Source of the DNA: Actinomycetes bacterium
Lineage (GTDB): Bacteria; Actinomycetota; CALGFH01
Direction of reading: 5' to 3'
Length of the DNA: 64,000 nt
Assembly (NCBI GenBank): GCA_036377075.1
Contig: DASUZB010000143.1
Coordinates: 15,577 to 79,576, forward strand
The notes under the pieces: generated by a model
Told to the model about the DNA's origin: nothing
Databases searched by the model: none
The model's input: only the letters and a program-made list of their open reading frames with translations
Shown here: one piece after another, positions 1-64,000 of the stretch
Position numbering within the stretch: the stretch's first letter is position 1
Layout of the letters: every line of letters begins with the position of its first letter
Program-made: the position numbers and the translations under genes

Positions 1-1
1 G

Positions 2-559
2 CAGGCGGCGGCCCTGTCCCAGCGCCACGGTGCTTCGCACGTCGCCACCGGCGACATCTTCCGGGCCAACGTCGCGCAGGGGACGCGCCTCGGCCGCCGT
101 GCCCAGCGCTACATGGACCGTGGCGACCTGGTGCCCGACGAGGTCGTGATCGCCATGGTGATGGACCGCCTGGCGGAGCCCGACTGCGAGGAGGGCTTCC
201 TGCTGGACGGCTTCCCGCGCACGGTGGCGCAGGCCGAGGCGCTGGACCGGCGCCTCGTGGAGCTGGAGACCCCGCTGGACCTGGCGCTGAACTTCGAGGT
301 GACCGAGGAGGAGCTGTTCCGCCGGCTGGCGGGGCGCTCGGCGGCGGAGCACCGCTCCGACGACACCGAGCAGACCATCCGCCACCGCCTCGAGGTGTTC
401 GCCGAGAAGACGCGGCCGCTGATCGACTACTACCGCCACCGGGGGTTGCTCGTCGGCGTCGACGCGGTCGCGGCGATCGAGCAGGTGGCCGCGCGCATCG
501 ACGCCGCCCTCGCCGCCTTCGGCGTCACCGTCGCCGGCGTCATCGTCGCCTCGGTCTGA
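2..559 (+). CDS. adk: adenylate kinase, 5'-truncated by the window edge
   Basis: The frame is open from base 2. The translation contains ATGDIFRAN, GFLLDGFPRTVAQAEAL and TIRHRLEVF, typical adenylate kinase core/LID motifs. Confidence 0.9.
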   Translation, partial: QAAALSQRHGASHVATGDIFRANVAQGTRLGRRAQRYMDRGDLVPDEVVIAMVMDRLAEPDCEEGFLLDGFPRTVAQAEALDRRLVELETPLDLALNFEVTEEELFRRLAGRSAAEHRSDDTEQTIRHRLEVFAEKTRPLIDYYRHRGLLVGVDAVAAIEQVAARIDAALAAFGVTVAGVIVASV

Positions 560-665
560 GGCGGGGCATCCCACATCTGAGGTGGCCACGGCCACCGATC
601 TAAGGCAGCGGCCCGATGGGGGCGTGCCACCTCAGCGCCTACCGTGACCTGCGGAGGTGAGCTGA

Positions 666-827
666 ATGCTCTGGTACGCAGATCACGGGCAGCTGAACGC
701 CCGCGCCGGCGACCTTCTTCGGGAGGCCGACCAGGAGCGGCTGCGGAAGCTGGCGCGTGGCGGGCGCGGTTGGCGCGCCCGCCGCGCGCGGCCCCTCTCG
801 CCTCGCCCCCGCCCGGCGATCGCCTGA
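666..827 (+). CDS. small hypothetical protein (53 aa, MLWYADHGQLNARAGDLLREADQERLRKLARGG...)
   Basis: ATG at 666 lies 8 nt after GGAGG (653-657). The ORF is too short for the ORF track and has an Arg-rich tail. No homology was recognised. Confidence 0.3.
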   Translation: MLWYADHGQLNARAGDLLREADQERLRKLARGGRGWRARRARPLSPRPRPAIA

Positions 828-956
828 CGGCTGTCGCACACTTACGCAAAAGCGCCGCATCGCCTGGGCAGATGGCTTTAGCTTGATATTTCGAGAGCTG
901 CTCACTAGTGTCTCTTAGTCCTCCCCCGGGAAGCTTGTTCCGCCCAGAGAAACTGC

Positions 957-1742
957 ATGGACGACCCCAATCGCGCAGAGGTCGGGCAGGTGACCCAACC
1001 CGTCGGGCCGCCCTCCATCGGGCCGGCCCCGGGTCCGGTCATCGACCAGGAGGGGCGGGATCGCGTGGCGCTGCCAGATCGTGGCGGCCGGCACGTCGCG
1101 CCTCGACCCGACCGTCCCCGGATGCACCTGCGACCGCTGATCGGCCTGTTCGGGCTCGTCCTGTTCATGGTCGCCATCGGCATCCTGCTGATCCGCGTGA
1201 TCGACCAGTCGCAGCCGGCCACCGAGAAGGGCGCCGGCCAACCGCCGTCCTCCGAGGAGCTGCCGCCGCCGGTCGCCAGCGGCGGCTTCGCCGTCGCCGG
1301 CAACCTGCTGCGCAACTGGAGCTTCGAGACCGACACCGAGGGCTGGCAGCGGATCGGCGCGGCCAGGCTCTCCCGTGAGCTCGGCGGCCGCACCTCCGGA
1401 TCGAGCGCCTTCGTGCAGGCCTCGTCGACCGGGCCGAGCACGGTCGGCATGGCAGCGCCCTCCATCGCCCAGGTCCATGCGGGCGAGGTGTACGAGGCCA
1501 CCGCCTGGGTCCTCTCGGGCACGCCAGGCCTGCGCCTCACCGTCAGCCTGGTGGTCACCGGGCCGGGAGGCCGCGAGGTAAGCACCGAGCGGGCCGTGAC
1601 CGCCGCCAACACGGACTGGGTCCGCGTGGACGTGGACCACCGCGTCAAGACCGCCGGCGTCCTGAGCCTCGAGGTCTGCCTCCAGGACGCCAAGTTGGGG
1701 GAGGGCTTGCTGGTCGACGAGGTGGTCGTCCACCGGGGCTGA
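957..1742 (+). CDS. bitopic membrane protein with a C-terminal CBM4_9/CenC-like beta-sandwich; paralog of 3067..3855
   Basis: One TM segment (LIGLFGLVLFMVAIGILLI). It is followed by GNLLRNWSFETDTEGWQ, a motif characteristic of the start of carbohydrate-binding module 4_9 folds. High GC3. Confidence 0.65.
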   Translation: MDDPNRAEVGQVTQPVGPPSIGPAPGPVIDQEGRDRVALPDRGGRHVAPRPDRPRMHLRPLIGLFGLVLFMVAIGILLIRVIDQSQPATEKGAGQPPSSEELPPPVASGGFAVAGNLLRNWSFETDTEGWQRIGAARLSRELGGRTSGSSAFVQASSTGPSTVGMAAPSIAQVHAGEVYEATAWVLSGTPGLRLTVSLVVTGPGGREVSTERAVTAANTDWVRVDVDHRVKTAGVLSLEVCLQDAKLGEGLLVDEVVVHRG

Positions 1743-1782
1743 GCCGGTGGCGGCGCCGTCCGAGAAAGGGTGAGAGGGCCAA

Positions 1783-2919
1783 GTGCCAGGTGGCCGTGAC
1801 GGATCACAACTCAACCTGCTGATCGAGCACCCCCGCGCCCGCATCGGACGGCGCGGCTTCCTGCGTGTCGCCGCGCTGCTCGGCGCGGCCGGCGCCGCGG
1901 GCTGCACCGTCGGCAAGGCGTGCCCGCCGACCGGCGCCGTCAACCGCCGGCCCGAGCAGCTCGTCAACATCTACAACTGGTCCGACTACATCGACGACCG
2001 GACCGTCCCGGCGTTCCAGGCGCACTCCGGCGTCCGCGTCAACTACGAGGTCTACTCGTCCAACGAGGACCTCATGGCCAAGATGCGCGGCGGCAACACC
2101 AACTTCGACATCGTCGTCCCGACCAGCTGGTTCCTGCCCACCTACAAGCGCCTCGGGCTGCTCGAGCCGCTGCCGCTCGACCTGATCCCCAACCTCAGGA
2201 ACCTGGACAAGGTGTTCGTCGAGACCGATTACGACCCCGGCAACAAGTACTCGGTGCCCTGGCAGTGGGGGACCACCGGGATCGGCTACAACTCCCGGCA
2301 CGTCCCCGGCGGCAAGGTCGACTCCTGGAAGTCGCTCTTCGAGCCCGACAAGGCGCTGACCGGCCGCATGTCGCTGCTCCGCGAGGTCACCGACCTGATC
2401 GCCTGCACGCTGATCTACCTCGGCAAGCAGCCCAACTCCACCAGCGACGCCGACCTGCAGGAGGTCGTCAGCCTCATCCGGAGCCTGCGGGGCAAGATCA
2501 ACAAGCTGTCGAGCGACACCTACATCGACGAGCTCGCCAGGAGCCGCACCTACCTGGCGCAGGGGTGGAGCGGCGACGTCTTCCAGGCGGCGGAGCGCAA
2601 CGCCGACGTCGTCTACACCATCCCGAGGGAAGGCTCGCTGCAGTGGGCCGACGTGATGTGCATCCCCAAGGGCGCCCCCCACGCGCGCAACGCCGCCCTG
2701 TTCATGAACTACGTGCTGCAGCCGAGCGTCAACGCGCGCATCAGCACGTATGTCTCGTATGGAACTCCGGTGCCGCTCGCCAAGGCGCTGATCCCCACCG
2801 ACCAGCTCAAGGACCCGAGCATCTACCCGCCGGCCAGCACCAAGCTCTCGATCGTCTCGATGGAGGGCGAGAAGATCCAGAAGTGGCAGGCGGCCTACAA
2901 CGCCATCCTGAAGGCCTGA
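1783..2919 (+). CDS. spermidine/putrescine-type ABC substrate-binding lipoprotein (PotD/PotF family)
   Basis: GTG start. Twin-arginine signal GRRGFLRVAALLGAAGAAGC with a lipobox. The body (NIYNWSDYID, VPTSWF, WQWGTTGIGYN, LAQGWSGD) is PotD-like. Confidence 0.85.
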   Translation: MPGGRDGSQLNLLIEHPRARIGRRGFLRVAALLGAAGAAGCTVGKACPPTGAVNRRPEQLVNIYNWSDYIDDRTVPAFQAHSGVRVNYEVYSSNEDLMAKMRGGNTNFDIVVPTSWFLPTYKRLGLLEPLPLDLIPNLRNLDKVFVETDYDPGNKYSVPWQWGTTGIGYNSRHVPGGKVDSWKSLFEPDKALTGRMSLLREVTDLIACTLIYLGKQPNSTSDADLQEVVSLIRSLRGKINKLSSDTYIDELARSRTYLAQGWSGDVFQAAERNADVVYTIPREGSLQWADVMCIPKGAPHARNAALFMNYVLQPSVNARISTYVSYGTPVPLAKALIPTDQLKDPSIYPPASTKLSIVSMEGEKIQKWQAAYNAILKA

Positions 2920-3066
2920 CGGGCCTGGTCCGGTCGGGGCGCCGATGGGCGTCGTTGGGGTCCTTCGCGGGTCGGATTCATCACTTCGGCGCGAAATGAC
3001 GCATACTTTCCCTACTGGGATGAAAGAAGAGTAAGTACGCAACCCCTACACGATCTGTAGGCAGAG

Positions 3067-3855
3067 ATGAGCGAGCAGCACGCCGCGCTCGGGGGGGAGG
3101 AACTGGCTGGGTACGGCGTGGAGCGGCAGCCGTGGAGGTCGACGCTCCCCCGGGTCCTGGCCACCGGGGCGTGGCTGCCCGAGCGGCTCAGGCCCGGGTG
3201 GACCCCGCCGCCGCCGGGCCGCCACGTCGCGCCGCCGCGCTTCCGCCTCGAGTCCGGCGTCGCCGTCGGCCTCTCCGCCGCCCTGCTGGTGGTGGTCGCG
3301 GTCTTCAGCGTCCCGCTCGCCCGCTTCGCCGGCCAGACGGTCCACGTGCGGGTGCCGGGCGTCGCGGCGCCGGTCGCGTCGCCGCTGGGGCCCCCACTGG
3401 GTCCGCCGCCCGGCAACCTGGTCGGCAACTGGAGCTTCGAGCGCGGCATCGGCGGCTGGGAGACGGTCGGGCCGGCGCTCGTCAACCGCGAGCTCGGCGG
3501 CCACAACTCGAGCGCGAGCATGCTGATCCGGCCGGTGTCGGACACCGCCGGCCCGGCCGGGATCATGGCCCCGGTGGGGGCCTCGTCGGTGCGGCCCGGT
3601 TCCAGTTTCGAGGCCACCGCGTGGGTACGGGCCGAGACGGTCGCCGCCGTGCCGGTGGCGCTGCACCTGTTCGTCGCGAACGGCAAGGAGGTCTCCCAGG
3701 CCGTCACGGTGACCCGACCGGGCGGGGCCTGGCTGCGCCTGCACCTGGTGCACCAGGTCGCCACGCCCGGTCCGCTCTGCGTCGAGCTGGTGGTCCTCGA
3801 GCCCGTGCGGGAGCAGGCGATCCTCGCCGACGAGATCTCGGTCAGGCCGGTCTGA
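3067..3855 (+). CDS. bitopic membrane protein with a CBM4_9-like domain; paralog of 957..1742
   Basis: Shares GNLvgNWSFE..GW..vG.A...RELGG and (Y/F)EATAWV blocks with 957..1742. Has a single TM segment. Confidence 0.65.
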   Translation: MSEQHAALGGEELAGYGVERQPWRSTLPRVLATGAWLPERLRPGWTPPPPGRHVAPPRFRLESGVAVGLSAALLVVVAVFSVPLARFAGQTVHVRVPGVAAPVASPLGPPLGPPPGNLVGNWSFERGIGGWETVGPALVNRELGGHNSSASMLIRPVSDTAGPAGIMAPVGASSVRPGSSFEATAWVRAETVAAVPVALHLFVANGKEVSQAVTVTRPGGAWLRLHLVHQVATPGPLCVELVVLEPVREQAILADEISVRPV

Positions 3856-3876
3856 GCCACCCCCGCAGCGAAGTCG

Positions 3877-4419
3877 CTAGTAGACCCAGCCGCCGTGCTC
3901 GTCGGTGCACCACGACCACCAGTCCTCCGGCATCTGGGACGCGGGGCGCCCGTCCCAGGAGTGGCCGACGCACGAACGCTGGCGGTCGCTGTCATAGTTC
4001 CCGACCATCCGCGTCCACCCGGGATCGCCGTTGCATGGCACGCCCGCGACCTCGTAGTAGACCCGCTCGCGGGCGTAGCCGTACGGGGTGTAGATCTGCC
4101 GTTCCACCCGGATGTGCAGCGGCGGCAGGTGCTTGCCGCAGGACTGGAACGCCCGGCCCCAGAACGCATGGCACTTCGAGCTGTAGCGTAGTTGCAGGGT
4201 CGTGTCCTGGTCGATGAACCACTCGCGCGGCGTGCTGGTGGCGGAGCAGTAGCTGGCAGGGTCCTTGCCGTTGCAGCCGGAGCCGCTGCAGGTGGCGGCG
4301 GCCGCGGGGCGGGCCTGCGCGACGGTGACGGCGCCGGTGGCCACGGCCAGCGCGAGTACGAGCAGGAGCTGCGCTCCCCTTGTGCGGATGATGGCGGCCA
4401 ACCTCCGTGTCTTGCGCAT
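3877..4419 (-). CDS. secreted DUF2690-like protein
   Basis: Signal peptide, then the CSGSGCNGKDP motif typical of DUF2690. GGAGG lies 9 nt upstream of the ATG at 4419. Confidence 0.65.
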   Translation of the reverse strand: MRKTRRLAAIIRTRGAQLLLVLALAVATGAVTVAQARPAAAATCSGSGCNGKDPASYCSATSTPREWFIDQDTTLQLRYSSKCHAFWGRAFQSCGKHLPPLHIRVERQIYTPYGYARERVYYEVAGVPCNGDPGWTRMVGNYDSDRQRSCVGHSWDGRPASQMPEDWWSWCTDEHGGWVY

Positions 4420-4503
4420 CAGGTGGTCCTCCAAGTGGTCCAGATGACTTCAGCGGGTCTTCGGGTCGCGGCGGTGACCTCGCGCGGCGGGCGCCAACCC
4501 CGG

Positions 4504-7500
4504 TCACGACGTTCCGGCGAGCCGGCCGTTGACCAGGCTCGCGTAGGCCGCCTGGCCGGTGGGGTAGGGATGGAACATGCCGGAGTCCCCGAGCGGGTTC
4601 GCCGCGCGGACCCACGAGCTGGAGGTCTGCGGGCAGGCGCGGTGCCCGGCCCAGATCCGCTCGGGGTCGACGTAGTCGATGCGGATCCCGGCGCGCTGCA
4701 GGTTGGCGACCACGCTGGCGATCGTCTGCGACATCAGGTCGGCGAACTGGTTGAGCAGCGCCCAGTCCGCCGCGTTGAGCGGGAAGCAGAGCCCGGCAGG
4801 GTCCGAGTCGTCGAAGGTGTCGTTGAACAGGCGGGGATAGCCCAGGACGACGATGCGGGCGTTCGGTGCCTTGGCGTGGACCGCGCGGTAGACGGTGTCG
4901 AGCTTGCTGGGGACCAGGTCCCGGATGACGTGGGGCTCGTACTGCTTGAACGGCGCGGGGTCCAGGTGCCCGCCGTGGGTGAGGTAGAAGTCGTCGTCGG
5001 AGCAGTGGCCCAAGGTCTCGATGCAGCCTTTCAGGATGTCGGCGAAGCGGACGTCGTTGCCGCCGATGGTCAGGCTGACCAGCGTCGTGTCGGCGTCGAG
5101 GTAGCCCTGGTCGACCTGCGCCATCTCGCCGGAGTGCCGGTCCGGATGCCCCCAGTCGGTGTTCTCCCCGGCGTTCTGGCCCGGGGTGTCGATCGCGGCG
5201 TCGGTGATGCTGGTCGTGATCGCCCCTGAGCAGGCGATGAACGCGAACGCGGCGGTGCCGGCGCCGGTGGCGGCCTCCTGCGCGATCGGCTGGGAGTGGC
5301 CGGGAAGGCGCACCTGGCGGGCGTAGGCGTCGTTGACGGACCGGTGGCAGGTGTTCACGGTCTCGCCGGCGTTGCCGAAATCGTCGACGAAGCTGTAGGC
5401 GCTGTTGGGGTCGTACGGCTTGTTCCCCTCGCCGGCGGAGTAGGAGTCGCCCAGCCCGACGTAGAAGGCCTGCGGCTTGACGGTCTGGATGAACGCCACC
5501 GCGTCGAAGGCGACGTCCTCGCCGCGGCCGTCCTCGGTGACGCTGCTCAGGCTGACGCTGGCGCCCGCGGCCAGGTTGAACACGCCGATGTCCACCCACT
5601 GGTCCCGCTGCCAGGCCTGGTTGACCACGCGGTGGCGGGTCTGGCCGTTGCCGAGCTTGATCCGGTAGTCCGCCTGGCGGGTCCAGGCGCCGTGGGAGGG
5701 GACATGGACCTTGATCCGCGTCCAGCCGGTCACGGTCGACGGCGGCGTCCAGGTGCCGGTCACCTTGAGGGTCGCATCGGCCCCGGCGCGGCTGTGGGTG
5801 AACCAGAAATGCCCGCCGAAGCCGGCGCTGACCTGGTGGAAGTCGACCTTGCTCGGGTAGACCGTGGCGCCGCCGGGCCCGGTGGCCGAGGCGAACTTGA
5901 GCGAGAACGAGTCGCGGCTGGTCCAGTTCTTGGCGCACGGGACCGGGCTTCGGACGCTGTCCAGGACGTCGTCGACGATCACGGCGCCGCCCGGCAGCCG
6001 GCGGGCGTCGCAGTCGGCCGGGTAGGGGTTGCCCGGCGGCGCGGGGCGGGAGCCGACGTCGGGGTAGACCGGGAGCGTGGTGCCACACCGGTGCGCGCAG
6101 TTGGTCTCCCAGGTGGCAGGCCGGTTCCACCAGCAGTGGAAGTTGGACAGGGCGCACAGGCCGGCGGCGTTGCCGCCCCCGTCGGTGGTGGCCCCGTAGG
6201 TGCAGTGGTTGACGCCCGGCTGGCAGAACGTCGCGAACGGCGGCGTGGCGGCCGCCCCGAGCTCCGAGCTCGGCGGGGCGTAGGCCGGGCCCCAGGTCTT
6301 GGCGATCCAGTCGTAGCGCTGCAGCGGCGTGTACGCCCAGCCGATCACCCGCTCCGGGTAGCTCCAGCTGTTGGGGTGCTTGGCGTCGTCGTAGGTGACC
6401 TGCAGGAACGGGTCGCGGTCCTGCGGGTAGTCCGGGTTGGCCGGGTTGTTGGCCCAGCCGAGCCCCCAGTTGCCGCCGGCGCCGCCGTTGTCGGTGCAGC
6501 TCGGCCCGGGCGAGCAGCCGGTGGTGTTGCCGAACTCGGCGTCACGGGGCTGCACGCCGCTGTTGTAGGCCCACAGCGCGAACCACCAGCTCTCCACGAA
6601 GCGCGGGTCGCCGCCGTTGGCGACGATGCCCAGCGCCCGGGTCTGGTTCCACTTGTCCTCCAGGAGCTGCAGCCCGGCGGCGATGTTGGCCAGGTAGTCG
6701 ACCGCGATGGCCTTCTGCTGCGTGTCGCTGTAGACCACGCCGGTGTCGACCCGCCGCATGCCGGTGGTCACCTGCGCGGCGCCGTAGCCGCAGTCGGCGT
6801 TCGCCCAGTCGACGACGTGGACGTTGCCGTCGTTGCCGTAGAAGCCGCCCTGCTCGAAGTTGCCGTACAGGCCGTCGACCACGTGCGGGCTGGCCTGCCA
6901 CATGTTGGACTCCTGCGCCAGCACTCCCAGCATGACCTGGGCCGGGACCGTGCCCCCGCCCTGCAGGGCGTGGTTGGGGAACAGCGCGCCCGGCGAGTAG
7001 GCGGGCAGGCCCTGCCCGGCCGGCCGGGTCACCAGGCGCAGCTTGTCCTGCACCGCCATGTCGACGGCCCACTCCGCCTCCTTGGGGCTGGGCTGGTAGG
7101 TCTGCAGGACCGCGTCGTTGCGCGGCACCGCGCAGGCACGGTCCGGGTCGGTCGGGTCGGTGGACGGGTCGGCGGCCAGCGCCCGTCCCGTCCTGCCACC
7201 ACCGGCCGCCGCGCGGCCCGCGCCGCCCGGCAGGGGCGACGGCGCCCGGTCGCCGTTGCCGGCCGTCTGCCGCGGCACGACGGTGAAGCGCGCCACCTTG
7301 CCGGTGCCGGTCACCCGGGCTGCGATGCTCACCGGGTCGGGCAGCCCGTCGCCCGGCGCGAGCCCCGTCCGCCGGGCCGCCTCCTTGCCCGTCGATGCGC
7401 TGGTCACCATGAGGCCGCCCTCGGTGGACACCTCCGCGCCGCCCGGGGCGGCGATGGCCCGCCAGCCGCCCGGCAGGCCGTGGCCTGCCGCCAGCCGCGC

Positions 7501-8433
7501 CGCGCCTGGTCCGGTCAGGAATACGCGGCCGCCGGCGCCGGCGCCGAGCCGCACCGCCCCGAGCGGCGCCGTGCCCAGCAGCGCGCTGCGGGCTCCTGCC
7601 AGGCGGCGCACCTGCACCTGGCTGCGCTCCGCGACCTGGTAGGCCAGGCCGCCGGCAGCGTCCGGGTGCAGCCGCGACGGCACGCCCGTCGCCGCCGCAA
7701 GCGTGCGGACCCTGCCGCCGGGCGCCACGGCGACCAGCTCGGCGCCGCGCGCGGCGGCGATCCCGCGGGCGTAGGGCACCGCGGAGGTCACCTGCCCCGG
7801 CACGCCCAGCCGCCAGCCGACGCGGCCGGTGGCGGCGTCCACCAACAGCAGCCGCGTCAGCGTGCGGTCGCGATTCGGCTCCAGCCTGGAGAGCACCGCC
7901 GCCTCGCCGGTGCCGCACCCGGGGTCGTGGTAGGCGATCGAGACCCGCTCGGCCAGCTTGACGACCCGGCCACCGGCGAGGTCGACCACCGCCGCGAACG
8001 CGCCGCGCTGGAACGCGGCCTCGCGGTTGACCCACTGGCGCGGCTCGTACACCACCACCATCCGGCGGCCCGAGCCGGTGACGCACCCCTGCCCGATCCA
8101 CTCCTCGGAGCCGACCCCCGGCTCGGTCAGGGTCGCCGCCGTGCGCCACCGGTACGCGCGCGCCGCGTCGGCGACCAGGACGTGCAGCCCGGTCTCGTCC
8201 CCGACCAGCGTCACCGCGCGGTCCGCCGACGCCTGCCACCCCCGGGGCAGCACCCGATCCGGGTCGGCCACGGCCGCCGGGCCGGTCGTCGGCGGCCGGG
8301 GGGATTGCCTGGCCGCCGGCCGGGCGGGCGGCGTGGCCACACCGGCCGAGGCCGCGGGCAGGGCGTTCAGCAGCGCGGCCGCGACCGCCAGCGCGACCGC
8401 CACGATCCTGGCCGTCCGAGCCCTCCCTGGCAT
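4504..8433 (-). CDS. large secreted multidomain protein: N-terminal repeat region, SLT-like lytic transglycosylase segment, golvesin-C-like domain, C-terminal SGNH/GDSL hydrolase
   Basis: Start chosen at MPGRARTARIVAVALAV (GGAGGGGG upstream). LAQESNMWQ...GYGAAQV is SLT-like. GLGDSYSAGEG and TIGGNDV are SGNH blocks I and III. Domain names were assigned by eye. Confidence 0.75.
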   Translation of the reverse strand: MPGRARTARIVAVALAVAAALLNALPAASAGVATPPARPAARQSPRPPTTGPAAVADPDRVLPRGWQASADRAVTLVGDETGLHVLVADAARAYRWRTAATLTEPGVGSEEWIGQGCVTGSGRRMVVVYEPRQWVNREAAFQRGAFAAVVDLAGGRVVKLAERVSIAYHDPGCGTGEAAVLSRLEPNRDRTLTRLLLVDAATGRVGWRLGVPGQVTSAVPYARGIAAARGAELVAVAPGGRVRTLAAATGVPSRLHPDAAGGLAYQVAERSQVQVRRLAGARSALLGTAPLGAVRLGAGAGGRVFLTGPGAARLAAGHGLPGGWRAIAAPGGAEVSTEGGLMVTSASTGKEAARRTGLAPGDGLPDPVSIAARVTGTGKVARFTVVPRQTAGNGDRAPSPLPGGAGRAAAGGGRTGRALAADPSTDPTDPDRACAVPRNDAVLQTYQPSPKEAEWAVDMAVQDKLRLVTRPAGQGLPAYSPGALFPNHALQGGGTVPAQVMLGVLAQESNMWQASPHVVDGLYGNFEQGGFYGNDGNVHVVDWANADCGYGAAQVTTGMRRVDTGVVYSDTQQKAIAVDYLANIAAGLQLLEDKWNQTRALGIVANGGDPRFVESWWFALWAYNSGVQPRDAEFGNTTGCSPGPSCTDNGGAGGNWGLGWANNPANPDYPQDRDPFLQVTYDDAKHPNSWSYPERVIGWAYTPLQRYDWIAKTWGPAYAPPSSELGAAATPPFATFCQPGVNHCTYGATTDGGGNAAGLCALSNFHCWWNRPATWETNCAHRCGTTLPVYPDVGSRPAPPGNPYPADCDARRLPGGAVIVDDVLDSVRSPVPCAKNWTSRDSFSLKFASATGPGGATVYPSKVDFHQVSAGFGGHFWFTHSRAGADATLKVTGTWTPPSTVTGWTRIKVHVPSHGAWTRQADYRIKLGNGQTRHRVVNQAWQRDQWVDIGVFNLAAGASVSLSSVTEDGRGEDVAFDAVAFIQTVKPQAFYVGLGDSYSAGEGNKPYDPNSAYSFVDDFGNAGETVNTCHRSVNDAYARQVRLPGHSQPIAQEAATGAGTAAFAFIACSGAITTSITDAAIDTPGQNAGENTDWGHPDRHSGEMAQVDQGYLDADTTLVSLTIGGNDVRFADILKGCIETLGHCSDDDFYLTHGGHLDPAPFKQYEPHVIRDLVPSKLDTVYRAVHAKAPNARIVVLGYPRLFNDTFDDSDPAGLCFPLNAADWALLNQFADLMSQTIASVVANLQRAGIRIDYVDPERIWAGHRACPQTSSSWVRAANPLGDSGMFHPYPTGQAAYASLVNGRLAGTS

Positions 8434-8658
8434 GGGATCCCCCTCCGGTGTTGCCTGCCGATGGCTGCCGGTCCGTCCGGCCGTACGATCGCCAGCCGCA
8501 CGCGCGCGGTCACGGCAAGAGCCCGGCAACTACCCGGCAACTACCCGGCAATTTGGAAGGGTGGGGTTTGCCCGGCAGACCCGCGGGCCCCGATCCGGGC
8601 GGCACCGTGGCGCGATGGTTGCGGTTTGAACCAGTTCGGGTTCGGGCGATACTGGAGT

Positions 8659-9210
8659 ATGTCCAACCGACCCCCCGAGCGGCACCTCGCCGCCTGGCGC
8701 AGCCTGCTCGAAGCCCATGCCGCCGTGGTCGAGCTGCTCTCCCGCGAGCTGGAAGAGGGTCGCGGGCTGCCCCTCGGCTGGTACGACGTGCTGCTGACGC
8801 TCGACCGTTCGCCCGAGCAGCGCCTGCGCATGCAGGAGCTGGCCCAGTCGGTGCTGCTCTCCAAGAGCGGCCTCACCCGCCTGATCGACCGCATGGAGGC
8901 CAAGGGGCTGGTGCGCCGCGAGCCGTCGCCCTCCGACCGCCGCGGCGCCTTCGCCGTGCTCACCGCGCAAGGCCGCAGCGTCTTCCGCCGCGCCGCCCCG
9001 GTGCACCTGCGCGGCATCCAGGAGCACTTCGCGCGCCACCTGGACGACGCCGAGGCGGCCACCCTGTTCGACACCCTCAGCCGCGTCACCGCGGCGGCGC
9101 GGGCCGCCAAGGACGGCCGCCAGCCGCCCGTGGCGGTGCCGCGCGACGCCGACAAGGGCCACCGGCCCGACGGCGGCGCCCTGGCCGAGCCGCTGTCCCG
9201 AGCGCCATGA
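8659..9210 (+). CDS. MarR-family transcriptional regulator
   Basis: Winged-helix core QELAQSVLLSKSGLTRLIDRMEAKGLVRREPSPSDRR. Only the last 552 nt of the 5296..9210 ORF are credible. Confidence 0.9.
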   Translation: MSNRPPERHLAAWRSLLEAHAAVVELLSRELEEGRGLPLGWYDVLLTLDRSPEQRLRMQELAQSVLLSKSGLTRLIDRMEAKGLVRREPSPSDRRGAFAVLTAQGRSVFRRAAPVHLRGIQEHFARHLDDAEAATLFDTLSRVTAAARAAKDGRQPPVAVPRDADKGHRPDGGALAEPLSRAP

Positions 9211-10439
9211 GCCAGGAGGGCCTGGGCGGGGAGGGGGAGCCGCCGGCACCGTCCGAGGCAGAGCGCGCCCGCGAGACCCTGCACGTCGCCATCCTGGCGT
9301 TCCGCTGGGTGGCGCTCGGATGGGTGACGGTGGCCGCGCTCACCAGCGGGGAGGTGCGCCGGCCGCTGCTCGCGGCGGGCGCGGTCGCGCTCGCCGCCGC
9401 CTGGACGGCGTGGCTCAGCGTCCGTCCCTCCCGCGAGCGGCGCGCCTGGGTGCTCGCCGCCGACCTCGGCCTCGCGGTCGCGCTGACGCTGGTGTCCGGC
9501 CTGGTCGTCGAGGCCGGGACGGTGGTCGGCAACCAGCCCTTCTTCGCCGGCGCCTACCCGATCGCCGCACCGGCGTTCTGGGGCGCGAGCCGCGGGCTGC
9601 GGGCCGGCCTGGCCGCCGGGTTGGTGGTCGGTTGCGCCCTGGTCGGCGCCCAGCTGCTCAACGGCGTCGACCTTGCCGGCGAACCCGCGCCCGAACGGCT
9701 CCACCTCGCCGGTGGGGCGCTCAACTTCGTGATCGCCGGCGGGGCGGTCGGGCTCGTCGCGGGGCTGCTGGAACGCTCGGCGGCGCAGCTGCGGCTGGCG
9801 ATCGCCGAGCTGGTCGGGGCGCGCGAGCGTGCCGCCAGGCTGGCCGAGCGGGAGTCGCTCGCCCGCCAGATCCACGACTCCGTCCTGCAGGCGCTCGCCA
9901 TGGTGCACAAGCGCGGCCGCGAGCTGGCCGACCAGGGACCCGTCCCCGCCGGCGAGGTGCGGCGCCTCGCCGAGGTCGCCGGCGGCCAGGAGGCCGCCCT
10001 GCGCGCCCTGGTGCTGCGCCCGCCGGAAGCGTCACCGACGGGAACGGCCTCCCTGCGTGAGGAGCTGGAGGCGCTCGGCAGGCAAACCCGCCCCGTGACG
10101 GTCACGGTCGGGGCGACCGGCGCGATCCCGCTGCCGGTCGGCCACGTCGGGGAGCTGGCCGCCGCCGTGCGGCAGGCGCTCGACAACGTGGTCGAGCACG
10201 CCGCCGCCACGCGGGCGTCGGTGTTCGCCGACTGCGACCAGGGCGAGGTCGTGGTGACCGTGCGCGACGACGGCCGCGGCTTCGACTACGACCAGGCCGC
10301 CCTCGAGGCCAGCGGGAAGATCGGCCTGCTCAAGAGCATCAAGGGCCGGGTCGAGCAGCTCGGCGGGGCGCTGCGGGTGGACAGCCGTCCCGGTGCCGGC
10401 ACCGAGATCGAGTTGCGGGTACCGCAGCCGCCAGGCTGA
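9207..10439 (+). CDS. membrane sensor histidine kinase (HisKA_3 type)
   Basis: The ATG at 9207 overlaps the MarR stop (ATGA). Multi-TM N-terminus, H-box RQIHDSVLQALA, and a HATPase_c C-terminus (DDGRGF...GAGTEIE). Confidence 0.85.
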   Translation: MSQEGLGGEGEPPAPSEAERARETLHVAILAFRWVALGWVTVAALTSGEVRRPLLAAGAVALAAAWTAWLSVRPSRERRAWVLAADLGLAVALTLVSGLVVEAGTVVGNQPFFAGAYPIAAPAFWGASRGLRAGLAAGLVVGCALVGAQLLNGVDLAGEPAPERLHLAGGALNFVIAGGAVGLVAGLLERSAAQLRLAIAELVGARERAARLAERESLARQIHDSVLQALAMVHKRGRELADQGPVPAGEVRRLAEVAGGQEAALRALVLRPPEASPTGTASLREELEALGRQTRPVTVTVGATGAIPLPVGHVGELAAAVRQALDNVVEHAAATRASVFADCDQGEVVVTVRDDGRGFDYDQAALEASGKIGLLKSIKGRVEQLGGALRVDSRPGAGTEIELRVPQPPG

Positions 10440-10460
10440 GATGATGGTGACGGGGAGGCG

Positions 10461-11114
10461 GTGAGCGTGCGCGACGATCCGGTGCGGGTGATGGTGGTGG
10501 ACGATCACCCGGTCTGGCGCGACGGGGTCCGCGGCGACCTGGAGGCGTCCGGCCGCGCCGTGGTGGTGGCCGAGGCGTCCGACGGCGGCGAGGCGATCGA
10601 GCGCGCCCGTGAGGTCATGCCCGAGCTGGTGCTGATGGACCTCAACCTGCCGACGGTGCGCGGCGTCGAGGCGATCCGCCGCATCGTGGAGGAGTCCCCG
10701 CACGTCAAGGTGCTGGTGCTGTCGGCCTCGGGGGAGGAGGCCGACGTGCTGGAGGCGGTCAAGGTCGGCGCGAGCGGTTACCTGCTGAAGAGCGCCACCG
10801 CCGCCGAGGTGGCCGAGGCGGTCACGCGGGTGCGGGCCGGCGAGCCGGTCTTCTCGCCCTCGCTGGCCGCGCTGGTGCTCGGTGAGTTCCGGCGCATGAG
10901 CTCGGCCGCGACCGAGCCGGGGCTGACCGCCCGCGAGACCGAGGTGCTCAAGCTCGTCGCCAAGGGCTACACCTACCGCGAGATCGCCGACAAGCTGGTG
11001 ATCAGCATCAAGACGGTGCAGAACCACGTCCAGAACATCCTCACCAAGCTGCAGCTCTCCAAGCGCTACGAGCTGATGCGCTACGCCATCCAGCGGGGCC
11101 TCGACCGCACCTGA
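10461..11114 (+). CDS. NarL/LuxR-family response regulator
   Basis: Receiver domain (VMVVDDHPVWR...LMDLNLP) plus a LuxR HTH (LTARETEVLKLVAKGYTYREIADKL). Confidence 0.9.
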   Translation: MSVRDDPVRVMVVDDHPVWRDGVRGDLEASGRAVVVAEASDGGEAIERAREVMPELVLMDLNLPTVRGVEAIRRIVEESPHVKVLVLSASGEEADVLEAVKVGASGYLLKSATAAEVAEAVTRVRAGEPVFSPSLAALVLGEFRRMSSAATEPGLTARETEVLKLVAKGYTYREIADKLVISIKTVQNHVQNILTKLQLSKRYELMRYAIQRGLDRT

Positions 11115-11142
11115 CAGTGAGTGCCAAGTATGGCACTCACTG
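11115..11142 (+). terminator. perfect 12-bp stem / 4-nt loop hairpin immediately after the response-regulator stop
   Basis: CAGTGAGTGCCA-AGTA-TGGCACTCACTG starts 1 nt after the TGA (11112-11114). A T-run follows at about 11174. Confidence 0.6.
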
Positions 11143-11145
11143 CTA

Positions 11146-11164
11146 CAACATTCGGCGTATGTTG
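11146..11164. promoter_or_regulatory. short palindrome (CAACAT-N7-ATGTTG) upstream of the TetR gene; possible operator
   Basis: Inverted hexamers at 11146-11151 and 11159-11164 in the A/T-richer spacer, 54 nt upstream of the TetR start. Confidence 0.25.
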
Positions 11165-11217
11165 CAATCGGCAGTTTTTGTCGCTCGGTTTGGTGGGTTT
11201 CGGCTACGCTTGACGCT

Positions 11218-11844
11218 ATGGAGCCTATGAACCTCCGTGCTCGCAAGAAGCTCCTCGTGCGCGACGTGATCGAGCACGTGGCGCTGGTCCTGTTCGACCA
11301 GCGCGGCTACGAGGCGACCACGGTGGAGGAGGTCGCCGCCGAGGTGGGCATCTCCCCGCGTACCTTCTTCCGCTACTTCCCCAGCAAGGAGGACGTGGTC
11401 TTCGCCCACCACGCCGACGCGCTCGCGCGGCTGCGCAACGTGCTCGACGAGCGGCTGCGCGGCGGCGCCGGCGTACTCGCGGCGGTCCGCGCCGCGACCG
11501 TGGCCCTGCAGGACGACGCCGACCAGCGCGAGCTGGAGCAGACCCGGCTGCGGGTCATCCGCGTCACCCCGGCGCTCACCGCCCGCCGCTACGCCCTCAG
11601 CGTCGAGTACGAGGCCGAGATCACCGCCGCCATCACCCCCAGGCTCGGCGACGACCAGGCCGCGTGGATGCGCGCGATGCTGGTGGCCAGCGCGGCGATG
11701 GGCGCCCTGCGGGCGGCGTCGCTGATCGCCGCCACCCCGGGCGGCCCGACCGCCGCCAGCGTCCTGAACGACGCGTTCGACCTGGTCGAACGCGTCGCCG
11801 CCGGGCTCTCCGCGCCCGCCGCTGGCGGCGGCGCCACCCTCTAG
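11218..11844 (+). CDS. TetR-family transcriptional regulator
   Basis: N-terminal HTH: GYEATTVEEVAAEVGISPRTFFRYFPSKEDVV. Confidence 0.9.
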   Translation: MEPMNLRARKKLLVRDVIEHVALVLFDQRGYEATTVEEVAAEVGISPRTFFRYFPSKEDVVFAHHADALARLRNVLDERLRGGAGVLAAVRAATVALQDDADQRELEQTRLRVIRVTPALTARRYALSVEYEAEITAAITPRLGDDQAAWMRAMLVASAAMGALRAASLIAATPGGPTAASVLNDAFDLVERVAAGLSAPAAGGGATL

Positions 11845-11967
11845 GACCCGGCCTCGGCGGCCGAGCACGCGATTAGGCGGCGCTCGGCCGGGTACGCGAG
11901 GGGACTCTCCCTCGGATCGGCCCGTGCCGCGATCGAGGGGTCCGAGGGGTCCGACAAAGGAGCATCG

Positions 11968-12354
11968 ATGAACAAGAAGAGGGCCCGTACCCGCCTCGAA
12001 GAGGAGCGTTCCCGCCTGCAACGGGTGCTCGTCGGCCTGCAGGCCGACGAGGGGACCACCGGCGACGCGGCCGCCATCGCCGAGCAGTCGAGCTACGACC
12101 AGCACCCGGCGGACATCGGCAGCGAGGTGTTCGAGCACGAGAAGAACCAGTCCCTGCTCGAACAGGTGGAGAGCGAGCTCACCGAGGTCGAGCAGGCGTT
12201 CCAGCGGCTCGATGGCGGCGAGTACGGGGTCTGCCAGGCCTGCCGCACGCGCATCCCCGACGAGCGGCTGGACGCCATGCCGGCCGCCCGCTTCTGCGTC
12301 GAGGACCAGGCGAAGTCCGAGCGCGAGGTGGGCCTGCCCGGCGTGCGCCTCTGA
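11968..12354 (+). CDS. DksA/TraR-family C4 zinc-finger protein
   Basis: Coiled-coil N-terminus and CQACRTRIPDERLDAMPAARFC. AAGGAG lies upstream. Confidence 0.8.
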   Translation: MNKKRARTRLEEERSRLQRVLVGLQADEGTTGDAAAIAEQSSYDQHPADIGSEVFEHEKNQSLLEQVESELTEVEQAFQRLDGGEYGVCQACRTRIPDERLDAMPAARFCVEDQAKSEREVGLPGVRL

Positions 12355-12424
12355 GCGCCGTTCCGGTGGGCGGATTTCGCGCACGCGGCTGATATACCGG
12401 ACGATATTCTTGAAGCCGACTGTC

Positions 12425-12498
12425 CCTCGAAACGCGACTCGGGTACCATGCGCCCCGCTATCCGATCGATCTGATCGCGTGTTGCGCGCGTTTCGAGG
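12425..12498 (+). promoter_or_regulatory. 12-bp long-range inverted repeat whose 3' arm overlaps the Shine-Dalgarno of the PRC-barrel gene
   Basis: CCTCGAAACGCG (12425-12436) pairs with CGCGTTTCGAGG (12487-12498). The SD GAGGAGG is at 12495-12501 and the ATG at 12510. Confidence 0.3.
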
Positions 12499-12509
12499 AG
12501 GAAATCGGG

Positions 12510-12902
12510 ATGCCCGGTTTCGAGGTGGTGCGGCGGTGGAAGGGCCGCATCGCGGTCGCCGTCGACGGGGAGCCGCTCGGCGCGATCGTGGAGGTCTTCT
12601 ACGACGCCGCCGGCGACCAGCCCGGTTGGGCGCTGCTCGACGCTGCGGCCGGCTGGCGCCTCGTCCCGGTGATGCGGGCGGTCGAGGACGGCACGGTCGT
12701 GCGCGTCGACGTCCCCGCCGACCTGGTCAGGGGCGCGCCCAGCATGGAACCGGGCGAGCAGCTCTGGCCGCAGGAGGAAGCCGCCCTCTACGCGCACTAC
12801 GGCCTCGACTGGCCGGGCGATGCCGTGGAAGACGAGGAGGAGGAGGACGACGGCGGCGCCCACCTCGCCGCCGTCGTGCTGCTCGACGCAGCTCCTCGCT
12901 AG
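12510..12902 (+). CDS. PRC-barrel domain protein
   Basis: Pattern G..LG.IVEVFYD....PGWALLD......LVPV...VEDGTVVRVDVPADLV..AP, followed by an acidic tail. Confidence 0.6.
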   Translation: MPGFEVVRRWKGRIAVAVDGEPLGAIVEVFYDAAGDQPGWALLDAAAGWRLVPVMRAVEDGTVVRVDVPADLVRGAPSMEPGEQLWPQEEAALYAHYGLDWPGDAVEDEEEEDDGGAHLAAVVLLDAAPR

Positions 12903-13588
12903 AACTCTCTCATACGCGCGTTCAGCGGCGCGCCGACGCGCTGGCGCTGGCGGGCCACCTTCTGCCAGTCGTTGGGTCGCACCTCCACCCGGAACTCCGC
13001 GGCGGGCGGCGAGTTGCCGATCCGGACCAGCCGCAGCTCGACGCCGAAGAAGCGCACGTCGTCGTCGGAGTGATGGTTGAGCCAGTCGAGCACGGCGCGG
13101 TGCTCCTCGCCGATGCGGGTGACGATCCAGATCACCGCGGAGACGTCGAGGCCGGCCGCGTACGTGATCACCTGGCCGAGGTGCGGGTGGTCGCTCGGCT
13201 CGAGCTGGGGCTCGATCACGACCCGCCGGCCGCGGTCGGTCTGGGCCAGCAGGTTGACGGTGAACGAGCCGACCGGGAGGTCGCGCCCCACCTCGCGCAG
13301 GCCGGAGATGCCGACCTCCCTGGCCAGCTTGTCGAGGTTGGCGGACAGCCAGTTGGTGAAGCCGTCGCCGTCGCGCGGGAAGACCGAGCGGACGTCGACC
13401 TCCTCGAACTCGGCGAGCTGCAGCGGGCTGCCGCCGAAGTTGCGGGCGGCTCGCTCGAGGTCGGAGTTCGAGCCGGAGCTCGAGCCGGAGTTGCCGCGGC
13501 TGCCCGAGCTGGTGGCGGTGCTGGTCCGGGAGTTTTCCGCGCTGGCCTGCCCGGCTGGTTCTGCCTGGGTCACGCCGGGTCCTTTCAT
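12899..13588 (-). CDS. PD-(D/E)XK-like (restriction-endonuclease fold) protein with a Ser/Gly-rich N-terminus
   Basis: VVIEPQLEPSDHPHLGQVITYAAG...WIVTRIGEEHRAVLDWLN...FFGVELRLVRI resembles the IENQLE..DH.HLGQ..TY nuclease-fold family. The start is uncertain (ATG 13588 or TTG 13645). Confidence 0.55.
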   Translation of the reverse strand: MKGPGVTQAEPAGQASAENSRTSTATSSGSRGNSGSSSGSNSDLERAARNFGGSPLQLAEFEEVDVRSVFPRDGDGFTNWLSANLDKLAREVGISGLREVGRDLPVGSFTVNLLAQTDRGRRVVIEPQLEPSDHPHLGQVITYAAGLDVSAVIWIVTRIGEEHRAVLDWLNHHSDDDVRFFGVELRLVRIGNSPPAAEFRVEVRPNDWQKVARQRQRVGAPLNARMREF

Positions 13589-13740
13589 CGTCGGGCGGGT
13601 GACGGCGGGAGCGTGTCGAAAAGCGCTGTTGGGGTCAAATTGCAATCACGAAACCAGGCAGAATTGCCGACGAGGGCTGCGTAGGAGCAGCTTTGACCAC
13701 CTGGGTCGGGCTACGTACGATCGCGCTCCGGAGGGGCAGA

Positions 13741-15588
13741 ATGATCCTGAAGTCCGCGGTGGTCAGGAAGTTCCGGAGCATCGAGGACTCCGGCCCGGTC
13801 CGGTTCGAGCCGGACGTGACCTGCCTGGTCGGCAAGAACGAGAGCGGCAAGACCGCCTTCCTCGAAGCGCTCTACCGGTCCAACCCGCTCGGACGCGGCG
13901 CCGGCTTCCAGGAGCTGCGCGACTACCCGCGACGCCTGCGCAGCCGGGAGCGCGCCCAGATCCCCGACACGGTGCCGATCACGGCCACCTTCGAGCTGCA
14001 GGACGACGACATCGAGGCGGTCTGGAGGCAGTTCGGGCCCGGCGTGCTCACCTCCCGGGAGGTCCAGGTCGAGCGCACCTACGCCAACCGGCACCGCCTC
14101 ACCGTCCACCAGGACAAGGTCGCCCAGGCCCGCCACCTGGTGGTCAAGGCCGGGCTCGACCCGCACCTGGCGGACGGCGCCGACTTCGGCGAACTGCTCG
14201 CCCGGCTCGAGCGCGAGCGGCAGCGCACCGGCCTCACCGAGGTCGCCGAGGTCCAGCGCGAGCTGCGGGGGCGCGACCTCGCCGCCGAGCTGGGCGTCTT
14301 CCTCGCCGGGCGGCTGCCCAAGTTCCTCTACTTCGACGCCTTCAGCGTCATGCCGGGGCGGGCGTCGATCCCGCGGCTGCAGCGCACCCCGGAGGCCCGG
14401 CTGACCCCGGGCGAGCGCACCGTGCTCGCGCTGCTGCGCCTGGCCGGCGTCGAAGCCGAGGACTTCACCGCCTCCGGCTACGAGGCGCGGCGGGCCGCCC
14501 TGGAGGCCGCCGCCAACGAGGTCAGCGCGGAGGTCTTCCAGTACTGGAGCCAGAACCGGCAGCTCGCGGTCGAGCTGGACGTCGACTTCGCCAGCCCCGC
14601 CCCGCGCCCCGGCGACGACCCCCCGTTCATCGAGATCCGCATCCGCAACGACCGCCACCGCGTCACCCTCAACTTCGGCGAGCGCTCGGAGGGCTTCGTC
14701 TGGTTCTTCTCCTTCCTGGTTGCCTTCTCCGAGTTCCGCGACGCCGGCGACCTGGTGCTGCTGCTCGACGAGCCGGGCCTCGGCCTGCACGCCGCCGGCC
14801 AGGGCGACCTGCTGCGTTACCTGCACGAGCAGCTCGCCCGCGACCACCAGGTGGTCTACGCCACCCACTCGCCGTTCATGGTCGACGCCGCCAACCTGCA
14901 CCGCACCCGCACCGTCGAGGACGTCGACGACCAGGGCACCAAGGTGCGCAACGACCTCGACGGCGTCGGCAGGCTGACGGTCAAGCCGCTGGTCACCGCC
15001 GTCGGCTACGAGCTCCTGCGCCAGTTCTCGCTGGGGCCGGACACGCTGGTGGTGAACGGGCCCAGCGAGCTGCTCTACCTCGAGGTGCTCAGCGGCTTCC
15101 TGCGCGACACCGGCCACGGCTTCCTCGACCCCCGCTGGGTGCTCGCGCCGGTGGGGGCGCTGGACGGCCTGCCGGCCGCCGCGGCCCTGCTCGGCGCGCC
15201 GCTCGACCTGGCCGTGCTGCTCGACGTCGCCACCGGCGACCGGCTGGTGCGCTCGCTGGTGCAGCGCGGCGTGCTCCTGCCCGAGCGGGTGATCAGCCTC
15301 GCCGAGCTGGCCGGCGAGGCCGACGCCGGCATCGAGGACCTCCTCGGCGACGCCCTCTACCTGCGCCTGCTCGCCGAGGCCGGCATCGGCAAGCTCTCCG
15401 TCGACGAGGTGCGCGGGCCCGGCCGCGTGGTCGCCAGGGTCGAGCGCGCCCTCGGCCAGCCGGTCGACCGCTACCGCGCCGCGCGGACCCTGCTGGCGAA
15501 GCAGGCCGAGCTCCTGCCCGGCCTGCCCGGCGAGGCCGTGGACCGCTTGGGTGCGTTGTTCGGCGCCGTCAACCGGCTGCTGCGGTGA
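13741..15588 (+). CDS. OLD/ABC-type AAA ATPase (AAA_15/21-like) with a Toprim-like C-terminal segment
   Basis: N-terminus MILKSAVVRKFRSIED. Walker A GKNESGKT, signature SEGFVWFF, Walker B LVLLLDEPGLGLH, H-loop YATHSP. C-terminal LVVNGPSELLYL...LAVLLDVATGD is Toprim-like by eye. Confidence 0.75.
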   Translation: MILKSAVVRKFRSIEDSGPVRFEPDVTCLVGKNESGKTAFLEALYRSNPLGRGAGFQELRDYPRRLRSRERAQIPDTVPITATFELQDDDIEAVWRQFGPGVLTSREVQVERTYANRHRLTVHQDKVAQARHLVVKAGLDPHLADGADFGELLARLERERQRTGLTEVAEVQRELRGRDLAAELGVFLAGRLPKFLYFDAFSVMPGRASIPRLQRTPEARLTPGERTVLALLRLAGVEAEDFTASGYEARRAALEAAANEVSAEVFQYWSQNRQLAVELDVDFASPAPRPGDDPPFIEIRIRNDRHRVTLNFGERSEGFVWFFSFLVAFSEFRDAGDLVLLLDEPGLGLHAAGQGDLLRYLHEQLARDHQVVYATHSPFMVDAANLHRTRTVEDVDDQGTKVRNDLDGVGRLTVKPLVTAVGYELLRQFSLGPDTLVVNGPSELLYLEVLSGFLRDTGHGFLDPRWVLAPVGALDGLPAAAALLGAPLDLAVLLDVATGDRLVRSLVQRGVLLPERVISLAELAGEADAGIEDLLGDALYLRLLAEAGIGKLSVDEVRGPGRVVARVERALGQPVDRYRAARTLLAKQAELLPGLPGEAVDRLGALFGAVNRLLR

Positions 15589-15732
15589 GCGGGCGCCACC
15601 GTTACGTCCTTGTGACCTGGGACGGGCGCGACCGCAACATTCCGGGGAGTTGACCTCTCGGGGCGAACACGACGAGTGAACAGGGTGAACACTGAAGAAG
15701 GGCTGTGACGTCGACATGGAGGTGCGCCGCAC

Positions 15733-16536
15733 GTGAGGACCCGTGCCCGCCTGTTCGCGGCGGTGATCGTGGCAGTGCTCGGCATTGGGGCGTGCGGCGG
15801 TGACGCCAAGCCCGCGCCGGGGAGCGCCGCCCCGGCGACCTCCTTGGCACCGACGTCGACGCTCGAGCCGACGACCACCACCACGCCGGCGAAGCGCCCG
15901 CGCAAGGTCGCGCCGGCCAAGCCCAAGGCGCCGCGCATCCTTCGGGCGGGCATGGAGGGCCATGACGTCGCCGTGGTGCAGCGGCAGCTCGCCGGCCTCG
16001 GCTACGAGGTGACCTCGGCGGACGGCAACTTCGGCGAGGCCACCAGGCACGCGGTGGTCGCCTTCCAGAAGGTCAACGGGCTCGACCGGGACGGCGCCGT
16101 CGGGCCGAAGACGCGCAAGGCGCTCGACCGCCCGCGGGTTCCCAAGGCACGCTCGGGAGCCCACGGCATGCACCTCGAGGTCGACATCACCCACCAGGTG
16201 GTCATGGTCGTGCGGGACGGCAAGGTGGCCGAGGTCCTCGACTCGTCCACCGCCTCGGGGCGCACCTACGTCTCGCCCAAGACCCACGAGCTGCGCGTCG
16301 CCCATACCCCGATCGGCTCGTTCGAGGTGCAGCGCAAGCTCAACGGCTGGCGCAAGAGCGACCTCGGGCTGCTGTGGCGGCCGGCCTACTTCACCGGCGG
16401 CTTCGCCGTCCATGGCTCGCTCAGCGTGCCGCCGTTCCCCGCCAGCCACGGCTGCGTGCGCCTCACCATGGCCTCCATGAACCGCCTCTACCCCCACCTC
16501 CCGGTCGGCACCCCGGTGCTGGTCTACCGGACCTGA
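15733..16536 (+). CDS. L,D-transpeptidase lipoprotein with a peptidoglycan-binding domain
   Basis: Lipobox LGIGAC. PG_binding_1 (VVQRQLAGLGY...DGNFG..T..AV.AFQ). YkuD catalytic motif SHGCVRL. Confidence 0.85.
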   Translation: MRTRARLFAAVIVAVLGIGACGGDAKPAPGSAAPATSLAPTSTLEPTTTTTPAKRPRKVAPAKPKAPRILRAGMEGHDVAVVQRQLAGLGYEVTSADGNFGEATRHAVVAFQKVNGLDRDGAVGPKTRKALDRPRVPKARSGAHGMHLEVDITHQVVMVVRDGKVAEVLDSSTASGRTYVSPKTHELRVAHTPIGSFEVQRKLNGWRKSDLGLLWRPAYFTGGFAVHGSLSVPPFPASHGCVRLTMASMNRLYPHLPVGTPVLVYRT

Positions 16537-16584
16537 GAGCCCACCTCGTAAGCTCCACCGGGGGATGACTCGAGGAGGCCGCCC

Positions 16585-17802
16585 GTGGAGTTTGCCTACA
16601 GCGCCAAGGTGGAGGAGTACCGGCAGCGGCTCGGCGCGTTCATGGACGAGCGCGTCTACCCGTCCGAGCCGGTCTACGCCGAGCAGGTCGCCAAGCAGGC
16701 CGACCCGTGGGACCGCCCCCCGGTGATCGACCAGCTCAAGGCGGAGGCCCGCTCCCGGGGGCTGTGGAACCTGTTCCTGCCACACCCGGAGTTCGGCGCC
16801 GGGCTGAGCAACCTCGAGTACGCGCCGTTGGCCGAGATCACCGGGCGCAGCCCGGCGCTCGCGCCCGAGGCGCTCAACTGCGCCGCCCCCGACACCGGCA
16901 ACATGGAGCTGCTCGCCGCCTTCGGCACGCACGAGCAACAGGAGCGCTGGTTGCGCCCACTGCTCGAGGGCGAGATCCGTTCCTGCTTCTCCATGACCGA
17001 GCCGGAGGTGGCCAGCTCGGACGCGACCAACATCTCGGCCAGCGTCACCCGTGACGGCGACGACTACGTGGTCAGCGGGCACAAGTGGTGGTCGAGCGGG
17101 GCGATGAGCCCGCGCTGCCGCCTCGCCATCGTCATGGGCGTGACCGATCCCGACGCCGAGCCCTACCGGCGCCAGAGCATGATCCTGGTGCCGCTCGACA
17201 CCGCCGGGGTCGAGGTGCGCCGCTCCACCCCGGTGTTCGGCTACACCGACGGCCCCCACGGCGGCCACGCCGAGATCGTCTTCCACGACGTCCGCGTCCC
17301 AGCCGCCAACCTGCTGGGGGAACCGGGCAGCGGCTTCGCCATCGCGCAGGCGCGGCTCGGGCCCGGCCGCATCCACCACTGCATGCGCCTGATCGGGATG
17401 GCCGAGCGTGCGCTCGAGCTGACCTGCCGGCGGGCCGTCGAGCGGGTCACCTTCGGCAAGCCGATCGCCCAGCACGGCATGGTGCAGGGCTGGATCGCCG
17501 ATGCCCGCATCCAGATCGAGCAGGCACGCCTGCTGGTGCTCAAGACCGCCTGGCTGATGGACACGGTCGGCAACCGCGGCGCCCGCGTCGAGATCTCCGC
17601 CATCAAGGTGGCGGTGCCGGAGATGGCCTGCTCGGTGATCGACCACGCCATCCAGGCGCACGGCGGCGCCGGCCTGTCCCAGGACTTCCCCCTGGCCTCG
17701 CTCTACGCCCAGGCGCGCCTGCTGCGGATCGCCGACGGCCCCGACGAGGTCCACCGCATCAGCGTGGCCCGCCGCGAGCTGCGCCCGTACCTGTCGAGCT
17801 GA
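16585..17802 (+). CDS. acyl-CoA dehydrogenase
   Basis: [23 protein letters not shown] and the C-terminal [14 protein letters not shown] motifs. Confidence 0.9.
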
Positions 17803-17817
17803 GAAAGGACCAACGCG

Positions 17818-18600
17818 ATGGCCGCAGCGGAGCTGGTCCACTACGAGCTGGCCGGCGGCGTGGCCACGGTCACGCTCGACTCGCCCTCGAACCGCAACGC
17901 GCTCTCCAGCGCGCTGCTCGGCCAGCTCCTCGACGCGCTGCAGCGGGCCGGCGCGGACGAGGCCGCGCGGGTGGTGGTCCTCACCGGCGCCGACCCGGCG
18001 TTCTGCTCCGGCGCCGACCTGGCCGAGCAAAGAGCCCGCAACCAGGCGGGTGCGCCGACGGGCTTCCCCCTGCCCGAGGTGCTGCGCTGGTTGTGGCGCG
18101 CGCCCAAGCCGGTGATCTGCCGGGTCAACGGCGCCGCCCGGGCTGGTGGCATGGGCCTGATCGGCGCGTGCGACCTCGCCGTCGCGCGCGAGCGTGCCAG
18201 CTTCGCCTTCTCCGAGGTGCGCGTCGGGGTGGTGCCCGCGGTCATCGCGCCCACCTGCCTGCCGAGGCTGGCGCCGCGCGCGGCCGCCGAGTACATGCTC
18301 ACCGGCGAGGTGTTCGACGCCCGCCGGGCGGTCGAGATCGGCCTGCTCAACCGGGCGGTGCCGGACGACGGGCTCGACGCCGAGGTGGCCCGCTACGTCG
18401 AGGCGCTGCAGCGTGGCGGCCCCGAGGCGCTCGGCCACACCAAGCGGGTGCTGCGGGAGCTGCCAGCGCTCGACTTCGACGTGGCCCTCGATCGCATGCA
18501 GGAGCTGTCCCGCGAGCGCTTCGCCTCGGCCGAGGCGCTCGAGGGCATGCGCGCCTTCGCCGAGAAGCGCCCCCCGAGGTGGGCGCCCTCCGATGGCTGA
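17818..18600 (+). CDS. enoyl-CoA hydratase/isomerase (crotonase family)
   Basis: VVVLTGADPAFCSGADL and NGAARAGGMGLIGACDLAVA, the crotonase oxyanion-hole motifs. Confidence 0.9.
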   Translation: MAAAELVHYELAGGVATVTLDSPSNRNALSSALLGQLLDALQRAGADEAARVVVLTGADPAFCSGADLAEQRARNQAGAPTGFPLPEVLRWLWRAPKPVICRVNGAARAGGMGLIGACDLAVARERASFAFSEVRVGVVPAVIAPTCLPRLAPRAAAEYMLTGEVFDARRAVEIGLLNRAVPDDGLDAEVARYVEALQRGGPEALGHTKRVLRELPALDFDVALDRMQELSRERFASAEALEGMRAFAEKRPPRWAPSDG

Positions 18601-20416
18601 GCCGCTACGGATCGCCAACTGCTCGGGCTTCTACGGCGACCGGCTCTCGGCCGCGCGGGAGATGGTCGAGGGTGGCCCGATCGACGTGCTCACCGGCGAC
18701 TACCTGGCCGAGCTGACCATGGCGATCCTGTGGAAGGCGCGCGCCAAGGACCCGGGCGCCGGCTACGCGACCAGCTTCCTCGCCCAGTGGGAGCAGGTCG
18801 CCGCGGCCGTCGCCGAGCGCGGCACCAAGGTGGTGGTCAACGCGGGCGGCCTCAACCCCGCCGGGCTGGCCGACGCGGTGCGCGCGGTCGCCAGCCGGCT
18901 CGGGCTGGCGCTCCGGGTCGCCCACGTCGACGGCGACGACCTGCTCGCCCGCCTCCCCGAGCTGCAGGCCGCTGGCGAGCCCCTCGCCCACCTGGACGAC
19001 GGCCGCCCGCTCGCCACGCAGCCGCGTCAGCCCGTCGCGGCGAACGCCTACCTCGGCTGCTTCGGCATCGCCGAGGCGCTCGGCGCCGGCGCCGACGTGG
19101 TCGTCTGCGGGCGGGTCACCGACGCCGCGCTCACCATGGGCCCGGCCGCCTGGCACCACGGCTGGGCGCGCGACGACCTCGACGCCCTCGCCGGCGCGCT
19201 GGTCGCCGGGCACGTGATCGAGTGCGGCGCGCAGGCGACCGGCGGCAACTACGCCTTCTTCGCCGAGGTGCCGGGCCTGGAGGCCCCCGGCTTCCCGATC
19301 GCCGAGGTGGCCGCCGACGGCGGCGCGGTGATCACCAAGCACGCCGCGCACGGCGGGCTGGTCAGCGTCGGCACGGTCACCGCGCAGCTGCTCTACGAGG
19401 TCGCCGGCCCGCGCTACGCCTCGCCCGACGTGACCGCCAGGCTCGACACGGTGCGGATCGAGCCGGACGGGCCGGACCGGGTCCGCATCGGCGGCGTGCG
19501 CGGCGAGCCGCCACCGCCGACCACCAAGGTCGCGGTCGTCCTGCCGGGCGGCTGGCGCAACAGCGTCGGCTTCCTGCTCACCGGCCTCGACGTCGAGGCC
19601 AAGGCGGCCCTGGTGGAGCGGGCCCTGTGGCGGCGGCTCGGCGGCCGGGAGGCGTTCGCCCGCAGCGACGTGCGCCTGCTCGGCGGCGACCGGCTGGACC
19701 CGGCCAGCGCCGAGCAGGCCACCTCCGAGCTGCGCGTCACCGTGATGGACCCCGACCCGGCCAAGGTCGGCCGCCGCTTCTCGGCGGCCTGCGTCGAGCT
19801 GGCCCTGGCGAACTACCCGGGCTTCACCCTCACCGCGCCGCCGGGCCGCGAGACCGCCTTCGCCGTCTACTGGCCGACGCTGGTGGCCAACGAGGTCGTG
19901 CCCCACCGGGTCGTCCACCACGACGGCAGCTGCAGCACCGTCGCGCCGGCCCCGGTGGTCGCCGCGGCCGACCTCGACGACCCGGCCCCGCCGCTCCCGG
20001 CGGCGGCCACCGCGCCGGAGGCGGCCGACCCGGCCACCGGCACCGGGCCGGCCCGGCGCCCGCCCGGCGGCCCGACCGTGCGGGCGCCGCTCGGCCGGCT
20101 CGCCGGGGCTCGCTCCGGCGACAAGGGCGGCAACGCCAACCTCGGGGTCTGGGTCCGCGACCGGGCCGCCTACGCCTGGTTGGACGGCTTCCTCACGGTG
20201 GAGCGGCTGCGCGCGCTGCTGCCCGAGGCGGCCGGCCTGGAGGTGCGGCGCTACGCGTTCGCGAACCTGCTCGCGGTCAACTTCGTGATCGTCGGCCTGC
20301 TCGGCGAGGGCGTCGCCTCCTCCACCCGCCCCGACCCGCAGGCCAAGGGCCTCGGCGAGCAGCTCCGCGCCCGCCTGGTCGACCTCCCGGCGGCCCTCCT
20401 GCCGCCAGGCGCCTGA
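18593..20416 (+). CDS. acyclic terpene utilisation AtuA-family protein (DUF1446 fused to its C-terminal small domain)
   Basis: The ATG overlaps the upstream stop (ATGGCTGA). LRIANCSGFYGDRLSAAREMVEGGPIDVLTGDYLAE. C-terminal GARSGDKGGNANLGVW. Confidence 0.8.
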   Translation: MAEPLRIANCSGFYGDRLSAAREMVEGGPIDVLTGDYLAELTMAILWKARAKDPGAGYATSFLAQWEQVAAAVAERGTKVVVNAGGLNPAGLADAVRAVASRLGLALRVAHVDGDDLLARLPELQAAGEPLAHLDDGRPLATQPRQPVAANAYLGCFGIAEALGAGADVVVCGRVTDAALTMGPAAWHHGWARDDLDALAGALVAGHVIECGAQATGGNYAFFAEVPGLEAPGFPIAEVAADGGAVITKHAAHGGLVSVGTVTAQLLYEVAGPRYASPDVTARLDTVRIEPDGPDRVRIGGVRGEPPPPTTKVAVVLPGGWRNSVGFLLTGLDVEAKAALVERALWRRLGGREAFARSDVRLLGGDRLDPASAEQATSELRVTVMDPDPAKVGRRFSAACVELALANYPGFTLTAPPGRETAFAVYWPTLVANEVVPHRVVHHDGSCSTVAPAPVVAAADLDDPAPPLPAAATAPEAADPATGTGPARRPPGGPTVRAPLGRLAGARSGDKGGNANLGVWVRDRAAYAWLDGFLTVERLRALLPEAAGLEVRRYAFANLLAVNFVIVGLLGEGVASSTRPDPQAKGLGEQLRARLVDLPAALLPPGA

Positions 20417-20528
20417 CCAAGGGCTACCAGGGCAGGCGGCCGCGCCCCTGGACTGGTTCAAGTAGGCTACGCGGGGAAAACCGGGTATCACCAATCGAGT
20501 GCCTTCGGACGTCCGGGAGGACGGAGCC

Positions 20529-21008
20529 ATGAGCCGCGGGACCGCGATCTTCCTCATCGTGCTCGGGGCGATCCTCGGGTTCGCCGTCACGGCAGAGATC
20601 AGCGGCATCGACATCCAGACCGTCGGCTTCATCCTGCTGGTCGTCGGCGTCGGCGGTCTGCTGTGGTCGCTGCTCCGGACCAGCGCGGACCAGGAGGTCG
20701 TGCTCCTCCCCGAGCCCGAACAGCCGCACCCGACGGTGGAGCAGGTCGACCCGGTGGTCCTGGCGGAGCTGGTCGGGCGGGTCCACGCGCTCGTCGGCCA
20801 GTCGAGGACCTTCCTCGAGGCCGAGGGCTACACCAACGAGCGCATCGACGAGCTGGCGGCCGACTTCGTCGCCGGCGACCACGGCCGCTCCAGGGACGAG
20901 TTCATCGCCTGGGCGGTGTCGCACGACCACCTCCCACGGCCGGCCGTGCAGGAAGAGGTGCCGACCGTGCGCCAGGAGCCGGTCACGCGCGAGGACGAGC
21001 CCGCGTAG
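20529..21008 (+). CDS. small membrane protein (two TM segments, acidic C-terminal half)
   Basis: GGGAGGA precedes the ATG at 20529. MSRGTAIFLIVLGAILGFAV...GFILLVVGVGGLLW. Confidence 0.6.
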   Translation: MSRGTAIFLIVLGAILGFAVTAEISGIDIQTVGFILLVVGVGGLLWSLLRTSADQEVVLLPEPEQPHPTVEQVDPVVLAELVGRVHALVGQSRTFLEAEGYTNERIDELAADFVAGDHGRSRDEFIAWAVSHDHLPRPAVQEEVPTVRQEPVTREDEPA

Positions 21009-21010
21009 CG

Positions 21011-21475
21011 TCAGCCGGCGATCTCCTCGAGGACCCTGGCGGCGTGGCCGTCGGCCTTGACGTCGTACCAGGCACGCCCGACGTTCCCGTGTTCGTCGAC
21101 CAGGAAGGTGGAGCGCAGGATGCCGATCACCGTCTGGCCGTAGCGGACCCGCTCGCCCCAGGCGCCGTACTGGTCGGCGACCGCGTGGTCGGGATCGCTG
21201 AGCAGGGTGAAGCGGAGGCCGTACTTGGTGCGGAAGCGCTGGTGCGAGGCGGCGTCGTCGGGGGAGATGCCGATCACCGGGACCTCGGCGGCCTGGAACG
21301 CGTGCAGGTTGTCGTTGAACTGGCAGGCTTCCTTGGTGCAGCCGGGGGTGTCGTCGGCGGGGTAGAAGTAGACGAGCACCTTGCGGCCCTTGAAGTCTTC
21401 CAGCGAGACCGGCCTGCCGTCCTGGTCGGGCAAGGTGAACGCGGGTGCCTGGTCGCCGGCGTCGAGCTTGGTCAT
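21011..21475 (-). CDS. bcp: thiol peroxidase / peroxiredoxin Bcp
   Basis: VLVYFYPADDTPGCTKEAC, the peroxidatic Cys motif of the Bcp/PrxQ family. Confidence 0.9.
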   Translation of the reverse strand: MTKLDAGDQAPAFTLPDQDGRPVSLEDFKGRKVLVYFYPADDTPGCTKEACQFNDNLHAFQAAEVPVIGISPDDAASHQRFRTKYGLRFTLLSDPDHAVADQYGAWGERVRYGQTVIGILRSTFLVDEHGNVGRAWYDVKADGHAARVLEEIAG

Positions 21476-21565
21476 GCACTGCCTCGCTTGGTGGGACGAT
21501 GCTGCCGCCGACGACTGTATTGGTTCCGCCGGGACGTCACCACCTGACCGCTGCGCACCCGACGA

Positions 21566-21593
21566 CCACCCGGGGCCCGCGGCCGCCGGGTGG
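21566..21593 (-). terminator. GC-rich hairpin downstream of the WXG100 gene
   Basis: CCACCCGG (21566-21573) pairs with CCGGGTGG (21586-21593), with a 12-nt loop. It lies 18 nt beyond the stop. No U-tract. Confidence 0.35.
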
Positions 21594-21610
21594 CCGCCGG
21601 TTGGGGGAAC

Positions 21611-21907
21611 TCAGCCCACCCCGAAGGACGCCGCGATGCCCTGCTCGGTCTGCGCGTAGCGGGCCGCTGCCTGTCCCGTCAGCTGCGCCATGCCGGTCAG
21701 CGCCTCGTTGAGCCCGCGCGCGTCCCGCTGCCACTGCTCCCAGAGGGCCTGGAAGCGCGCCTGGGCCATGCCGGCCCAGTCGGAGCCGAGCGGCGCGACG
21801 CTGTTGGTGAGCTGCGCCAGGATGCCGTCGACGTTGCCGGCGCCGGCCGTGAGCTGGGTCGCGACCTGCTGGAGCTGCTCCGGCGTGACCCTGATCCCGC
21901 TCGCCAT
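21611..21907 (-). CDS. WXG100-family type VII secretion substrate (EsxA/EsxB-like)
   Basis: 98 aa helical hairpin. W-x-G at SDWAGM. C-terminal YAQTE matches the YxxxD/E export motif. AAGGAGG RBS. Confidence 0.85.
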   Translation of the reverse strand: MASGIRVTPEQLQQVATQLTAGAGNVDGILAQLTNSVAPLGSDWAGMAQARFQALWEQWQRDARGLNEALTGMAQLTGQAAARYAQTEQGIAASFGVG

Positions 21908-21973
21908 GCCAGCCTCCTTGGTGGAACGCGGTGTTCGATCGTCTGGTAATACGGGACGGACGGCGCGGGAGGT

Positions 21974-23626
21974 TCATCCCGGCGTGCCTGGCCCTTCGGC
22001 CAGGCCGGCCAGCAGGCAGGCGGCCAGCTCGTGCATTGCGGTGCGGCAGCCGGCGCCCGCGCTCGGCCAGGCGAAGCTGCCGGCCGCGAGCTCGGCGGCC
22101 GCCCGCGGGGCGCTGGGGACCGTCACCAGGCCGCGCGCGTCCGGCAGGTAGCCGCCGAGGCGGTCCAGGTCGAGGCTGGCCCGGGGCGCGTCCATCGCGG
22201 TGGCCTGCCGTGGCGGGCCGGCACCGGCCGGCATGCGGTTGACCACCACGGTGACGGGCAGCCCGGCGCGGATCAGCGGCAGCCCGGCCTCGACCGCCAG
22301 GCTGGCGCCGACCGGGTCGGCATCGGTGACCAGCAGGAGCTGGTCGCAGGCCTGGACGGCGGCCTGGCCGGCAGGCGCGTGCAGCCCCGCCCCGCAGTCG
22401 ACCAGCACCAGCGGGTAGAGCGAGCGCAGCCGCTGGAGCGACAGCCGCCAGGCGCGCTCGTCGAGCGGCGCCCGCCGTGCCGGGGCGGGCAGCACCGCCA
22501 GGCCGTGGGCCGCGCGGCCCAGCCGCGCGTCCAGCCCTTCCCGGGTCGGCATCGCCCGCGCCAGCCGCGCCACCAGGTCGTCGGCCAGCCAGGCGGGGGG
22601 CCGCTCCGGGACGGGCGCGGCTCGTCCCAGCCGCGCGAGCAGGTCTTCGGCGCCCGCCTGCCGGTCGCCGGCGGAGCGCGCGGCAGTCCCCAGTGCGCCG
22701 GCCTCCCAGCCGATTCCGAGGACGCGCGCCAGCGAGCCTGGGTGGTCGCTGCCGCCGGCGTCGACGGCCAGCACCCGCTCCCGCCGGTGCAGCGCCAGCA
22801 GCGTGCCGAGCAGCCCGGTGACGGTGGTCGCGCCGACGCCGTCCCTGGCCGCGGCGACCGCGACCGTCACCGCCCGGCGGGGCAGCGGCGCCCCGACGGC
22901 CGCGTCGAGCTGCTCCAGGTAGGAGCTGGAGCGCCATGCCCGCCGCACCGACCGCAGCCGTCCGAGTCCCGCCCGGCCAGGCGGGCCGCCGGCCCGCGCC
23001 CCTGCCGCCGCCTCCTGCCATCTGGCCTGGCCCGGTCCCGCGTCCCTGCCTGGCGCCGGTTCGTGCCAGGTGGCGCCCGCCGTTCCCGGGTCGGGCGGGG
23101 CCTCGACCGGGGCGAAGGCGGCGGCGCCCATGGGCGCGGCGCCGCGCCGGCCGGAGGCGGCCTCGGTCGCCGCCAGCAGCGCCATCACCAGGCCGCCCTT
23201 GAAGCGCGGGGGGCGTGGCCGGGGAGCGGTCGTGGGCTCGCCGGCCTCGGTCGGGGCGGCGAGCAGCGCCTGGGCGGCCAAGGTGGCGCGTTCGGCCAGC
23301 GGGTGGCGTGGCGGCAGCGCGGCGGCGGTGCGCTCGACGGGGCTGCGGCCGTCCCTCGGCGGTGGCGGAGGCGGCGGCGCCGCCGGGGCGGGGCGGGGCG
23401 TGCCGAGGTGGAGCAGGGCGCCGTTGAGGATCCCGGCGGCAGCGAGCGACGAACCGGCCGGGAGCGGATGCCCACCGACCGGCGTGAGCGTCAGGCCGTC
23501 GGGGGCGGTGTCGTCGCCGAGCAGCCGTGCCAGCACCGGCAGCAGCTCGGCCACTGGCGCGTCGGCCGGCAGCGACAGGTCGCGCCGCCCACGCGGCCCG
23601 GCGACCGTGACCAGCAGGGTGCGCAC
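21974..23626 (-). CDS. YukD/EsaB-like ubiquitin-fold domain, Pro-rich linker and MinD/ParA-like domain with a degenerate Walker A
   Basis: N-terminus MRTLLVTVAGPRGRRDLSLPADAPVAELLPVLARLLG...GILNGALLHL is YukD-like. C-terminus VTVAVAAARDGVGATTVTGLLGT...VLAVDAGG...YPLVLVDCGAG is SIMIBI ParA/MinD-like. GTG start 3 nt after the eccC stop. Confidence 0.7.
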   Translation of the reverse strand: MRTLLVTVAGPRGRRDLSLPADAPVAELLPVLARLLGDDTAPDGLTLTPVGGHPLPAGSSLAAAGILNGALLHLGTPRPAPAAPPPPPPPRDGRSPVERTAAALPPRHPLAERATLAAQALLAAPTEAGEPTTAPRPRPPRFKGGLVMALLAATEAASGRRGAAPMGAAAFAPVEAPPDPGTAGATWHEPAPGRDAGPGQARWQEAAAGARAGGPPGRAGLGRLRSVRRAWRSSSYLEQLDAAVGAPLPRRAVTVAVAAARDGVGATTVTGLLGTLLALHRRERVLAVDAGGSDHPGSLARVLGIGWEAGALGTAARSAGDRQAGAEDLLARLGRAAPVPERPPAWLADDLVARLARAMPTREGLDARLGRAAHGLAVLPAPARRAPLDERAWRLSLQRLRSLYPLVLVDCGAGLHAPAGQAAVQACDQLLLVTDADPVGASLAVEAGLPLIRAGLPVTVVVNRMPAGAGPPRQATAMDAPRASLDLDRLGGYLPDARGLVTVPSAPRAAAELAAGSFAWPSAGAGCRTAMHELAACLLAGLAEGPGTPG

Positions 23627-23629
23627 CGC

Positions 23630-26600
23630 TCAGCCCTCCACCGCGCGGGCGGGCGCGGCCGGTTCCCGCCGGGGTCTGGTGGGCGCCTGGGCGGCCTGGA
23701 CGAGCACGGCGGCGCGGCGCCGGACCAGCTGACCGCGGCCGGGCGGGAGCGGCTCGGCCTTGCGCCCGCCGAGCAGGGGACCCTCGTCAGGGTCGCCGCT
23801 CATCAGCAGGCCGGGCGGCCCCAGCTCGCGGAGGCGCTGCAGCAGCGGCTCGAAGGCGCTGCGCGCGAGCCCGCCGACGCGCCGCGCGAGGACCAGGTGG
23901 AAGCCGACGTCACGGCCCTGCGCGAGGAACTCGGCGAGGCCGGCGAGCGGGTTGCCGACCGCGCCGGCGACCAGGTCGTAGTCGTCGACCAGCAGCACCA
24001 GCTCCGGGCCCGACCAGGCGCGGGCCTGGCGCAGCGCGCTCACCGACAGGTCGGCGGGCCGCCAGCGGCCCGCCAGCTCCGCGGCGAGCCGCGCGGCCAG
24101 CTCGGCGGCCGTCTCCGCGGTGCAGGCGTAGCCGAGCAGGTGCGCCTCGTCGACCGCGTCGAGCAACTGGCGCCGGTAGTCGACGACCGCGACCTGCAGC
24201 CGCTGCGGCGGCCACGCCGCCACCAGGCGCCGCGCCAGCCCGCCGAGCAGGGTGGTCTTGCCGCAGCGGTCGTCGCCGAGCACCAGGAAGTGCGGGTCGT
24301 CGCCGAACAGGTCGACCCGTGCGGGGCGCAGGCCGTGCTCCTCCAGGCCGATGGCGGCGCCCCGCTCCGCGTCGTCGCCGGAGTCGGGGAGGTCCTCGGG
24401 GCGCACCTCGCGCGGCAGGGTGCGCACCGGCGGCGCGGCGGGCGCCCCGCGCCAGCGCGCCGCCACGTCGGCGACCAGGCGCTCCACGCCGAGGGCGAGG
24501 CCGCCGACGTCGGCCAGCCCGTCGGCGCGCGGCAGCGCCGCCTGGAACACGGCGCCGGCGCGGTCCAGGCCCCGGCCCGGGACGCCGGCAGGCAGGGTGG
24601 CGGCCGCATGCCGGTCGATCTCCGACTCCACCGGGTCGTTGAGGCGCAGCTCCAGGCGGCCGCCGAGGTTGTCCCGCAGCGCCAGCCGCAGGTCGGTCCA
24701 GCGGTTGGCGGCGATCACCAGGTGGATGCCGTAGTGCAGCCCGGATGCCGCCAGCTCCAGCAGGTCGTCGGTCAGCTCGGCGAACTCGGCGGCGAACAGC
24801 GCCCAGTTGTCGACCAGCACCAGCACCTCGCCGTGCCCGCCGGGCAGCGCGCCGTCCCGCCGGGCGCGGTGGTGGGCGGCCATGCCGTCGAACCCGTGGC
24901 GCCGGAACGCCCCGGCCCGCTCGGCGGCGATCGCGCGCAGCTCGCGCACGAGGCGGTGCACCTGCTCCCGGTCGCTGCGGCCGCAGACCACGCCGACGTG
25001 GGGCAGCCCGGCGAGGGCGTGCAGCCGCCCGCCGCCGAGGTCGACCGCGTACACCTGGGCGTCGGCGGGGTCGTGGGTCAGGGCGAGCGCGGCGACCAGC
25101 GCGGCCAGCAGCGTCGACTTGCCCGACCGTGGCGCGCCGACCAGGGCGAGGTGGCCGCCGCCGCCGTTCAGGTCGAGCACGAACGGGACCTGCGCCTGCT
25201 CGCGGGGACGGTCGGCGAGGCCGAGCGGGACCGTGAGCCAGCCGGGCCCGCCCGGCCGCCGCGGCTCCGCGCCCAGGTCGAGCACCGCGTCCAGCGGCAG
25301 GGTTTCGGGCAGTGGCGCCAGCCACACCGGTCGCGCGCGCCGCCCCGGCGGCGTGGAGGCGCACAGCCCGGCGACCGCCACCTGCATCTCGGTGCGCACC
25401 GCCGCGCCGCCGGTATCGGGAATCACCGTGCCGGCGCCCGCAGCCTTGCCATCCGCGGGCGCCGGCGCGGCACCTTGGCCGGCCTCGGTGGCTGGGCCGG
25501 CCGTGGCTCCGGGCTCTGCCCTGGCGGCGCCGCCGAGGACGGCCAGCTCGCTGCCGAGGCCGCCGATGCCGAAGGCGTGGACCACACTGGTGGGCTCGGC
25601 CGCCGAACTGGTCACCCGCCACGGGCGGGTGACCAGCGCGGCCTTGAAGCGCTGCTTGGCGCCGTCGACCCGTAGCCAGCCGAGCCCCGGCAGGGGCGGC
25701 AGCTCGAACGCCTCCCGGCCCCCGAGGGCGACCACCGACTCCTCCGCGCTGAAGGTGCGCAGGCAGATGCGGTAGCGCAGGTGGCTCTCGAGGCCGCGGA
25801 TGCGGCCCTCGTCGAGCCGCTGCGTCGCCAGCAGGAGGTGGACCCCGAGGCTGCGGCCGGTGCGGCCGATGGAGACGAACAGGTCGAGGAAGTCGGGCCG
25901 TGCGGCCAGCAGCTCGCCGAACTCGTCGACGATCACCAGCAGGGACGGCAGCGGCGCCAGCCCGGCGTGCGGGTTGGCCGCCCGGTGGGCCTGGTAGTCG
26001 CGAGCCCGGTCGAAGTTGCCCGCCGCCGCCAGCAGGCGCTGGCGCCGCTCGAGCTCCCCGAACAGCGCCTCGTGCATGCGGCCGACCAGGGTCGGCTCGC
26101 GCTCCAGGTTGGTGATCACGCCGGCGACGTGCGGCAGGGCGGCCACCTCGGCGAAGGTCGCCCCGCCCTTGTAGTCGACCAGGACGAGCGCCAGCTCCTC
26201 CGGTGCGTGCCCGAGGGCGAGCCCGGTCACCAGGGTGCGCAGCAGCTCGCTCTTGCCCGATCCGGTGGCCCCGACCACCAGCCCGTGCGGTCCCATGCCG
26301 TCCTCGGCCGCCTCCTTGAGGTCGAGCGCGACCGGGCGCCCGTCGTCGCCGACCCCGATGGGGGTGCGCAGCAGCCCCGCGCCGCGGCGGCCCGGGTCCG
26401 CCGGCGGCCCGGCGCCGTCGAGGCCGAGGAGGCCGAGCAGGCCCTTGGAGTCGACCGTGGCCGAGCCTCCCCCGGGCGTGCGCAGCACCAGCGGGGCCAT
26501 CGCCCTGGCGATCGCCTCGCACAGCTCCACCGGGGCCGTGTCCGGCACCAGGCCGTGTTCGTGGCGGCCGTCGGGCGTCAGCTCGGCGTAGTCGAGCCAG

Positions 26601-27799
26601 CCGTCCGCGCCCAGCTCCAGCACCGCGCCGGCCCGCGCCGGCACCTCGTCGGGCCGCTCCACCAACGTGACGACCAGCACGCCCAGCTCGGCCGCGACCG
26701 TCAGGAGCCGGTCGAGGACGGGCAGGCGGCCCACCGGGTCCATGGGCCGGTAGCCGTCCACGATCACCACGACCGGCTGCAGGCCGACCGCCGCCGCGGC
26801 GCCGACCGGTGCGACCTCGGCGCGGCTCCGCTCCAGGTGCTCGAGCCGTGGCTGCACCAGCTGGGTGAGCAGCACGTCCAGGTCGTCCGGGTCGACCGTC
26901 AGGGCGACCGTCCCGCGGCCGTCCGCCGCGACCGCCCCGGCCTCGCGCACGTGCGGCAGCCACTTCATCCAGCTCCACGCCGGCTCGGCGGACGGCTCGA
27001 ACCAGGCGACCAGGCGCAGGTCGTCCGGGGCGTGCCAGATGGTGAGCTGGCAGACGAGCGCGCGCGCCAGCCCCCTGGCCGTCTCCCGGTCGCCCACCAC
27101 CGCCAGCGAGCCGAGCTCGCCGGCGGCGACCGTCAGCGGCATGCCCGCCAGGCGACGGTGGCCGTCGACCACCTCCCTGGCGGCGGCCTCGAGCTCGGTA
27201 ACGTACTCGACCAGCGGGTTGCTGCCGAGGTCGAGGCGGACCGGCACGGCCAGCGGGACGGTGCCGAGGCCGACGCGGGCGTGGAGGAAGTCCGGGTCGG
27301 TGCGGCGCCGCTCCCAGAGGTGGCGGCGCCCGGCGACCACCGGCCACAACGCGGCGACGGCCGGGTGGACGCGGGCTGCCGCCGCCCGCTGTGCGGCCGC
27401 CACCGCGTCGAGCCGGCGCCGCTGCTCGTCCAGGTGGGCGTGGTAGCGCTCGGTGTCGCGGCGGCGCTTGCGCCGCGACCCGCGCCGCTGCCCGACGTAC
27501 ATGGCGACCGCGAGGACGACGCTCAGCACCACGATCCCGCCGGCGACGGCGAGGAACAGCGGGTTGCGGTAGACGAAGGCGAAGCTCGCCATCCCGAGGC
27601 TGCCGACGAGGGGGAGCAGGACCTGCAGGAAGGCGCGCGGCGACGGGGGGTCGAGGGTCGGCGGCGCGGCCACGAGCACCGGCTCGCCGGCGACCGGCTC
27701 CGGGAACGCCCGCGCGGGGCGGTGGAACAGCACCGACCCTGGCGGGCCGTCGCCCGGGCCGGTCCGTTCGCCGGACCGGTCGGGTACCGTGGTCGTCAC
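23630..27799 (-). CDS. eccC: EccC-type FtsK/SpoIIIE type VII secretion ATPase (3 P-loop domains)
   Basis: Two N-terminal TM segments and no FHA domains. Walker A motifs GATGSGKS, GAPRSGKS and GDDRCGKT. Confidence 0.9.
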   Translation of the reverse strand: MTTTVPDRSGERTGPGDGPPGSVLFHRPARAFPEPVAGEPVLVAAPPTLDPPSPRAFLQVLLPLVGSLGMASFAFVYRNPLFLAVAGGIVVLSVVLAVAMYVGQRRGSRRKRRRDTERYHAHLDEQRRRLDAVAAAQRAAAARVHPAVAALWPVVAGRRHLWERRRTDPDFLHARVGLGTVPLAVPVRLDLGSNPLVEYVTELEAAAREVVDGHRRLAGMPLTVAAGELGSLAVVGDRETARGLARALVCQLTIWHAPDDLRLVAWFEPSAEPAWSWMKWLPHVREAGAVAADGRGTVALTVDPDDLDVLLTQLVQPRLEHLERSRAEVAPVGAAAAVGLQPVVVIVDGYRPMDPVGRLPVLDRLLTVAAELGVLVVTLVERPDEVPARAGAVLELGADGWLDYAELTPDGRHEHGLVPDTAPVELCEAIARAMAPLVLRTPGGGSATVDSKGLLGLLGLDGAGPPADPGRRGAGLLRTPIGVGDDGRPVALDLKEAAEDGMGPHGLVVGATGSGKSELLRTLVTGLALGHAPEELALVLVDYKGGATFAEVAALPHVAGVITNLEREPTLVGRMHEALFGELERRQRLLAAAGNFDRARDYQAHRAANPHAGLAPLPSLLVIVDEFGELLAARPDFLDLFVSIGRTGRSLGVHLLLATQRLDEGRIRGLESHLRYRICLRTFSAEESVVALGGREAFELPPLPGLGWLRVDGAKQRFKAALVTRPWRVTSSAAEPTSVVHAFGIGGLGSELAVLGGAARAEPGATAGPATEAGQGAAPAPADGKAAGAGTVIPDTGGAAVRTEMQVAVAGLCASTPPGRRARPVWLAPLPETLPLDAVLDLGAEPRRPGGPGWLTVPLGLADRPREQAQVPFVLDLNGGGGHLALVGAPRSGKSTLLAALVAALALTHDPADAQVYAVDLGGGRLHALAGLPHVGVVCGRSDREQVHRLVRELRAIAAERAGAFRRHGFDGMAAHHRARRDGALPGGHGEVLVLVDNWALFAAEFAELTDDLLELAASGLHYGIHLVIAANRWTDLRLALRDNLGGRLELRLNDPVESEIDRHAAATLPAGVPGRGLDRAGAVFQAALPRADGLADVGGLALGVERLVADVAARWRGAPAAPPVRTLPREVRPEDLPDSGDDAERGAAIGLEEHGLRPARVDLFGDDPHFLVLGDDRCGKTTLLGGLARRLVAAWPPQRLQVAVVDYRRQLLDAVDEAHLLGYACTAETAAELAARLAAELAGRWRPADLSVSALRQARAWSGPELVLLVDDYDLVAGAVGNPLAGLAEFLAQGRDVGFHLVLARRVGGLARSAFEPLLQRLRELGPPGLLMSGDPDEGPLLGGRKAEPLPPGRGQLVRRRAAVLVQAAQAPTRPRREPAAPARAVEG

Positions 27800-27825
27800 C
27801 GTCCACCTCCTCGTCCTACGGCAGG

Positions 27826-29568
27826 TCAGCGCGCCCGGCTCAGCACCGCCACCGCCGCGCGGGAGAACTCCGGGGTGAAGTCGCCGTTGCCGGCGCCGGC
27901 GCGGGCGATGCGGAGCAGGTCGGCGATCTCGAGCCGGCGGCGCTCGCCGCGCAGTGAGGCCAGGTTGGCCAGCCGGCCCCGGTAGGTGCGCCCGCGCGGG
28001 CCGACCCTGCTCGGTGCCGCGTCGATCACCGCGATCAGGTCGCTCACGGTGACCGGGTCGCTGCCGTTGGACACCACCAGGTCGACCGCCTGGCCCTGGC
28101 GCAGGGTGGCGCCGGCCGGCGGGTTGGTCTCCAGCACCTGGCCCTTGCCGACCTGGGGGTTGCGTACCAGCCGCAGCTTGCCGACGGTGGCGCCGGCCGC
28201 CCGCAGCCGCTGCACGGCCTCGGCCCGTGCCGCGCCGGCCACCGGCGGCACCTGGAGCGGCGCCGGCGTGGTCGGCGCCGGGGCGGTCGTCGCGCCGGTG
28301 CTGGCCGTCGGCAGGGTGGCGTCCGCGGCCCTGCCGGCGCCGACGTCGAAGACCAGCCCGGGCGCGACCAGCCCGATGGACGCCGCCACCACGATCGCCA
28401 GGCCCACGGCGATGGTCGCCAGCGCCAGCCGGTTCCGCCGCCGCGGCGGCTCGGCGAACCTGGTCAGGGCGCGCACCCGCTCCTCGTGCGGCGGCAGCCC
28501 GTCCAGCCCCGTCGGCGGCATGCCCAGCGGCGGCACCACCATGCCCGGCAAGGTCGGGATCGTGCCGGCCTCGTCCCCTCGCGCCGGCGCCGAATCGGGC
28601 TCGTCCTCGCCGGCGACCGCCCTGGCCGGTCCGCGCGGGCCGACCGCCGCCTCCGCGACGGCGGTGCCCACCGGCACGACGGGTTCACCGGCGGCCGCGT
28701 GTTCCGGCGGGCCGGTGGCGACCGGCTCGTCCACCCCCACCGGCACGGCCGGCACCACCGGCTGCGTGGCCGGGTCGGGGAGCTGGGCGAGGGCGTGGCG
28801 CAGCTCGGCGGCGGTCTGCGGGCGCTCGGCGGGGTGCTTGGCGAGCGCCCACATGACCGGCTCGTCCAGCCAGGCGGGCAGCTCCGGGCGGACCGTGCTC
28901 GGAGGGCGCGGGGACTCCTCGAGGTGGCGGCGCATCACCACGAACGGGGTCGGGCCGTCGAACGGCGGCTCGCCGGTGAGCAGCTCGAACAGGCAGCACC
29001 CGAGCGCGTAGAGGTCGGAGCGGTCGTCGGCGCGGCCGCTCTGGACCTGCTCGGGAGACAGGTAGGCGGCCGCCCGGTGACCCTGGGCCACCAGCGCGGC
29101 AAGGCCGAAGTCGGCGACCTGCACGAGGCCGTCCGGCCGCAGCCTGACCTTGCCCGGGGTGAGGCCGCCGTGGACCAGCCCTTGGGCGTGCGCCGCGCCG
29201 AGCGCCGCGCAGACCTGCGCGGCGACCTCGACCGCCCTTGCCGCCGGCGCGGGCCCCGCCGTGCGCTGCAGTTCGCGCACGGTGCGGCCCTCGACCAGCT
29301 CCATCACCACGAACGGCACGCCCTGGTCCTCGCCGAGGCCGAGCACGGCGACGACGTTCGGATGGTCGAGGCGCGCCGCCTCCCGGGCCGCGCGCAGGAA
29401 GCCGGCGCGCGCGCCCGCGTCCTCCGCGAGCTGCGCGTGCGCCACCCGCAGCGCCACGCGACCGGCGTTGTGCGTATCGGCGGCCTCGAACACCTGCCCG
29501 AGCGCGCTCGCCCCCAGCGGCCGGCCGAGCTGGTACCGGCCCGCGAGCAGCCTGCCTCCAGCCTCCAT
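27826..29568 (-). CDS. membrane Ser/Thr-kinase-fold pseudokinase with an extracellular PASTA domain and an unassigned C-terminal domain
   Basis: Hanks fold, but VALR replaces VAIK and HGGLTPGK replaces HRDLKPxN, while DFG, SPE and the later subdomains are retained. One TM segment (LALATIAVGLAIVVAASIGLV). PASTA-like VAGAARAEAVQRLRAAG...VDLVVSNG. Confidence 0.8.
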   Translation of the reverse strand: MEAGGRLLAGRYQLGRPLGASALGQVFEAADTHNAGRVALRVAHAQLAEDAGARAGFLRAAREAARLDHPNVVAVLGLGEDQGVPFVVMELVEGRTVRELQRTAGPAPAARAVEVAAQVCAALGAAHAQGLVHGGLTPGKVRLRPDGLVQVADFGLAALVAQGHRAAAYLSPEQVQSGRADDRSDLYALGCCLFELLTGEPPFDGPTPFVVMRRHLEESPRPPSTVRPELPAWLDEPVMWALAKHPAERPQTAAELRHALAQLPDPATQPVVPAVPVGVDEPVATGPPEHAAAGEPVVPVGTAVAEAAVGPRGPARAVAGEDEPDSAPARGDEAGTIPTLPGMVVPPLGMPPTGLDGLPPHEERVRALTRFAEPPRRRNRLALATIAVGLAIVVAASIGLVAPGLVFDVGAGRAADATLPTASTGATTAPAPTTPAPLQVPPVAGAARAEAVQRLRAAGATVGKLRLVRNPQVGKGQVLETNPPAGATLRQGQAVDLVVSNGSDPVTVSDLIAVIDAAPSRVGPRGRTYRGRLANLASLRGERRRLEIADLLRIARAGAGNGDFTPEFSRAAVAVLSRAR

Positions 29569-29659
29569 GACCCGTTCCCCCTGGCATGGATCATCCCTTC
29601 CGCGGCATTGCATACGGGACGGCCACGCCCCAGGGTTCAGGCGCGCAGGAATTCCCTCG

Positions 29660-30460
29660 TCACTTGCCGGGGCCGGGGCGCAGCACGATCGGGCCTTCCC
29701 GCGCCGGGTTGCCGTTGTCCGGCTCCTCGGTCACCCCGACCTTCGCGTAGATGCTCGCCGGTGCGGCGGTGAACGCGTGCAGCCGCACCTTGCCGCTGAC
29801 CGGCACGGTGAAGGTGCCGAGCGAGACGCGCTGGGGGTGGTCGGGGGTGTCGGCGGCGCCCACCGCCCAGAGCTCGTACAGCTTGCCCGCCTTGGGCGGC
29901 CGGAGGCCCTCGATGCGCACGTCGAAGCTGCGCCCACCGCTGGTCTTCGTCACCAGCACGCGCCCCTTCGCCGTGCCCCCGTCCGCCGCGACCAGGGCCA
30001 GCTCGGTGGTCGCCGGCCGGTTCAGCAGCAGCGTCGCCGGGATGGACAGCAGCACCACCAGCGCTGCCGCCACGGCCGTGGCCAGCAGGGGCCGCCGCCC
30101 GAGGGCGGCGAACCGGCCGCGTGCCTGGCGGCGGCGTTCCAGCTCGGTGGGGCGCGCCCCGGCCGGCGTCACCAGCTCGGGCGCCGCCCGCAGCCCTGGC
30201 GAGGGCAGCTCCCCTGCCTCGGCCGCTTCCTCGGCGGCCTCGCGCACCGCCGCCAGCGTGCGCCCGCGTAGCGTCTCGGGCAGCTGCACCGGCGGCGCGG
30301 CCCGCGCCAGCAGCTCGGGCAGCCCGCGCAGCTCCTCCAGCTCGCGGCGGCAGTCGTCGCACTCGGCCAGGTGCGCCTCGAACGCGACCGTCTCGTCGTC
30401 GTCGAGCTTGCCGAGCGCGTAGCCGGCCACCTCGACGTGAGGCGCGGCATTGTCAGGCAT
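29660..30460 (-). CDS. anti-sigma factor (zf-HC2 N-terminus, RskA-like extracytoplasmic domain)
   Basis: HLAECDDCRRELEEL, one TM segment, C-terminal YELWAV...TEEP. The start overlaps the sigma gene stop by 8 nt. Confidence 0.8.
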   Translation of the reverse strand: MPDNAAPHVEVAGYALGKLDDDETVAFEAHLAECDDCRRELEELRGLPELLARAAPPVQLPETLRGRTLAAVREAAEEAAEAGELPSPGLRAAPELVTPAGARPTELERRRQARGRFAALGRRPLLATAVAAALVVLLSIPATLLLNRPATTELALVAADGGTAKGRVLVTKTSGGRSFDVRIEGLRPPKAGKLYELWAVGAADTPDHPQRVSLGTFTVPVSGKVRLHAFTAAPASIYAKVGVTEEPDNGNPAREGPIVLRPGPGK

Positions 30461-31016
30461 GCACCTCACGCTCCTCCAAGGCTTGCTTGAGCGCCCGCAT
30501 GCCGTAGAAGGCACGCGTCTTCACCGTTCCCAACGGTACCCCTAACCGCTCTGCTGCCTGCACCTGGGTCAGGTCCTGCAGGTGCAACAGCTCGAGCACC
30601 TCCCGCTGGCCGTCGGGCAGCGAGTCGAGCGCCTCCCGGACGCTCAGCCCCACCAGGATCCGGTCGACCGAGTCGCCGGTCTGCTCGCCGGCGGTGCGCT
30701 CGTCCTCGACCGCCTCGGCGAACGGGCGCGAGGAGGGGCGGCGCCACAGGTCCACCGCGATGCGGCGGGCGATGGCGAACGCGAAGCTGCTCACCGAGCC
30801 GCGCTCCGGGTCGTACCTCCCGGCCGTGCGCCACAACCGTACGAACGTCTCCTGCACCAATTCCTCCGCCAAACCGGTGTCGCCGAGAAGCCGAACGCCG
30901 AGCCCGTAGAGGCGACCGGCGTAGCGGTCGTAGAGCTCCTCGAGGGGGGAACCGAGGTCTCCCTCGGCGACTCGGGCGAGCAGCGTAGCGTCTTCGTCGT
31001 GCTTGTCATCGCTCAT
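30453..31016 (-). CDS. ECF (group IV) sigma-70 factor
   Basis: Region 2 (LVQETFVRLWR...FAFAIARRIAVDLWRR) and region 4 (REVLELLHLQDLTQVQAAERLGVPLGTVKTR). Confidence 0.9.
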   Translation of the reverse strand: MSDDKHDEDATLLARVAEGDLGSPLEELYDRYAGRLYGLGVRLLGDTGLAEELVQETFVRLWRTAGRYDPERGSVSSFAFAIARRIAVDLWRRPSSRPFAEAVEDERTAGEQTGDSVDRILVGLSVREALDSLPDGQREVLELLHLQDLTQVQAAERLGVPLGTVKTRAFYGMRALKQALEEREVHA

Positions 31017-31149
31017 GTACGAGGGAAGCTACCGAAACGGTTCATCCCTCACCAGCGGTGGTTGGGGGCTCCAACGCCGACTTCCACGTTCTTCCCTGGT
31101 GGGCGGCCTCGCCACCCGGCAATGGTGCGGACCGCGCCGGCCCGGCGGC

Positions 31150-31536
31150 TCAGCGCGGCGGGTCGTCGAGCGGCGCTCGGCCGGCGAAGCCGTCCTCCGG
31201 CCAGTGCCACCAGTTCACCTCGGGCTCGTCGGGAAGCCAGCACAGCCAGTAGGGACGGCCGCTCGGCGAGATCGCCGGGAAGTCCAGCAGCCCGCTGTCG
31301 AGGTCACGCAGCACGACGTGCTCGCGGGTCAGCTCCTCGACCGCCGCCGCCAGCTCGGCGCCGGCCGGCCCCGCCGGCGCGTGGCCGTTGCCGCGCGCCT
31401 GCGCGCCCGCCCGCTCGCGCCCACCCCTGGCGCGGGCGGCCAGCTCGCGGATCCGCTCGACCAGCGCGCGCACCCGCGGCAGCGCGGCGTTGGCCTCCTC
31501 GACCGTCCAGTAGCTACCGCGCGCCTCGTCGTCCAT
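31150..31536 (-). CDS. DUF2203-family protein
   Basis: YWTVEEANAALPRVRALVERI...VVLRDLDSGLLDFP...YWLCW. The start overlaps the upstream MarR gene by 23 nt. Confidence 0.65.
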   Translation of the reverse strand: MDDEARGSYWTVEEANAALPRVRALVERIRELAARARGGRERAGAQARGNGHAPAGPAGAELAAAVEELTREHVVLRDLDSGLLDFPAISPSGRPYWLCWLPDEPEVNWWHWPEDGFAGRAPLDDPPR

Positions 31537-32050
31537 GCGATCGAGCCTCCACGGACGTGAGGCAGGGCTGCTCGCCGGGGTAGCCGTTGCCTTCGAGGAC
31601 CTTGGCGAGCGCCGTGCGAACGCACTCCATGTCCTCCACGGAGAGGTGTCGGGCGAAGTGCTCCTGGACCACCGGGGTGCAGGCCGGCGCGCCGCGGCGC
31701 AGGGCCTGGGTGCCGAGCTCGGTGAGCTTGGCGTAGGTGAGGCGCCGGTCGCTGACGCACGACTCCCGGATGACCAGGCCGAGCTCCTCGAGCCGGTCGA
31801 CCAGCTGGGTGACGCCGCTCTTGCTGACCCGCAGCTGCCTGGTGATGTCGACCATGCGGAGCCTGGCGTCGGGAGCGTCGTTGAGGCGGAAGAGGACCTC
31901 GTACTGGGCGAGCGAGAGGCCCGCCTCGGCCCGCAGCCGCTTCTCCATCGCCTCGGTGATGACGCGGTTGGTGTTGAGCACGGCGTTCATGGTGCTCAGC
32001 GCGACGTCGTGCGGCTCCATGGGAGCGAGTCTAGCACGCCGAGTTGACAT
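31514..32050 (-). CDS. MarR-family transcriptional regulator
   Basis: LSLAQYEVLFRLN...MVDITRQLRVSKSGVTQLVDRLEELGLVIRESCVSDRR. The start could be 32050 or 32020. Confidence 0.85.
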   Translation of the reverse strand: MSTRRARLAPMEPHDVALSTMNAVLNTNRVITEAMEKRLRAEAGLSLAQYEVLFRLNDAPDARLRMVDITRQLRVSKSGVTQLVDRLEELGLVIRESCVSDRRLTYAKLTELGTQALRRGAPACTPVVQEHFARHLSVEDMECVRTALAKVLEGNGYPGEQPCLTSVEARSHGRRGAR

Positions 32051-32199
32051 ATCGACTGTTCGCTTCTTAACGTTCCGTGGTGCAACGTTCAGTAGCGTAC
32101 GGTCGTGGCCAGGACGGTCGCCGACCGAACGTCGAGCCGCAGGGTAATCGTGGCGGGCGTAGGGGAGTCGTCCTGGCCTGCCGAGGAGGCGAGGTTGGC

Positions 32200-32631
32200 A
32201 TGAGTGCGGCAGCTGGTTTGGTGGTCCTGCTCGGGCGGATCCTGTTCGCGGTCTTCTTCGGCTGGGAGGCCGGGCGCGCCCACGTGCGCTTCGGCGCGAT
32301 GTTCGAGGGAGGGGCGCGCGCCGCCGGCTTCCCCGCCCCGTTCCTGGCGGGCCGGCCCGCGGGAATCTGGCTGCTGGTGGGGTCGCTCTCGGTGGCGCTC
32401 GGCGTCTGGCCGGACGTCGGCGCCCTCATGGTGGCGGTGTTCGTGATCCTCGCCGCGGCCTGGTTCCACCGCTTCTGGGTGATCGAGAACGAGGAGCAGA
32501 AGCGGATGCAGAGCCAGCTCTTCTGGCGCAACGCGATCGCGCTGTCGACCTCGCTGATCATGTTCGGGTCCTTCGCAGCCTTCGGCCCCGAACTGCGCTT
32601 CTCGATCACCGGCCCCCTGTTTCGGTTCTAG
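32200..32631 (+). CDS. DoxX-family membrane protein
   Basis: GAGGAGG RBS. LGRILFAVFFGWEAG...AAWFHRFW. Four TM segments. Divergent from the MarR gene. Confidence 0.7.
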   Translation: MSAAAGLVVLLGRILFAVFFGWEAGRAHVRFGAMFEGGARAAGFPAPFLAGRPAGIWLLVGSLSVALGVWPDVGALMVAVFVILAAAWFHRFWVIENEEQKRMQSQLFWRNAIALSTSLIMFGSFAAFGPELRFSITGPLFRF

Positions 32632-32650
32632 CCGGGGGGAGCCCCCGCAG

Positions 32651-34237
32651 TCAGCAGGAGCGGCCGTCCTTGGAGGTGGCGACGATCGGGTTGGTGGGCG
32701 GGGTGGCGTCGCTGAGGGGCGGCGCGCTCGCCGAGAGGCGGCCGAAGTTCTGGGTGGCCCATGCCCTGCCGCCGGCGCAGACCACGCCGATGCCGATGGT
32801 GTCGAAGCCCGGCTGGAGCAGGTTGCGCCGGTGCCCCTCCGAGCGCATCCAGCCGACGTGGAGCTCGTAGCCGTCGTCGTCGTAGCCGCTCACCCAGGCG
32901 ATGTTCTCGCCCAGCGCGGAGAACTGCCCGATCCCCGGCCGGCTGCGCGCCGCGTCCAGGTCGCGGTGGACGAAGCGGCCGCTACCGGCCATCTGGCTCG
33001 ACCAGTCGGTCGCCAGCCTGGCCAGGTCGTCGCTCCATTCCAGGGGAGCGAGGCCGCGCCTGGCGCGCTCGGCGTTGACGCGGCGGAACAGGTCCTGCGC
33101 GATCGCTTCCGCGGTGGTCGTCGGGCGCTCGGGTGCGTCCCGCACCGAGACGGGCTGCTCGCGGGCCGGCTGCGGCAGCGGCCCGCCGCCGGAGGGCGCC
33201 GCCGGCTTGGAGGCCGACGCCGGCGGGGTCGCCCGGGCGAACAGCACCGTGACCCACAGGCAGTTGCCGCTCACGGTGCCCAGGCCCAGGCCGTTGAGGG
33301 TGGGGGAGAGGATCAGCTGCCGGTAGGTGGCCGAGGCGATCATGCGCTGGTACGCCTGGTCGATGTTGCTGGCGCAGTCGACGTACTGGCTGACCGAGGT
33401 GGCCGGTCGGGCGCTGGCCGCGATGCCAGGGTCGGGGTGGATGCGCTTCTGGCGGGCCATCTCGGCGGCGTGCGCCGTGGCCACCGCGTTGAGGCGGCGC
33501 AGCACCCGCATGCCGGGCAGGCCGTTGCGCGCCCGCTCCCGGTTGACGAGGGTCACCAGGCGGTCGAGGTCGCCCGGCTGCACCGCGGCGGCCGCCGGAC
33601 GCTTGACCGCGTCCTGGGCGGTCTTGCGCGGCAGGACGCGGCCGGGGCCGGCCGTGAGGAGCAGCAGCAGGCTGACGATCAGCGGGATGGCGATGAGCAT
33701 CGCCGTGCGGCCGTTGCCCCGCAGGCGGGCGACGGGCGCGCCGAGCCGGGCGTAGGCCGGCGTGGCCGCCAGGCGCTCGGCGCGGGAGGGGGGCGCCAGC
33801 TCCAGCGCCTTGCTCTTGATCGGCTGCACCCCCCAGAGCTCGCTCAGGGGGGGAGCGGCGCCCGCCGAAGGGTCGTCCGCTTGGAGGGAGCCACTGGCCG
33901 GCTGGACGCCCCATGCCTGGCTCGGTGACGGGTCGGCGGTCCATGGCTGGCTGGGCGGTGGCTCCTCGCTCCACGGCTGGCTGGGGGACGGGTCGACGCC
34001 CCACGGCCTGCTGGGGGCGTTGCCGCCATCCCATGGCCCGGTCGGGAAGAGCTCGTCGTCCTGGTGGCCGTTGTGGGGCTGGCCGTTGCGGGCCGTGCCC
34101 TGGAAGCGCTCGCCGTTCCAGGGGAACGGCTGCCCTGCCTCGGGGTCCTGCGCGTCCGCTGCCGGGTCGGGCGTCCAGCCGGTAGGCCGGCGCCGCGGCT
34201 CGCTCCAGCCGCCGCTGTTCGGGTGCGGGCCTCGCAC
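32651..34237 (-). CDS. membrane-anchored protein with two CAP/SCP (PR-1-like) domains and a Pro/Trp-rich N-terminus
   Basis: Two copies of the RERARNGLP.../HRRNLL-type CAP blocks (LVNRERARNGLPGMR and RVNAERARRGLAPLEW...GHRRNLLQPGFD). One TM segment. GTG start. Confidence 0.8.
   Translation of the reverse strand: MRGPHPNSGGWSEPRRRPTGWTPDPAADAQDPEAGQPFPWNGERFQGTARNGQPHNGHQDDELFPTGPWDGGNAPSRPWGVDPSPSQPWSEEPPPSQPWTADPSPSQAWGVQPASGSLQADDPSAGAAPPLSELWGVQPIKSKALELAPPSRAERLAATPAYARLGAPVARLRGNGRTAMLIAIPLIVSLLLLLTAGPGRVLPRKTAQDAVKRPAAAAVQPGDLDRLVTLVNRERARNGLPGMRVLRRLNAVATAHAAEMARQKRIHPDPGIAASARPATSVSQYVDCASNIDQAYQRMIASATYRQLILSPTLNGLGLGTVSGNCLWVTVLFARATPPASASKPAAPSGGGPLPQPAREQPVSVRDAPERPTTTAEAIAQDLFRRVNAERARRGLAPLEWSDDLARLATDWSSQMAGSGRFVHRDLDAARSRPGIGQFSALGENIAWVSGYDDDGYELHVGWMRSEGHRRNLLQPGFDTIGIGVVCAGGRAWATQNFGRLSASAPPLSDATPPTNPIVATSKDGRSC
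33908..34042 (-). repeat. tandem coding repeat (about 11-aa units ending PSQPW / PSRPW / PSQAW)
   Basis: TGPWDGGNAPSRPWGVDPSPSQPWSEEPPPSQPWTADPSPSQAWG within the CAP protein N-terminus. Confidence 0.6.
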
Positions 34238-34457
34238 GCTGGTTCAGCTCCTGGTGGGACTGGCGAGACGCTGCCGCGCCGACGGCTTGCGAGGGTGGGG
34301 GACGCCAAAACGACGCGACCTGGTCAGATTGTCTCCTAAGGTTCCCTCGCGCAGCCATTGGGTGTCAAAGCGGGCAACGCCGAACGTCCCGGAGCGGACG
34401 AGCCGCCCGCGGCAATTGGCTGGCGCCCCGATTGGGCGGCTGGGAGCATGGCGGCTC

Positions 34458-35765
34458 GTGGAGGAGCGGACGCGGCCGAGGGGCCGCCGCTGGTCGGGCT
34501 GGCTGCGGCTGGCGACCGTCGAGCTTGGTCCGCTGCGCAAGCACCGGGACTTCCGGCTGCTGTCCGTGGGGCAGATGGTGAGCTTCACGGGCAGCATGAT
34601 CACCTACGTCGCCATCCCGTTCCAGGTCTACCAGCTCACCCGTTCGTCGCTCCTGGTCGGCCTGCTCGGGGTCGCCGAGCTGGCGCCGCTGCTGGCCACC
34701 GGCCTGCTCGGCGGGGCGCTGGCCGACGCCCGCGACCGGCGCCGCATGGTCCAGCTCACCGAGCTCGGCCTGGCCCTGCTCTCGGCCGTGCTGGTGGCCA
34801 ACGCGCTGGCCGGGCGTCCGCGGGTCTGGGTCCTGTTCGTGGTCGCGTCGCTGGCCGCGGCGCTCGACGGGCTGCAGCGCCCCTCGCTCGACGCGCTCCT
34901 GCCGCGGCTGGTCCCGCGCGAGGAGATGGCGGCCGCCACGGCGCTCGCCTCGCTGCGCATGTCGCTCGGGATGGTCGGCGGGCCGGCCCTCGGCGGCCTG
35001 CTGGTGGCGCGCTTCGGGCTGGCGGCGACCTACGCGGTGGACGTGGTCAGCTTCGGGTTCTCCCTGGCGCTGCTGCGGCTGATGCGGGCCGTGCCGCCGC
35101 CCCCGGACGCCGGCCCGCCGAGCCTGCGGGGGGTGGTCGAGGGCCTGCGCTACGCGCGCAGCCGGCAGGAGCTGCTCGGCACCTACGTGGTGGACGTCGT
35201 GGCGATGGTCTTCGGCATGCCGCAGGCGCTGTTCCCGGCGATCGCCACCCGCTACGGGGGCGCCGGCGTGCTGGGCCTGCTCTACGCGGCGCCGTCGGTC
35301 GGCGCGCTGCTGGCGAACGCGACCAGCGGCTGGACCGGCCGGGTCCAGCGGCACGGTCGGGCCATCCTGGTCGCGGCGGCCGTCTGGGGTGCCGCGATCG
35401 CCGCGTTCGGGCTGGCGGGGCGGCTGTGGCTCGCGCTGGCCCTGCTGGGCCTCGCCGGCGCCGCCGACATGGTCAGCGGCATCTTCCGCGCGGTCATCTG
35501 GAACCAGACCATCCCGGACCACCTCCGCGGCCGGCTGGCCGGGATCGAGCTGCTGAGCTACACCACCGGCCCGCTGCTCGGCAACGTCGAGGCCGGGTCG
35601 GTCGCCGCGCTCGTCGGGGTGCGCGCCTCGGTGGTGTCGGGCGGGTTGCTGAGCGTCGTCGGGGTGGTGCTGGTGGCGCTCGCCATGCCGCTGTTCCGCG
35701 GCTACGACGCCCGCGGGCTCGGCGGGGCGGCGCCGCGCGACCGGGCTGAGGCCGGCGCCCCGTAG
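34458..35765 (+). CDS. MFS transporter (MFS_3 / EntS-like)
   Basis: FRLLSVGQMVSFTGSMITYVAIPFQVY...GGALADARDRRRM, about 12 TM segments. The start is tentative (in-frame GTG at 34458). The longer ORF upstream is an antisense shadow. Confidence 0.8.
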   Translation: MEERTRPRGRRWSGWLRLATVELGPLRKHRDFRLLSVGQMVSFTGSMITYVAIPFQVYQLTRSSLLVGLLGVAELAPLLATGLLGGALADARDRRRMVQLTELGLALLSAVLVANALAGRPRVWVLFVVASLAAALDGLQRPSLDALLPRLVPREEMAAATALASLRMSLGMVGGPALGGLLVARFGLAATYAVDVVSFGFSLALLRLMRAVPPPPDAGPPSLRGVVEGLRYARSRQELLGTYVVDVVAMVFGMPQALFPAIATRYGGAGVLGLLYAAPSVGALLANATSGWTGRVQRHGRAILVAAAVWGAAIAAFGLAGRLWLALALLGLAGAADMVSGIFRAVIWNQTIPDHLRGRLAGIELLSYTTGPLLGNVEAGSVAALVGVRASVVSGGLLSVVGVVLVALAMPLFRGYDARGLGGAAPRDRAEAGAP

Positions 35766-35782
35766 GCCGAGGCCCGCCGCGC

Positions 35783-35905
35783 TCAGCAGCGGGCGCCGGT
35801 GTGGCGCGCCACCGAGGCCGCGCCCGGGTGGCTGAACTGGGTCGACCCCGTCCAGGTCCGCAGCCAGGCCAGGGTGCTCGCGAGGGGAAGGCGGTTCCGG
35901 CTCAT
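35783..35905 (-). CDS. small hypothetical protein (40 aa, MSRNRLPLASTLAWLRTWTGSTQFSHPGAASVARHTGARC)
   Basis: AAGGAG lies 5 nt upstream of the ATG (35903-35905). High GC3. No homology was recognised. Confidence 0.35.
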   Translation of the reverse strand: MSRNRLPLASTLAWLRTWTGSTQFSHPGAASVARHTGARC

Positions 35906-35963
35906 CTCGTCTCCTTCGGTAGCAGGCCAACGAACCTCCGTGACCAACGACTCCAGTATACCG

Positions 35964-36026
35964 AGCTTGTCACCAACAAACAAGCTTCGGTGGTGATTTT
36001 CTGGTCGAGATCAGCTTGTTTGTCAC
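35964..36026. promoter_or_regulatory. 11-bp inverted repeat in an A/T-rich divergent intergenic region
   Basis: ACAAACAAGCT (35976-35986) pairs with AGCTTGTTTGT (36013-36023). A third partial copy, AGCTTGT, is at 35964-35970. Confidence 0.4.
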
Positions 36027-36080
36027 TTGCTGATGGACTAAGTTGGTGATGGTCATGACCGTGCAGGATCGAGGGACCCG

Positions 36081-36641
36081 ATGGAGCCAGGTGGGAGGCA
36101 GCCAGCGCCCGGGCGGCTGGCACAGGTTCAGCAGTTCGTGAACACCGTCGACCTCGAGGATCGCACCGACGAGCTCGCCGAGCCCGAGCAGCTGCGGTCC
36201 TGGCTGGCCGAGCGGGAGCTGCTCGACGCCGGGGAGCGCCTCGGCGCGGCCGACGTGCAGCGCGCGGCCGAGGTGCGCGAGGCGCTACGGGCGCTGCTGC
36301 ACGCCAACGCCGGCGAGGCGCTCGACGCGGAGGCGGTGGCGACGCTCAACCGGGCGGCGCGCAACGCCCGCCTGCAGGTGCGCTTCGGCGGCGACGGCCA
36401 CGCCGGCCTCGAGCCCGACGCGGCCGGCGTGGAGCAGGCCCTCGCCCGCCTGCTCGCGATCGTCCACGGCGCCATGGTCGAGGGCACCTGGTCCCGCCTC
36501 AAGGCCTGCCGCAACGACGAGTGCCAGTGGGCCTTCTACGACCACTCCAAGAACCACTCGGGCCGCTGGTGCCGGATGGAGAGCTGCGGCAACGCGATGA
36601 AGGCGCGCGCCTACCGCCGGCGGAGGTCGGCACGCGCCTAG
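36081..36641 (+). CDS. CGNR zinc-finger (ABATE-domain) putative regulator
   Basis: C-terminal CRNDECQWAFYDHSKNHSGRWCRMESCGNAMKARAYRRR. Confidence 0.85.
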   Translation: MEPGGRQPAPGRLAQVQQFVNTVDLEDRTDELAEPEQLRSWLAERELLDAGERLGAADVQRAAEVREALRALLHANAGEALDAEAVATLNRAARNARLQVRFGGDGHAGLEPDAAGVEQALARLLAIVHGAMVEGTWSRLKACRNDECQWAFYDHSKNHSGRWCRMESCGNAMKARAYRRRRSARA

Positions 36642-37237
36642 TCCGGGAGCCGATTCAGAACCGGTGCTGGATGCTCGACGCACCCTGATAGCTCGTGGCG
36701 CGATCGACAACTCTGCCGAGCGAGATTACGTTCCGCATTGCGTAGGGTTTGCCCTCCGTAGATTTCCCGAGAGCCCCTTCAGCAGAACCTTCAGTATTTG
36801 CTCGTCCCCCTCCCGAGCTTCCCGAGCTGCGAGCCGTTTGGCCTCGGAAAACGGCGCTGAGCATGAAAGATCACGAAAAGGTGACGGCAACTCTAAGATT
36901 TGACTACGCTCCGGCCCTGTCGTAGCGTTCGCCGCGAGCACGATCCCCCACGAGCTCATAAGGAGACCCAGCCCCCACTGGGAATCCGGTGGCAGCGCCT
37001 TAACCCCCGAGGTTCTGTCGCCTGGCAGGTCCTGAGGACGGGTCCTGCCATAGCCCCCATACCCCAAGCACCTCCAGCAGTGAGCTCGCGCTGACGTCGA
37101 CGCCGCCGGGCCCGCCGCACGGGACGGTCCGTCGCTCCGCGGTCGTGACGGCGGAGCACCCGACCCCGGGCGCGCGGAGGCCAGCCCGCGACGTGATCGC
37201 GACTAGGTGCCCCCTGCCTGGCGGAGGGTGATCCCCC

Positions 37238-38629
37238 ATGCGCACCAGTCCAAGGCAGCACCCGGGAGCGGGCTTCCCGCCGGGCGCGTCCATGCCGGAC
37301 GTTCCCGACTACGAGGGCCAGCGGCCCTACGCGGAGCCCGTCCCCAACGGCACGCCGCTCGACCAGCAGTACGCAGGCTATGGGATGCCCGAGGTCGACG
37401 ACTCGGCCTACGCACGCGCGCTCTACGGAGACGGCGGCGTGCACGCCGGTCCCGGCACCGGTCTGGGCTACACCGACGCGAGCTGGGCCAGCGCCCCCTA
37501 CGCCGAGCCCTACTACGGTGACCCGGACGCCACCGACCCGGACCTGGCGAGCAGCGCCTACGGCCGCGCCATGTACGGCGACCCCGGCCAGGCGGCGCCG
37601 CCGCTCGAGGACCCGGGGCTCGGTCACGCCGGCACGGGCTACGGCCACGCCACCGACGGGTACGGCTACGGCTACGACCCCGCGACGATGCCCGCCCCCG
37701 GCTACGGCAACCCCGACGCCACCGGCCCGATGGCCGGCGAACGGGACCAGGTCGACCTCGCCTACTACGGGCCAGGTGGCGAGCCCGCCTACGGCTACGC
37801 CCAGCCGCAGGCGGCGCCGGCCTACGGCGCGCCAGCGTACGACCAGGCGGAGGCGTACGCGCCGGCGGGCTACGGCCAGCCCGCCTACGACCCTGGCGAG
37901 CCGGGCCGCTACGACCCCTACGAGGAGGACGCGGAGCCGGACGGCTACACCCTGCCGGTGCACCAGCTGCGCCGCCGCAGCCTCGGCCGGGCCGCCACCC
38001 GCCGCGCCGCCGAGCTGGTCAACGGCGCCAGCATGACCCTCATCGGCGGGGTCGTCGCGGTGGTCATCGGCCTCGGCCTCGCCATCGTCGCCGGCCGCAT
38101 GATGACCACCAGGCAGCTGTTCTTCTCCACCCACGCCACCGCCGGCATCGTCCTGGTCCACGCCTTCGGCGGGGGCCTGAGCACCCTGGTGACGCGCAAG
38201 GAGACCCGCACCAAGGAGCTGGTGCGGAAGTGGTCCACCGTCGCCATGGCCGGAGCGGCCTGGGTCACCATGATCGTCGGGACCTTCTTCGGCTACGCCG
38301 GCTACCGCGCCGTCCCGCGGCCCGGCGTGGTCAACCTCAACGCCTACCCGCAGAAGTTCCTCTGGGCCGACAAGAGCCTGGCGTTCTGGGACACCTTCGG
38401 GATGGAGTGGAAGGTCAACTCCGGCTGGCTGATCCCGTTCCTGACCACCGCCGTCGCCTTCGTGGCCCTGAAGTACAACCGGCAGCTGGTCACGGACCTG
38501 CGGCTGCGCAAGATGCTCACCAACCTGTTCGTGATGGCGTTCGCGATCGCGATCGTCGGCTCGATGCTCGGCTTCATCCTCAACACGGTTGCCCCCAACG
38601 ACTTCATGCACCGGCCATGGCACATCTGA
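37238..38629 (+). CDS. membrane protein: Tyr/Gly/Pro/Asp-rich low-complexity N-terminal half plus a 5-TM C-terminal domain of unknown function
   Basis: GGAGGG RBS and high GC3. TM block from MTLIGGVVAVVIGLGLAIVAG to LFVMAFAIAIVGSMLGFIL. Confidence 0.7.
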   Translation: MRTSPRQHPGAGFPPGASMPDVPDYEGQRPYAEPVPNGTPLDQQYAGYGMPEVDDSAYARALYGDGGVHAGPGTGLGYTDASWASAPYAEPYYGDPDATDPDLASSAYGRAMYGDPGQAAPPLEDPGLGHAGTGYGHATDGYGYGYDPATMPAPGYGNPDATGPMAGERDQVDLAYYGPGGEPAYGYAQPQAAPAYGAPAYDQAEAYAPAGYGQPAYDPGEPGRYDPYEEDAEPDGYTLPVHQLRRRSLGRAATRRAAELVNGASMTLIGGVVAVVIGLGLAIVAGRMMTTRQLFFSTHATAGIVLVHAFGGGLSTLVTRKETRTKELVRKWSTVAMAGAAWVTMIVGTFFGYAGYRAVPRPGVVNLNAYPQKFLWADKSLAFWDTFGMEWKVNSGWLIPFLTTAVAFVALKYNRQLVTDLRLRKMLTNLFVMAFAIAIVGSMLGFILNTVAPNDFMHRPWHI

Positions 38630-38706
38630 CGACCCCCACCGTGCCGGCTGGCGAACCCCGCACCCGCCGTTCTTCGGCCGCTCGCTGCAAGGAAGGTGAC
38701 CGCGCT

Positions 38707-39261
38707 ATGGACGAGCTGATGCGCAGGCGCTTCGAGTCGACCGCGCTACCGTACATGGGCGTCGTCTACGACGCGTCCTACCGGATGACCGGCGACGCCG
38801 CGGACGCGCAGGACATCACCCAGGAGACCTTCCTGCGGGCCTTCCGCTCGTTCCACTCCTTCGAGCCGGGCACCAACCTGCGCGCGTGGCTGCTGCGCAT
38901 CGCCTACAACGTGTCGTGCAACGACTACCGCCGGCGCATGCGCATGCCACGGGTCGACCCGGTGGGCGAGGAGGACGACCTGGTCTCCGAGCTGCCCTCG
39001 AGCGACCCGGGGCCGGAGGAGCAGGCGCTGCGGCTGCTCGACCGGGAGGCGCTGCACCGGGCGCTGGCCCAGCTGCCGGTCCCGTTCAGGGACGCGGTGA
39101 CCCTGGTGGAGATCCACGGGCTGTCCTGCGCCGAGGCCGGCGAGGTCATGGGCACGCCGCGCGGCACCGTCCTCTCTCGCCTGCACCGCGCCCGCGGGCG
39201 CCTGCGCCAGATCCTGGTCATGCAGGCGGCCGAGGCGGGGGAGCACGCCAAGGCGTCGTGA
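38707..39261 (+). CDS. ECF (group IV) sigma-70 factor
   Basis: DAQDITQETFLRAFRSF...NLRAWLLRIAYNVSCNDYRRR (region 2) and FRDAVTLVEIHGLSCAEAGEVMGTPRGTVLSRLHRAR (region 4). Confidence 0.9.
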   Translation: MDELMRRRFESTALPYMGVVYDASYRMTGDAADAQDITQETFLRAFRSFHSFEPGTNLRAWLLRIAYNVSCNDYRRRMRMPRVDPVGEEDDLVSELPSSDPGPEEQALRLLDREALHRALAQLPVPFRDAVTLVEIHGLSCAEAGEVMGTPRGTVLSRLHRARGRLRQILVMQAAEAGEHAKAS

Positions 39262-39612
39262 GGCCGTCCGCCGAGGCGCGTCGTGAGGCTCCGGTCAGGA
39301 ATCGCCGGCCGCCCTGGAAGGTTTCTCTATCGAGTGGCGACAGTTCCCCTCGCGACACAGCCGCACCGAGAGGTGATGACGACAGCGACAATTTGACCCA
39401 TCGACTCCCCCCACGTATGGTCATGAGGCCATCCCCCAGTGGCCTCGAAACCCCCGGTGCAGCCTCGGCCATTTCCCCCCCAAAATGGTCGCTCGGGCTG
39501 GTACGTGACCGTCGCGTGTACGCATCGGCGTATTCGCCGCGCCCCGGCAGCAACCGCCAGGCGGCCCGGCTCGCGGCCGGTCCGTCAGCCCCCGATCGGA
39601 AAGGGTCGTCCC

Positions 39613-40509
39613 GTGGTGAAGAAGCTCATCCTGGCGACGCTCGTCGCGGCCGCCGCGGCGATCCTGGTCGCATCGGTCGCGCCGACGCGCTACGGCGACG
39701 GCTCCAAGGCCAAGCAGTCGAGCGCGCCGCAGGCGGGCTACGCCGCGCCCCAGGCACAGCCGCAGAAGCAGAGCGCCTACAGCGGCAGCGGCAACGTGAT
39801 CCAGGCGCAGCAGGCGCCCGCCGCGCAGCAGCAGGGCACCGCGTACGGCCAGTCGGGCCAGGCCGGCGTGTACGGCCAGTCGGGTGGGCAGTCGGGCGCC
39901 GGGGCCTACGGGTCCAGCGGGACGAGCGCCTCCAGCGGGTCGGCGGGCGCGAGCCAGGCCGTCGCGTCGGGGAAGAAGATCAAGCTGGTCACCTCGCTGA
40001 CCGGTGGCGAGGAGGTGCCGGGCCCGGCCGACAAGGCCGGCACCGGCCAGTCGTGGGTCACCGTCGACGGTAGCAAGGTCTGCTGGAAGGTCACCTGGAG
40101 CGGCCTGAGCAGCAGCCCGGCGATCAGCTCGCACATCCACTTCGGCGCCAAGGGCGTTGCCGGCAACATCGTGGTGCCGTTCTTCGGTGACGCCCGCAAG
40201 GCCAGCGGCAAGGGCGTCGACCAGAGCTGCACCACCGTCCAGGACGTGGCCGTGCTCAACGGCCTGCGGACCAACCCCCAGAACTACTACGTCAACGTCC
40301 ACACCAAGCAGTTCCCCAAGGGCGCGATCCGCGGCCAGCTCGCGCTCGACAACGGCAACGGTCGCCTCGCGCTGACGGGCGGCAGCAGGACCCCGACGCT
40401 GCTCGGCTTCGGGCTCGGCGTGGCGGCGACCGGCCTCGCGCTGCTGACGATGTTCCGCTACCGGCCGCGCCGGCTGGCGGTCGGCGGCGCGCACGCCCGC
40501 CGTCGCTGA
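39613..40509 (+). CDS. CHRD-domain surface protein with an LAxTG (class E sortase) sorting signal
   Basis: Signal peptide. CHRD motifs (LTGGEEVP...HIHFGAKGVAGNIVVPF...YYVNVHTKQFPKGAIRGQL). C-terminal LALTG plus a hydrophobic stretch and an RRR tail. Confidence 0.8.
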   Translation: MVKKLILATLVAAAAAILVASVAPTRYGDGSKAKQSSAPQAGYAAPQAQPQKQSAYSGSGNVIQAQQAPAAQQQGTAYGQSGQAGVYGQSGGQSGAGAYGSSGTSASSGSAGASQAVASGKKIKLVTSLTGGEEVPGPADKAGTGQSWVTVDGSKVCWKVTWSGLSSSPAISSHIHFGAKGVAGNIVVPFFGDARKASGKGVDQSCTTVQDVAVLNGLRTNPQNYYVNVHTKQFPKGAIRGQLALDNGNGRLALTGGSRTPTLLGFGLGVAATGLALLTMFRYRPRRLAVGGAHARRR

Positions 40510-40527
40510 CACCCGCACTGGCGCACC

Positions 40528-40552
40528 GGGCCGGCGTCGCTGACGCCGGCCC
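40528..40552 (+). terminator. perfect 11-bp stem / 3-nt loop hairpin after the CHRD gene
   Basis: GGGCCGGCGTC-GCT-GACGCCGGCCC, 19 nt after the stop. Confidence 0.6.
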
Positions 40553-40686
40553 GCTCCCTTGCTCGGGTAATGCCGGTAGTTTTGGGGAAGCCGTACGCTT
40601 GAGCTCCCACCGGAGATCCGCCACAGTGTCGCGGGCGAGAATCCCTTGCCAACCCCCGATCCAGGCCGCGAGAATTCCATGCTCGA

Positions 40687-42825
40687 ATGACCTCCAAGGA
40701 TCCCTGGGAAGACCCTGCCGACGCCTGGGCCGAGCTCCTCGACCCCTGGGCCGGCCGGCGACCCCCGCCGCCGCCACCACCCGCCGGCCGTGGCCCCGCC
40801 AGGCGGGCGCCGCGCCGCCCGCCGCCACCACCTGATGCCCCGCCGGGCGAATGGGTAGGCGCATGGCCTGGCCTGCCCGGCACACGCCCGCCGCAGGGCG
40901 GAGCGCCGTTCCCGCCGGACGTCGGCCTCCCGCGCGTCCCCCGCGGCGCGCCCTCCGACGGCCTCGCACCGCCGCCCGCGGCGTGGGACCGTCCGCCGTG
41001 GGAACCCGTGCCACGCAACGGGACCAGGCCGGCAGCGCCTTGGGGCACGGGTGCGCCGGACCCGCTGGCGCTGCGGCCGTCGGGCGGCCCACCGCCCAAC
41101 GGCCAGCCGGGCGGGCGGCGGCTCTCCGGCCGGCCGCTGCCGCCGGTGCCGCGCCAGTCCCGGCTCCTGGCGCTGCTGTTCCGCTACCGGCCGAGCAGCC
41201 ACGCCCAGGCGCTGACCACCGGGCTCCTGGTCGGCGTGGCGTGGTGGTTCGCCGTCGCGCTCACGCTGGTCCCGCTGCTGGCCGGCCGGGCGCCGTCGTG
41301 GAGCGTCGCCGCCGTCGGCGACCGGCTCCCCAGCCTGCTCGTGGTCGTGCTGCTCAGCTCCCTGACCGGGCTGCTGTTCCAGGAGGCGGCCGTGCGCCAC
41401 CTCGGCGGCGAGCAGAGCTCACGGCCTGGTGCAACATCGGACCCGGCCGAGCCGCGGATCCGGGTCGTGGTCCTCGGCGGGGGCTTCGGCGGGGTCGCCG
41501 TCGCCCAGCGGCTCGAGCGGTTGCTGCCGCGCGTCCCGAGCATGGACGTCACCATCGTCAGCCAGAGCAACGCCCTGCTGTTCACGCCGATGCTGGCCGA
41601 GGTCGCCTCCAGGTCGCTCGAGCCGAACCACGTCGGCGTGCCGGTGCGGGCGGCCTGCCCGCGCACCAGGTTCCGGCTGGCTGAGGTCGACCGCATCGAC
41701 ACCGGCGAGCAGCTGGTCCACGTGCGCGCCAGCGGCGCAACCACCACCGAGGCGCTGCCCTACGACCACCTGGTGCTCGCCCTCGGCGCGGTGCCGAACT
41801 ACCTCGACCTGCCCGGGGTGCGCGCCAACTCCGTGCCGCTGAAGACCATCGGCGACGCCATCACCCTGCGCAACCACGTGATCGCCCGGCTCGAGCAGGC
41901 CGACGTGGCGCAGGACCCGCTCGAGCGCAGGCGCCAGCTCACCTTCGTGGTCGCCGGCGGCGGCTTCGCCGGCGTCGAGATCATGGCCGGCCTCTGCGAC
42001 CTGGTCCGCGGCGTGCGCCGCTACTTCCCCAACGTGGTCGACGAGGCGCAGTTCGTGCTCGTCCACGGCCGCGACCGCATCCTCCCGGAGACCGAGCCGG
42101 AGCTCGGCGACTACGCCCTGCGCAAGCTGCGCCACCGCGGCGTCCACTGCCTGCTGGACACGCGCGTCGCCAGCGCCACCGCCGACGCGGTCGCGCTCAG
42201 CGACGGCAGCCAGCTCCCCACCAGGACGCTCGTCTGGGCGGCCGGCAACCACCCCAGCCGCGTCATCGCCGCCCTGCCGTTCGAGCACGACGCCGCCGGC
42301 GCGGTGGTCGCCGACGCGAGCCTGCGGGTCGCCGGCACCGGCAACGTCTGGGCGGTGGGGGACTGCGCGGAGATCCCCGACGCCGCCGGCGGCGGCCGTC
42401 CCTGCCCGCCCACCGCCCAGCACGCCGTGCGCCAGGCCAAGGCGCTGGCCGACAACCTCGTCAGGGTCCTCGAAGGCCGCCGGCCGAAGCCGTTCAGCTT
42501 CAGGACGATCGGCTTCCTCGCCACCGTCGGCCACCACAGCGCCGTGGCCGACGTCAGGGGCTTCTGCTTCTCCGGCGTCCTCGCCTGGCTGATGTGGCGC
42601 GGCATCTACCTCAGCAAGCTGCCAGGCGTCGAGCGGCGCCTGCGGGTCCTGCTCGACTGGGCGGTCGAACCGTTCTTCGGCCGCGACATCGCCCTCACCA
42701 CGCCCGACCCGCCGCCGTCCCTCGGCCGGGGGGTTCGGGGGGCTCCGCCCCCCGACGGATCAAGCCTGCCGGCGAGCGGCGACGCCCGCCGCAGCCGCGG
42801 TCAACGCCTCCCGAACAGCTGGTAG
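40687..42825 (+). CDS. ndh: type II NADH dehydrogenase (NDH-2, FAD pyridine-nucleotide-disulfide oxidoreductase) with an N-terminal extension of about 250 aa (Pro/Trp-rich plus 2 TM segments)
   Basis: RIRVVVLGGGFGGV Rossmann motif from about codon 260. Second motif FVVAGGGFAGVE. WAVGDCA. The upstream part is in the same frame with no stop and has high GC3. Confidence 0.8.
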   Translation: MTSKDPWEDPADAWAELLDPWAGRRPPPPPPPAGRGPARRAPRRPPPPPDAPPGEWVGAWPGLPGTRPPQGGAPFPPDVGLPRVPRGAPSDGLAPPPAAWDRPPWEPVPRNGTRPAAPWGTGAPDPLALRPSGGPPPNGQPGGRRLSGRPLPPVPRQSRLLALLFRYRPSSHAQALTTGLLVGVAWWFAVALTLVPLLAGRAPSWSVAAVGDRLPSLLVVVLLSSLTGLLFQEAAVRHLGGEQSSRPGATSDPAEPRIRVVVLGGGFGGVAVAQRLERLLPRVPSMDVTIVSQSNALLFTPMLAEVASRSLEPNHVGVPVRAACPRTRFRLAEVDRIDTGEQLVHVRASGATTTEALPYDHLVLALGAVPNYLDLPGVRANSVPLKTIGDAITLRNHVIARLEQADVAQDPLERRRQLTFVVAGGGFAGVEIMAGLCDLVRGVRRYFPNVVDEAQFVLVHGRDRILPETEPELGDYALRKLRHRGVHCLLDTRVASATADAVALSDGSQLPTRTLVWAAGNHPSRVIAALPFEHDAAGAVVADASLRVAGTGNVWAVGDCAEIPDAAGGGRPCPPTAQHAVRQAKALADNLVRVLEGRRPKPFSFRTIGFLATVGHHSAVADVRGFCFSGVLAWLMWRGIYLSKLPGVERRLRVLLDWAVEPFFGRDIALTTPDPPPSLGRGVRGAPPPDGSSLPASGDARRSRGQRLPNSW

Positions 42826-43340
42826 ACCGGGGGGAAGGTGCCGATGATGCCGAGGGCGACCAGCAGGATGGTGATCATGAAGGCCTTGTACAGGTCGACC
42901 TGCTTGTCGCGCAGGCGGTAGTGGAGGTTGGGCCAGGCCACCAGGTAGATCACGCTGCTCACGATCGCCTTGCCGCTGAGCGGGCCGGTCGGCGTGTAGA
43001 AGGTGAGCCACTGGCTCACCTGCGGGCTGGCGGCGGCCGCGACCACCAGGACGCCGAGCGCCGCGCAGCCGATCCCCGCGGCGATGACGGCGGCGGCGAT
43101 GCCCCCGTTCGGCTCCGGCCGCTCGTCGAGCGCCTCGCCGTCCACCTCCGGGTCGGCCTCGTCCACCTCCATCTCGTCGTAGGGCGGGTCCATGGTGTCG
43201 TAGGGGGCGTCCATGGGGCCGTAGCCCGGTTCCTCCGGGGCGTAGCCGAGCTCCTCGTAGCCGGGCTGTGGGGGGCCGTACGGCTGCCTCCGGGGCATGG
43301 GGTCCCAGGCGGGCGGCTCGCTCGGGCGGTACGTGCTCAT
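42801..43340 (-). CDS. membrane protein (acidic Pro/Tyr-rich N-terminus, 3 TM segments)
   Basis: AAGGAG RBS. Last gene of the copCD-lipoprotein co-directional set. Confidence 0.6.
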   Translation of the reverse strand: MSTYRPSEPPAWDPMPRRQPYGPPQPGYEELGYAPEEPGYGPMDAPYDTMDPPYDEMEVDEADPEVDGEALDERPEPNGGIAAAVIAAGIGCAALGVLVVAAAASPQVSQWLTFYTPTGPLSGKAIVSSVIYLVAWPNLHYRLRDKQVDLYKAFMITILLVALGIIGTFPPVYQLFGRR

Positions 43341-43367
43341 CGGGCGTGGTCTCCTTGGGGGTGGCGG

Positions 43368-43970
43368 CTAGGGCAGTGAGCGGAACGGGATGCGCAGCAG
43401 GTCCTTCTGGGGCGCGGCCTTCGGCCAGATGGTCAGGACGAGGTCGCCGGCGCCGTCGCTCGGACGCGAGACCAGCGCCTGGAGCTGCTTGTGCTGGCCG
43501 CCGCGGAGCACGGTCCTGTCGCTGGTCGAGACGATCGTGCTGCAGGCGACGCCGCTCTTGTCGGTGCTGGTGAAGGTCGCCGCCCGGTCCCTGACGGCGA
43601 CGCGCGGCAGGCGCACCTTCTTGCTCTTGGCCGCCTCGCTGGTGAAGGTCAGCGTCAGGGCGTGGGTGTAAGTGTTGGCGGGGGACAGCTCGGCGCAGAT
43701 GCCCGGGTCCCCCCTTACCGGGCCGATGTCGATCTCGATGGCGAAGCGGTTGCCGTCGGCGTCCTTGTAGTGCTTCTCCAGCTGCATGGTCCGCACCGGC
43801 GCCTCCGCCGGCTGGACGCGGCGAGCCGCCAGCGCCGAGGCGGCGTGCCCGCCGCCGCCGCAGCCCGCGAGCAGGATGGCCGCCAGCGGCACGGCGGTCG
43901 CCGCCACGACCGCGCCAGCGCGCCCGTGCGGCAGGCTCCCGGCAGCCCTGAACAGTCCCGTGATGCCCAT
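43368..43970 (-). CDS. hypothetical lipoprotein
   Basis: Lipobox LLAGC. Only the last 603 nt of the 1001-aa ORF look coding. It starts 14 nt after the copCD stop. Confidence 0.6.
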   Translation of the reverse strand: MGITGLFRAAGSLPHGRAGAVVAATAVPLAAILLAGCGGGGHAASALAARRVQPAEAPVRTMQLEKHYKDADGNRFAIEIDIGPVRGDPGICAELSPANTYTHALTLTFTSEAAKSKKVRLPRVAVRDRAATFTSTDKSGVACSTIVSTSDRTVLRGGQHKQLQALVSRPSDGAGDLVLTIWPKAAPQKDLLRIPFRSLP

Positions 43971-43984
43971 CGCGATTACCCCAT

Positions 43985-45802
43985 TCAACGGATCGACAAG
44001 GTGGTGACCTGGGTTTCGTCGAGGTCCCCGTGGCGGATGGTGAGCGCGAGCTGCCACCAGCCCGGGGAGGGGATGCGGACGGTGCCGCCGTAGCGGCCCT
44101 GGCCGGTCTTGGCGAGGGTGACGCCGAGCCGGGTGCCGCCCCTGGCGGGGTCGCGCAGCTCGGCCTCGAGCCGGTCGACCGCGGCGGGCTGGCCGCGCTG
44201 GTCGAGCACGGCGAGGTCGACCTGGTCGATGCCGACCCGCGCCGGCGCGACCTCCACCGTGACCGTCCCCGTGGTGGTCGCGAGCGAGGTCGAGAACGGT
44301 CCGTCCTGGGCGGCGCGGGAACTCGCGGCGCTGGCGGCGGGGTCGGTGTTGACCAGCACCGAGGTGAGGACGAGCACGACGGCCGCGATCGCCACCTCCG
44401 CGCCGACCGAGCGCCGCAGGCGGGCGACGGCGGCCACGTCGGGGTCGAGGCGCGCCGCGCCGGGACCTGCCGGCCGGGCGACCAGAGGGCTCGTGGCCAC
44501 CAGGCGGTCCTGGACCAGCCGGCGGCTGAGCGCGCCGAAGCCGACCAGGACGATGGCCACGGCGACCTTGGCGAGCAGCAGCCGGCCGTAGGTCGTCGAG
44601 GTCAGCGCGCTCGGGTGGCCCACCTGGCGCCAGGCCTGGTACACGCCGCTGATCACGATCACCACCACGGCGTCGTAGGCCAGCTCGGAGAAGCGCGGCA
44701 CCACCTCGCGGAGCTCGGCCGGGTCGCGCCGCGGCAGCACCGCGGCGACGAGCACGACCAGGCCGCCGAGCCAGACCGAGACGGCGGCGAGGTGCATCAG
44801 GTCGGCGGCGACCCCGAGGGGGACGAGCTTGCCGTTGCCGGCGTGGCCGGCGAGGCCGGGGGTGACGAGCAGGCCGGCGCCGAGCAGGCCCGCCACGGGG
44901 ACGAACCAGCGCGTGGCGCCCGGCCGTACCAGCTCCGGGTGGCGCGAGACGACCAGGAGCAGCGGCATGGCGGCGGAGAGGATGCCAAGGCGCGCGAGCG
45001 ACACGCGGCCGTAGCGGGTGCCAAGGACCTCCCCGACGAGCTCGGTGTCGAGCACGTCGAGCAGCGGCGATCCGGTGGCGACGACGCCCTGCAGGGGGAG
45101 CGCAACGACGGTGGCGACCACGGCAGCGGTCCACGAGCCGGCCAGCAGCTGCCGTACCCGCGCCGCGCCGGCGCCCTGCGGCCAGAGGGCGACCAGGAAG
45201 GCGAGCCCGCCGGCCAGCAGCACCAGCGACGCGAACAGGGTGAACCTGGTGGCGGCGAGCAGCACGGCGGCGACGCGGCCGCTGCCGTCGCCGGCCGCGG
45301 CACCCGCGGACAGCCAGCCCTCGCCGCCGGCGCCGCGCACGATGAAGCTGATCGAGTCGCTGAGCTGGTGGCCGTCGGCGCTGGTGACCCGCCAGGTGGC
45401 GGTGTAGGCGCCGCTGAGGTCGCGGCGCAGCGGCAGGCGCACGATGCGCCCGTCGCCGCCGGGGTGGTCGGGCCGGCCGCGGTCGACCCGCCGGCCGCCG
45501 GCGTCGGTCACCTGAACGCCGCCGAGGGCGACCTCGACCGGCCCGTCGAACTGCAGCAGCAGCGCCCTCGGCGGCTGCTGCAGGATCGCCCCGTCCTGCG
45601 GCTGGGTGGCGACCACGGTGGCGTGCGCCTCGAGCCGCGGCGCGAGCAGCGTCACGGCGGCGAGCACGAGCGCGAGCACGATCAGCGCATCGAGCAGCAG
45701 GCGGCGAGGTGGCCGGCCGACGCTGCCGGGCAGCGGACGGCCGCGCGCCAGGCGCGCGAGGCGCCGACGCGGCGTGCCGAGCTGCTGCAGCGAGCCAGCC
45801 AT
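43985..45802 (-). CDS. copper resistance CopC-CopD fusion protein (YcnJ-like)
   Basis: The CopC start HATVVATQPQDGAIL follows the signal/TM segment. A multi-TM CopD region and a C-terminal beta-domain follow. Start is ATG 45802 or TTG 45823. Confidence 0.8.
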   Translation of the reverse strand: MAGSLQQLGTPRRRLARLARGRPLPGSVGRPPRRLLLDALIVLALVLAAVTLLAPRLEAHATVVATQPQDGAILQQPPRALLLQFDGPVEVALGGVQVTDAGGRRVDRGRPDHPGGDGRIVRLPLRRDLSGAYTATWRVTSADGHQLSDSISFIVRGAGGEGWLSAGAAAGDGSGRVAAVLLAATRFTLFASLVLLAGGLAFLVALWPQGAGAARVRQLLAGSWTAAVVATVVALPLQGVVATGSPLLDVLDTELVGEVLGTRYGRVSLARLGILSAAMPLLLVVSRHPELVRPGATRWFVPVAGLLGAGLLVTPGLAGHAGNGKLVPLGVAADLMHLAAVSVWLGGLVVLVAAVLPRRDPAELREVVPRFSELAYDAVVVIVISGVYQAWRQVGHPSALTSTTYGRLLLAKVAVAIVLVGFGALSRRLVQDRLVATSPLVARPAGPGAARLDPDVAAVARLRRSVGAEVAIAAVVLVLTSVLVNTDPAASAASSRAAQDGPFSTSLATTTGTVTVEVAPARVGIDQVDLAVLDQRGQPAAVDRLEAELRDPARGGTRLGVTLAKTGQGRYGGTVRIPSPGWWQLALTIRHGDLDETQVTTLSIR

Positions 45803-45876
45803 CCAGTTGACGACTTCGCGCAAAGGGCCTGGTCTCCCCTTGATGGGGCGGGCGTGGGGGCGCCCGGGGGAGGGTG

Positions 45877-45890
45877 CATCCGTACGGATG
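45877..45890. promoter_or_regulatory. perfect 14-bp palindrome CATCCGTACGGATG upstream of copCD
   Basis: Self-complementary 14-mer, 55-75 nt upstream of the candidate copCD starts. Confidence 0.3.
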
Positions 45891-46949
45891 TATCAACCCG
45901 CGACTGATCAGTGAGATTCCCGATGCGTCCGGCCGGCGCGCCGCGCGGAGGGGACGGGACCAGGACGGCGAAACGGAGGAGCGTCCGCCGGCGCCTGCTC
46001 CGGTAAATCTCGGTGGAATTCTCTCTGGATAGCTTCTGCCATGTCCCGGCGGTTCCGGCGCGCAACCGGAGGGGAATATCGTCGGCCCCCTCGGCGCCCG
46101 GTGGGGCGGCGGCCGGCGGGGCGAGGGGCGGCGCTGGCGCCGGCCCCCCCGGGACGGGCTAGTCCTTCCGACCCCGGCGGACGTTCGGCGCCTCGGGCCG
46201 CGGGCGCTCGCGGTCCGCGGCAGCCGGCGCCGGGGTCCGCGGCGCCGGGAGGCGTATGCAGCGGTCAGGGGCACGCCCGGGACCCCAGGTCCCCCGGTGG
46301 ACACCCGAGGGACCCACGGGCCGGGGACCGCCGGCCGTGGCCGCCGCCGGGACGTTCGCCCGATCCGTCCCACGCGCTGACGTAGGTGGTTCTACCGATC
46401 GCTTGCCGGGCTTGTGAGCCGCGGGATGAGGCCCGCCGGGCGCGCGCCGCCCCCGCCCCCCCGGGGCGCGGTCATCCTCGTGCCGACCTGTGGTCGTGCC
46501 GGCGGGCAAGGAACCCGAGCAATTCGAGCACCTGAGGCGATCAAGTCGATTGCCCTATTGGTCGACCTCACGAGGGTTGATTGCCGACCCGGCATCGCCA
46601 ATAGTTACGGCCATGTATGGATGCGGTCCTCGGCAGAATACGCAGCCGTGGTTCCTCGCCACGCACCCCCCGGCGCCGCACGGTACCCTCCACCGGCGTC
46701 CCTGCGTAGCGTGGAGCGGTGGCACGAGCCTCGCCGGCGACCGGCCAGCAGCGGCCGAGCGAAATTCGATCGCCCGATCGCAGCACCGCCCGAGAGCACC
46801 CGGTCAGTAGCTTTTCTCGCCTCCCAAATCCCCATCCCCCGACGCGAAACGTAGGCCAGCGCCCCGGCACCGCGGCATCCCGGCAGTCAGCGCGGTCCGT
46901 CTCCCACCACCAGCTCCCCGGGCCCGTTGGTCAGGACGAAGGGTAGGAA

Positions 46950-49492
46950 ATGCTCCAGAATCTGCCGATCCGGTCGAAGCTGATTGCCATCCTTGCCCTT
47001 CCGGTGCTGGTGATGCTGTTGCTGGTGGCCTCGCGCACCAACCAGAACGTGGCCCAGGGCCATGAGGCGGTGCGCCTGGTCGCGCTGACGAACTTCATGG
47101 ACAAGAGCCTCGAGCTCACCTCCGAGCTGCAGCGGGAGCGTGACCTGGCGGCCGCGTACCTGGCCACGGACCGGCTCGCCGGTCGCGACCGCCTGTTCGC
47201 CCAGCAGGCCAGGGTCGACCGGGTGGCCGCCGAGTGCCGTGCCGAGTCCGCCAAGCTCGCCTGGGGCAACTACCAGGACCGCTTGCGCAAGCACGCCACC
47301 GACGTCGACGGCCGGCTGAGCGAGCTGGCCGGGCAGCGGGCGGCGATGGACAAGCCCAACGTGGTCGCGACGCGCGCCCTCGGCTACTACACCGACACCA
47401 TCGGCGGGCTGCTCGACCTCGAGAAGCAGGTGCCCCTCGAGTTCACCGAGCGCCAGTCGACCCTCGGCAACGTCAGCCTCGAGCTGGTCCAGAACATGAA
47501 CAACGTGGTGCGCCTCTCGCGCGGCAAGGAGGACGTCGCCTACCAGCGCAGCCTGCTGTACGCCCTGCTGGTCCACCAGGCGGTCGCGCCGCAGGCGCCG
47601 ACCGGCCTGGCGCCAGGCGAGGACCGCGACAAGCTCACCGGCGCGGTCTCGGCGGGCGACTCCTGGCTGCGGGAGTTCCAGGCGTTCGCCACCCCCGAGC
47701 AGCGCGGCCTGTACGCGCGCACCGTGACCGGCTTCGGCGTCGAGCGCTCGGCGCAGCTCCGCCAGGCCGTCCTGGGCCAGGCCAACCGGCTCGACCTGGG
47801 CGTCAACGCGGAGGAGTGGCTGACCGCCAACAACGCCAAGGTCGACCGGCTGCGCGCGGTCGAGCAGGAGCTGACCTTCGGCCTGCTGCGCAGCATCGAC
47901 GCCGCGCACAAGGCCGCCAACACCGCGACGGTCACCGGCAGCGGCCTGATCATGCTGGTGCTGTTCGTCTCGGTCGGCATCTCGCTGTCGATGTCGCAGT
48001 CGATGGTCCAGTCGCGCAAGCGCCTCAAGGAGTCCGCCCAGGAGCTGGTCGAGTGGCGGCTGCCGACGGTGGTGGAGCGCCTCAAGCAGCTGGAGCGGAC
48101 CGAGGAGGCCGACCTCGAACCCGAGGAGGTCCCCCCGGCGGTCGTGGCCGGCAACGAGATCGGCGAGGTGGCGGTCGCCTTCAGCCAGGTGCACCACGTC
48201 GCCGTCCAGGTCGCCACCGAGCGGGCGGCGCTGCGCAAGAGCGTCGGCGACATGTTCCTCAACTTCGCCAGGCGCAACCAGGTGCTGATCGACCGCCAGC
48301 TCGAGCTGATCGAGGACCTGGAGGGACGGGAGGGCAACCAGGCGGTGCGCGAGGAGTTCCTGCGCCTGGACCGCCTCGCGACCAGCATGCGGCGCAACGC
48401 CGAGGACCTGATCGTGCTCTCCGGCGCGACCCCGCCGCGGCGCTGGAGCGAGCCGGTCCCGCTGCCCGAGGTGCTGCAGGCCGCCCTCTCCGAGGTGGAG
48501 GACTACCGCCGGGTGGAGCTCGTGCGCCTCGACGAGCTGGCGATCGTCGGCGAGGCGGCCAGCGACGTGGCCCACATCCTGGCCGAGCTGATCGAGAACG
48601 CGACCTCCTTCTCGCCGCCCCAGACGATGGTCCACGTGGCCGGCCAGACGGTCACCACCGGCTACGTGGTCGAGATCGAGGACCGCGGCATCGCATGTCC
48701 AACGCCGAGCTGGTGGAGATCAACGAGCGCCTGGTCAACCCGACCGGCATCGACCCGACCCTGCCGCAGCGCCTGGGCCTGTTCGTGGTCGCCCGCCTGG
48801 CCACCCGCCACGGCATCAAGGTCCAGCTGCGCCACTCCTGGTACGAGGGCGTGACCGCGCTGGTCCTGCTGCCCAACTCGCTGGTCGTGATGGCCGACCG
48901 TGACGCCCTGCTCGCCCCGGCCATGGCCGGCGGGGTGGCGCCGCCGGCGCGCGCCCCGCTGGTCTCGTCCTCGTCGGTGGCCGCGAGCCCGCCGCCGGCG
49001 GCGAGCCCGCCGCCCGTCGGCCCGCCGGGCCAGGGCGCCGAGGAGGTGCGGCTGCCGATCTTCGAGGCGGCCCGCTCCGACTGGTTCGGCCCCGGCCCGT
49101 CGCCGGACGGCGTGCAGGTCCCTTCGCCCCCGCCGGCGACAGCGGCGAGCGGCACGGGGCCTACCCATGACGACGCGGACGTCGGCCCGCTCGGTCCGCC
49201 GCTCGGCCCGCCGCCGCGGACCGACGCCGGCCTGCCGCTGCGGGTCCCGCGCGCGCGCCTGGCGCCGGGCCTGTCGGGCACGTCGCCGTCTGGCGGACGC
49301 GAGGCCGACCAGGCCGTCACCGCCCGCTCGCCCGACGACATCCGCCAGCGTCTGACCAGTTACCAGCAGGGCTTCGAGCGCGGGCGCCAGGAGGCGTCCG
49401 TCCCTGATGGCAAGGAAGGACCGTTCGCGCCGGAGGACACCGGCGCGAACGCGGCCGGGGGCACCGACCCGTCCAGCGCCACGAGGAGTTGA
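46950..49492 (+). pseudogene. cvnA: conservon sensor kinase CvnA-like (NIT-HAMP-HATPase) interrupted by a 1-nt frame break near 48693
   Basis: Frame 0 reads through ...GYVVEIEDRGI and then becomes nonsense. The -1 frame continues with MSNAELVEINERLVNP...RHGIKVQLRHSWYEG, colinear with the paralog at 50916. DNA is GGCATCGCATG here and GGCGTCGGCATG in the paralog. Confidence 0.75.
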
Positions 49493-49493
49493 G

Positions 49494-49916
49494 ATGGCCG
49501 AACTCAGCAGGGAAGCGGAGAACCTGAACTGGCTTGTCACGAACTTCGTGCGGAAGGTCCCCGGCGTCATCCACACGATCGTGGTCTCGGCCGACGGGCT
49601 CCCCGTGGCGGTCTCGGAGGACCTCGACCGCACCACCGCCGACCAGCTCGCGGCGGTGGCGTCCGGTCTGTCCAGCCTGACCCAGGGCGCGGCCAGGTAC
49701 TTCGGCGGCGGCAACGTCAACCAGACGGTCGTCGAGATGGAGAAGGGCTTTCTGTTCGTGATGCTGATCAGCGACGGCTCCTGCCTGGCCGTGCTGGCGT
49801 CCCCCAACGCCGACATCGGCCTGATCGGCTACGAGATGGCCCTGCTGGTCGCTCGCGCCGGCGACGTCCTCACCCCAGCCCTACGGGCCGAGCTGCAGGC
49901 CGCCCTGCCACGATGA
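49494..49916 (+). CDS. cvnB: Roadblock/LC7-domain protein (CvnB)
   Basis: [37 protein letters not shown]...GYEMALLV. Confidence 0.9.
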
Positions 49917-50305
49917 CCACGGTCACGCCGGACTCGAGCCGGAACGACGACGGGCGGGACCCCGGCCCGGTCGTCCGACCGTACGCGATGACCGGCGGAC
50001 GGACCCGCTCCATCCGCGACGAGGAACTCGAGCTCGAGACGCTCGTGTCGACCACCGCCGAGGGCGAGATGTCGGCACCGTCGCTCAACCTCGAGCAGCG
50101 CTCGATCGCCATGCTCTGCAGGGACCTGCTCTCGGTCGCGGAGATCTCCGCCCGCCTCGACGTCCCGCTCGGCGTCGCCAGGGTGCTCATCGGCGACATG
50201 GCGGAAGGGGGGCTCCTGGCCGTGCACCCACCCCACCGGTCGGACGACGACCGTCCGGACCTTGCACTCCTCGAGAGGGTTCTCTATGGCCTCCGCGCAA
50301 TCTAG
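49913..50305 (+). CDS. cvnC: DUF742 protein (CvnC)
   Basis: ATGA overlap with cvn[14 protein letters not shown]...[23 protein letters not shown]. Confidence 0.85.
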
Positions 50306-50912
50306 ATCAGCTCCGAACGCCCGCACCCCCAGGGCGCCCACGGCGGTCAAGATCGTCGTCGCCGGCGGTTTCGGGGTAGGCAAGACCACGCTGGTCGGCT
50401 CCGTTTCGGAGATCGAGCCGCTCACCACCGAGGCGGTGATGACCGCGGTCAGCACCGGGGTGGACGACCTGTCCAAGCTGCCCCACAAGACCACCACCAC
50501 GGTGGCGCTGGACTTCGGCCGCATCACCCTGGACTCCGACCTGATCCTGTACCTGTTCGGCACGCCCGGGCAGGAGCGCTTCTGGTTCATGTGGGACGAG
50601 CTGGTGCGGGGCGCGATCGGGGCGGTCGTCCTGGTCGACACCCGGCGCCTGGACGACAGCTTCCCCGCGGTCGACTACTTCGAGCAGCGCGGCGTCCCCT
50701 TCGTGGTCGGCATCAACTGCTTCTTCGGCGAGGTGCTCCACACCGTCGAGGACGTGCGCGAGGCGCTGGTGGTCAGCGAGGAGGTCCCGATCGTCCTGTG
50801 CGACGCCAGGCAGCGCGAGTCCTCCAAGGCGGTCCTGATCGAGGTGGTGCAGCACGCGCTGGTGCGAGCCTCGGGCGCGTTGCGAGGGACCGCGAAGGCG
50901 GGAGGTGCCTGA
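50286..50912 (+). CDS. cvnD: Ras-like small GTPase / ATP-GTP-binding protein (CvnD)
   Basis: KIVVAGGFGVGKTT (P-loop), LFGTPGQERF (G3), VGINCF. Overlaps the end of cvnC. Confidence 0.9.
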   Translation: MASAQSRSAPNARTPRAPTAVKIVVAGGFGVGKTTLVGSVSEIEPLTTEAVMTAVSTGVDDLSKLPHKTTTTVALDFGRITLDSDLILYLFGTPGQERFWFMWDELVRGAIGAVVLVDTRRLDDSFPAVDYFEQRGVPFVVGINCFFGEVLHTVEDVREALVVSEEVPIVLCDARQRESSKAVLIEVVQHALVRASGALRGTAKAGGA

Positions 50913-50915
50913 GCC

Positions 50916-53396
50916 ATGCGCGCGCTCGACGACGTACGGATCCGGACGCGGCTCATCGCCATCTTCCTGCTGCCGATCCTGACCCTGACGATCGTGGCCG
51001 CCAGCCAGATCCAGTCGAGCGTCGCCGCCGGGTTCAAAGCCGACAAGGAGCGGCAGCTGCTCACCTTCGCCATCGGCCTCGGCGACCTGACCCACGAGCT
51101 GCAGCTCGAACGGGACCACTCGGTGAACTGGGTCGGCAGCGGCAAGGAGGCGGCCTCCTACAAGGAGGTCGTGGTCCAGCGCGCCAAGGTCGACAAGGCG
51201 ATCGGGGCCGACTGGGACCAGGCCAGCGAGTCGGTGCACAAGGCCGAGCAGCGCGGCTTCACCGGGCAGGTCGCGGCCGTGCGCGAGAAGCTCGGCCAGC
51301 TCTCCGCCACCCGCCAGGCGATCGACACGCTGCCGAAGAGCCCCGGGGAGGTCCTGCCCTACTACACCGAGCTGATCCGCGACATCCTCGGCCTGAACAC
51401 CGACATCGCGGCGGCCGGGCTGACCCCGGCGGTGTACCGCAGCGCCACCGCCTACGTGGCCATGTCCCAGGCCAAGGAGGCGGTCTCCTACCAGCGCGGC
51501 TTCGGCGCGGCGGTGCTGTCGACCGGCCGCTTCCGCGGCAACGAGCGCGAGACCTTCGCCGACGCCATCGGGGCGGAGGCGACCTGGACCGAGCAGTTCG
51601 ACGCCTTCGCGCTCGACGAGCAGCAGAACCTCTACCAGCCGTGGCTCTCGGGCAGCGAGGCCCAGCGCGGCACCCGCCTGGCCGAGTCGCTGGTCGAGCA
51701 GGCCGGCCTGGGCCGCACGACCATCGCCCCCGACCAGTGGCTGGCGATCATGAGCGGCAAGGTCGAGGCGTTCCGCCAGGTCGAGCAGCGCCTGGCCGCC
51801 GAGATGCTGCGCGCCAACCGCGCCGACGCCCTCGCCCAGGCCCGCAGCCTGACCAACAACATCCTGGTCACCCTGATCGTGGTCGCCCTCGCGCTCGCCT
51901 TCGCGCTGCACATGGAGCGGTCGATGGTGCGCCCGCTGGCCGCGCTGCGCAGCGCGGCCAGGAGCGTGGCGCGGCGGCGGCTGCCCGGCGTGGTCGAGCG
52001 GCTGTCGCGCAACGAGCGGGTCGACCCCCGCGCCGAGGCGGACCCGGTCGACGTCACCGCCCGCGACGAGATCGGCCAGGTGGCCGAGGCGTTCAACCGC
52101 GCCCACCGGGCCGCCGTCGACCTCGCCCTCGAGCAGGCCGCCCTGCGCAAGAGCGTCGGCGACATGTTCCTCAACCTCGCCAGGCGCAGCCAGGCCCTGA
52201 TCGACCGGCAGCTCGAGCTGATCGACAAGCTCGAGCGCGACGAGACCGACGCCGACGCGCTGCAGGAGCTGTTCCGCCTCGACCACCTCGCCACCCGCCT
52301 GCGGCGCAACGCCGAGGACCTGATCGTGCTCTCCGGCGCCAAGCCGGCGCGGCGCTGGAGCCGGCCGGTCACCCTCCACGAGGTGGTGCGCGCCGCCACC
52401 GCCGAGGTGGAGGACTACACCCGCATCGAGCTGCTGCCGATCGACGAGGTCGGCGTCACCGGCCAGGGCGTCGCCGACGTCATCCACCTGCTCGCCGAGC
52501 TGGTGGAGAACGCCACCTCCTTTTCCCCGCCGGGGACGATGGTGCACATCGCCGGCCAGCCGGTGGACGGCGGCTACATGATCGAGATCGAGGACCGCGG
52601 CGTCGGCATGAGCGACGCGGAGCTGCTCGAGGTCAACGAGCGCCTGGCCAACCCTCCAAGGGTCGACCTCGGCCTGTCCCGCAAGCTCGGGCTGTACGTG
52701 GTGAGCCGGCTGGCCGCCCGCTACGGCATCCGGGTGCAGCTGCGGCACTCCTGGTACGGCGGCATCACCGTGCTGGTGGTCCTGCCCGACAGCCTGCTGG
52801 TGCAGCCGGCCGGGGTCCCCCCGGCGCGGCCGGGGCTGGCCGGCGCCCACGCGGAGGCGGCCAACGGCGGCCGGGCGCTGCCGGCGCCGCCACCGCTGTC
52901 GCTGCCAGGCAGCGGCGGCGCCGCCCGCCGCGGCGAGCCGCAGCCGGCGGGCTGGTCCAACTGGTTCGAGAAGACCGAGATGGGCAAGGACTACGTGCCC
53001 TTGCGCCGCCACGCCGCGCAGCCCGGCGAGGGCATGACCGTGCCGCCGTCACCGCGCGAGCTGCGCCCCGACGGGCGGCCGCTCCCCGTCGACCTGCGCC
53101 GCGCCGACGACGCGCCGGAGCAGCCGGTGACCGCCGGCGAGCCGCCGACGGCGGCGCCCGCGGACCGGGTGGGGCAGGAGGGCGCGCCGCCGGTGGACGC
53201 CCCCCAGACGCTGCCGCGCCGCGACAAGGGCCAGCACCTGCCCGGTGCCGGCCCGGACGGCGCCGGGGTGTCGGCGCCACCGAACGGGGTGCCGGCCGGT
53301 GCACCGGGGAACGGCGAGGGCGCGGGCCTGAGCGACGTGGGGGGCGGCGCCGGCGTGCCCCCGGCGAGCCGGCCGGGGAGCCCACCGTGCAGGTGA
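50916..53396 (+). CDS. cvnA: second CvnA-like sensor kinase (NIT-HAMP-HATPase); its conserved C-terminal tail lies in another frame
   Basis: Colinear with 46950..49492 through the HATPase domain (IEIEDRGVGMSDAELLEVNERLANP...RYGIRVQLRHSWYGG). Starts 3 nt after the cvnD stop. Confidence 0.8.
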   Translation: MRALDDVRIRTRLIAIFLLPILTLTIVAASQIQSSVAAGFKADKERQLLTFAIGLGDLTHELQLERDHSVNWVGSGKEAASYKEVVVQRAKVDKAIGADWDQASESVHKAEQRGFTGQVAAVREKLGQLSATRQAIDTLPKSPGEVLPYYTELIRDILGLNTDIAAAGLTPAVYRSATAYVAMSQAKEAVSYQRGFGAAVLSTGRFRGNERETFADAIGAEATWTEQFDAFALDEQQNLYQPWLSGSEAQRGTRLAESLVEQAGLGRTTIAPDQWLAIMSGKVEAFRQVEQRLAAEMLRANRADALAQARSLTNNILVTLIVVALALAFALHMERSMVRPLAALRSAARSVARRRLPGVVERLSRNERVDPRAEADPVDVTARDEIGQVAEAFNRAHRAAVDLALEQAALRKSVGDMFLNLARRSQALIDRQLELIDKLERDETDADALQELFRLDHLATRLRRNAEDLIVLSGAKPARRWSRPVTLHEVVRAATAEVEDYTRIELLPIDEVGVTGQGVADVIHLLAELVENATSFSPPGTMVHIAGQPVDGGYMIEIEDRGVGMSDAELLEVNERLANPPRVDLGLSRKLGLYVVSRLAARYGIRVQLRHSWYGGITVLVVLPDSLLVQPAGVPPARPGLAGAHAEAANGGRALPAPPPLSLPGSGGAARRGEPQPAGWSNWFEKTEMGKDYVPLRRHAAQPGEGMTVPPSPRELRPDGRPLPVDLRRADDAPEQPVTAGEPPTAAPADRVGQEGAPPVDAPQTLPRRDKGQHLPGAGPDGAGVSAPPNGVPAGAPGNGEGAGLSDVGGGAGVPPASRPGSPPCR

Positions 53397-53671
53397 CCAA
53401 GGTGGGGCTGCCCCGCCGGGTGCCGAACGCGAACCTCGCTCCCGGGCTCGCCGCCGGGGAGCCAAGCGCCAAGGAGCCCGCTGCGGGCGTGCCCACCGGC
53501 ATGCGCACCCCGGAGGAGGTCCGCAGCATGCTGTCGAGCTACCGCAACGGCATCGAGCGGGGCCGCCAGAGCTCCTCGTCCCGCGGTGAAGGCCCGCCGT
53601 CCGAGGACGACACCCTGGTCGGCGGCGACACCCCACCGTTCCCGACGCGAGGTCGCCGGGGCTCGCAGTGA
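53339..53671 (+). other. out-of-frame continuation of cvnA2 encoding the conserved CvnA C-terminal tail
   Basis: The -1 frame reads GLPRRVPNANLAPGL...RTPEEVRSMLSSYRNGIERGR. This is homologous to the cvnA1 tail GLPLRVPRARLAPGL...[21 protein letters not shown]6 (53339-53344) and C5 (53358-53362) runs lie at the junction. Confidence 0.6.
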
Positions 53672-53694
53672 CCGGCTGAGACCAAAGGCGAATC

Positions 53695-54120
53695 ATGAGC
53701 ACGGAAGCGCACCACGCCGACCAGCGCAAGGTTGCGCACCAGACGGTCCGCGTCGCCCAGCCGGTCGAGCAGCAGCCCTCCCCGCTGGCGGACCGCGTGG
53801 TCGCGTCCGGCCTGGCCGAGCTGGAGCACCGCCAGCGCCGCATCGCGGGACCGCTCACCCTCGTCTTCCTCGGCTACTACGCGGTGTTCCTGCTGCTCAC
53901 CGCGCTCGCCCCCGAGCTGCTGCGGCTGCGCTTGTTCTGGCACCTGAGCTTCGGCTACCTGCTCGCCTGGTCGGTGTTCGTGGTCACCGGCGTGGCCTCG
54001 GCGATCTACCTGAAGCTCGCCCACGACCGCATCGACCCGCTGGTCGACCGCATCCGGCAACACCTCGGCCTGGGCGACGATGACGCTGGCGACGAGCACG
54101 GGGAGGCGGCCTACCGATGA
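53695..54120 (+). CDS. DUF485 inner-membrane protein (ActP-associated, YjcH-like)
   Basis: Two TM segments. ATGA overlap with the downstream symporter, the typical yjcH-actP arrangement. Confidence 0.8.
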   Translation: MSTEAHHADQRKVAHQTVRVAQPVEQQPSPLADRVVASGLAELEHRQRRIAGPLTLVFLGYYAVFLLLTALAPELLRLRLFWHLSFGYLLAWSVFVVTGVASAIYLKLAHDRIDPLVDRIRQHLGLGDDDAGDEHGEAAYR

Positions 54121-55799
54121 GCGACCGGCTGCTTACCTTCGACCTGCTGTTCGCGTTCCTGGCGTTCACGCTGGCGATGACCTACTGGGCGTCGCGGGCG
54201 ACCAAGACCGCGGCCGACTTCTACGTCGCCAACCACCAGTTGCGCCCCTGGCAGAACGGCACCGCCATGACGGGCGCGTTCATCTCGGCGGTGACCGTCC
54301 TCGGCGTCCCCGGCCTGATCGCGCTGACCGGCTTCGACGGGGTCTTCTACTTCATCGGCACGCTGCTGTCCTTCGCGGTGATCCAGGCGCTGGTGGCCGA
54401 GCCGTTCCGCAACGCCGGCACCTACACCATGGCCGACGCGCTGGTGCCGCGGCTGCGGGAGCGGCCGGTGCGGCTGGCGATGGCGACCTCGACCATCGCG
54501 GTGGCGGTCATCTACATGGTCGCCCAGATCATCGGCGCCGGCGTCCTCGCGCGCCTGCTGCTGCCGATCAAGGGCACCGTGCTCGGCATGCCGCCGGAGA
54601 CGCTCGCGATCGTCGTGGTTGGGCTGCTGATGACCATCCACGTCGCCTACGGCGGCATGCTGCTGATCACCTGGATGCAGATCGTCAAGGTGGTGGTGCT
54701 GCTCCTCGGCGTGATCGTCACGGCGCTGGTGGTGCTGGGGAGGTTCAACTTCTCCATCGACGCGCTGTTCGCGGCGGCCACCCAGGCCAGCGGCAAGGGC
54801 AGCGCCTACCTCGGCCCCGGCTTGCGCTTCAAGAACCCGATCGACCAGGTCTCGCTCGGCATCGCGCTGGTGCTCGGGACCGCCGGGCTGCCGCACATGA
54901 TGGTCAGGCTCTACACCGTCCCCAACGCGCGCGCCGCCCGCAAGAGCGTCAGCTGGGCGATCGGCTCGATCGGCCTGCTGTTCGCGATGGCTACCTTCCT
55001 CGGCTTCGGCGCGGCGGCGCTGCTCGGCTCCAAGCAGATCGCCGCCGCCGACAAGACGGGCAACATGGCGATGCCGCTCCTGATCCGCTTCCTCGGCGGC
55101 GGTGACCAGACGTTCGGCGGCGACCTGTTCCTCGGGCTGATGGCGGTGATCGTCTTCGCCACCATCCTGGGCGTGGTCGCGGCGCTGATGATCGCCGCGA
55201 CGTCGAGTTTCGCCCACGACGTCTGGGCGGCGGTGATCCACCGGGGCAACGCCGACGAGGCCAGGGAGGTCCAGGTCGCGCGGCGCGCGGCCCTGGTGAT
55301 CGGGCCGGTCGCGATCGCCCTGTCGGTGGCGCTGCGGCAGCAGAACGTCGCGCCGGTGGCGGTGCTGGCGTTCGCGGTCGCCGCCTCGAGCACGTTCCCG
55401 GTGCTGCTGCTGTCGATCTACTGGCGGCGCTTCAACACCGACGGCGCCCTGGCCGGCCTGCTGGGCGGGCTCACCTCCTGCCTGTTCCTGATCGCCATCG
55501 GTCCCGCGGTGATGGGCCCCACGGGTTTCGTCCTGCAGAGCTCGACCCCGCTGTTCCCGCTGGAGAACCCGGGGATCGTCTCGATCCCGATCGGATTCCT
55601 GGCCGCCTACCTCGGCACGGTCGTGTCGCAGGAGCGGATCACCGAGTCGCGCATCTCCCAGGCGCTGCGGCTCAAGACGCTGACCGGGCTGGAGGCCGGC
55701 AACGGGCAGGCGCCACCGCCACCGGACGAGCGCGAGGCCGAGGAGGCAGGTCGCGAGGTGCCGTGGCTGGCGCCGAGGCGCCACGCCACCACGCGGTAG
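54117..55799 (+). CDS. actP: cation/acetate symporter (solute:sodium symporter family, ActP-like)
   Basis: About 13-14 TM segments. FYVANHQLRPWQNGTAMTGAFISAVTVLG and GLPHMMVRLYTVPNA motifs. Confidence 0.9.
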   Translation: MSDRLLTFDLLFAFLAFTLAMTYWASRATKTAADFYVANHQLRPWQNGTAMTGAFISAVTVLGVPGLIALTGFDGVFYFIGTLLSFAVIQALVAEPFRNAGTYTMADALVPRLRERPVRLAMATSTIAVAVIYMVAQIIGAGVLARLLLPIKGTVLGMPPETLAIVVVGLLMTIHVAYGGMLLITWMQIVKVVVLLLGVIVTALVVLGRFNFSIDALFAAATQASGKGSAYLGPGLRFKNPIDQVSLGIALVLGTAGLPHMMVRLYTVPNARAARKSVSWAIGSIGLLFAMATFLGFGAAALLGSKQIAAADKTGNMAMPLLIRFLGGGDQTFGGDLFLGLMAVIVFATILGVVAALMIAATSSFAHDVWAAVIHRGNADEAREVQVARRAALVIGPVAIALSVALRQQNVAPVAVLAFAVAASSTFPVLLLSIYWRRFNTDGALAGLLGGLTSCLFLIAIGPAVMGPTGFVLQSSTPLFPLENPGIVSIPIGFLAAYLGTVVSQERITESRISQALRLKTLTGLEAGNGQAPPPPDEREAEEAGREVPWLAPRRHATTR

Positions 55800-55836
55800 C
55801 GCACGGCCGGCCGCGCCGGATCGCGGACCGGCCACG

Positions 55837-55871
55837 ACGACGCCCCCGGAGGAATCCTCCGGGGGCGTCGT
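55837..55871. terminator. perfect 16-bp stem / 3-nt loop hairpin between convergent actP and the glycosidase gene
   Basis: ACGACGCCCCCGGAGG-AAT-CCTCCGGGGGCGTCGT. Likely a bidirectional terminator. Confidence 0.7.
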
Positions 55872-55883
55872 GTCGTGGGGGTG

Positions 55884-58493
55884 TCAGGCGGTGATCGTCA
55901 GGGTGTGGTGCCCCGCGCCGGTCGCCACCGTCACCTCGGTCCCGCGGTTGGTCTCGCGGACCTGGAAGTCGTGCACGGTGTGCCCGTCGAGCACCACCGC
56001 GGTCGGGTGCGCACCGGCCGGGAGGGTGTGGCCGATGGCGACCTCGTCCGCGCCGACGCCGTCGCCGACGTCGACCCGCGTCGTGTAGGTGTCGCCGTTG
56101 TGGGAGGCGAACACGTCGACCGAGCCGCGGCCGAGCCGGATGTCCCGTCCCCGAACCGAGCTCTGCCCGTCGGGCACCTGCGGCACCAGCTCGAGGAACC
56201 CGTTGCCGAGGTCGGGCCGCACGCCCAGCCACTGGTGCACGACCGCCCAGGCGGTGCCGTAGTTGCCCCACGCCTGCATGAACATCGAGCGGCAGGTCCA
56301 GCAGCGGTCGATGTTGGCGCCCTGGTCGGGCGAGGGGAAGATCTCGGGCATCGCGCCCGGCTGCTCGTCCGGCGTCCCGCCGGTGGCGGGCTCGGAGAAC
56401 ATCGTCTCGGCCAGCGCGTGCGTGTAGCGCTGCTGCTGCCCGGCGCCGAGGCGGCCGTAGTTGCCCTCACCGATCGACTGGATCGAGGTGGTCAGGCCGA
56501 AGATGACCTTCTCACCCTTGCCTTCCGGCCCGCCGCCGCAGCCGGTGTGGAACAGCCCGGGGTTGAACGGGGGCGTGCCGCTGAAGCAGTCGTTCTCCCG
56601 CCCGGCGAGGGCGGTGTCGCCGTGGTCGAAGGGGGCAAGGCCGGGGACCGCCTGGCCCTTGATGCGCAGCTCCGCCTCCATCGGCGTCTGGCCGATCCAG
56701 TGCTTCTGGAAGGACTGGACGTCGCCGGGGTCGTTGAGGGAGTCGGCGTACTGCTGCGCCGCGGCGTACCACCAGGTGCCGTCGAAGCGCGACCGCGCCT
56801 TGTCGGCGAGGTCCTTGGCCCAGGCGTAGGTGTCGCCGTCGTGCTTGGCGCGGGCCATGTCGGCCAGGTCGTAGAGGCCCCGGATGAAGTACACGGTGTT
56901 GTCGAGCTTCTCCGGGCCCATCCCCGAGCGCTCGACGTTGCCGAGCCCCTCCGGCCAGCCGTCCTTGTCGGCGTCCAGGGTCCGCACCACGTAGCGCAGG
57001 TTGCGCACGGCGAAGTCGTAGAGGTCGTCGCGGAAGCGGTCGTCCCCGGTCCAGCGCCACAGCAGCGCGACCGCGCTGGGGAACTTGACCGTCTCGTCGG
57101 TGTTGAAGTCGTAGGAGACGGTCCCGTCGGGGTTGGTGTGGCGCGAGTCGTGCCCGAACCAGATGGAGCCGTCGGCCACCGACTCGTGCACCACCACGCC
57201 CGAGCGCTCGTTGAGCACGTCGGAGATGTCGCGCAGGGTGCGGAGGTTGGCCTTCATGGTCTCGAACTGGCCCAGCGCGACCGCGGCGAAGGCGGTGTAC
57301 TCCGCGTCGGTGCCGAAGATCCACGGGTAGTCGGGGAAGCCGGCGCCGATCCAGGTCGCCTTGTCCACGGTGCCGAGCGGCGCCGGGAACTGCTTGCCCT
57401 GGTTGGTCCAGCGGATCTGGAGGTTCTCGGCAGTCTGGGTGAGGTCGGCCAGGTTCTGCTTGCCCCACTCGATCGAGTCCTGCACCAGCTGGTCGCCCGG
57501 CAGGGAGAGCTTGGTCCTGGCGGCGAGCCGCTGGCGCGAGGCGACCTTGTCGGCGAACTGCCCGGCGGGGTCCTTCAGCACCTGGGCCAGCTCGTCGCGC
57601 GCCGGCGCCAGGCCCCTGTCCGAGCCGGCCACGGCCAGCCACACGGTCTTGGAGCCGCCGGCCGGGAGCGACAGCGTGTAGGTCAGCTCGCCGCCGGTGC
57701 CCTTGCCGAAGGGACCGTCGTCGCACGCCGAGGGCTTGGGATCGGCGGGTGCGCCCGGCTCGGTGCCGTCGCAGCGGTGACCGGGCTGCGGGCCCCAGAA
57801 CTGGTCGCCGATCGCGCCGGAGTCGGGCTTGATGGAGGTGCCCACGAGCGCGGCGTAGTGGTGCTCCGGGGCACCGGGCAGCGCGCCGTCGTCGGTGAAC
57901 ACCAGGCTGTCGCCGTCGAAGCTGCCCTTGTCGGGGATGTTGTCGCTGGCGTTGGGGGTGACGCCGCCGAAGCCCCATGGGTAGTGGCCCATCAGCTCGG
58001 AGTGGGCGTCGACCGACAGCTTCGCGGTCCGCGCCGCCCCCGGGTTGGTGATCTTCAGGCCGAACAGCGCTCCGCGGCGCCCGTCGGGCGCGAAGTCCGT
58101 GCGCTCGACCTTCAGGCCCGCCGTGTCCGGCAGGTCGAAGCGGGAATAGCCCCAACCGCTCGAGAACTTCGAGGCGGGCCCGACCCACTGGCCGTCGAGC
58201 CCGAACCAGACCCCGTCGACCAGCTTCAGCGGCGGCGTCCAGACGCCGCCCATCTCGCCGGTGATGTGCCAGCCGTTGCCGTAGAAGCGCCCGTCCTCGA
58301 AGCCGATCGCGTAGGCGCGCGTCCCCGCGGCGACCTCGCGCCGGTCCTGCAGGCGGCTGGTGACGGACAGCTCCGGCGACGCGGAGCTCGCCGCCAGTAC
58401 GACAGGCGCGGAGCTCGCCGCCGCCTGCCCGCCGACCGCGATGCTCAGCACCACGGCGAGCACCGACAGCACGGCCATGAACCTACGAGACAT
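55884..58493 (-). CDS. secreted (alpha/alpha)6 six-hairpin glycoside hydrolase, amylo-alpha-1,6-glucosidase / glycogen-debranching-like
   Basis: GGAGG RBS and a signal peptide (MSRRFMAVLSVLAVVLSIAVGG). GFPDYPWIFGTDAEYTAFAAV motif. The family assignment is by eye only. Confidence 0.7.
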   Translation of the reverse strand: MSRRFMAVLSVLAVVLSIAVGGQAAASSAPVVLAASSASPELSVTSRLQDRREVAAGTRAYAIGFEDGRFYGNGWHITGEMGGVWTPPLKLVDGVWFGLDGQWVGPASKFSSGWGYSRFDLPDTAGLKVERTDFAPDGRRGALFGLKITNPGAARTAKLSVDAHSELMGHYPWGFGGVTPNASDNIPDKGSFDGDSLVFTDDGALPGAPEHHYAALVGTSIKPDSGAIGDQFWGPQPGHRCDGTEPGAPADPKPSACDDGPFGKGTGGELTYTLSLPAGGSKTVWLAVAGSDRGLAPARDELAQVLKDPAGQFADKVASRQRLAARTKLSLPGDQLVQDSIEWGKQNLADLTQTAENLQIRWTNQGKQFPAPLGTVDKATWIGAGFPDYPWIFGTDAEYTAFAAVALGQFETMKANLRTLRDISDVLNERSGVVVHESVADGSIWFGHDSRHTNPDGTVSYDFNTDETVKFPSAVALLWRWTGDDRFRDDLYDFAVRNLRYVVRTLDADKDGWPEGLGNVERSGMGPEKLDNTVYFIRGLYDLADMARAKHDGDTYAWAKDLADKARSRFDGTWWYAAAQQYADSLNDPGDVQSFQKHWIGQTPMEAELRIKGQAVPGLAPFDHGDTALAGRENDCFSGTPPFNPGLFHTGCGGGPEGKGEKVIFGLTTSIQSIGEGNYGRLGAGQQQRYTHALAETMFSEPATGGTPDEQPGAMPEIFPSPDQGANIDRCWTCRSMFMQAWGNYGTAWAVVHQWLGVRPDLGNGFLELVPQVPDGQSSVRGRDIRLGRGSVDVFASHNGDTYTTRVDVGDGVGADEVAIGHTLPAGAHPTAVVLDGHTVHDFQVRETNRGTEVTVATGAGHHTLTITA

Positions 58494-58751
58494 ACCCTCT
58501 CCCTCCTGACGTTCCTGGGCCCCTTTGCTCAGAGCGAGCTGGAGTCGGGCAGCGTGCGCACGTTGTTGGCGGCTGGGGGATGGCACGAACGATCGGGGAC
58601 CGGGCTGCGCAATCTATCGCCAATGTACGTTTGCCGGCGCGCTTGCCTCCCTGGGCGTTCTCGCGCGGCCGCGGGTCTTCCTACCCAGGAGGGTCCCAAG
58701 CCATGCAGGGGTCCGGTGCTCGAGTAGCGAAGCGGTATCTCCGGGTGGAAA

Positions 58752-58782
58752 GGTGCGCGGAGCCTCCCGGGCTCCGCGCACC
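58752..58782. other. perfect 13-bp stem / 5-nt loop GC-rich hairpin in an unassigned region
   Basis: GGTGCGCGGAGCC-TCCCG-GGCTCCGCGCACC. No adjacent gene end and no U-tract. Confidence 0.4.
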
Positions 58783-59174
58783 TGCGTGAGCAGGGCCTCG
58801 GCAAAGTGCGGGCTTGACTGGCTGGTCATGGTCGAAGCCTAGGCCCGCGGCGGTCATCATCCCCATCCCTGTCGCCGCCCATCCGGCCGCGGTTGCCGCG
58901 CCGGTGCCGCGCCGGCGCCGCGCCGACCGCCAGCTCCCGACCAAAGCCGCAGCCTGCTCGACCACCTCACCCAAGCCCTGTGCACCATCCGCTGAGCCCG
59001 ATGCTTGCTGGCCGACGGTGCCGCACCGTGACGGGTATACGCGCTCACCAGCCTCACGCCGGCCAGGCAAGCCTGCCCGCCTCGCCGGCTCCGTGCGCGG
59101 ACGCTGCGGCTCGAGGCGCTGTACCACGTCGTCAGCCCGCACCGTCACCCAGCCACGATTACGGCGGTACCGTT

Positions 59175-60224
59175 TCAAGCGCGCCCGAGGTAGGAGTCCT
59201 CCAGCAGGGAGCCCAGCTCCCGCAGCGGCGCGTCGGCGAAGCCGCTGGCCTCCTCGTCGCCCAACGCCCCCACCGTCCGGTTCCAGGTCAGGGTGCGGGC
59301 GACCTTGCCCACCCGGCAGGCCAGCTCCAGCGCCGCGACCAGCTCCGCGTGCGGCGCGAGGTCGCCGAACGGCTCCAGGTAGGCGTCCCTGAGGCGCAGC
59401 AGCTCCGGGGCGTCGTCGCCGACGCCGAGGTGGTCGCGCGTAAAGCCCAGCGGCACCAGCATGCTGACGAACGGGTGCGCCACCACGCTGTCGCCCCAGT
59501 CGTAGAACCTCGCCTGGCCGGCCCCGTCCGCCTCCGCGACCAGGATGTTCCACGGGTGCAGGTCGTTGTGGTCCAGGCTCGGCGACCCCGGCGCGGCGGC
59601 CAGCCGCCAGCACCAGCCGGCATACCGGTCGCGCATGGCAGCCACCCGCTGCCAGGTCGCCTGCTCGGCCGCGCCGCGCCGCTGGACCGACCGGCCCACG
59701 GCCTCCAGCGCCTCCTCGAACCGTGTCGGCATGATCGCGGCGCGCATGTCGGTGACGCCGAGCGCCAGCAGGGCGTCGGCGTGCGGGGCGAGGTCGCGCT
59801 GCAGCTGCCCGTACTGGGGCAGGGCCGCGACCATCGCGTCGACCAGGTCGCCGCCGGTGAGCCGGTCGCCAAGGGGAGGGCCGCCGTCGGGCAGCAGGAT
59901 CCAGGCTCGTGTGGTGTCAGCCGCGATGGGCGTGAGCACGTGGTCGGGGGCGACCCGCTGCAGCAGCTGGTAGAGCCCCACCTCGAAGGCGGTAGCGGGC
60001 CCGGTCGCCTTGAGCCAGACGCGGCCGTGGCTGGTCGGTGCCGTCAGCGCCGTCGCCCATGGCCGCAGGTGCGGCTGGTCGACCTGGCCGGTGCGCCGGA
60101 TGCCGGCAGCGGCGAGCTGCTCGTCCAGCCACGACACCGCTAGCGCACGCCACGACACCGACGACCAGACCTCGATGCCGCTGCCGTGGTGAAACCCCGC
60201 ACGCTTGGCCGCGCCGGTACTCAT
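59175..60224 (-). CDS. aminoglycoside/choline-kinase-like phosphotransferase (APH family)
   Basis: Catalytic loop LDHNDLHPWNILV and metal-binding FYDWGDS. The start at MSTGAAKR is tentative. Confidence 0.75.
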   Translation of the reverse strand: MSTGAAKRAGFHHGSGIEVWSSVSWRALAVSWLDEQLAAAGIRRTGQVDQPHLRPWATALTAPTSHGRVWLKATGPATAFEVGLYQLLQRVAPDHVLTPIAADTTRAWILLPDGGPPLGDRLTGGDLVDAMVAALPQYGQLQRDLAPHADALLALGVTDMRAAIMPTRFEEALEAVGRSVQRRGAAEQATWQRVAAMRDRYAGWCWRLAAAPGSPSLDHNDLHPWNILVAEADGAGQARFYDWGDSVVAHPFVSMLVPLGFTRDHLGVGDDAPELLRLRDAYLEPFGDLAPHAELVAALELACRVGKVARTLTWNRTVGALGDEEASGFADAPLRELGSLLEDSYLGRA

Positions 60225-60439
60225 AACCCCGGCATCGTCCCAGCGCCTGCCGCTAGGCACCAGGACGTTCCCCGGCAGTTCACCGGCGATTCCACGGCAG
60301 CGCCGACTCCTCCCTCGACCGCCACGACTGGCCGGTTCCTCTCGCAGGATGCCAGCCAAGTCTTGCACGGCGCTTGGGTCACGAGGCTGTGGCAGGATCG
60401 CCGAGAGCGATCAGAAGCAGTCCGAAGCGGAGGACGAGC

Positions 60440-63064
60440 ATGGCCGAGCGACTGGGTGACGGCGCTGCGGCGAGCCGGATGGACTTCGGCACACTGCTGC
60501 GCGCCTACCGGGAGTGGGGGTTGCTGTCGCAGGAGCAGCTGGGCGAGCGGTCCGGGCTGAGTGCACGCACGATCAGGGACCTGGAGAGAGGGGTCCGCCG
60601 CCCACGCGGTGGGTCGGTCCGGCTGCTGGCCGACGCGCTTGGGCTGGTGGGGTGGGAGCACCAGCGGTTCGAGGACGCGGCGCGCTGGGTCTCCTCGGCC
60701 GGGGGTCCGCCACCCCAGCCGGTACCGCGCCTGCCCGCGCCCCCGCACCAGCTGCCACCGGACGTTGCCGACTTCGTGGGTCGCGCCGAGCTGGTGGCCC
60801 AGCTTCGCGGGGGGCTCGCGCGCGGGCCAGACGGTGTGGCTGCGAGCGGCAACGGAACCGCAGTGGCGGTCTGCGCGGTCTCCGGCACAGCGGGGGTGGG
60901 CAAGAGTGCGCTGGCGGTCCACGTCGCCCACCAGCTGGCCGCCGTGTTCCCCGACGGCCAGCTGTACGCCAGCCTCCGTGGCGCCGGCGTGGCGGGCACG
61001 GCGCCGCCGGAGCCGGCGCAGGTGCTGGGCTGGTTCCTGCACGCGGTGGGCGTGGACGGCGGCGCGGTCCCCGCTGACACGGAGGAACTCGCGGCGCTGT
61101 ACCGCAGCCGCCTGGCCGGCCGGCGGGTGCTGGTGGTGCTGGACGACGCCGCCGGCGAGGCGCAGGTCCGCCCGCTGCTGCCCGGCGGCCCCAGCTGTGC
61201 GGTGCTGGTCACCAGCCGCGCCCGCCTGACCGCCTTGGAGGGTGCCCAGCTGGTGGACCTGGACGTGCTGGACGCCGACCAGGCGGTGGCGCTGCTGGGG
61301 CGGATCGCTGGGCCCGAGCGGGCAGCGGCCGAGCCCGTGGCGGCCACCGCGATCGTCGAAGCGTGTGGCCGGCTGCCGCTGGCGGTGCGGATCGCGGGGG
61401 CGCGGTTGGCGGCCCGCCCCCACTGGCGGCTTGGCCGGATGGCGGGCCTGCTGGCCGACGAGCGCGGCCGGCTGGACGAGCTGGCCCACGGTGATCTGGA
61501 GGTGCGGGCCAGCCTGTCGCTCAGCTACCAGGCGCTGGGCCAGCGGCAGCGGTGCCTGTTCCGCCGGCTGGGGCTGCTGGACGCGCCGGACGTGGCCGGT
61601 TGGGTCGCCGGCGCCCTGCTTGACTGCCCGGTCGCCGAGGCGGAGGCGCTGCTGGAGGACCTGGTCGAAGCGCAGCTGGTGGACGTGGCCACCTGGGATG
61701 CCAGCAGGCGGGCGCGGTACCGGCTGCATGACCTGGTGCGCCTGTTCGCCCGCGAGCGCGTGCGCGCCGAGGAACCGGTCGGGCAGCGGCACGCGGCGCT
61801 GCAGCGGGCATTTGAGGGTTGGCTGGCCCTGGCCGAACAGGCCGACCGGCGGCTGCCGGTGGGCTCTCTGGTCGGGGATGGCATCGCCACCGCGGGCTGG
61901 CGGCCAGGGCAGGTCGTGGCCGACGAGCTGCTCGGTGACCCGTTGGGATGGATGGAGGCCGAGCAGGCGGCGTTGCTGAGCGCGATCGGGCAGGCCAGCT
62001 CCCCTGATCCGGCGGCCGTGCCCGCAGGGGCGGCCACGCGGCTGGCCGGGCTCGCATGGCAGCTCGCCGGAGCGGCGACCGGATTCTATTGGTTGCGGGG
62101 CTGTCGCGATGACTACCGGCATGCCTGCGACCTTGCTTTGCGTGGCGCCCGGCGGGCCGGGATCGGCCGCGGTGCGGCCTGGATGCTCGCCGCCTTGGCC
62201 TGGGTAGCCGTCGATCGGATGCGCTTGGAGGAAGCCATGGTCCTGGCCGAGCAGGCCCGGAGGCTCCACCGGGAGGTCGGTGACCGTCGGGGGGAGGCCT
62301 ATGCCGTGCTCAAGGTCGGCCACGCGCATGAATACTGCGGACGCTTGGACGAGGCGGTCAGCCAGCTCGAGCATGCAGGAGAGCTGTACGACGAGCTCGG
62401 CGATGACCACGGCCGCGCATGGGTCCTGCAGACGCTCGGCAGGGTCCACCACAGGCAGGGCAGGCTCACCGAGGCCGCCGCCGAGCTGGAGCAGGCGCTG
62501 ACCGCCAGTCGCCGGGCAGGGGACCGGCGGACGGAGGCGATGGCCCTCCAGGAGCTCGGGCTGGTGCACCACAGTCTCGAGCAGCCCGGCGAAGCCACCG
62601 CCTGGCTGTTGCAGAGCCTGCAGCTGTACGGCGAGTCTGGCGACAGGCTCGGCGAAGGCTTCGCGCTGCAGGACCTGGGTGCCGTGCGGCTGCGCCAGGG
62701 CGCCTGCGAGGACGCGGCATCCACGTTCGAGCAGGCGCTGGACATCTTCCGCCGGCTCGGCGCGCGACGCACCGAGGCGACCGTGCTGCGCAGCCTCGGC
62801 GAGCTGCACCACGCACAGGGACGTCTGCAGCAAGCCAACGCCTACCTGCATGCGGCTGCGGTCATCCAACGAGAGCTCGGGCTGATGCCCCGGCTGGCAA
62901 GGACCTTGACCGCCCTCGCCGAGGTCCAAGCCGCCACCGGTGACCACGTGGCCGCCCTTCAGAGCCGGCGCGAGGCACGCCGGCTGTTCGAGGCCCTCGG
63001 GGAGCCGATGCCGAACGACAAGGCCTGGCGAGCCGCCGAGCCGCCCGCCGCGACCCCATCCTGA
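60440..63064 (+). CDS. STAND NTPase regulator: XRE-type HTH, NB-ARC and TPR repeats
   Basis: GGAGGA RBS. HTH LSQEQLGERSGLSARTIRDLERG. P-loop GTAGVGKSALAV. Walker B RVLVVLDDA. GRLPLAVRIAG. Multiple TPR units (LGDDHGRAWVLQTLG, etc.). Confidence 0.85.
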   Translation: MAERLGDGAAASRMDFGTLLRAYREWGLLSQEQLGERSGLSARTIRDLERGVRRPRGGSVRLLADALGLVGWEHQRFEDAARWVSSAGGPPPQPVPRLPAPPHQLPPDVADFVGRAELVAQLRGGLARGPDGVAASGNGTAVAVCAVSGTAGVGKSALAVHVAHQLAAVFPDGQLYASLRGAGVAGTAPPEPAQVLGWFLHAVGVDGGAVPADTEELAALYRSRLAGRRVLVVLDDAAGEAQVRPLLPGGPSCAVLVTSRARLTALEGAQLVDLDVLDADQAVALLGRIAGPERAAAEPVAATAIVEACGRLPLAVRIAGARLAARPHWRLGRMAGLLADERGRLDELAHGDLEVRASLSLSYQALGQRQRCLFRRLGLLDAPDVAGWVAGALLDCPVAEAEALLEDLVEAQLVDVATWDASRRARYRLHDLVRLFARERVRAEEPVGQRHAALQRAFEGWLALAEQADRRLPVGSLVGDGIATAGWRPGQVVADELLGDPLGWMEAEQAALLSAIGQASSPDPAAVPAGAATRLAGLAWQLAGAATGFYWLRGCRDDYRHACDLALRGARRAGIGRGAAWMLAALAWVAVDRMRLEEAMVLAEQARRLHREVGDRRGEAYAVLKVGHAHEYCGRLDEAVSQLEHAGELYDELGDDHGRAWVLQTLGRVHHRQGRLTEAAAELEQALTASRRAGDRRTEAMALQELGLVHHSLEQPGEATAWLLQSLQLYGESGDRLGEGFALQDLGAVRLRQGACEDAASTFEQALDIFRRLGARRTEATVLRSLGELHHAQGRLQQANAYLHAAAVIQRELGLMPRLARTLTALAEVQAATGDHVAALQSRREARRLFEALGEPMPNDKAWRAAEPPAATPS

Positions 63065-63195
63065 CGTCCGCGACATCAAGAACCCACCTGTCGAGCGATG
63101 CTCACGGGGCCGAAAGCAGTCGGCGAGGGCTGGCAGCTCAGGCGGAGCATTGTCTGGCCGACGTGGCTCCGCCCGGGCCAGACGTCATGCCAGTG

Positions 63196-63618
63196 TCAAG
63201 ATCCGTGGGGGCTGCTGGAGATCGGCTGGCCGATTGCGAGCAGGTTGCCTTCGCTGTCTTTGAACCAGGCGGCGCGTTCGCCGACGCCGCCCTTGCTCGG
63301 ATAGTTACCAGTGACCTCCGCGATCCCGTCGACCGTGGTCAGGCCCGGCACGTCATAGTGCTCGAACACCACCCCGTGGGCTTTAAGCTGCGCGACAGCC
63401 GCGCGGATGTCGCCGACCTCCCAGGCCATCTGGGTGTGCGAGCCCGAGGGAGCGCCGTCTGTTAGGAACAGCGCGAACTCACCGCTCGCGCAGCGGTAGC
63501 GCAGGCCACCCGGCCGCTCCTCGATCGGCTCCAGGCCGAGCTTCTCGGAATAGAAGGCCCGTGCCCGCTCCAGGTTCTGCGCGGGCAACCGCGTCGCAAC
63601 CCCACTACTGGCGAGCAT
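63196..63618 (-). CDS. VOC/glyoxalase-family protein
   Basis: AAGGAGG RBS. ARAFYSEKLGLEP...AWFKDSEGNLLAI. Confidence 0.85.
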   Translation of the reverse strand: MLASSGVATRLPAQNLERARAFYSEKLGLEPIEERPGGLRYRCASGEFALFLTDGAPSGSHTQMAWEVGDIRAAVAQLKAHGVVFEHYDVPGLTTVDGIAEVTGNYPSKGGVGERAAWFKDSEGNLLAIGQPISSSPHGS

Positions 63619-63655
63619 GATCGCAGTCCTCCTTGGCCGTCCGGGTCCGCGGCGC

Positions 63656-64000
63656 CTATGTGACCAGTTCGGCAACGAGGTTGATTCGTTCGACCCCGCC
63701 GAGGGCGCGGGAGATGATGCAACCCGCCTTTGCCTCTTCGGCTTGCTGCTGGAACGAGGCCTCGTCAAGGCCTGGGACCTCGGCGGTGGTCTCCAAGTCG
63801 ATCTGCTGGATCGTGGGGGCCCCGCCGAGGTTGCGGAGGTGGACGCGCCCGGCGGTCCTGATCGAGCGCGGCGGATGACCCGCCTCGCTGAGCGCCAGCG
63901 ACAGCGCCATCGAGAAACAGGCCGCGTGTGCCGCGGCGAGCAGCTCCTCGGGGTTGGTGCCGGCACCGCCGCGGCGCGCCTCCTCGGTCGGCAACACGCC
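63656..64000 (-). CDS. OsmC/Ohr-family peroxiredoxin, 5'-truncated by the window edge
   Basis: NPEELLAAAHAACFSMALS...AKAGCIISRAL, the two conserved Cys motifs of OsmC. Confidence 0.8.
   Translation of the reverse strand, partial: GVLPTEEARRGGAGTNPEELLAAAHAACFSMALSLALSEAGHPPRSIRTAGRVHLRNLGGAPTIQQIDLETTAEVPGLDEASFQQQAEEAKAGCIISRALGGVERINLVAELVT

Follow-up and report, generated by a model that had tools for sequence, protein, structure and literature searches.

Analysis of a 64 kb stretch of genome from an uncultured Actinomycetes bacterium of soil (the window hereafter, meaning the whole 64,000 nucleotides) revealed a block of six densely packed genes, all on the minus strand, which probably (about 0.7 in our estimate) constitutes a self-contained type VII secretion system (T7SS) cassette of a reduced actinobacterial kind under the control of an ECF sigma factor. 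This reading is built on the observed gene content, domains, loss of catalytic residues, recurrence of two gene modules and positions of a sequence motif.

Gene content of the block

The block encodes an ECF sigma factor, an RskA-type anti-sigma factor, a PASTA pseudokinase, an EccC-type ATPase, a fusion of a ubiquitin-like (Ubl) with a ParA-like domain, and a WXG100 protein, and is accompanied by three predicted promoters:

31018 to 31044, minus strand: predicted promoter P1, upstream of the sigma gene; exact match to TGAACC-N17-CGTA
30453 to 31016, minus strand: ECF sigma factor, 187 aa; Sigma70_r2 and r4 (Pfam), TIGR02937 at 87 bits, above cut-off
29660 to 30460, minus strand: single-pass anti-sigma factor, 266 aa; PF13490 and PF10099 (Pfam), NF052375
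29613 to 29639, minus strand: predicted promoter P2, upstream of the pseudokinase-EccC-fusion operon; exact match
27826 to 29568, minus strand: membrane pseudokinase, 580 aa; Pkinase and PASTA (Pfam), PknB E 2e-55
23630 to 27799, minus strand: EccC-type T7SS ATPase, 1389 aa; TIGR03924 at 693 bits (cut-off 509), TIGR03925 at 721 bits (cut-off 347)
21974 to 23626, minus strand: soluble fusion, 550 aa; YukD PF08817 at 61 bits, fold matches to MinD/FleN and the EccD1 Ubl
21950 to 21976, minus strand: predicted promoter P3, upstream of the WXG100 gene; exact match
21611 to 21907, minus strand: WXG100 protein, 98 aa; PF06013 and TIGR03930 at 80 bits each

The original prediction had described six co-directional genes in a compact, T7SS-related block, and coordinates, gene packing and domain content all agree with it; the Pfam and NCBIfam models supported the WXG100, YukD, kinase-fold and PASTA calls, while the ParA part was weak on the single sequence. 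The spacings were also recovered, with an 8-nt overlap of the sigma and anti-sigma genes if the latter starts at ATG 30460, 26 nt between the pseudokinase gene and eccC, and 3 nt between eccC and the fusion gene. The flanks are unrelated, as had been stated, with bcp and a DUF6458 gene on one side and DUF2203, MarR, DoxX and CAP genes on the other. A Pfam scan of about 36 ORFs in the window found no EccB, EccD membrane domain, EccE or MycP, and tblastn of the window with the Ecc and MycP proteins of a mycobacterial ESX plasmid (locus L019) returned no EccB, EccD, EccE or MycP, so that the claim of no canonical ESX membrane components adjoining the block stands for the 64 kb; by both searches, EccD is represented in the window solely by its Ubl-type domain. 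Neither an effector gene nor a second WXG100 gene was found in the window.

The sigma factor contains regions 2 and 4 only and adjoins, with the overlapping genes and the predicted upstream promoter motif of an ECF pair, an anti-sigma factor composed of a cytoplasmic zf-HC2 domain, one transmembrane (TM) segment (near residues 138–166 of the long ORF) and an extracytoplasmic RskA_C domain. Its nearest relatives are SigK-like subfamilies (PRK09645 and PRK09646 (SigK), about 130 bits and below both cut-offs) rather than SigM (77 bits); it does not qualify as an orthologue of mycobacterial SigK, for which the PRK09646 cut-off is 226 bits, and RskA_C is still present in the anti-sigma factor.

For the pseudokinase, the ORF originally spanned 27826–29613, but ATG 29568 is the most likely start because P2 overlaps the upstream ATG and gene callers chose the 580-aa form. 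Besides its PknB-like kinase fold, the protein has a single TM segment, a single PASTA domain and, at its C-terminus, four helices forming a domain of unknown fold. In the active site, VAIK has become VALR, HRD has become HGG, and the catalytic-loop Lys and Asn are replaced by Thr and Lys, with DFG kept. Thus the window protein lacks the catalytic residues of a Hanks-type Ser/Thr kinase, and since the HRD Asp is missing in 11/11 orthologues, its designation as a pseudokinase extends to the whole orthologue family. The PASTA kinase model NF033483 gave 310 bits against a cut-off of 450. Modelling of the ectodomain (pLDDT 92) matched its PASTA domain to PknB/PrkC, and no PDB match was obtained for the helical domain. 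Membership in the EssB/YukC family is not supported: no such Pfam match was found, and the protein is a PknB/Stk1-derived PASTA protein.

The ATPase carries every feature originally assigned to it, namely N-terminal TM segments (two were found), three intact Walker A motifs (residues 510, 888 and 1175) and, in Pfam, no FHA domain; a degenerate DUF ATPase domain accompanies the three P-loop domains, and Walker B reads DE in D1. In the PDB it matches EccC of Thermomonospora curvata best, with 789 bits (YukB, 194 bits), and the EssC model TIGR03928 gave 472 bits against a cut-off of 778. The WXG100 protein has EsxA/EsxB-like PDB matches, a WAG motif at residue 44 and a C-terminal YAQTE (YxxxD/E) at residue 84, and is presumed to be the secreted core substrate.

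The YukD-ParA-like fusion of the original prediction was likewise recognized, consisting of an EccD/YukD-type Ubl (residues 1–78) joined through a disordered, Pro-rich linker to a MinD/ParA (EspI-like) domain; it has no TM segment. Although the ParA/MinD assignment is weak from the window sequence alone, the family profile reaches PDB MinD at 1e-8 and the predicted structure matches MinD/FleN/FlhG with a TMt of 0.6–0.7, the overall model being of low confidence (pLDDT 54; Ubl domain alone about 80). The Ubl lies nearest the EccD N-terminal domain, as judged by an N-terminal match to TIGR03920 and by EccD1 as its best fold match in the PDB (32% identity). The ParA domain shares homology with the EspI-like MinD/ParA proteins that mycobacterial ESX loci encode, and ParA domains of the fusion family are 31–44% identical to the EspI-like protein of a mycobacterial ESX plasmid. 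In the window, Walker A reads AARDGVGATT with both lysines lost, whereas most family members have SPKGGVGKTT; the protein is thus probably a MinD/ParA family member by descent and not an ATPase. A search of 1.84 billion sequences yielded 171 representatives at E<=1e-30; among the best 150 of these, 83 were Ubl+ParA fusions, with KGGxGK[ST] intact in 53 and degenerate in 30. ParA homologues are also frequent on actinobacterial plasmids.

A predicted ECF promoter motif and two recurring modules

The ECF-type motif TGAACC-N17-CGTA matches the window at exactly three sites, where 0.01 would be expected in 64 kb; each lies on the coding strand, just upstream of one of three targets, namely the sigma gene, the pseudokinase(-EccC) operon and the WXG100 gene. 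P1, which predicts autoregulation of the sigma factor, is kept at the same place in L001–3, L006, L024–27 and L028, and the sigma-upstream motif is conserved in five lineages; its end lies 1 nt ahead of the annotated sigma ATG, too close for the standard ECF distance from −10 to transcription start. P2 is present before the pseudokinase gene in every trio-bearing locus (the trio being the sigma, anti-sigma and pseudokinase genes); in the window, about 45 nt of leader that include the Shine-Dalgarno sequence GGGGGA lie between it and ATG 29568. The TGA of P3 doubles as the stop codon that ends the fusion gene, with AAGGAGG and the WXG100 ATG downstream; this site is conserved in L001–3 and L006, which carry all three sites of the window.

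In other trio-bearing loci, the motif precedes the sigma and pseudokinase genes together with the T7SS operon and a T7SS_signal effector (L024/25), an effector-led T7SS operon (L026/27) or both divergent T7SS promoters (L028). It is absent from 19/19 fetched loci without the trio. Control of the T7SS block by the ECF factor, originally raised only as a possibility, is therefore strongly supported by these predicted promoters, because the trio recurs in relatives beside three other T7SS layouts, where this motif again precedes T7SS operons and effectors.

Comparison of gene orders suggested a finer picture for conservation of the block. The genes for EccC, fusion and WXG100 occur together without the trio in several actinobacterial lineages (L004/5/7, L017, L021), and with extra genes in L008, L012–14 and L018. 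Because these three genes recur without the trio, and the trio adjoins other T7SS types, the six genes as read from gene order are not one conserved unit but two separable modules. The close relatives L001–3 and L006 share the flanks of the window and therefore provide no independent synteny evidence. Genes for WXG100/T7SS_signal-type effectors adjoin related loci (L021, L024–28), by which a predicted secretion function is supported.

Relation to known systems and competing readings

Comparison with T7SSa/ESX systems, in particular the ESX-4-like ancestral form, revealed agreement in the FHA-less two-TM EccC, the WXG100 protein with YxxxD/E, the EccD-kind Ubl and the EspI-like ParA. In contrast, the block lacks nearby EccB, EccD membrane domain, EccE and MycP, encodes a lone WXG100 protein where ESX loci have both EsxA and EsxB, and joins the Ubl to a soluble ParA-like domain in place of the 11-TM domain of EccD. 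EspI (Rv3876, ESX-1), a P-loop protein described in work cited in PMC11302016 as lowering ESX-1 secretion when ATP is low, is also encoded in a T7SS locus and likewise has a MinD/ParA P-loop domain at its C-terminus, preceded by a disordered stretch rich in Pro; however, it has no N-terminal Ubl and keeps the ATP-binding Lys, whereas the window fusion lost both Walker A lysines. In mycobacteria, SigM/RsmA directly drives ESX-4 and effector promoters (PMC13491425), and the present block resembles this arrangement in placing an ECF sigma factor with a membrane anti-sigma factor on WXG100, T7SS and effector promoters, predicted here and measured there, and in the −35 element (GGAACCG for SigM, TGAACC here). 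It differs in the physical linkage of the sigma and anti-sigma genes to the T7SS and in having a putatively co-regulated PASTA pseudokinase.

The proposal of a hybrid with firmicute T7SSb is not supported by homology: the Ubl is EccD-type, the pseudokinase PknB-derived and the ParA EspI-like, and all parts derive from actinobacterial families. With the T7SSb core (EssC/YukB, EssB/YukC, EsaB/YukD; PMC12637312, PMC9600267), in which the pseudokinase YukC is connected to YukB through YukD (PMC12637312), the block shares an ATPase in the membrane, a pseudokinase that crosses the membrane once and has an extracellular domain, a YukD-like Ubl (here as a fusion domain) and a single WXG100. However, the FHA domains of EssC, the docking site of EssB, are missing from EccC, the pseudokinase is PknB/PASTA-derived and not EssB/YukC, the Ubl is EccD-like and ParA-fused, and no EssA- or EsaA/YueB-like ORF was found in the block. 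The likeness is read as one of analogy and not as demonstrated homology. T7SSc, reported only in Bacillota, comprises seven core genes (TscA WXG100, TscB YukD, TscC FHA-less ATPase, TscD active TM kinase, TscE vWA, TscF PPM phosphatase, TscG EspG-like; Garrett, Higginson & Palmer 2024, PMC11217815). The block has analogues of TscA, TscB and TscC, the ATPase being FHA-less and grouping with EccC in both systems, and a single-pass protein of Ser/Thr-kinase fold; that kinase is dead whereas TscD keeps its active site, no vWA, PPM or EspG-like gene was found in the block or flanks, and T7SSc has neither a ParA domain nor an ECF pair.

Rather unlikely, in our view, is that the locus is only a fragment of an ordinary, ESX-4-like T7SSa with eccB, eccD, eccE and mycP elsewhere in the genome and hence no distinct variant. 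The EccC scores above the T7SSa EccCa and EccCb cut-offs with an actinobacterial EccC as best structural relative, the visible sequence covers 64 kb of the genome, and related organisms pair EccD with a similar EccC in adjacent genes (L022, L024–27). A point against the favoured reading is that ParA-type EccCs are not cleanly monophyletic: in a simple NJ tree that carries no support values, L022 with its EccD-like partner falls between two groups of the ParA type. Against the fragment reading, canonical ESX genes normally cluster (e.g. L019), whereas eccB, eccD, eccE and mycP are missing from the window and from ±10 kb of every ParA-type locus examined, in several lineages; the slot directly after eccC, which is EccD's in relatives, holds the TM-less Ubl-ParA protein, and even the EccD-type relatives have no EccB, EccE or MycP nearby.

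That the trio is a general cell-wall stress module merely standing beside a T7SS, its adjacency and motifs coincidental or its regulon far wider, appears less probable still. PASTA proteins and RskA-type ECF pairs are typical of envelope stress, the trio is wholly missing from several ParA-type T7SS loci, and the view of the regulon is that of the window; against this, the trio adjoins a T7SS in 4/4 distinct contexts retrieved via pseudokinase orthologues, and the motifs, whose orientation varies among loci, stand precisely before WXG100 genes, T7SS_signal effectors and T7SS operons, with a chance expectation of about 0.01 per 64 kb. That the EccC-ParA pair handles DNA, be it in conjugation or in segregation, with an FtsK-like pump and a ParA partition ATPase acting together and no protein being secreted, is very improbable: EccC does belong to the FtsK/SpoIIIE superfamily, and ParA/MinD proteins are common in DNA partition and on the plasmids mentioned above, but the three-ATPase EccC exceeds T7SS-specific cut-offs with only 39 bits for FtsK, there is always a WXG100 gene next to it, related loci have WXG/T7SS_signal effectors beside them, the Ubl is EccD-type, the ParA Walker A is dead in the window lineage, and the flanks contain no gene for a relaxase, for replication or for centromere binding.

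Proposed working and meaning

As a reduced, ECF-regulated T7SS cassette, the block could work as follows. The RskA-type membrane anti-sigma factor would keep the sigma factor inactive until an envelope signal releases it, a signal most likely related to peptidoglycan because the co-conserved pseudokinase bears a PASTA ectodomain. The free sigma factor would then transcribe its own operon, the pseudokinase-EccC-(Ubl-ParA) operon and the WXG100 gene from the three predicted promoters. EccC would act as membrane motor and translocon, and the Ubl of the fusion may dock on it, in analogy to the EccD Ubl in T7SSa and YukD in T7SSb, with the ParA domain, probably ATP-dead in the window lineage, as a putative cytoplasmic scaffold for dimerisation or positioning. 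Bearing its YxxxE signal and probably homodimeric, the WXG100 protein would be exported and probably enable the export of effectors encoded elsewhere, and the pseudokinase could serve as sensor, structural subunit or both.

New here are the predicted three-site sigma motif, the trio recurring beside varied T7SS layouts, and the fusion of an EccD-type Ubl with an EspI-like ParA domain. More tentatively, and with doubt prevailing, the block may represent a hitherto undescribed subtype of T7SS from uncultured Actinomycetota of soil, in which EccB, EccD, EccE and MycP would be truly absent, their scaffold replaced by the PASTA pseudokinase as an EssB-like partner and by the Ubl/ParA fusion, and the whole wired to a dedicated ECF sigma factor that fires on cell-wall damage. 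If true, the firmicute EssC-EssB-YukD core would have been convergently re-created from actinobacterial parts, as a cassette under a dedicated ECF sigma factor that would sense attack and then secrete.

Gene content of the block and its surroundings

As had been predicted, the block was found to comprise six co-directional genes on the minus strand (21611-31016), and the domains named for the six proteins were each recovered with Pfam and NCBIfam models:

30453-31016, minus strand: ECF sigma factor
likely start ATG 30460, minus strand: anti-sigma factor with zf-HC2 and RskA_C domains, overlapping the sigma gene
between the anti-sigma and EccC genes, minus strand: pseudokinase with Pkinase domain, TM segment and PASTA domain
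after the pseudokinase gene, minus strand: EccC, with TIGR03924 and TIGR03925 above cut-offs and two N-terminal TM segments
after the EccC gene, minus strand: Ubl-ParA fusion of 550 aa, in which YukD (61 bits) is recognised at the N-terminus and ParA/MinD only weakly
after the fusion gene, minus strand: single WXG100 gene with WAG and YAQTE motifs

The gene spacing agrees with the original prediction as well, including the 8-nt overlap between the sigma and anti-sigma genes, given the probable anti-sigma start, and the gaps of 26 nt between pseudokinase and EccC and of 3 nt between EccC and the fusion; 66 nt separate the fusion from WXG100. All properties ascribed to the EccC-type ATPase, namely the absence of an FHA domain, three intact Walker A motifs and N-terminal TM segments, were likewise confirmed.

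The GC content of the window ranges from 70 to 81%, and its close relatives are MAGs labelled uncultured "Actinomycetota bacterium". Both flanks were correctly described as unrelated to the block, with bcp, DUF6458, enoyl-CoA hydratase, acyl-CoA dehydrogenase and L,D-transpeptidase genes on one side and DUF2203, MarR, DoxX, CAP-domain protein and MFS transporter genes on the other. The GC-rich hairpin of 18 bp that follows the WXG100 gene on the minus strand (~21560-21600), ahead of the co-directional bcp gene, has a strong folding energy (-47 kcal/mol) yet does not stand out from shuffled sequences (z -1.3). CAP/SCP-domain genes are located a few kb from eccC in the window (32651-34237), in the related locus L001 (1-103) and in L004 of a distant clade (3334-4476), and may represent a recurrent neighbour or a coincidence. 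Elsewhere in the window, an ATP_bind_1 GTPase-like gene (49992-50912) lies between genes for two NIT-domain sensor proteins (46947-53396), one of which also has HAMP and HATPase_c domains, in an arrangement reminiscent of conservon-type (cvn) signalling clusters. The product of another gene (4504-8529), 1341 aa long, carries a Golvesin_C domain, resembles GDSL lipases weakly at its C-terminus and has no family match over most of its length. The region 18600-20470 contains long ORFs on both strands (18605-20632, minus; 18730-20532, plus) without a Pfam match, and the syntenic gene of L001 is AtuA-like (PF07287).

Among approximately 36 ORFs of the window scanned against Pfam, no EccB, EccE, mycosin or EccD membrane domain was identified, and tblastn searches of the window with EccA, EccB, EccD, EccE and MycP of a mycobacterial ESX plasmid returned no match; tblastn with the effectors and small T7SS proteins encoded in related loci was likewise negative. 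The claim that canonical ESX membrane components are not adjacent thus holds, as does the absence of eccB, eccD, eccE and mycP, for the 64-kb window. T7SSs have been divided into classes T7SSa to T7SSj, with only T7SSa and T7SSd assigned to Actinomycetota (PMC11217815). The locus carries the defining gene set of none of T7SSa, T7SSb and T7SSc, and, compared by description, none of T7SSc to T7SSj as presented in PMC11217815 fits it, a study in which ParA, MinD, EspI, PASTA and sigma receive no mention. Judged by its gene content, the locus would represent a variant T7SS.

Two modules in related loci

The synteny of the block in relatives, as raised in the original prediction, was borne out in part: two modules recur, but a single six-gene unit does not. 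A single fusion sequence gave no match when compared with genome contigs, and related loci were found by an alignment-based search. The order EccC, Ubl-ParA, WXG100 is kept in L004, L005, L007, L017 and L021, with EccC 55-63% identical to that of the window and no kinase or sigma gene nearby; L021 additionally encodes a protein of 506 aa whose N-terminus is of the WXG100/T7SS_signal type. The same three genes occur with added genes in Acidimicrobiaceae MAGs (L008, L018), a Streptosporangiaceae MAG (L012) and two unclassified Actinomycetota MAGs (L013, L014), the latter two with a gene order like that of L012 as seen by tblastn only. The additions are a second YukD-domain protein without TM segments and, in L012, a SAF-domain protein.

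The trio of sigma, anti-sigma and pseudokinase genes adjoins a T7SS in every context retrieved via pseudokinase orthologues. A window-type context was found in L001-L003, L006 and one JGI contig, and in L024-L027 the trio faces, in convergent orientation, an operon for a 95-aa protein, two WXG100 proteins, a protein of 81 aa, EccC and a true EccD, with genes for T7SS_signal effectors and for one SUKH immunity protein close by; this reduced EccD-type T7SS covers 11841-18483 in L024 and 4785-13779 in L026. The third T7SS layout by the trio, in L028 (8681-17891), comprises a WXG100-led operon, which includes genes for a 417-aa WXG/T7SS_signal protein and an EspG-like protein, and a divergent set encoding EccC, a 91-aa YukD that stands alone and a SAF-domain protein. 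No EccB, EccE or MycP was present within 10 kb in the module loci compared, L024 and L026 included. The trio represents a three-gene regulatory module that accompanies T7SSs of at least four different layouts.

In a simple neighbour-joining tree of EccC, the window-type proteins group with L021, L017 and L004, with the EccD-type L022 as the next branch; outside these come a second ParA-type group (L008, L018, L012) and, at greater distance, the remaining EccD-type loci and the plasmid ESX. Because L022 branches between the ParA-type groups, monophyly of ParA-type EccC is not claimed. Several side observations were made in these loci. The T7SS_signal effectors of L024 and L026 come with DUF6883 or a SUKH immunity gene, and the 81-aa protein is weakly similar to the EccB N-terminal TM region (PF05108, 15.9 bits, below cut-off). 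In Streptomyces sp. NRRL F-5123 (L023, 1-14032), genes for proteins of 8048 aa and 258 aa and for a YbaB-like protein directly precede one for an EccC 43% identical to that of the window, and no YukD, EccD or WXG100 gene is adjacent.

The Ubl-ParA fusion and the pseudokinase

Owing to the poor full-length confidence of the AlphaFold model of the fusion (pLDDT 54 overall, with a disordered Pro-rich linker), only domain-level fold matches were used, which pointed to MinD/FleN/FlhG (TMt 0.6-0.7) and, for the Ubl domain, to the ubiquitin-like domain of EccD1 (32% identity); the NCBIfam EccD model covers residues 6-140. An exhaustive profile search, covering 1.84 billion representative proteins, yielded 171 matches at E<=1e-30, and among the best 150 of these were 83 Ubl+ParA fusions, with the Walker A motif intact in 53 and degenerate in 30. 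In an alignment with 14 homologues, distant fusions carry SPKGGVGKTT, whereas the window clade carries AARDGVGATT and has lost both Walker A lysines; by its sequence, the ParA domain is probably dead in this clade.

Across the family, the ParA domain shares 31-44% identity with the "MinD/ParA family protein" of a Mycolicibacterium ESX plasmid locus, the gene of which is placed between mycP and eccD, and EspI shares position and architecture with this protein. EspI modulates ESX-1 by ATP level, according to work cited in PMC11302016. The slot directly after eccC is occupied by EccD (Ubl plus TM) in L022, L024 and L026 and by the TM-less Ubl-ParA protein in the window, and the comparison suggests that the Ubl domain is a constant EccC-docking element, whatever its attachment. 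A soluble Ubl-ParA protein in the slot of the membrane protein EccD represents a reduced actinobacterial layout, through which EspI, an enigmatic accessory protein of ESX-1, becomes linked to a conserved partner of EccC.

The 471-aa EccC partner of L022 was also considered as a degenerate ParA fusion and ruled out, being an EccD-like membrane protein, and a ParA-domain match on a Nonomuraea chromosome (L020) was dropped, with neither EccC nor WXG100 nearby. Candidatus Dormiibacterota MAGs (L009, L010, L011, L015, L016) contain ParA-only homologues, approximately 38% identical to the fusion ParA domain, with no EccC or WXG100 gene within 10 kb. A single-pass SAF-domain (CpaB/FlgA-like) protein adjoins the Ubl-ParA gene in L012 (8141-10849), and a SAF protein is also encoded in L028 (17151-17891); the combination of SAF and ParA resembles that of CpaB with CpaE/TadZ in Tad pilus loci, and by this analogy ParA may have a localisation role.

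The kinase domain aligns with M. tuberculosis PknB (E 2e-55), yet the pseudokinase assignment was upheld: the window protein has VALR for VAIK, HGGLTPGK for HRDVKPAN and a degraded Gly-rich loop, and the HRD Asp is replaced by Gly (HGG or HRG) in 11/11 aligned orthologues. These form a separate family (E<1e-90), followed by a steep fall to generic PknB-like kinases. The ectodomain model (pLDDT 92) consists of one PASTA domain, structurally matching those of PknB and PrkC, and an extracellular four-helix domain formed by the C-terminal ~75 aa (window 27826-28060; pLDDT >90), whose fold has no counterpart in the PDB at E<0.7. The domain follows the approximate motif DLIAVIDA..GPRG..FRGRL..L..ERR..E.ADLL.IARAG.GNGDFTP.FS, and some orthologues (P0167, P0170, P0173, P0178) have it twice in tandem. 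As a small, well-modelled helical domain without structural relative, it is a candidate for sensing the signal.

All components (EccC, EccD-type Ubl, EspI-type ParA, PknB-type kinase fold, SigK/RskA-like pair) are actinobacterial by homology, and the proposed hybrid with firmicute T7SSb is to be read as analogy, not ancestry.

A conserved putative promoter motif and the predicted regulon

Comparison of intergenic regions revealed the motif TGAACC-N17-CGTA(T/C), a classic ECF-type -35/-10 pair, which occurs exactly three times in the 64-kb window (0.01 expected from shuffles; 0/100 shuffles reach three):

31018-31044, minus strand: P1, just upstream of the sigma gene
29613-29639, minus strand: P2, upstream of the pseudokinase gene
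21950-21976, minus strand: P3, upstream of the WXG100 gene

Allowing spacers of 16-18 nt added no window site, and one-mismatch matches at 44902 and 50910 were not counted, being within chance (0.8). P2 and P3 are followed by 40-45-nt leaders with good Shine-Dalgarno sequences. P1 ends 1 nt before the conserved sigma ATG (window 31016-31044; CGTAcATG or CGTAgATG in five lineages), a spacing too short for the normal ECF -10 to TSS distance. Scans with sigma-70 promoter and intrinsic-terminator consensus sequences identified none in this 75% GC DNA.

The same sites as in the window are found in L001-L003 and L006. The motif precedes the sigma and pseudokinase genes in L024-L028 as well, together with the first T7SS operon gene and a divergent T7SS_signal effector gene in L024 and L025, the effector gene heading the T7SS operon in L026 and L027, and both divergent T7SS promoters in L028, and it is absent from all 19 trio-less loci among L001-L027. 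The possible ECF control put forward in the original prediction is therefore backed by a conserved predicted promoter motif before the sigma, pseudokinase and WXG100 genes, and the pattern is the predicted signature of an autoregulated ECF regulon comprising sigma factor, pseudokinase and T7SS.

From the observed parts, dead catalytic sites, recurrence of two modules and motif placement, a mechanism can be proposed. Regulated proteolysis of mycobacterial RskA and RsmA frees sigma, and PASTA domains bind peptidoglycan-derived ligands. By family resemblance, the anti-sigma factor would sequester sigma, with release probably by regulated proteolysis, and the Ubl domain would dock on EccC, as Ubl domains do on EccC/EssC. 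The pseudokinase may be a structural subunit like EssB, a co-sensor for the anti-sigma factor, or both. A signalling role is favoured by its constant place next to the anti-sigma gene in all layouts; a structural one is favoured by its position at the head of the eccC operon in the window and by the analogy to T7SSb, in which YukD connects YukB with the pseudokinase YukC (PMC12637312).

The closest experimentally established parallel to the predicted regulon is SigM/RsmA, which in mycobacteria drives ESX-4 and effector promoters via a GGAACCG -35 element (PMC13491425). The trio would generalise this SigM-ESX-4 paradigm beyond mycobacteria, and its motif provides a clear predicted promoter code on T7SS and effector genes, making motif scanning a route to T7SS effector prediction in uncultured Actinomycetota.

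Follow-up and report, generated by a model that had tools for sequence, protein, structure and literature searches.

The ubiquitin-like (Ubl) module of T7SS has so far been known in two forms, as the N-terminus of the membrane protein EccD in T7SSa and as a free protein of 80 AA in T7SSb-j. The Ubl domain of EccD contacts the DUF of EccC (PMC6986878). EsaB/YukD of T7SSb is an essential assembly factor, which connects EssC/YukB, its binding partner, with the pseudokinase EssB/YukC. ParA/MinD-type proteins are associated with T7SS as well. EspI (Rv3876) of the mycobacterial ESX-1 system regulates secretion and is a ParA-like ATP-binding regulator of the T7SS, for which Lys425 was called the essential ATP-binding residue; its descriptions mention long disordered regions and a P-loop/ParA-like domain, but no ubiquitin-like domain (PMC11302016). 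In another T7SS variant, T7SSf, the ParA/MinD-type protein TsfV is found (PMC11217815). TadZ/CpaE and the actinobacterial Ssd combine a small N-terminal docking domain with a ParA/MinD-type domain and localize or assemble a secretion or pilus machine.

The gene analyzed here joins a YukD-type Ubl domain to a ParA/MinD-like domain. It is located in the window, which denotes the whole stretch of 64,000 nucleotides that was analyzed, and encodes 550 AA from a GTG start codon with a GC3 of 0.93. The N-terminal sequence MRTLLVTVAG is common to the homologues in the alignment. The gene lies directly downstream of eccC, and a WXG100 gene follows after a further 66 nt. Between the stop codon of eccC and the start of the fusion gene there is a gap of 3 nt, which, together with the Shine-Dalgarno sequence within eccC, suggests that the two genes are translationally coupled. 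All three P-loops of the encoded EccC are intact in the translation (GSGKS, SGKST, CGKTT). The PASTA pseudokinase upstream of eccC has a single transmembrane segment at residues 394-427. With the genes for an ECF sigma factor and an anti-sigma factor at its head, the locus forms a six-gene block (ECF sigma factor, anti-sigma factor, PASTA pseudokinase, eccC, fusion gene, esx), which is kept in relatives. A scan of positions 20900-31300 found no promoters or terminators and is uninformative on the operon structure. The features are listed in Table 1.

Table 1. Genes of the locus and segments of the fusion gene; positions are those of the window, residues those of the fusion protein.
Feature	Position	Strand	Residues	Basis
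YukD-linker-ParA/MinD-like fusion gene	21974..23626	-		ORF, translation, GC3, conserved start
Ubiquitin-like (YukD/EccD-N type) beta-grasp domain	23393..23626	-	1-78	Pfam, AF2, Foldseek, family profile
Pro/Ala-rich, largely disordered linker	22952..23392	-	79-225	AF2 pLDDT, alignment indels
Conserved island in the linker, DGRSPVERTAAALPPRHPLAERA...	23252..23356	-	91-125	Invariant columns of alignment A1, AF2
ParA/MinD-fold (SIMIBI) domain	21992..22951	-	226-545	Foldseek, PDB profile search
Degenerate Walker A, AARDGVGATT	22823..22852	-	259-268	Alignment with SPKGGVGKTT relatives
Switch-I / Walker A'-like strand, VLAVDAGG	22751..22774	-	285-292	Alignment
Dead-clade-specific insertion after switch I	22577..22720	-	~303-350	Alignment A1
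Walker B-like strand, LVLVDCGAG	22385..22411	-	406-414	Alignment
Shine-Dalgarno sequence GGAGGG of the fusion gene	23634..23639	-		Direct sequence reading; within eccC (3' end), spacing to the GTG 7 nt
eccC, membrane FtsK/SpoIIIE-type T7SS ATPase, 1389 AA	23630..27799	-		Pfam FtsK_SpoIIIE, E 6e-74, 3 stretches
WXG100 (Esx) gene	21611..21907	-		Pfam WXG100, E 1.6e-22; Shine-Dalgarno sequence AAGGAGG before the ATG
PASTA-bearing Ser/Thr-kinase-like membrane protein (putative pseudokinase), upstream of eccC	27826..29613	-		Pfam Pkinase and PASTA
RskA-type anti-sigma factor, block head	29660-30514	-		Pfam, conserved synteny
ECF sigma factor, block head	30453-31016	-		Pfam, conserved synteny

Residues 6-74 match the Pfam family YukD (PF08817) with an E-value of 1.7e-16; the score of 61.2 bits exceeds the cut-off of 27, and the match spans positions 4-76 of the 76 in the profile. 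An AF2 model of residues 1-80 reaches a pLDDT of 90 and shows the topology b-b-a-b-b. The best PDB matches of this model in Foldseek are the Ubl domains of EccD1 (4kv2, 32% identity, TM 0.74), EccD3 and EccD5; the top matches comprise EccD Ubl domains and ubiquitins, and 4kv2 is also matched by the family profile. The YukD/EccD-N ubiquitin-like fold, which had been proposed for the N-terminus by a sequence-only reading, is therefore supported by both the PF08817 match and the EccD Ubl domains as best fold matches. The domain has no C-terminal Gly-Gly for conjugation and continues into HLGTPRPAP. The same reading had described a long Pro/Ala-rich linker, which was found at about residues 79-225 with a pLDDT mostly below 50 (81-87, 128-144 and 158-215). 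Its length differs among the homologues owing to large indels in alignment A1. The island within the linker is modeled as two short helices with a pLDDT of 85-90, is conserved in relatives with and without an intact P-loop, and contains the invariant residues P96, R99 and R113 (alignment A1).

Residues 226-545 were confidently modeled, with a pLDDT of 85-95 in the ParA core. A Foldseek search against the PDB gave ParA (3ea0) with a TM of 0.78-0.79, as well as FlhG, MinD, Soj and BcsQ, at a probability of 1.0; the target-normalized TM values for ParA 3ea0, MinD, FlhG and Soj range from 0.64 to 0.79. In a PDB profile search, archaeal MinD sequences were matched by the family profile with an E-value of 1e-8. 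The ParA/MinD-type SIMIBI architecture expected for the C-terminus is thus found in structure as well as in the profile. The fusion itself stays below the Pfam gathering scores of CbiA (PF01656, 13.6 versus 25.4) and AAA_31 (PF13614, 16.9 versus 27), and exceeds the cut-off of the BcsQ profile (22.4 versus 21.3) over 40 residues only. Relatives with an intact P-loop, to which the identity is 43% (BLAST) to 47% (alignment A1), carry PF01656.

All three motifs on which the sequence-only reading had based this domain (AARDGVGATT, VLAVDAGG and LVLVDCGAG) are present where it had placed them. Compared to SPKGGVGKTT of the relatives, R261 stands in place of the signature Lys, D262 in place of the second Gly and A266 in place of the Lys of GK[ST], while T267 and T268 are kept. 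The deviant Walker A motif xKGGxxGK[ST] with both lysines is accordingly absent, and the claimed lack of both P-loop lysines holds at the aligned positions R261 and A266. An intact Walker A elsewhere in the protein was searched for, as the reading had proposed as a check against itself. The pattern [AG]xxxxG[KR][ST] does not occur across all 550 AA, and the whole protein contains one lysine, K143 in the linker; an alternative Walker A is thereby ruled out and the reading left standing. The Asp residues of switch I (D289) and of Walker B (D410) are invariant in the family, as is C411. Within the clade of the window gene, hereafter the dead clade (relatives with an intact P-loop are called live), the former K position varies between R, S, Q, H and G and the former G position between D, H, P, G, E and A; G263, G265 and T268 are fixed. 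From the loss of both Walker lysines and the drift of the former contact positions we infer that ATP binding and hydrolysis were lost. The insertion after switch I comprises about 40 residues and is restricted to P0002-P0022 within alignment A1. With a pLDDT of 44-69 and a dN/dS of 0.63-0.72, it is the fastest-evolving folded segment. T267/T268, D289 and D410 are kept, so a weak or non-canonical nucleotide binding may persist.

The window gene is not the only one of its kind: YukD-ParA fusions make up more than 1000 clusters of 90% identity, are common in uncultured Actinomycetota and Dormibacterota and mostly have an intact KGGVGKTT. In databases, members of this family go by generic names such as 'EsaB/YukD family protein' and 'MinD-like ATPase'. 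Full-text searches of the T7SS literature returned no description of a YukD-ParA fusion, and the 2024 catalogue of T7SS variants does not contain it (PMC11217815), in agreement with the earlier statement that no such component was recognized as described. Both lysines are missing in 34 of the 125 representatives of 50%-identity clusters in which the P-loop is covered. On a tree from which the P-loop columns were excluded, the P-loop state has to change at least 10 times; the Walker lysines were lost about ten times independently. The dead P-loop is therefore not peculiar to the window gene but recurs across the family and in a paralogue of the same genome. Evidently, a nucleotide-free ParA module is either tolerated in the family or selected for again and again. 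All independent dead lineages retain the full ParA domain. The dead clade itself is monophyletic (100/100), has a stem of 0.93 substitutions per site and lies within the mostly KGGVGKTT-bearing family, i.e. it descends from live relatives.

The order eccC, fusion gene, WXG100 gene is kept in the dead-clade relatives L003, L030/31, L033 and one JGI contig, and also in the live relative L001. L032 ends in a cut gene of 35 AA at the position of the WXG100 gene on the fuller JGI contig. The kinase-like gene is syntenic in every dead-clade member with readable upstream DNA, and the synteny of the sigma/anti-sigma pair is conserved as well. Across the family, eccC is present within 8 kb at 14 of 23 genome loci. 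Among the members located away from eccC are L010 and L013, both Dormibacterota loci, P0028, which adjoins a LuxR-type regulator, and P0180, which has a PQQ-repeat protein as its neighbor; because of these orphans, the family is not obligatorily linked to eccC or the T7SS. In live-type loci, the fusion is closely preceded by a CpaB/RcpC-like gene with a SAF domain.

The genome, which belongs to an uncultured soil actinobacterium and is estimated to be 100% complete, encodes no EccB and no EccD, and its only YukD domains are those of two fusions. The second fusion, on contig C167, forms another pair of eccC and a YukD-dead-ParA gene, which overlap by 4 nt and are syntenic in another metagenome contig. 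The PASTA pseudokinase is missing from this second locus and from the live-clade loci. A strict tie of the dead P-loop to the pseudokinase was rejected, as no kinase gene adjoins the second dead paralogue or its orthologue. Where the first tree places the C167 paralogue is unreliable due to long-branch attraction with L025, and neither a shared nor a separate origin of the two dead paralogues is claimed. Apart from the fusions, the genome encodes two EspI-like proteins whose P-loop is live.

The fusion gene is under purifying selection. The dN/dS is below 1 in every domain (YukD 0.29-0.55, ParA 0.43-0.64), and the whole-gene value of 0.54 resembles that of the adjoining pseudokinase (0.57). 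Since a dN/dS of about 0.5 is high compared to eccC (0.37) and housekeeping genes (0.08-0.19), the constraint is modest. At least 17 diverged cluster representatives (56-85% BLAST identity to the target, 66-88% in alignment A1) were found, none of which has a frameshift, stop or truncation. Of the 34 invariant columns, many belong to the ParA domain (D410, C411, N463 and the W520 region). With the frame intact in many independent metagenome contigs, a conserved start and a dN/dS below 1, a pseudogene or assembly artefact is ruled out.

Of the described systems, the EccD Ubl domain (PDB 4kv2, ESX-3 6umm/6sgw, ESX-5 7b9s) is the best structure and sequence match of residues 1-78, with 32% identity and a TM of 0.74-0.84. 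Both Ubl domains are cytoplasmic and encoded beside eccC. In EccD, however, 11 transmembrane helices follow the Ubl domain, whereas the fusion continues with a soluble linker and the ParA-like domain. A hydropathy scan of the fusion detected no transmembrane segment and the EccD profile TIGR03920 aligns at its positions 1-140 of 455 only, with 34.6 bits (cut-off 94.95), by which an identity with EccD is ruled out. EsaB/YukD belongs to the same Pfam family as the N-domain, and the fusion gene, like other members of PF08817, is encoded with an EccC and a WXG100 gene. The locus resembles the T7SSb set of EccC, membrane pseudokinase, Ubl domain and single WXG100 protein. Yet YukD is a stand-alone protein of ~80 AA, while the Ubl domain of the 550-AA multidomain fusion carries 470 further residues; the pseudokinase of the window is PknB/PASTA-derived, unlike EssB, and its EccC has no FHA domains. 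The analogy with EspI is reasonable in architecture, which is shared in part, as both are encoded in a T7SS locus and have a long Pro-rich disordered region and a C-terminal ParA/FlhG-like domain. The fusion differs from EspI, which was compared by description only, by its Ubl domain and the lack of the Walker lysines. TadZ/CpaE and Ssd share the overall design, but the N-domain of TadZ is receiver-like and that of the fusion a ubiquitin fold. TIGR03815 (Ssd/CpaE-like) does not match the fusion and gives 37.8 bits for the live relative P0025 (cut-off 154.45). With MinD, FlhG and Soj-ParA, the fusion has the fold and the Asp residues of switch I and Walker B in common, but its KGGxxGK[ST] is destroyed and the 40-residue insertion was added.

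With moderate confidence, we favor the explanation that the fusion serves in the cytoplasm as a structural subunit of a T7SS that is reduced and non-canonical, its Ubl domain docking to EccC and its ParA domain acting as a nucleotide-independent scaffold. Such a system would consist of EccC, one WXG100 protein, the PASTA pseudokinase and the fusion, and would work without EccB, EccD, EccE and MycP. Binding to EccC or the pseudokinase and the scaffold role are what we infer. The Ubl domain would bind the cytoplasmic DUF/stalk region of EccC non-covalently, as in EccD (T7SSa) and YukD/EsaB (T7SSb), and may thereby help translocon assembly or stability. By analogy with YukD-YukB-YukC, it may also bridge EccC to the pseudokinase, although such bridging cannot be general because the pseudokinase is missing from the second locus and the live-clade loci. 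The ParA/MinD domain would go back to a live ATP switch, which most relatives still have intact, and would have been kept as a nucleotide-independent module for interaction, dimerization or positioning. An ATP-gated assembly factor may in this way have been frozen as a permanent scaffold.

The ParA-like domain might instead still be a sensor, with a non-canonical site for ATP, another nucleotide or a phosphate ligand (e.g. via R261, T267/T268, D289 and D410), and tune secretion to the energy state like EspI in ESX-1. The invariant loop frame (G263, G265, T268) and the invariant Asp residues of switch I and Walker B fit this, as do the K-to-R replacements of some relatives (GRTT), a class of ATPases with a KGGVGR motif in NCBIfam, and EspI as precedent of a ParA-like ATP-binding T7SS regulator (PMC11302016). 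We consider it unlikely, since both lysines are gone and Gly262 became Asp, the free drift of the former Lys and Gly positions in the clade misfits a new specific ligand site, the 40-residue insertion has arisen beside switch I, and the equivalent Lys425 of EspI was called essential for ATP binding (PMC11302016). Were the Ubl domain alone functional, the ParA-like domain would be a decaying relic carried by the fusion. The lost catalytic motif, the long stem branch and a relatively high dN/dS in the ParA part (0.43-0.64), which is higher in the insertion (0.63-0.72), point in this direction.

Nevertheless, such a relic is improbable, because the dN/dS is clearly below 1, the frame is undamaged in the at least 17 diverged representatives, many of the 34 invariant columns fall into the ParA domain, its core is modeled with a pLDDT of 85-95, and every independent dead lineage kept the domain in full. 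Stand-alone YukD exists in nature, so the ParA domain could simply have gone. It is very improbable that the protein is no secretion component at all and merely adjoins eccC, be it as a regulator or in positioning or division as a protein of the ParA/MinD/Ssd type. Several family members are located apart from any eccC and the live relative P0025 matches the actinobacterial Ssd/CpaE-like TIGR03815 weakly, below the cut-off; however, the YukD-type Ubl is known almost only from T7SS, the nearest structures are EccD Ubl domains, both paralogous eccC genes of the genome are followed by a fusion (3 nt gap and 4 nt overlap) and the pairing is conserved across clades.

Beyond the reading of the fusion as a structural T7SS subunit, a broader and more tentative proposal, which we hold to be possible rather than probable, is that YukD-ParA fusions mark an undescribed T7SS subtype of uncultured soil Actinomycetota without EccB, EccD, EccE and MycP. 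A soluble Ubl-ParA protein would there replace EccD as organizer of EccC, and an ATP-gated ParA switch for assembly or positioning would have turned into a nucleotide-free scaffold about ten times. In the lineage of the window, where the protein would work with the PASTA pseudokinase, the outcome would be a convergent counterpart to the YukD-YukB-YukC core known from the Bacillota T7SSb.

The organisms bearing the fusion are uncultured and include no pathogen, and the value of the finding is mechanistic and evolutionary. A Ubl domain tethered to a ParA/MinD switch, in genomes without EccB and EccD, is a third widespread form of the module, by which the range of catalogued T7SS architectures would reach into uncultured Actinomycetota and Dormibacterota. 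A minimal system (EccC, Ubl-ParA, WXG100 protein, with or without pseudokinase) would become available for asking how the Ubl domain acts on EccC. The finding also bears on the role of EspI-like ParA proteins in ESX systems, and the P-loop deaths, which recurred independently while the domain was retained, amount to a clean natural experiment on how a SIMIBI ATPase becomes a pseudo-enzyme.

The ORF described in the sequence-only reading proved to be real: its frame is the only one in that interval with coding-type composition, as determined by translation and by composition per codon position (GC 0.85/0.65/0.93), and all homologues in the alignment A1 share the identical start MRTLLVTVAG. The GTG start codon lies 3 nt past the TGA of eccC, with GGAGGG 7 nt upstream of it. 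The WXG100 gene follows 66 nt beyond the stop codon and has its own AAGGAGG. Coordinates are listed in the table.

Both domain assignments made from sequence were borne out. Residues 6-74 match Pfam YukD (61 bits, E 1.7e-16); the NCBIfam EccD model aligned through its N-terminal 140 profile positions only, far under the cut-off. Residues 1-80 were modelled with AF2 using 14 homologues (pLDDT 90), and the top PDB matches were the ubiquitin-like (Ubl) domains of EccD1 (4kv2, 32% identity), EccD3 and EccD5, with ubiquitins and SUMOs ranking after them. The C-terminal domain (residues 226-545) was modelled with confidence and gave structure matches of probability 1.0 to ParA (3ea0, TM 0.78-0.79), FlhG, MinD, Soj, BcsQ and FleN. 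Compared with PDB sequences, the family profile matched archaeal MinD (E 1e-8) and the EccD1 Ubl (E 1e-5). The full-length model reached pLDDT 74, and the Pro/Ala linker is predicted to be disordered. The linker contains a conserved helical island with the pattern DG[RL][TS]PxER[TS]xAxLP..., its remainder being variable; P96, R99 and R113 are invariant in clades with and without an intact P-loop alike, and the island is a candidate docking motif. The C-terminal motif ...LVADWPRLGL is conserved in most of the family and is replaced by ...LLAGLAEGPGTPG-like tails in the target and in P0004 and P0005, its two closest A1 relatives with a matching tail.

ParA/MinD proteins are ATP-dependent dimerisation switches for placing or assembling machines. 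The target P-loop reads AARDGVGATT (residues 259-268) versus SPKGGVGKTT in aligned relatives: R261 and A266 stand at the positions of the signature and GK[ST] lysines, both of which are absent as originally read, and D262 replaces a glycine, while D289 (switch I) and D410 (Walker B) are retained. An intact Walker A elsewhere, which would have spoken against the original reading, was not found, since [AG]xxxxG[KR][ST] is missing from the entire fusion protein and its 550 residues include a single lysine, K143, in the linker. In the dead clade, i.e., the target and close relatives without the two lysines, the lost Lys and Gly positions vary freely in A1 and neither T268 nor the glycines of the loop change, a pattern which fits loss of ligand contacts with the fold kept.

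About 25 clusters at the 90% identity level make up the dead clade; its monophyly has support 100/100, and its stem is long (0.93 substitutions per site). Outside it, the Ubl-linker-ParA architecture with an intact (live) KGGVGKTT is abundant: with a live member as query, >1000 90%-identity clusters were matched (E < 1e-5), nearly all of the best 120 of these carry PF08817 and PF01656, and every named one among the matches listed derives from an Actinomycetota or Dormibacterota MAG. An exhaustive profile search yielded 171 family clusters at 50% identity (E < 1e-30). The best 150 representatives of 50% clusters were aligned to the family profile; the P-loop was covered in 125, with both lysines kept in 83, neither in 34 and one in 8. 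Among representatives with a YukD domain, 52 had both lysines and 24 neither. A tree of 106 representatives, computed with the P-loop columns removed, requires at least 10 changes between live and non-live states, a count that is approximate given the quick method and the large number of weak nodes. Several dead rows sit inside live clades (SH-aLRT ≥ 96) and a single origin of the dead P-loop is excluded all the same.

Six genes share one direction, with the fusion gene in fifth place, and encode an ECF sigma factor, an RskA-type anti-sigma factor, a Pkinase+PASTA membrane protein, EccC (three FtsK domains, P-loops intact), the fusion and WXG100; the block is bordered by DUF2203/MarR at one end and bcp at the other. 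Its order is repeated in all close relatives with readable flanks, namely L003 (a genome_contigs MAG), L030 and L031 (two NCBI assemblies) and L033 (ENA). P0004 is found on two JGI contigs, both ending short upstream, in which the eccC-fusion order is visible; the fuller one adds WXG100 and bcp. The Pkinase+PASTA gene, located upstream of eccC, is syntenic in every dead-clade member with readable upstream DNA. Genome-wide searches of the source genome G000 (completeness estimated at 100%) found neither EccB nor EccD, and its only two YukD domains are those of the fusion and of a paralogue on contig C167.

The 23 family loci in species-representative genomes are from Streptosporangiaceae MAGs, unclassified Actinomycetota and Dormibacterota, and eccC lies ≤ 8 kb away in 14. 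Some of the family are orphans that lack a neighbouring eccC. Locus L001 shows the order of the window (eccC, fusion, WXG100); the Streptosporangiaceae-type order is divergent WXG100, eccC, YukD plus Gly/Pro-rich protein, SAF-domain (CpaB/RcpC-like) membrane protein, fusion. In the live-type loci L016 and L018, two additional genes separate eccC from the YukD-ParA gene, one for another protein with a YukD domain, in which about 400 aa are low-complexity sequence rich in Gly and Pro, and one for a SAF-domain, single-TM, CpaB/RcpC-like protein. These T7SS loci contain Tad-pilus-like parts.

The second eccC, on C167, is 49% identical to that of the window and overlaps by 4 nt with a YukD-ParA-like gene of 418 aa, whose P-loop is dead (GATPRAGATT; Walker B VVADCGPG). 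The pair is placed between ispG/GNAT (DUF4081) and rimP-nusA-infB, no WXG100 gene adjoins it, and orthologues occur in genomes of the same genus and family; the arrangement is also present on a 275-kb ENA contig (P0221, P-loop SAAPGVGGTT). An orphan WXG100 gene outside any T7SS cluster immediately follows imuA'/imuB-like mutasome genes and neighbours an S8 subtilisin-like protease. Two EspI-like proteins of G000 combine a long disordered Pro/Ala/Glu-rich N-terminus with a live KGGVGKTT ParA domain and have the motif GW(R/Q)xxVY..T.G in common; a Ser/Thr kinase gene lies about 4 kb from the one on C311.

Coordinates of the fusion gene, its parts and related loci
Feature	Location	Strand	Remark
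YukD-ParA fusion gene	window 21974..23626	-	
C-terminal tail region	window 21974..22030	-	
Linker island	window 23252..23356	-	residues 91-125; two helices, pLDDT 85-90
Pkinase+PASTA gene	window 27826..29613	-	
Second eccC and YukD-ParA-like pair	G000 C167 2684..8208		outside window
Syntenic second-locus pair	L047 3907-9413		
Orphan WXG100 gene	G000 C56 20691..21014	-	67% identical to the window's copy
EspI-like protein, ParA-like match	G000 C88 73477..73911	-	
EspI-like protein	G000 C311 about 9839-11599		
Live-type locus	L016 393-8849		Streptosporangiaceae MAG
Live-type locus	L018 1999-9812		Streptosporangiaceae MAG

dN/dS was calculated by Nei-Gojobori. Between the target and three relatives, values were 0.29-0.55 for the YukD domain, 0.22-0.57 for the P-loop region, 0.43-0.64 for the whole ParA domain and 0.63-0.72 for a clade-specific insertion; for one genome pair, they were 0.54 (fusion), 0.57 (Pkinase+PASTA putative pseudokinase), 0.46 (WXG100), 0.37 (eccC), 0.37 (bcp), 0.19 (acyl-CoA dehydrogenase) and 0.08 (sigma factor), all of these ratios probably being raised by extreme GC3, which lowers dS. 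The fusion is therefore under constraint yet evolves fast, as do its locus partners.

No description of a YukD-ParA/MinD fusion was found in the T7SS literature searched, in line with the initial impression that it is not a described component, and none is among the variants of the 2024 survey defining T7SSc-j (PMC11217815). Public annotations of such fusions are generic. Already known are T7SS Ubl domains and, in both T7SS and Tad, accessory proteins of the ParA-like kind; examples are EspI, a ParA-like, ATP-binding ESX-1 regulator (PMC11302016), and TsfV, a TadZ-like ATPase of T7SSf (PMC11217815). As far as can be told, the novelty lies in the Ubl-ParA combination, in its link to loci lacking EccB and EccD, and in the repeated appearance of a pseudo-ATPase state.

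In ESX-3, EccD Ubl domains touch the EccC DUF and EccE (PMC6986878), and YukD/EsaB is required for killing and focus formation (PMC12637312). In the dead clade, the co-occurrence of the fusion with a putative membrane pseudokinase recalls the YukD-YukB-YukC triad; this co-occurrence is not family-wide. The fusion would supply an EccC-docking Ubl in an EccD-less system. Live relatives would probably couple ATP to assembly or placement via the ParA module, which in dead clades may be kept as a nucleotide-independent scaffold.

Follow-up and report, generated by a model that had tools for sequence, protein, structure and literature searches.

The window, as we call the whole 64-kb stretch of DNA that was analysed, carries a gene for a membrane protein with a kinase fold and a PASTA domain, flanked on one side by genes of a minimal type VII secretion system (T7SS) and on the other by an ECF sigma factor gene and the gene of a membrane anti-sigma factor (Table 1). 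The open reading frame of the kinase-fold protein is real, and we place its start at the ATG at 29568 because homologs begin with MEAGG and an RBS-like GGGGGAA precedes this codon; an upstream ATG at 29613 was rejected, since it falls on the -10 box of a promoter-like motif that is conserved. The eccC gene begins 26 nt past the stop codon, and within the window cassette the kinase-fold protein is the only membrane protein apart from EccC.

Table 1. Features of the locus, in window coordinates, with the basis of each assignment
Feature	Coordinates	Strand	Basis or remark
ECF-type promoter-like motif GAACC-N17-CGTA before sigma	31018..31043	(-)	Ends 2 nt before sigma ATG
ECF sigma factor, SigK-like, 187 aa	30453..31016	(-)	Pfam Sigma70_r2 and r4
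Membrane anti-sigma: ZAS motif HLAECDDC (residue 48), one TM helix, extracytoplasmic RskA_C	29660..30514	(-)	Pfam zf-HC2, RskA_C; NCBIfam anti-sigma
ECF-type promoter-like motif GAACC-N17-CGTA before pseudokinase	29613..29638	(-)	44 nt upstream of start
PASTA pseudokinase gene	27826..29568	(-)	580 aa plus stop
Pseudokinase domain, residues 12-258	28795..29535	(-)	Pfam, PknB alignment
Cytoplasmic juxtamembrane motif LPPHEERVRALTRFAEPP, residues 358-375	28444..28497	(-)	Conservation within lineage A
Single TM helix, residues 381-407	28348..28428	(-)	Hydropathy scan; RRRNR on N-terminal, cytoplasmic side
Extracellular PASTA domain, residues 439-501	28066..28254	(-)	Pfam PF03793, E 1e-10
Extracellular four-helix C-terminal domain (CTD), residues 503-580	27829..28062	(-)	AF2 model
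EccC, T7SSa-type FtsK/SpoIIIE secretion ATPase, 1389 aa	23630..27799	(-)	TIGR03924, TIGR03925
YukD ubiquitin-like domain, Pro-rich linker and MinD/ParA-like domain	21974..23626	(-)	Dead P-loop RDGVGATT
ECF-type promoter-like motif GAACC-N17-CGTA before WXG100	21950..21975	(-)	42 nt upstream of start
WXG100 (EsxA-like) secretion substrate, 98 aa	21611..21907	(-)	Pfam WXG100 E 1.6e-22; TIGR03930 above cut-off

A PknB-type kinase fold without its catalytic residues

The N-terminal domain matches Pfam Pkinase (PF00069) at 93.2 bits against a cut-off of 31.7, spanning profile positions 1-260 of 263, and its best match among solved structures is the kinase domain of M. tuberculosis PknB (E 2e-55). 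An earlier sequence-only reading had described a Hanks-type kinase with its catalytic residues replaced and had named profile and PknB alignment beforehand as the check; the residue-by-residue alignment placed Arg and Gly, rather than Lys and Asp, at the catalytic positions, with PknB K40 answered by R41 (VALRV) in the beta3 strand and the PknB HRD by H133-G134-G135 in a catalytic loop that reads HGGLTPGK (residues 133-140). Its further details held as well: the weakened G-loop reads GASALGQV, the SPE and DLYALGCC segments are present, and the DFG motif (residues 153-155) sits at the canonical spacing, 18 residues separating G135 from D153 as they do D138 from D156 in PknB. Overlooked at that stage were the loss of the alphaC Glu (PknB E59 aligns with A60) and the shortening of the activation loop to 16 residues from the 25 of PknB, which at about nine residues short leaves no equivalents of PknB T171/T173. 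With PknB K140 replaced by T137 and PknB N143 by K140, D153 is the sole survivor of the set formed by the beta3 Lys, alphaC Glu, HRD Asp, catalytic-loop Asn and DFG Asp. Judged from these positions, the window protein is not a catalytically competent Hanks kinase, and its description as a pseudokinase with a PASTA ectodomain is supported.

The same losses run through the family, which displays a clear gradient of catalytic decay. The HRD Asp is found in none of 44 members (43 have Gly and one has Asn), compared with 75 of 76 ordinary PASTA kinases recovered by the same search, a difference far beyond chance; the alphaC Glu is likewise absent (0/43), and activation loops measure 13-17 residues against 22-25 in control kinases. 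The DFG Asp is kept in all 44, the catalytic-loop Asn (PknB N143) in 40/44 and the beta3 Lys (PknB K40) in 32/44, and R11, which corresponds to R10 at the dimer interface of PknB, never varies. A lineage B member has the catalytic loop HRGLKPEN and retains the Lys. Among wider relatives the catalytic-base position is occupied by G, N, A or T, which shows that no particular chemistry is required there. The family is nonetheless conserved under purifying selection and is not decaying: the reading frame is intact in 44 clusters, many C-lobe residues are invariant, and dN/dS is 0.37-0.46 in the kinase domain versus 0.77-1.01 in the linker.

Members of the family are scarce and have been recovered solely from uncultured Actinomycetota of soil, all of the sequences coming from metagenomes or MAGs. 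A scan of one genome per species across 185,579 species returned a single full-length member (L009); a second candidate (L010) was rejected, being a PASTA kinase predicted to be active that lacks the CTD and, over the 12 kb covered, any EccC. A metagenome scan added only two members (L093 and L094), and its remaining 78 loci served as controls.

Beyond the kinase domain, the protein is modelled with its kinase fold in the cytoplasm, one TM helix, and the PASTA and four-helix domains outside the membrane. The single TM segment and single PASTA repeat foreseen from the letters were recovered by the hydropathy scan, at about residues 381-407, and by an AF2 model (pLDDT 92.3) whose PASTA domain matches PknB PASTA-3 in Foldseek (3ouv; TM 0.90, rmsd 1.9 A). 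The C-terminal segment had been put at about 85 aa with no recognisable family; its length is 78 aa, but the absence of a family stood, with no Pfam match at E<=1, no family in Pfam and NCBIfam searches and no structural neighbour in a Foldseek search of the PDB (best E 0.77). The structure prediction that had been called for gave a four-helix fold (AF2 pLDDT 93.8). This CTD is a rare conserved module, sometimes in tandem repeat, rather than family-less junk: only 62 representatives occur among 1.84 billion proteins, in 1-5 tandem copies, it is duplicated in most members of one family lineage (lineage B, below), and its loop motif ARAGAGNGDF(T/S)PxFS is invariant. Relatives that bear the CTD outside the PASTA/HxG clade comprise a predicted active kinase (P0173), a protein with an HGD loop and five CTD copies (P0144) and one with no detectable kinase domain (P0130); none of the three adjoins a T7SS, which ties the T7SS link to the PASTA pseudokinase clade and not to the CTD.

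Invariant type VII adjacency and a shared promoter motif

The link to the adjacent EccC that the sequence-only reading drew from one locus extends to the whole family. A cluster of EccC, WXG100 and YukD genes adjoins the pseudokinase gene in 11/11 contexts from three lineages (the window, L001/L002, L003-5, L006, the P0015 contig, L007, L008, L009, L094 and L090), spanning at least three T7SS architectures, as against EccC at 0/156 control kinase loci. In lineages A and C the pseudokinase gene is the first of an operon with eccC, overlapping it by 4 nt in L090; in lineage B it stands alone as a monocistronic gene that converges with the T7SS genes and comes immediately after the sigma/anti-sigma pair. 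The juxtamembrane motif LPPHEERVRALTRFAEPP is 84% identical inside lineage A, has a related counterpart in lineage C (P0126) and is missing from lineage B, where the pseudokinase gene shares no operon with eccC.

The window EccC scores above cut-off with both TIGR03924 (EccCa, 693 bits) and TIGR03925 (EccCb, 721 bits) and below cut-off with the EssC model TIGR03928, and a Pfam search found no FHA domain in it. Of the T7SSa/ESX gene set, EccC and WXG100 are present, and no EccB, EccD, EccE or MycP turned up in the open reading frames across the 64 kb; from EccD only the YukD domain occurs there, fused to a MinD-like domain in a protein with no TM helix, and some lineage B loci possess EccD. This YukD::MinD-like partner with its dead P-loop had escaped the sequence-only reading. 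The P-loop is dead in 23/23 close YukD::MinD homologs and in L090, and intact in distant homologs. A related EccC-YukD::MinD-WXG100 cassette (L173), the single context that forms the negative set for this co-variation of six contexts against one, has a live P-loop and lacks both the pseudokinase and the ECF motif. We therefore rejected the pseudokinase as an obligatory core subunit of the cassette and regard it as an accessory part.

A regulatory layer, also missed at first, surrounds these genes. The ECF sigma/ZAS anti-sigma pair lies directly upstream of the pseudokinase in 10/11 contexts, and the sigma factor is the most conserved gene of the locus, with 95-97% identity among lineage A members and 72-78% when lineage A is compared with lineage B; its closest NCBIfam models, PRK09645 and SigK PRK09646, both score below cut-off. 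The motif GAACC-N17-CGTA occurs four times in the window against 0.54 expected (0/100 shuffles reach four; the background rate is 8 matches in 3.8 Mb), and three of the four precede the sigma, pseudokinase and WXG100 genes. Before the sigma gene, where it may mediate autoregulation, the motif is kept at the same place in eight other sigma-bearing loci with DNA; it stands 43-68 nt upstream of the pseudokinase in all nine other loci with DNA, its hexamer cores invariant and its spacers divergent; and in other loci it is conserved before WXG100, T7SS operons or toxin genes. A sigma factor with regions 2 and 4, a membrane anti-sigma apparently co-transcribed with it and a shared -35/-10 motif together suggest an ECF regulon in which this sigma would use the motif and the pseudokinase and minimal T7SS are apparently switched on together.

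Possible roles: accessory secretion component or sensor

Alongside the catalytic-residue loss, purifying selection, topology, domain folds, T7SS adjacency and promoter motif documented above, we propose that this dead descendant of a PknB-type PASTA kinase serves, without catalysis, as an accessory part in the membrane that is dedicated to a minimal T7SS under ECF control, consisting of EccC, the YukD-domain protein and WXG100, a reading to which we assign a probability of roughly one half. The SigK/SigM-like sigma factor would be held by its ZAS/RskA-type membrane anti-sigma until release, upon which it would use GAACC-N17-CGTA promoters to transcribe the sigma operon itself, the operon of pseudokinase, eccC and yukD::minD, and the gene for WXG100. 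The pseudokinase would then insert into the membrane with the kinase fold facing the cytoplasm and the PASTA and four-helix domains facing outwards; the kinase fold and juxtamembrane motif may dock EccC, the YukD-(pseudo-MinD) adaptor or both by physical contact and without phosphotransfer, and the PASTA/CTD ectodomain may bind peptidoglycan or its precursors, such that the machine would be positioned or licensed where the wall permits export. The pseudokinase would in that case serve as a scaffold or gate. We infer the functions proposed here for the family throughout.

It weighs against this accessory role that PASTA ectodomains are classically sensors and that the gene arrangement of lineage B fits a signalling role at least as well. 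The sigma/anti-sigma pair upstream and the ECF motif before both the pseudokinase and T7SS genes make such a role a serious, if tentative, rival: the pseudokinase would be a signalling or feedback part of the sigma/anti-sigma switch, its ectodomain reporting wall status or competitor attack and its dead kinase domain binding the anti-sigma ZAS domain or recruiting a live kinase to tune sigma release, thereby controlling transcription of the T7SS and not the machine. The order sigma, anti-sigma, pseudokinase is kept on one strand with tight spacing in 10/11 contexts, against a variable arrangement of the T7SS genes, conservation of the sigma factor is extraordinary, the pseudokinase is a predicted sigma target that would close a feedback loop, and the ECF motif is likewise missing from the one pseudokinase-free cassette. 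For control of T7SS transcription by a PASTA kinase there is a precedent in E. faecalis IreK, as cited in PMC11217815. Yet L090 keeps the pseudokinase with the T7SS and promoter motif and has no adjacent sigma/anti-sigma pair, the overlap with eccC occurs in this same context, and the juxtamembrane motif and dead MinD P-loop co-vary with the cassette rather than with sigma; the anti-sigma, moreover, has sensory equipment of its own in its ZAS motif and RskA_C ectodomain, and the pseudokinase gene has its own predicted sigma-dependent promoter, as an output gene would.

Other accounts of the protein are much less probable. Its clear PknB/Stk1 descent (43% identity), the invariant R11 and a nucleotide pocket largely retained across the family would suit a decoy or modulator of housekeeping PknB, one that competes for PASTA ligands or heterodimerises with the live kinase and so locally damps or redirects wall-synthesis signalling while the secretion machine is installed. 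We consider this improbable: the neighbouring genes give no hint of PknB substrates, the protein has a single PASTA repeat where PknB typically has three to four, and the strict T7SS adjacency, the novel CTD and the co-variation with the MinD-like partner would be left unexplained. Some proteins first classed as pseudokinases later proved active (examples are reviewed in PMC12599244), and the invariant DFG Asp, together with a G-loop, beta3 Lys and catalytic-loop Asn retained in most family members, could speak for an atypical enzyme, either a kinase whose base is non-canonical or an enzyme that depends on nucleotides for some other activity; the variable catalytic-base position, the family-wide loss of the alphaC Glu and the truncated activation loop make this very unlikely, the more so for the window protein, which additionally carries the K-to-R and N-to-K replacements. 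That several catalytic residues are gone might also be expected of a functionless remnant of a duplicated pknB, an idea that the intact frames, the lower dN/dS of the kinase domain than of the linker, the invariant C-lobe residues and the conserved promoter and synteny effectively refute.

Returning to the accessory-component reading, a bolder and rather doubtful extension is that the pseudokinase, the YukD::pseudo-MinD protein and EccC together constitute an unrecognised T7SS subtype, in which two dead enzymes, the PknB-derived pseudokinase held to peptidoglycan by PASTA and the new four-helix domain and the MinD-like adaptor with its dead P-loop, would replace the EccB/D/E/MycP membrane scaffold. 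The state of the wall would then gate export, in place of phosphorylation or an ATP-driven switch; if true, Actinomycetota would have re-invented the EssB principle independently and by convergence. T7SSs are poorly understood outside mycobacteria and Bacillota, and kinase folds occur in them in both states, EssB being dead and TscD/TsdD live. The family described here would represent a second, independent recruitment of the kinase fold into a T7SS, in this case from the wall-sensing PknB lineage, and it brings with it a new extracellular domain, a partner whose enzymatic motif is lost as well, and an ECF regulon, defined by sequence, that links the parts. Combined with the gradient of catalytic decay, these properties offer a natural experiment on how signalling enzymes turn into structural parts, supply concrete hypotheses on the coupling of a minimal T7SS to the cell wall, and enlarge the short list of pseudokinase families in bacteria by one that bears PASTA.

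Relation to known systems

In sequence the window protein is best matched by the PknB/Stk1 kinases (the KAPD family of the bSTK atlas), which share its order of kinase domain, TM helix and PASTA; the Stk1/PknB PASTA kinase model NF033483 is its best NCBIfam match at 309.6 bits, below the equivalog cut-off of 450. It differs from them in having lost the catalytic Asp, alphaC Glu and activation-loop phospho-acceptors, in its extra CTD, and in a context of T7SS and ECF sigma genes rather than a division/cell-wall cluster. Other actinobacterial, envelope-tied and non-catalytic membrane pseudokinases have been catalogued, among them the MviN/MurJ pseudokinase domain (ActPs3). Compared by published descriptions rather than profiles, the VAIK Lys is lost in all seven of ActPs1-3, GLW, CP1, DYD and DLHK and the DFG Asp in ActPs1-3 and GLW, whereas the present family combines an HxG loop, an invariant DFG Asp and a frequently kept VAIK Lys with PASTA and the T7SS link.

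In its regulation the locus resembles mycobacterial SigM-RsmA, which controls ESX-4 via the -35 element GGAACCG (PMC13491425): both pair an ECF sigma with an anti-sigma and place a common -35/-10 site, here (T)GAACC-N17-CGTA, before WXG100, T7SS and effector genes. The sigma factor of the window is nearer to SigK models than to the SigM model, its anti-sigma is of the ZAS/RskA_C type, and its regulon, as predicted from sequence alone, would include the pseudokinase.

Membrane proteins with kinase folds are known from other T7SSs, as the pseudokinase EssB/YukC of T7SSb and the kinases TscD/TsdD of T7SSc-e (PMC11217815, PMC12599244). Like the window protein, TscD/TsdD/TseD of T7SSc/d/e (Garrett, Higginson and Palmer 2024, PMC11217815) are single-pass proteins with an N-terminal cytoplasmic kinase domain encoded in variant T7SS clusters, and T7SSd occurs in Actinomycetota (PMC11217815). 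Their active sites are conserved, and they have been proposed to signal via FHA domains on the ATPase and PPM phosphatases (PMC11217815); the active site here is dead, no FHA or PP2C/phosphatase match was found among the cluster genes of the window, and their ectodomains are helical and unrelated, with PASTA not reported. The Esr kinase/FHA pathways of oral Actinomycetales (PMC13622651), which employ live kinases, were rejected as the same system.

The analogy with EssB that the sequence-only reading had offered survives in topology and in position directly upstream of an FtsK/SpoIIIE ATPase, and fails as homology: PF10140 (EssB/YukC) is not among the Pfam matches of the pseudokinase at E<=0.01 and the kinase domain is about 43% identical to PknB, so the pseudokinase is no EssB/YukC homolog and the likeness is convergent. 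That likeness is nonetheless extensive. EssB/YukC is bitopic: its pseudokinase fold is N-terminal and faces the cytoplasm, and its C-terminal domain lies outside the cell. Its gene lies beside those of an FtsK/SpoIIIE ATPase, the YukD/EsaB ubiquitin-like protein and WXG100, and in it, too, the G-loop is degraded and the activation loop attenuated (PMC12599244). All three motifs are gone from EssB, whereas in the window family, a recent PknB derivative, the DFG Asp is always present and the beta3 Lys often so; the ectodomain of this family is made of PASTA and a new four-helix module. The partner ATPase of the family is a T7SSa-type EccC, in which the lack of an FHA domain means that the T7SSb contact mode, where EssB is needed for secretion and binds the ATPase and other membrane parts, is not simply transferable, and a related cassette does without the pseudokinase. 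By analogy, the pseudokinase is best read as a functional counterpart of EssB that was recruited independently from the PknB lineage.

Kinase fold and residue losses

The 580-aa product carries a full-length kinase domain (residues 12-258; Pfam, 93 bits, cut-off 31.7) and a single PASTA domain (residues 439-501, E 1e-10); among solved structures it comes closest to M. tuberculosis PknB (kinase domain; E 2e-55, ~43% identity). The sequence-only reading had proposed a Hanks-type kinase with its catalytic residues replaced, and residue-by-residue alignment to PknB confirms both the K-to-R and the D-to-G substitution: PknB K40 corresponds to R41 (VALRV), and HRD to H133-G134-G135 within HGGLTPGK, with G135 exactly 18 residues from the Asp of the retained DFG (D153). 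The G-loop reads GASALGQV, and SPE and DLYALGCC are still present, all as described. PknB K140 and N143 become T137 and K140, and two changes had escaped that reading: Ala60 replaces the alphaC Glu (PknB E59), and the activation loop is shortened to 16 residues, compared with 25 in PknB, leaving no counterparts of the phospho-acceptors T171 and T173. The one TM segment is a single hydrophobic helix (~381-407) preceded by RRRNR, an arrangement that makes the kinase fold cytoplasmic and the PASTA domain extracellular. The gene boundaries proposed earlier are exact, given that homologs begin at MEAGG and that GGGGGAA precedes ATG 29568; an alternative start, ATG 29613, was rejected on the same evidence and because a conserved promoter element overlaps it.

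Searching 5.8 billion proteins gave 43 clusters at E <= 1e-91, followed by a steep fall in score to the ordinary Stk1/PknB kinases (~1e-67); the family sequences all come from uncultured Actinomycetota.

Residue tallies in 44 family sequences and 76 ordinary PASTA kinases from the same search
Position	Family	Ordinary PASTA kinases
HRD Asp	0/44 (43 Gly, 1 Asn)	75/76
alphaC Glu	0/43 aligned	75/76
DFG Asp	44/44	76/76
beta3 Lys	32/44	76/76
Catalytic-loop Asn	40/44	76/76
Activation loop length	13-17 residues	22-25 residues in 75/76

The catalytic loop is HGGLTPG in lineage A, to which the window belongs, HRGLKPEN in lineage B, and HGALTPAN in lineage C (P0126), where DVG replaces DFG. Thus PknB-derived, the protein has no possible canonical catalytic base and is very probably inert; residual activity is a minor alternative, as wider relatives have G, N, A or T where the catalytic base would be, which counts against any chemistry at that site. 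Within lineages, identity is 76-78% in both kinase lobes and 24-27% in the cytoplasmic linker, and dN/dS is 0.37-0.46 for the kinase domain, 0.45-0.49 for PASTA plus the C-terminal domain (CTD) and 0.77-1.01 for the linker, where strong GC3 codon bias inflates the absolute values and the between-domain contrast is the evidence. The pseudokinases are a conserved family with a fold maintained by selection, not a lesion, and a pseudogene is likewise a minor explanation.

A PASTA and helical ectodomain

The ectodomain comprises PASTA and a new helical domain. In a confident AlphaFold2 model of residues 432-580 (pLDDT 92.3), a compact domain of four helices comes after a PASTA fold, and the PASTA part superposes on PknB PASTA-3 (TM 0.90, rmsd 1.9 A), in keeping with the PASTA-like repeat noted earlier. 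The C-terminal segment does lack a known family (no Pfam match at E <= 1), its length being 78 aa instead of the ~85 aa first estimated. Modelled alone, a structure prediction that the earlier reading had proposed, it is again confident (pLDDT 93.8), and Foldseek found no PDB neighbour (best E 0.77, probability 0.30). Its invariant motif, ARAGAGNGDF(T/S)PxFS, spans the end of helix 3 and the loop into helix 4. The CTD is rare, with only 62 representatives in a profile search of 1.84 billion proteins, in 1-5 tandem copies (two in most lineage B members); its carriers include degenerate kinases and live ones (P0173: VAVKL, HRDVKPGNV, DFG), and it is encoded in 0/156 control loci of ordinary kinases.

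The CTD also occurs away from any T7SS in up to five tandem copies, as in P0144 (L092 9001-11637), which has an HGD catalytic loop and adjoins polyphosphate-metabolism genes, and P0130 (L091 965-2419), in which no kinase domain is detectable. Another locus, L010 (130-3392), encodes an active PASTA kinase (HRDIKPGN) with the family's DLYALGCC, divergent from an intact MinD-like gene; neither CTD nor EccC lies within 12 kb, and the kinase ORF is apparently frameshifted near its C-terminus.

Secretion cassette and promoter motif

Features of the window
Feature	Position	Strand	Remark
ECF sigma	30453-31016	-	
ZAS/RskA_C anti-sigma	29660-30514	-	
Pseudokinase	27826-29568	-	ORF, 580 aa
EccC	23630-27799	-	start 26 nt past pseudokinase stop
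YukD::MinD-like fusion	21974-23626	-	550 aa
WXG100	21611-21907	-	
AhpC/TSA peroxiredoxin	21011-21475	-	
DUF6458 membrane protein	20499-21008	+	
Motif before sigma	31018-31043	-	2 nt from ATG
Motif before pseudokinase		-	44 nt from ATG
Motif before WXG100		-	42 nt from ATG
Fourth motif match	44903-44928	+	antisense within CopC/CopD gene
CopC/CopD gene	43985-45892	-	

The pseudokinase is strictly linked to T7SS. We compared 11 contexts (the window, L001/L002, L003-5, L006, the P0015 contig, L007, L008, L009, L093, L094 and L090), L093 being a 4-kb contig that ends inside the pseudokinase gene. The order sigma, anti-sigma, pseudokinase holds in 10 of the 11, and an EccC/WXG100/YukD-domain cluster of variable architecture adjoins the pseudokinase in every long-enough context, compared with EccC in 0/156 ordinary-kinase loci. 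The EccC adjacency first seen in the window therefore extends across these contexts, with T7SS a universal partner and the sigma/anti-sigma pair a near-universal one.

From sigma to AhpC/TSA, the window genes run in the tabulated order along the minus strand. EccC is T7SSa-type (EccCa and EccCb models above cut-off, EssC below), with no FHA domain reported. The 64-kb window has no ORF for EccB, EccD, EccE or MycP, and the fusion of a YukD ubiquitin-like domain to a MinD/ParA-like domain has no TM helix, so that the pseudokinase is the sole membrane protein of the cassette besides EccC. Unrelated genes at 60257-63064 (+) and 46947-53396 (+) encode a large HTH/NB-ARC/TPR regulator and two NIT-domain sensors, one a histidine kinase.

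Lineage A loci share a co-directional pseudokinase-EccC-YukD::MinD-WXG100 layout; L003 and L008 have convergent EccD-EccC-WXGx2 with T7SS_signal toxins and a SUKH immunity gene, and L007 and L094 have EspG...WXG divergent from EccC-YukD-SAF. In L090 (lineage C) the pseudokinase overlaps EccC by 4 nt, YukD::MinD and WXG100 follow, and a SARP/BTAD regulator lies upstream with no adjacent sigma/anti-sigma pair. AhpC/TSA and DUF6458 genes come after WXG100 in all lineage A loci; taken with the anti-sigma's ZAS motif, which is of redox type, they hint that oxidative stress feeds into the regulon. T7SS_signal-domain proteins of lineage B (L003 18635-19957; L008 11866-13779), which carry DUF6883 or have a SUKH/SMI1 immunity-like gene next to them, suggest that its T7SS export antibacterial toxins.

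The MinD/ParA-like domain of the window reads RDGVGATT, without the Walker A lysine of its live relative in L010 (RGGVGKTT). The P-loop is G-x-G-(A/V)-(S/T)-T in 23/23 close YukD::MinD homologs and in L090, and an intact KGGVGKTT in five distant ones; by these motifs, YukD::MinD is a second pseudoenzyme of the same cassette. At L173 (5964-11726), EccC, one of these distant YukD::MinD homologs (P-loop intact) and WXG100 occur in that order without pseudokinase or GAACC-N17-CGTA, so the pseudokinase is not a universal core subunit of the minimal T7SS; this cassette may be the ancestral state. Presence of the pseudokinase coincides with P-loop loss (six known contexts versus one), a weak but suggestive association. 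Conservation of the juxtamembrane motif LPPHEERVRALTRF, on the cytoplasmic side, is limited to lineages where the pseudokinase gene heads an eccC-yukD::minD operon.

When the sequences preceding sigma were aligned, ATGAACC-N17-CGTA emerged in lineages A and B alike. GAACC-N15-19-CGTA matches the window four times against 0.54 expected, a count reached in 0/100 shuffles; three matches lie on the minus strand with a 17-nt spacer, and the fourth is probably chance. All other loci with DNA carry the same 26-nt pattern exactly, 2 nt before sigma and 43-68 nt before the pseudokinase, and the motif elsewhere precedes WXG100, a 95aa-WXG-EccC operon, EccC or T7SS_signal toxin genes (each such gene in L003 and L008 has its own copy); L090 still carries it without an adjacent sigma gene. 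Spacers differ across lineages, cores are invariant, and the background is 8 matches in 3.8 Mb of strand sequence from control loci. The pseudokinase thus has a promoter motif in common with T7SS and toxin genes. The sigma factor, nearest to SigK models and more weakly to SigM, plausibly uses this element; as precedent, mycobacterial SigM-RsmA drives an ESX-4 regulon via a -35 GGAACCG element (PMC13491425). In every locus (window, L001, L003, L006-L009, L094) the -10-like CGTA ends just 2 nt before the sigma ATG, which implies a leaderless mRNA, a different true start codon or another -10 register. An extra copy in L090 (8368-8393, minus strand) faces away from the pseudokinase and reads antisense into the SARP/BTAD gene at that gene's 3' end.

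Interpretation and known systems

We consider it very likely that the pseudokinase works with the T7SS. The most economical overall explanation, to which we assign a probability of roughly 0.5, is an adaptor or scaffold mechanism: the protein would be an accessory in the membrane that binds the wall and catalyses nothing, docking EccC and/or the YukD-(pseudo-MinD) adaptor and coupling the secretion machine to peptidoglycan. T7SSb recruits the hydrolase EssH (PMC13059805), a precedent for a T7SS needing to handle the wall. The main rival, sensing or feedback through action on the anti-sigma, is favoured by the gene arrangement of lineage B and by the near-constant presence of the sigma/anti-sigma pair alongside; it is less likely in view of L090, the sensory domains that the anti-sigma already has and the overlap of the pseudokinase with eccC. 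A decoy of PknB is a minor possibility.

The earlier interpretation, a scaffold or gate by analogy with EssB, is supported in part. EssB/YukC of T7SSb is functionally closest, with topology, neighbourhood and a dead kinase fold in common; with no PF10140 match in Pfam and a clear descent from PknB, the pseudokinase resembles EssB by convergence, and L173 argues against a universal core role. The T7SSc-e kinases TscD, TsdD and TseD are live and have FHA or phosphatase partners (PMC11217815), all of which are missing at the pseudokinase cluster. Seven catalogued bacterial pseudokinase families (PMC12599244 and the bSTK atlas) have all lost the VAIK Lys, and most the DFG Asp, and the atlas files PASTA kinases as its canonical KAPD family; by published descriptions, none of the seven fits the window family, nor is it described in the literature searched on EccC or PASTA together with pseudokinase. 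The pseudokinase thus belongs to a known kind, the T7SS-associated membrane kinase-fold proteins, to which it adds a PASTA/CTD ectodomain, a predicted ECF regulon and a dead MinD partner.
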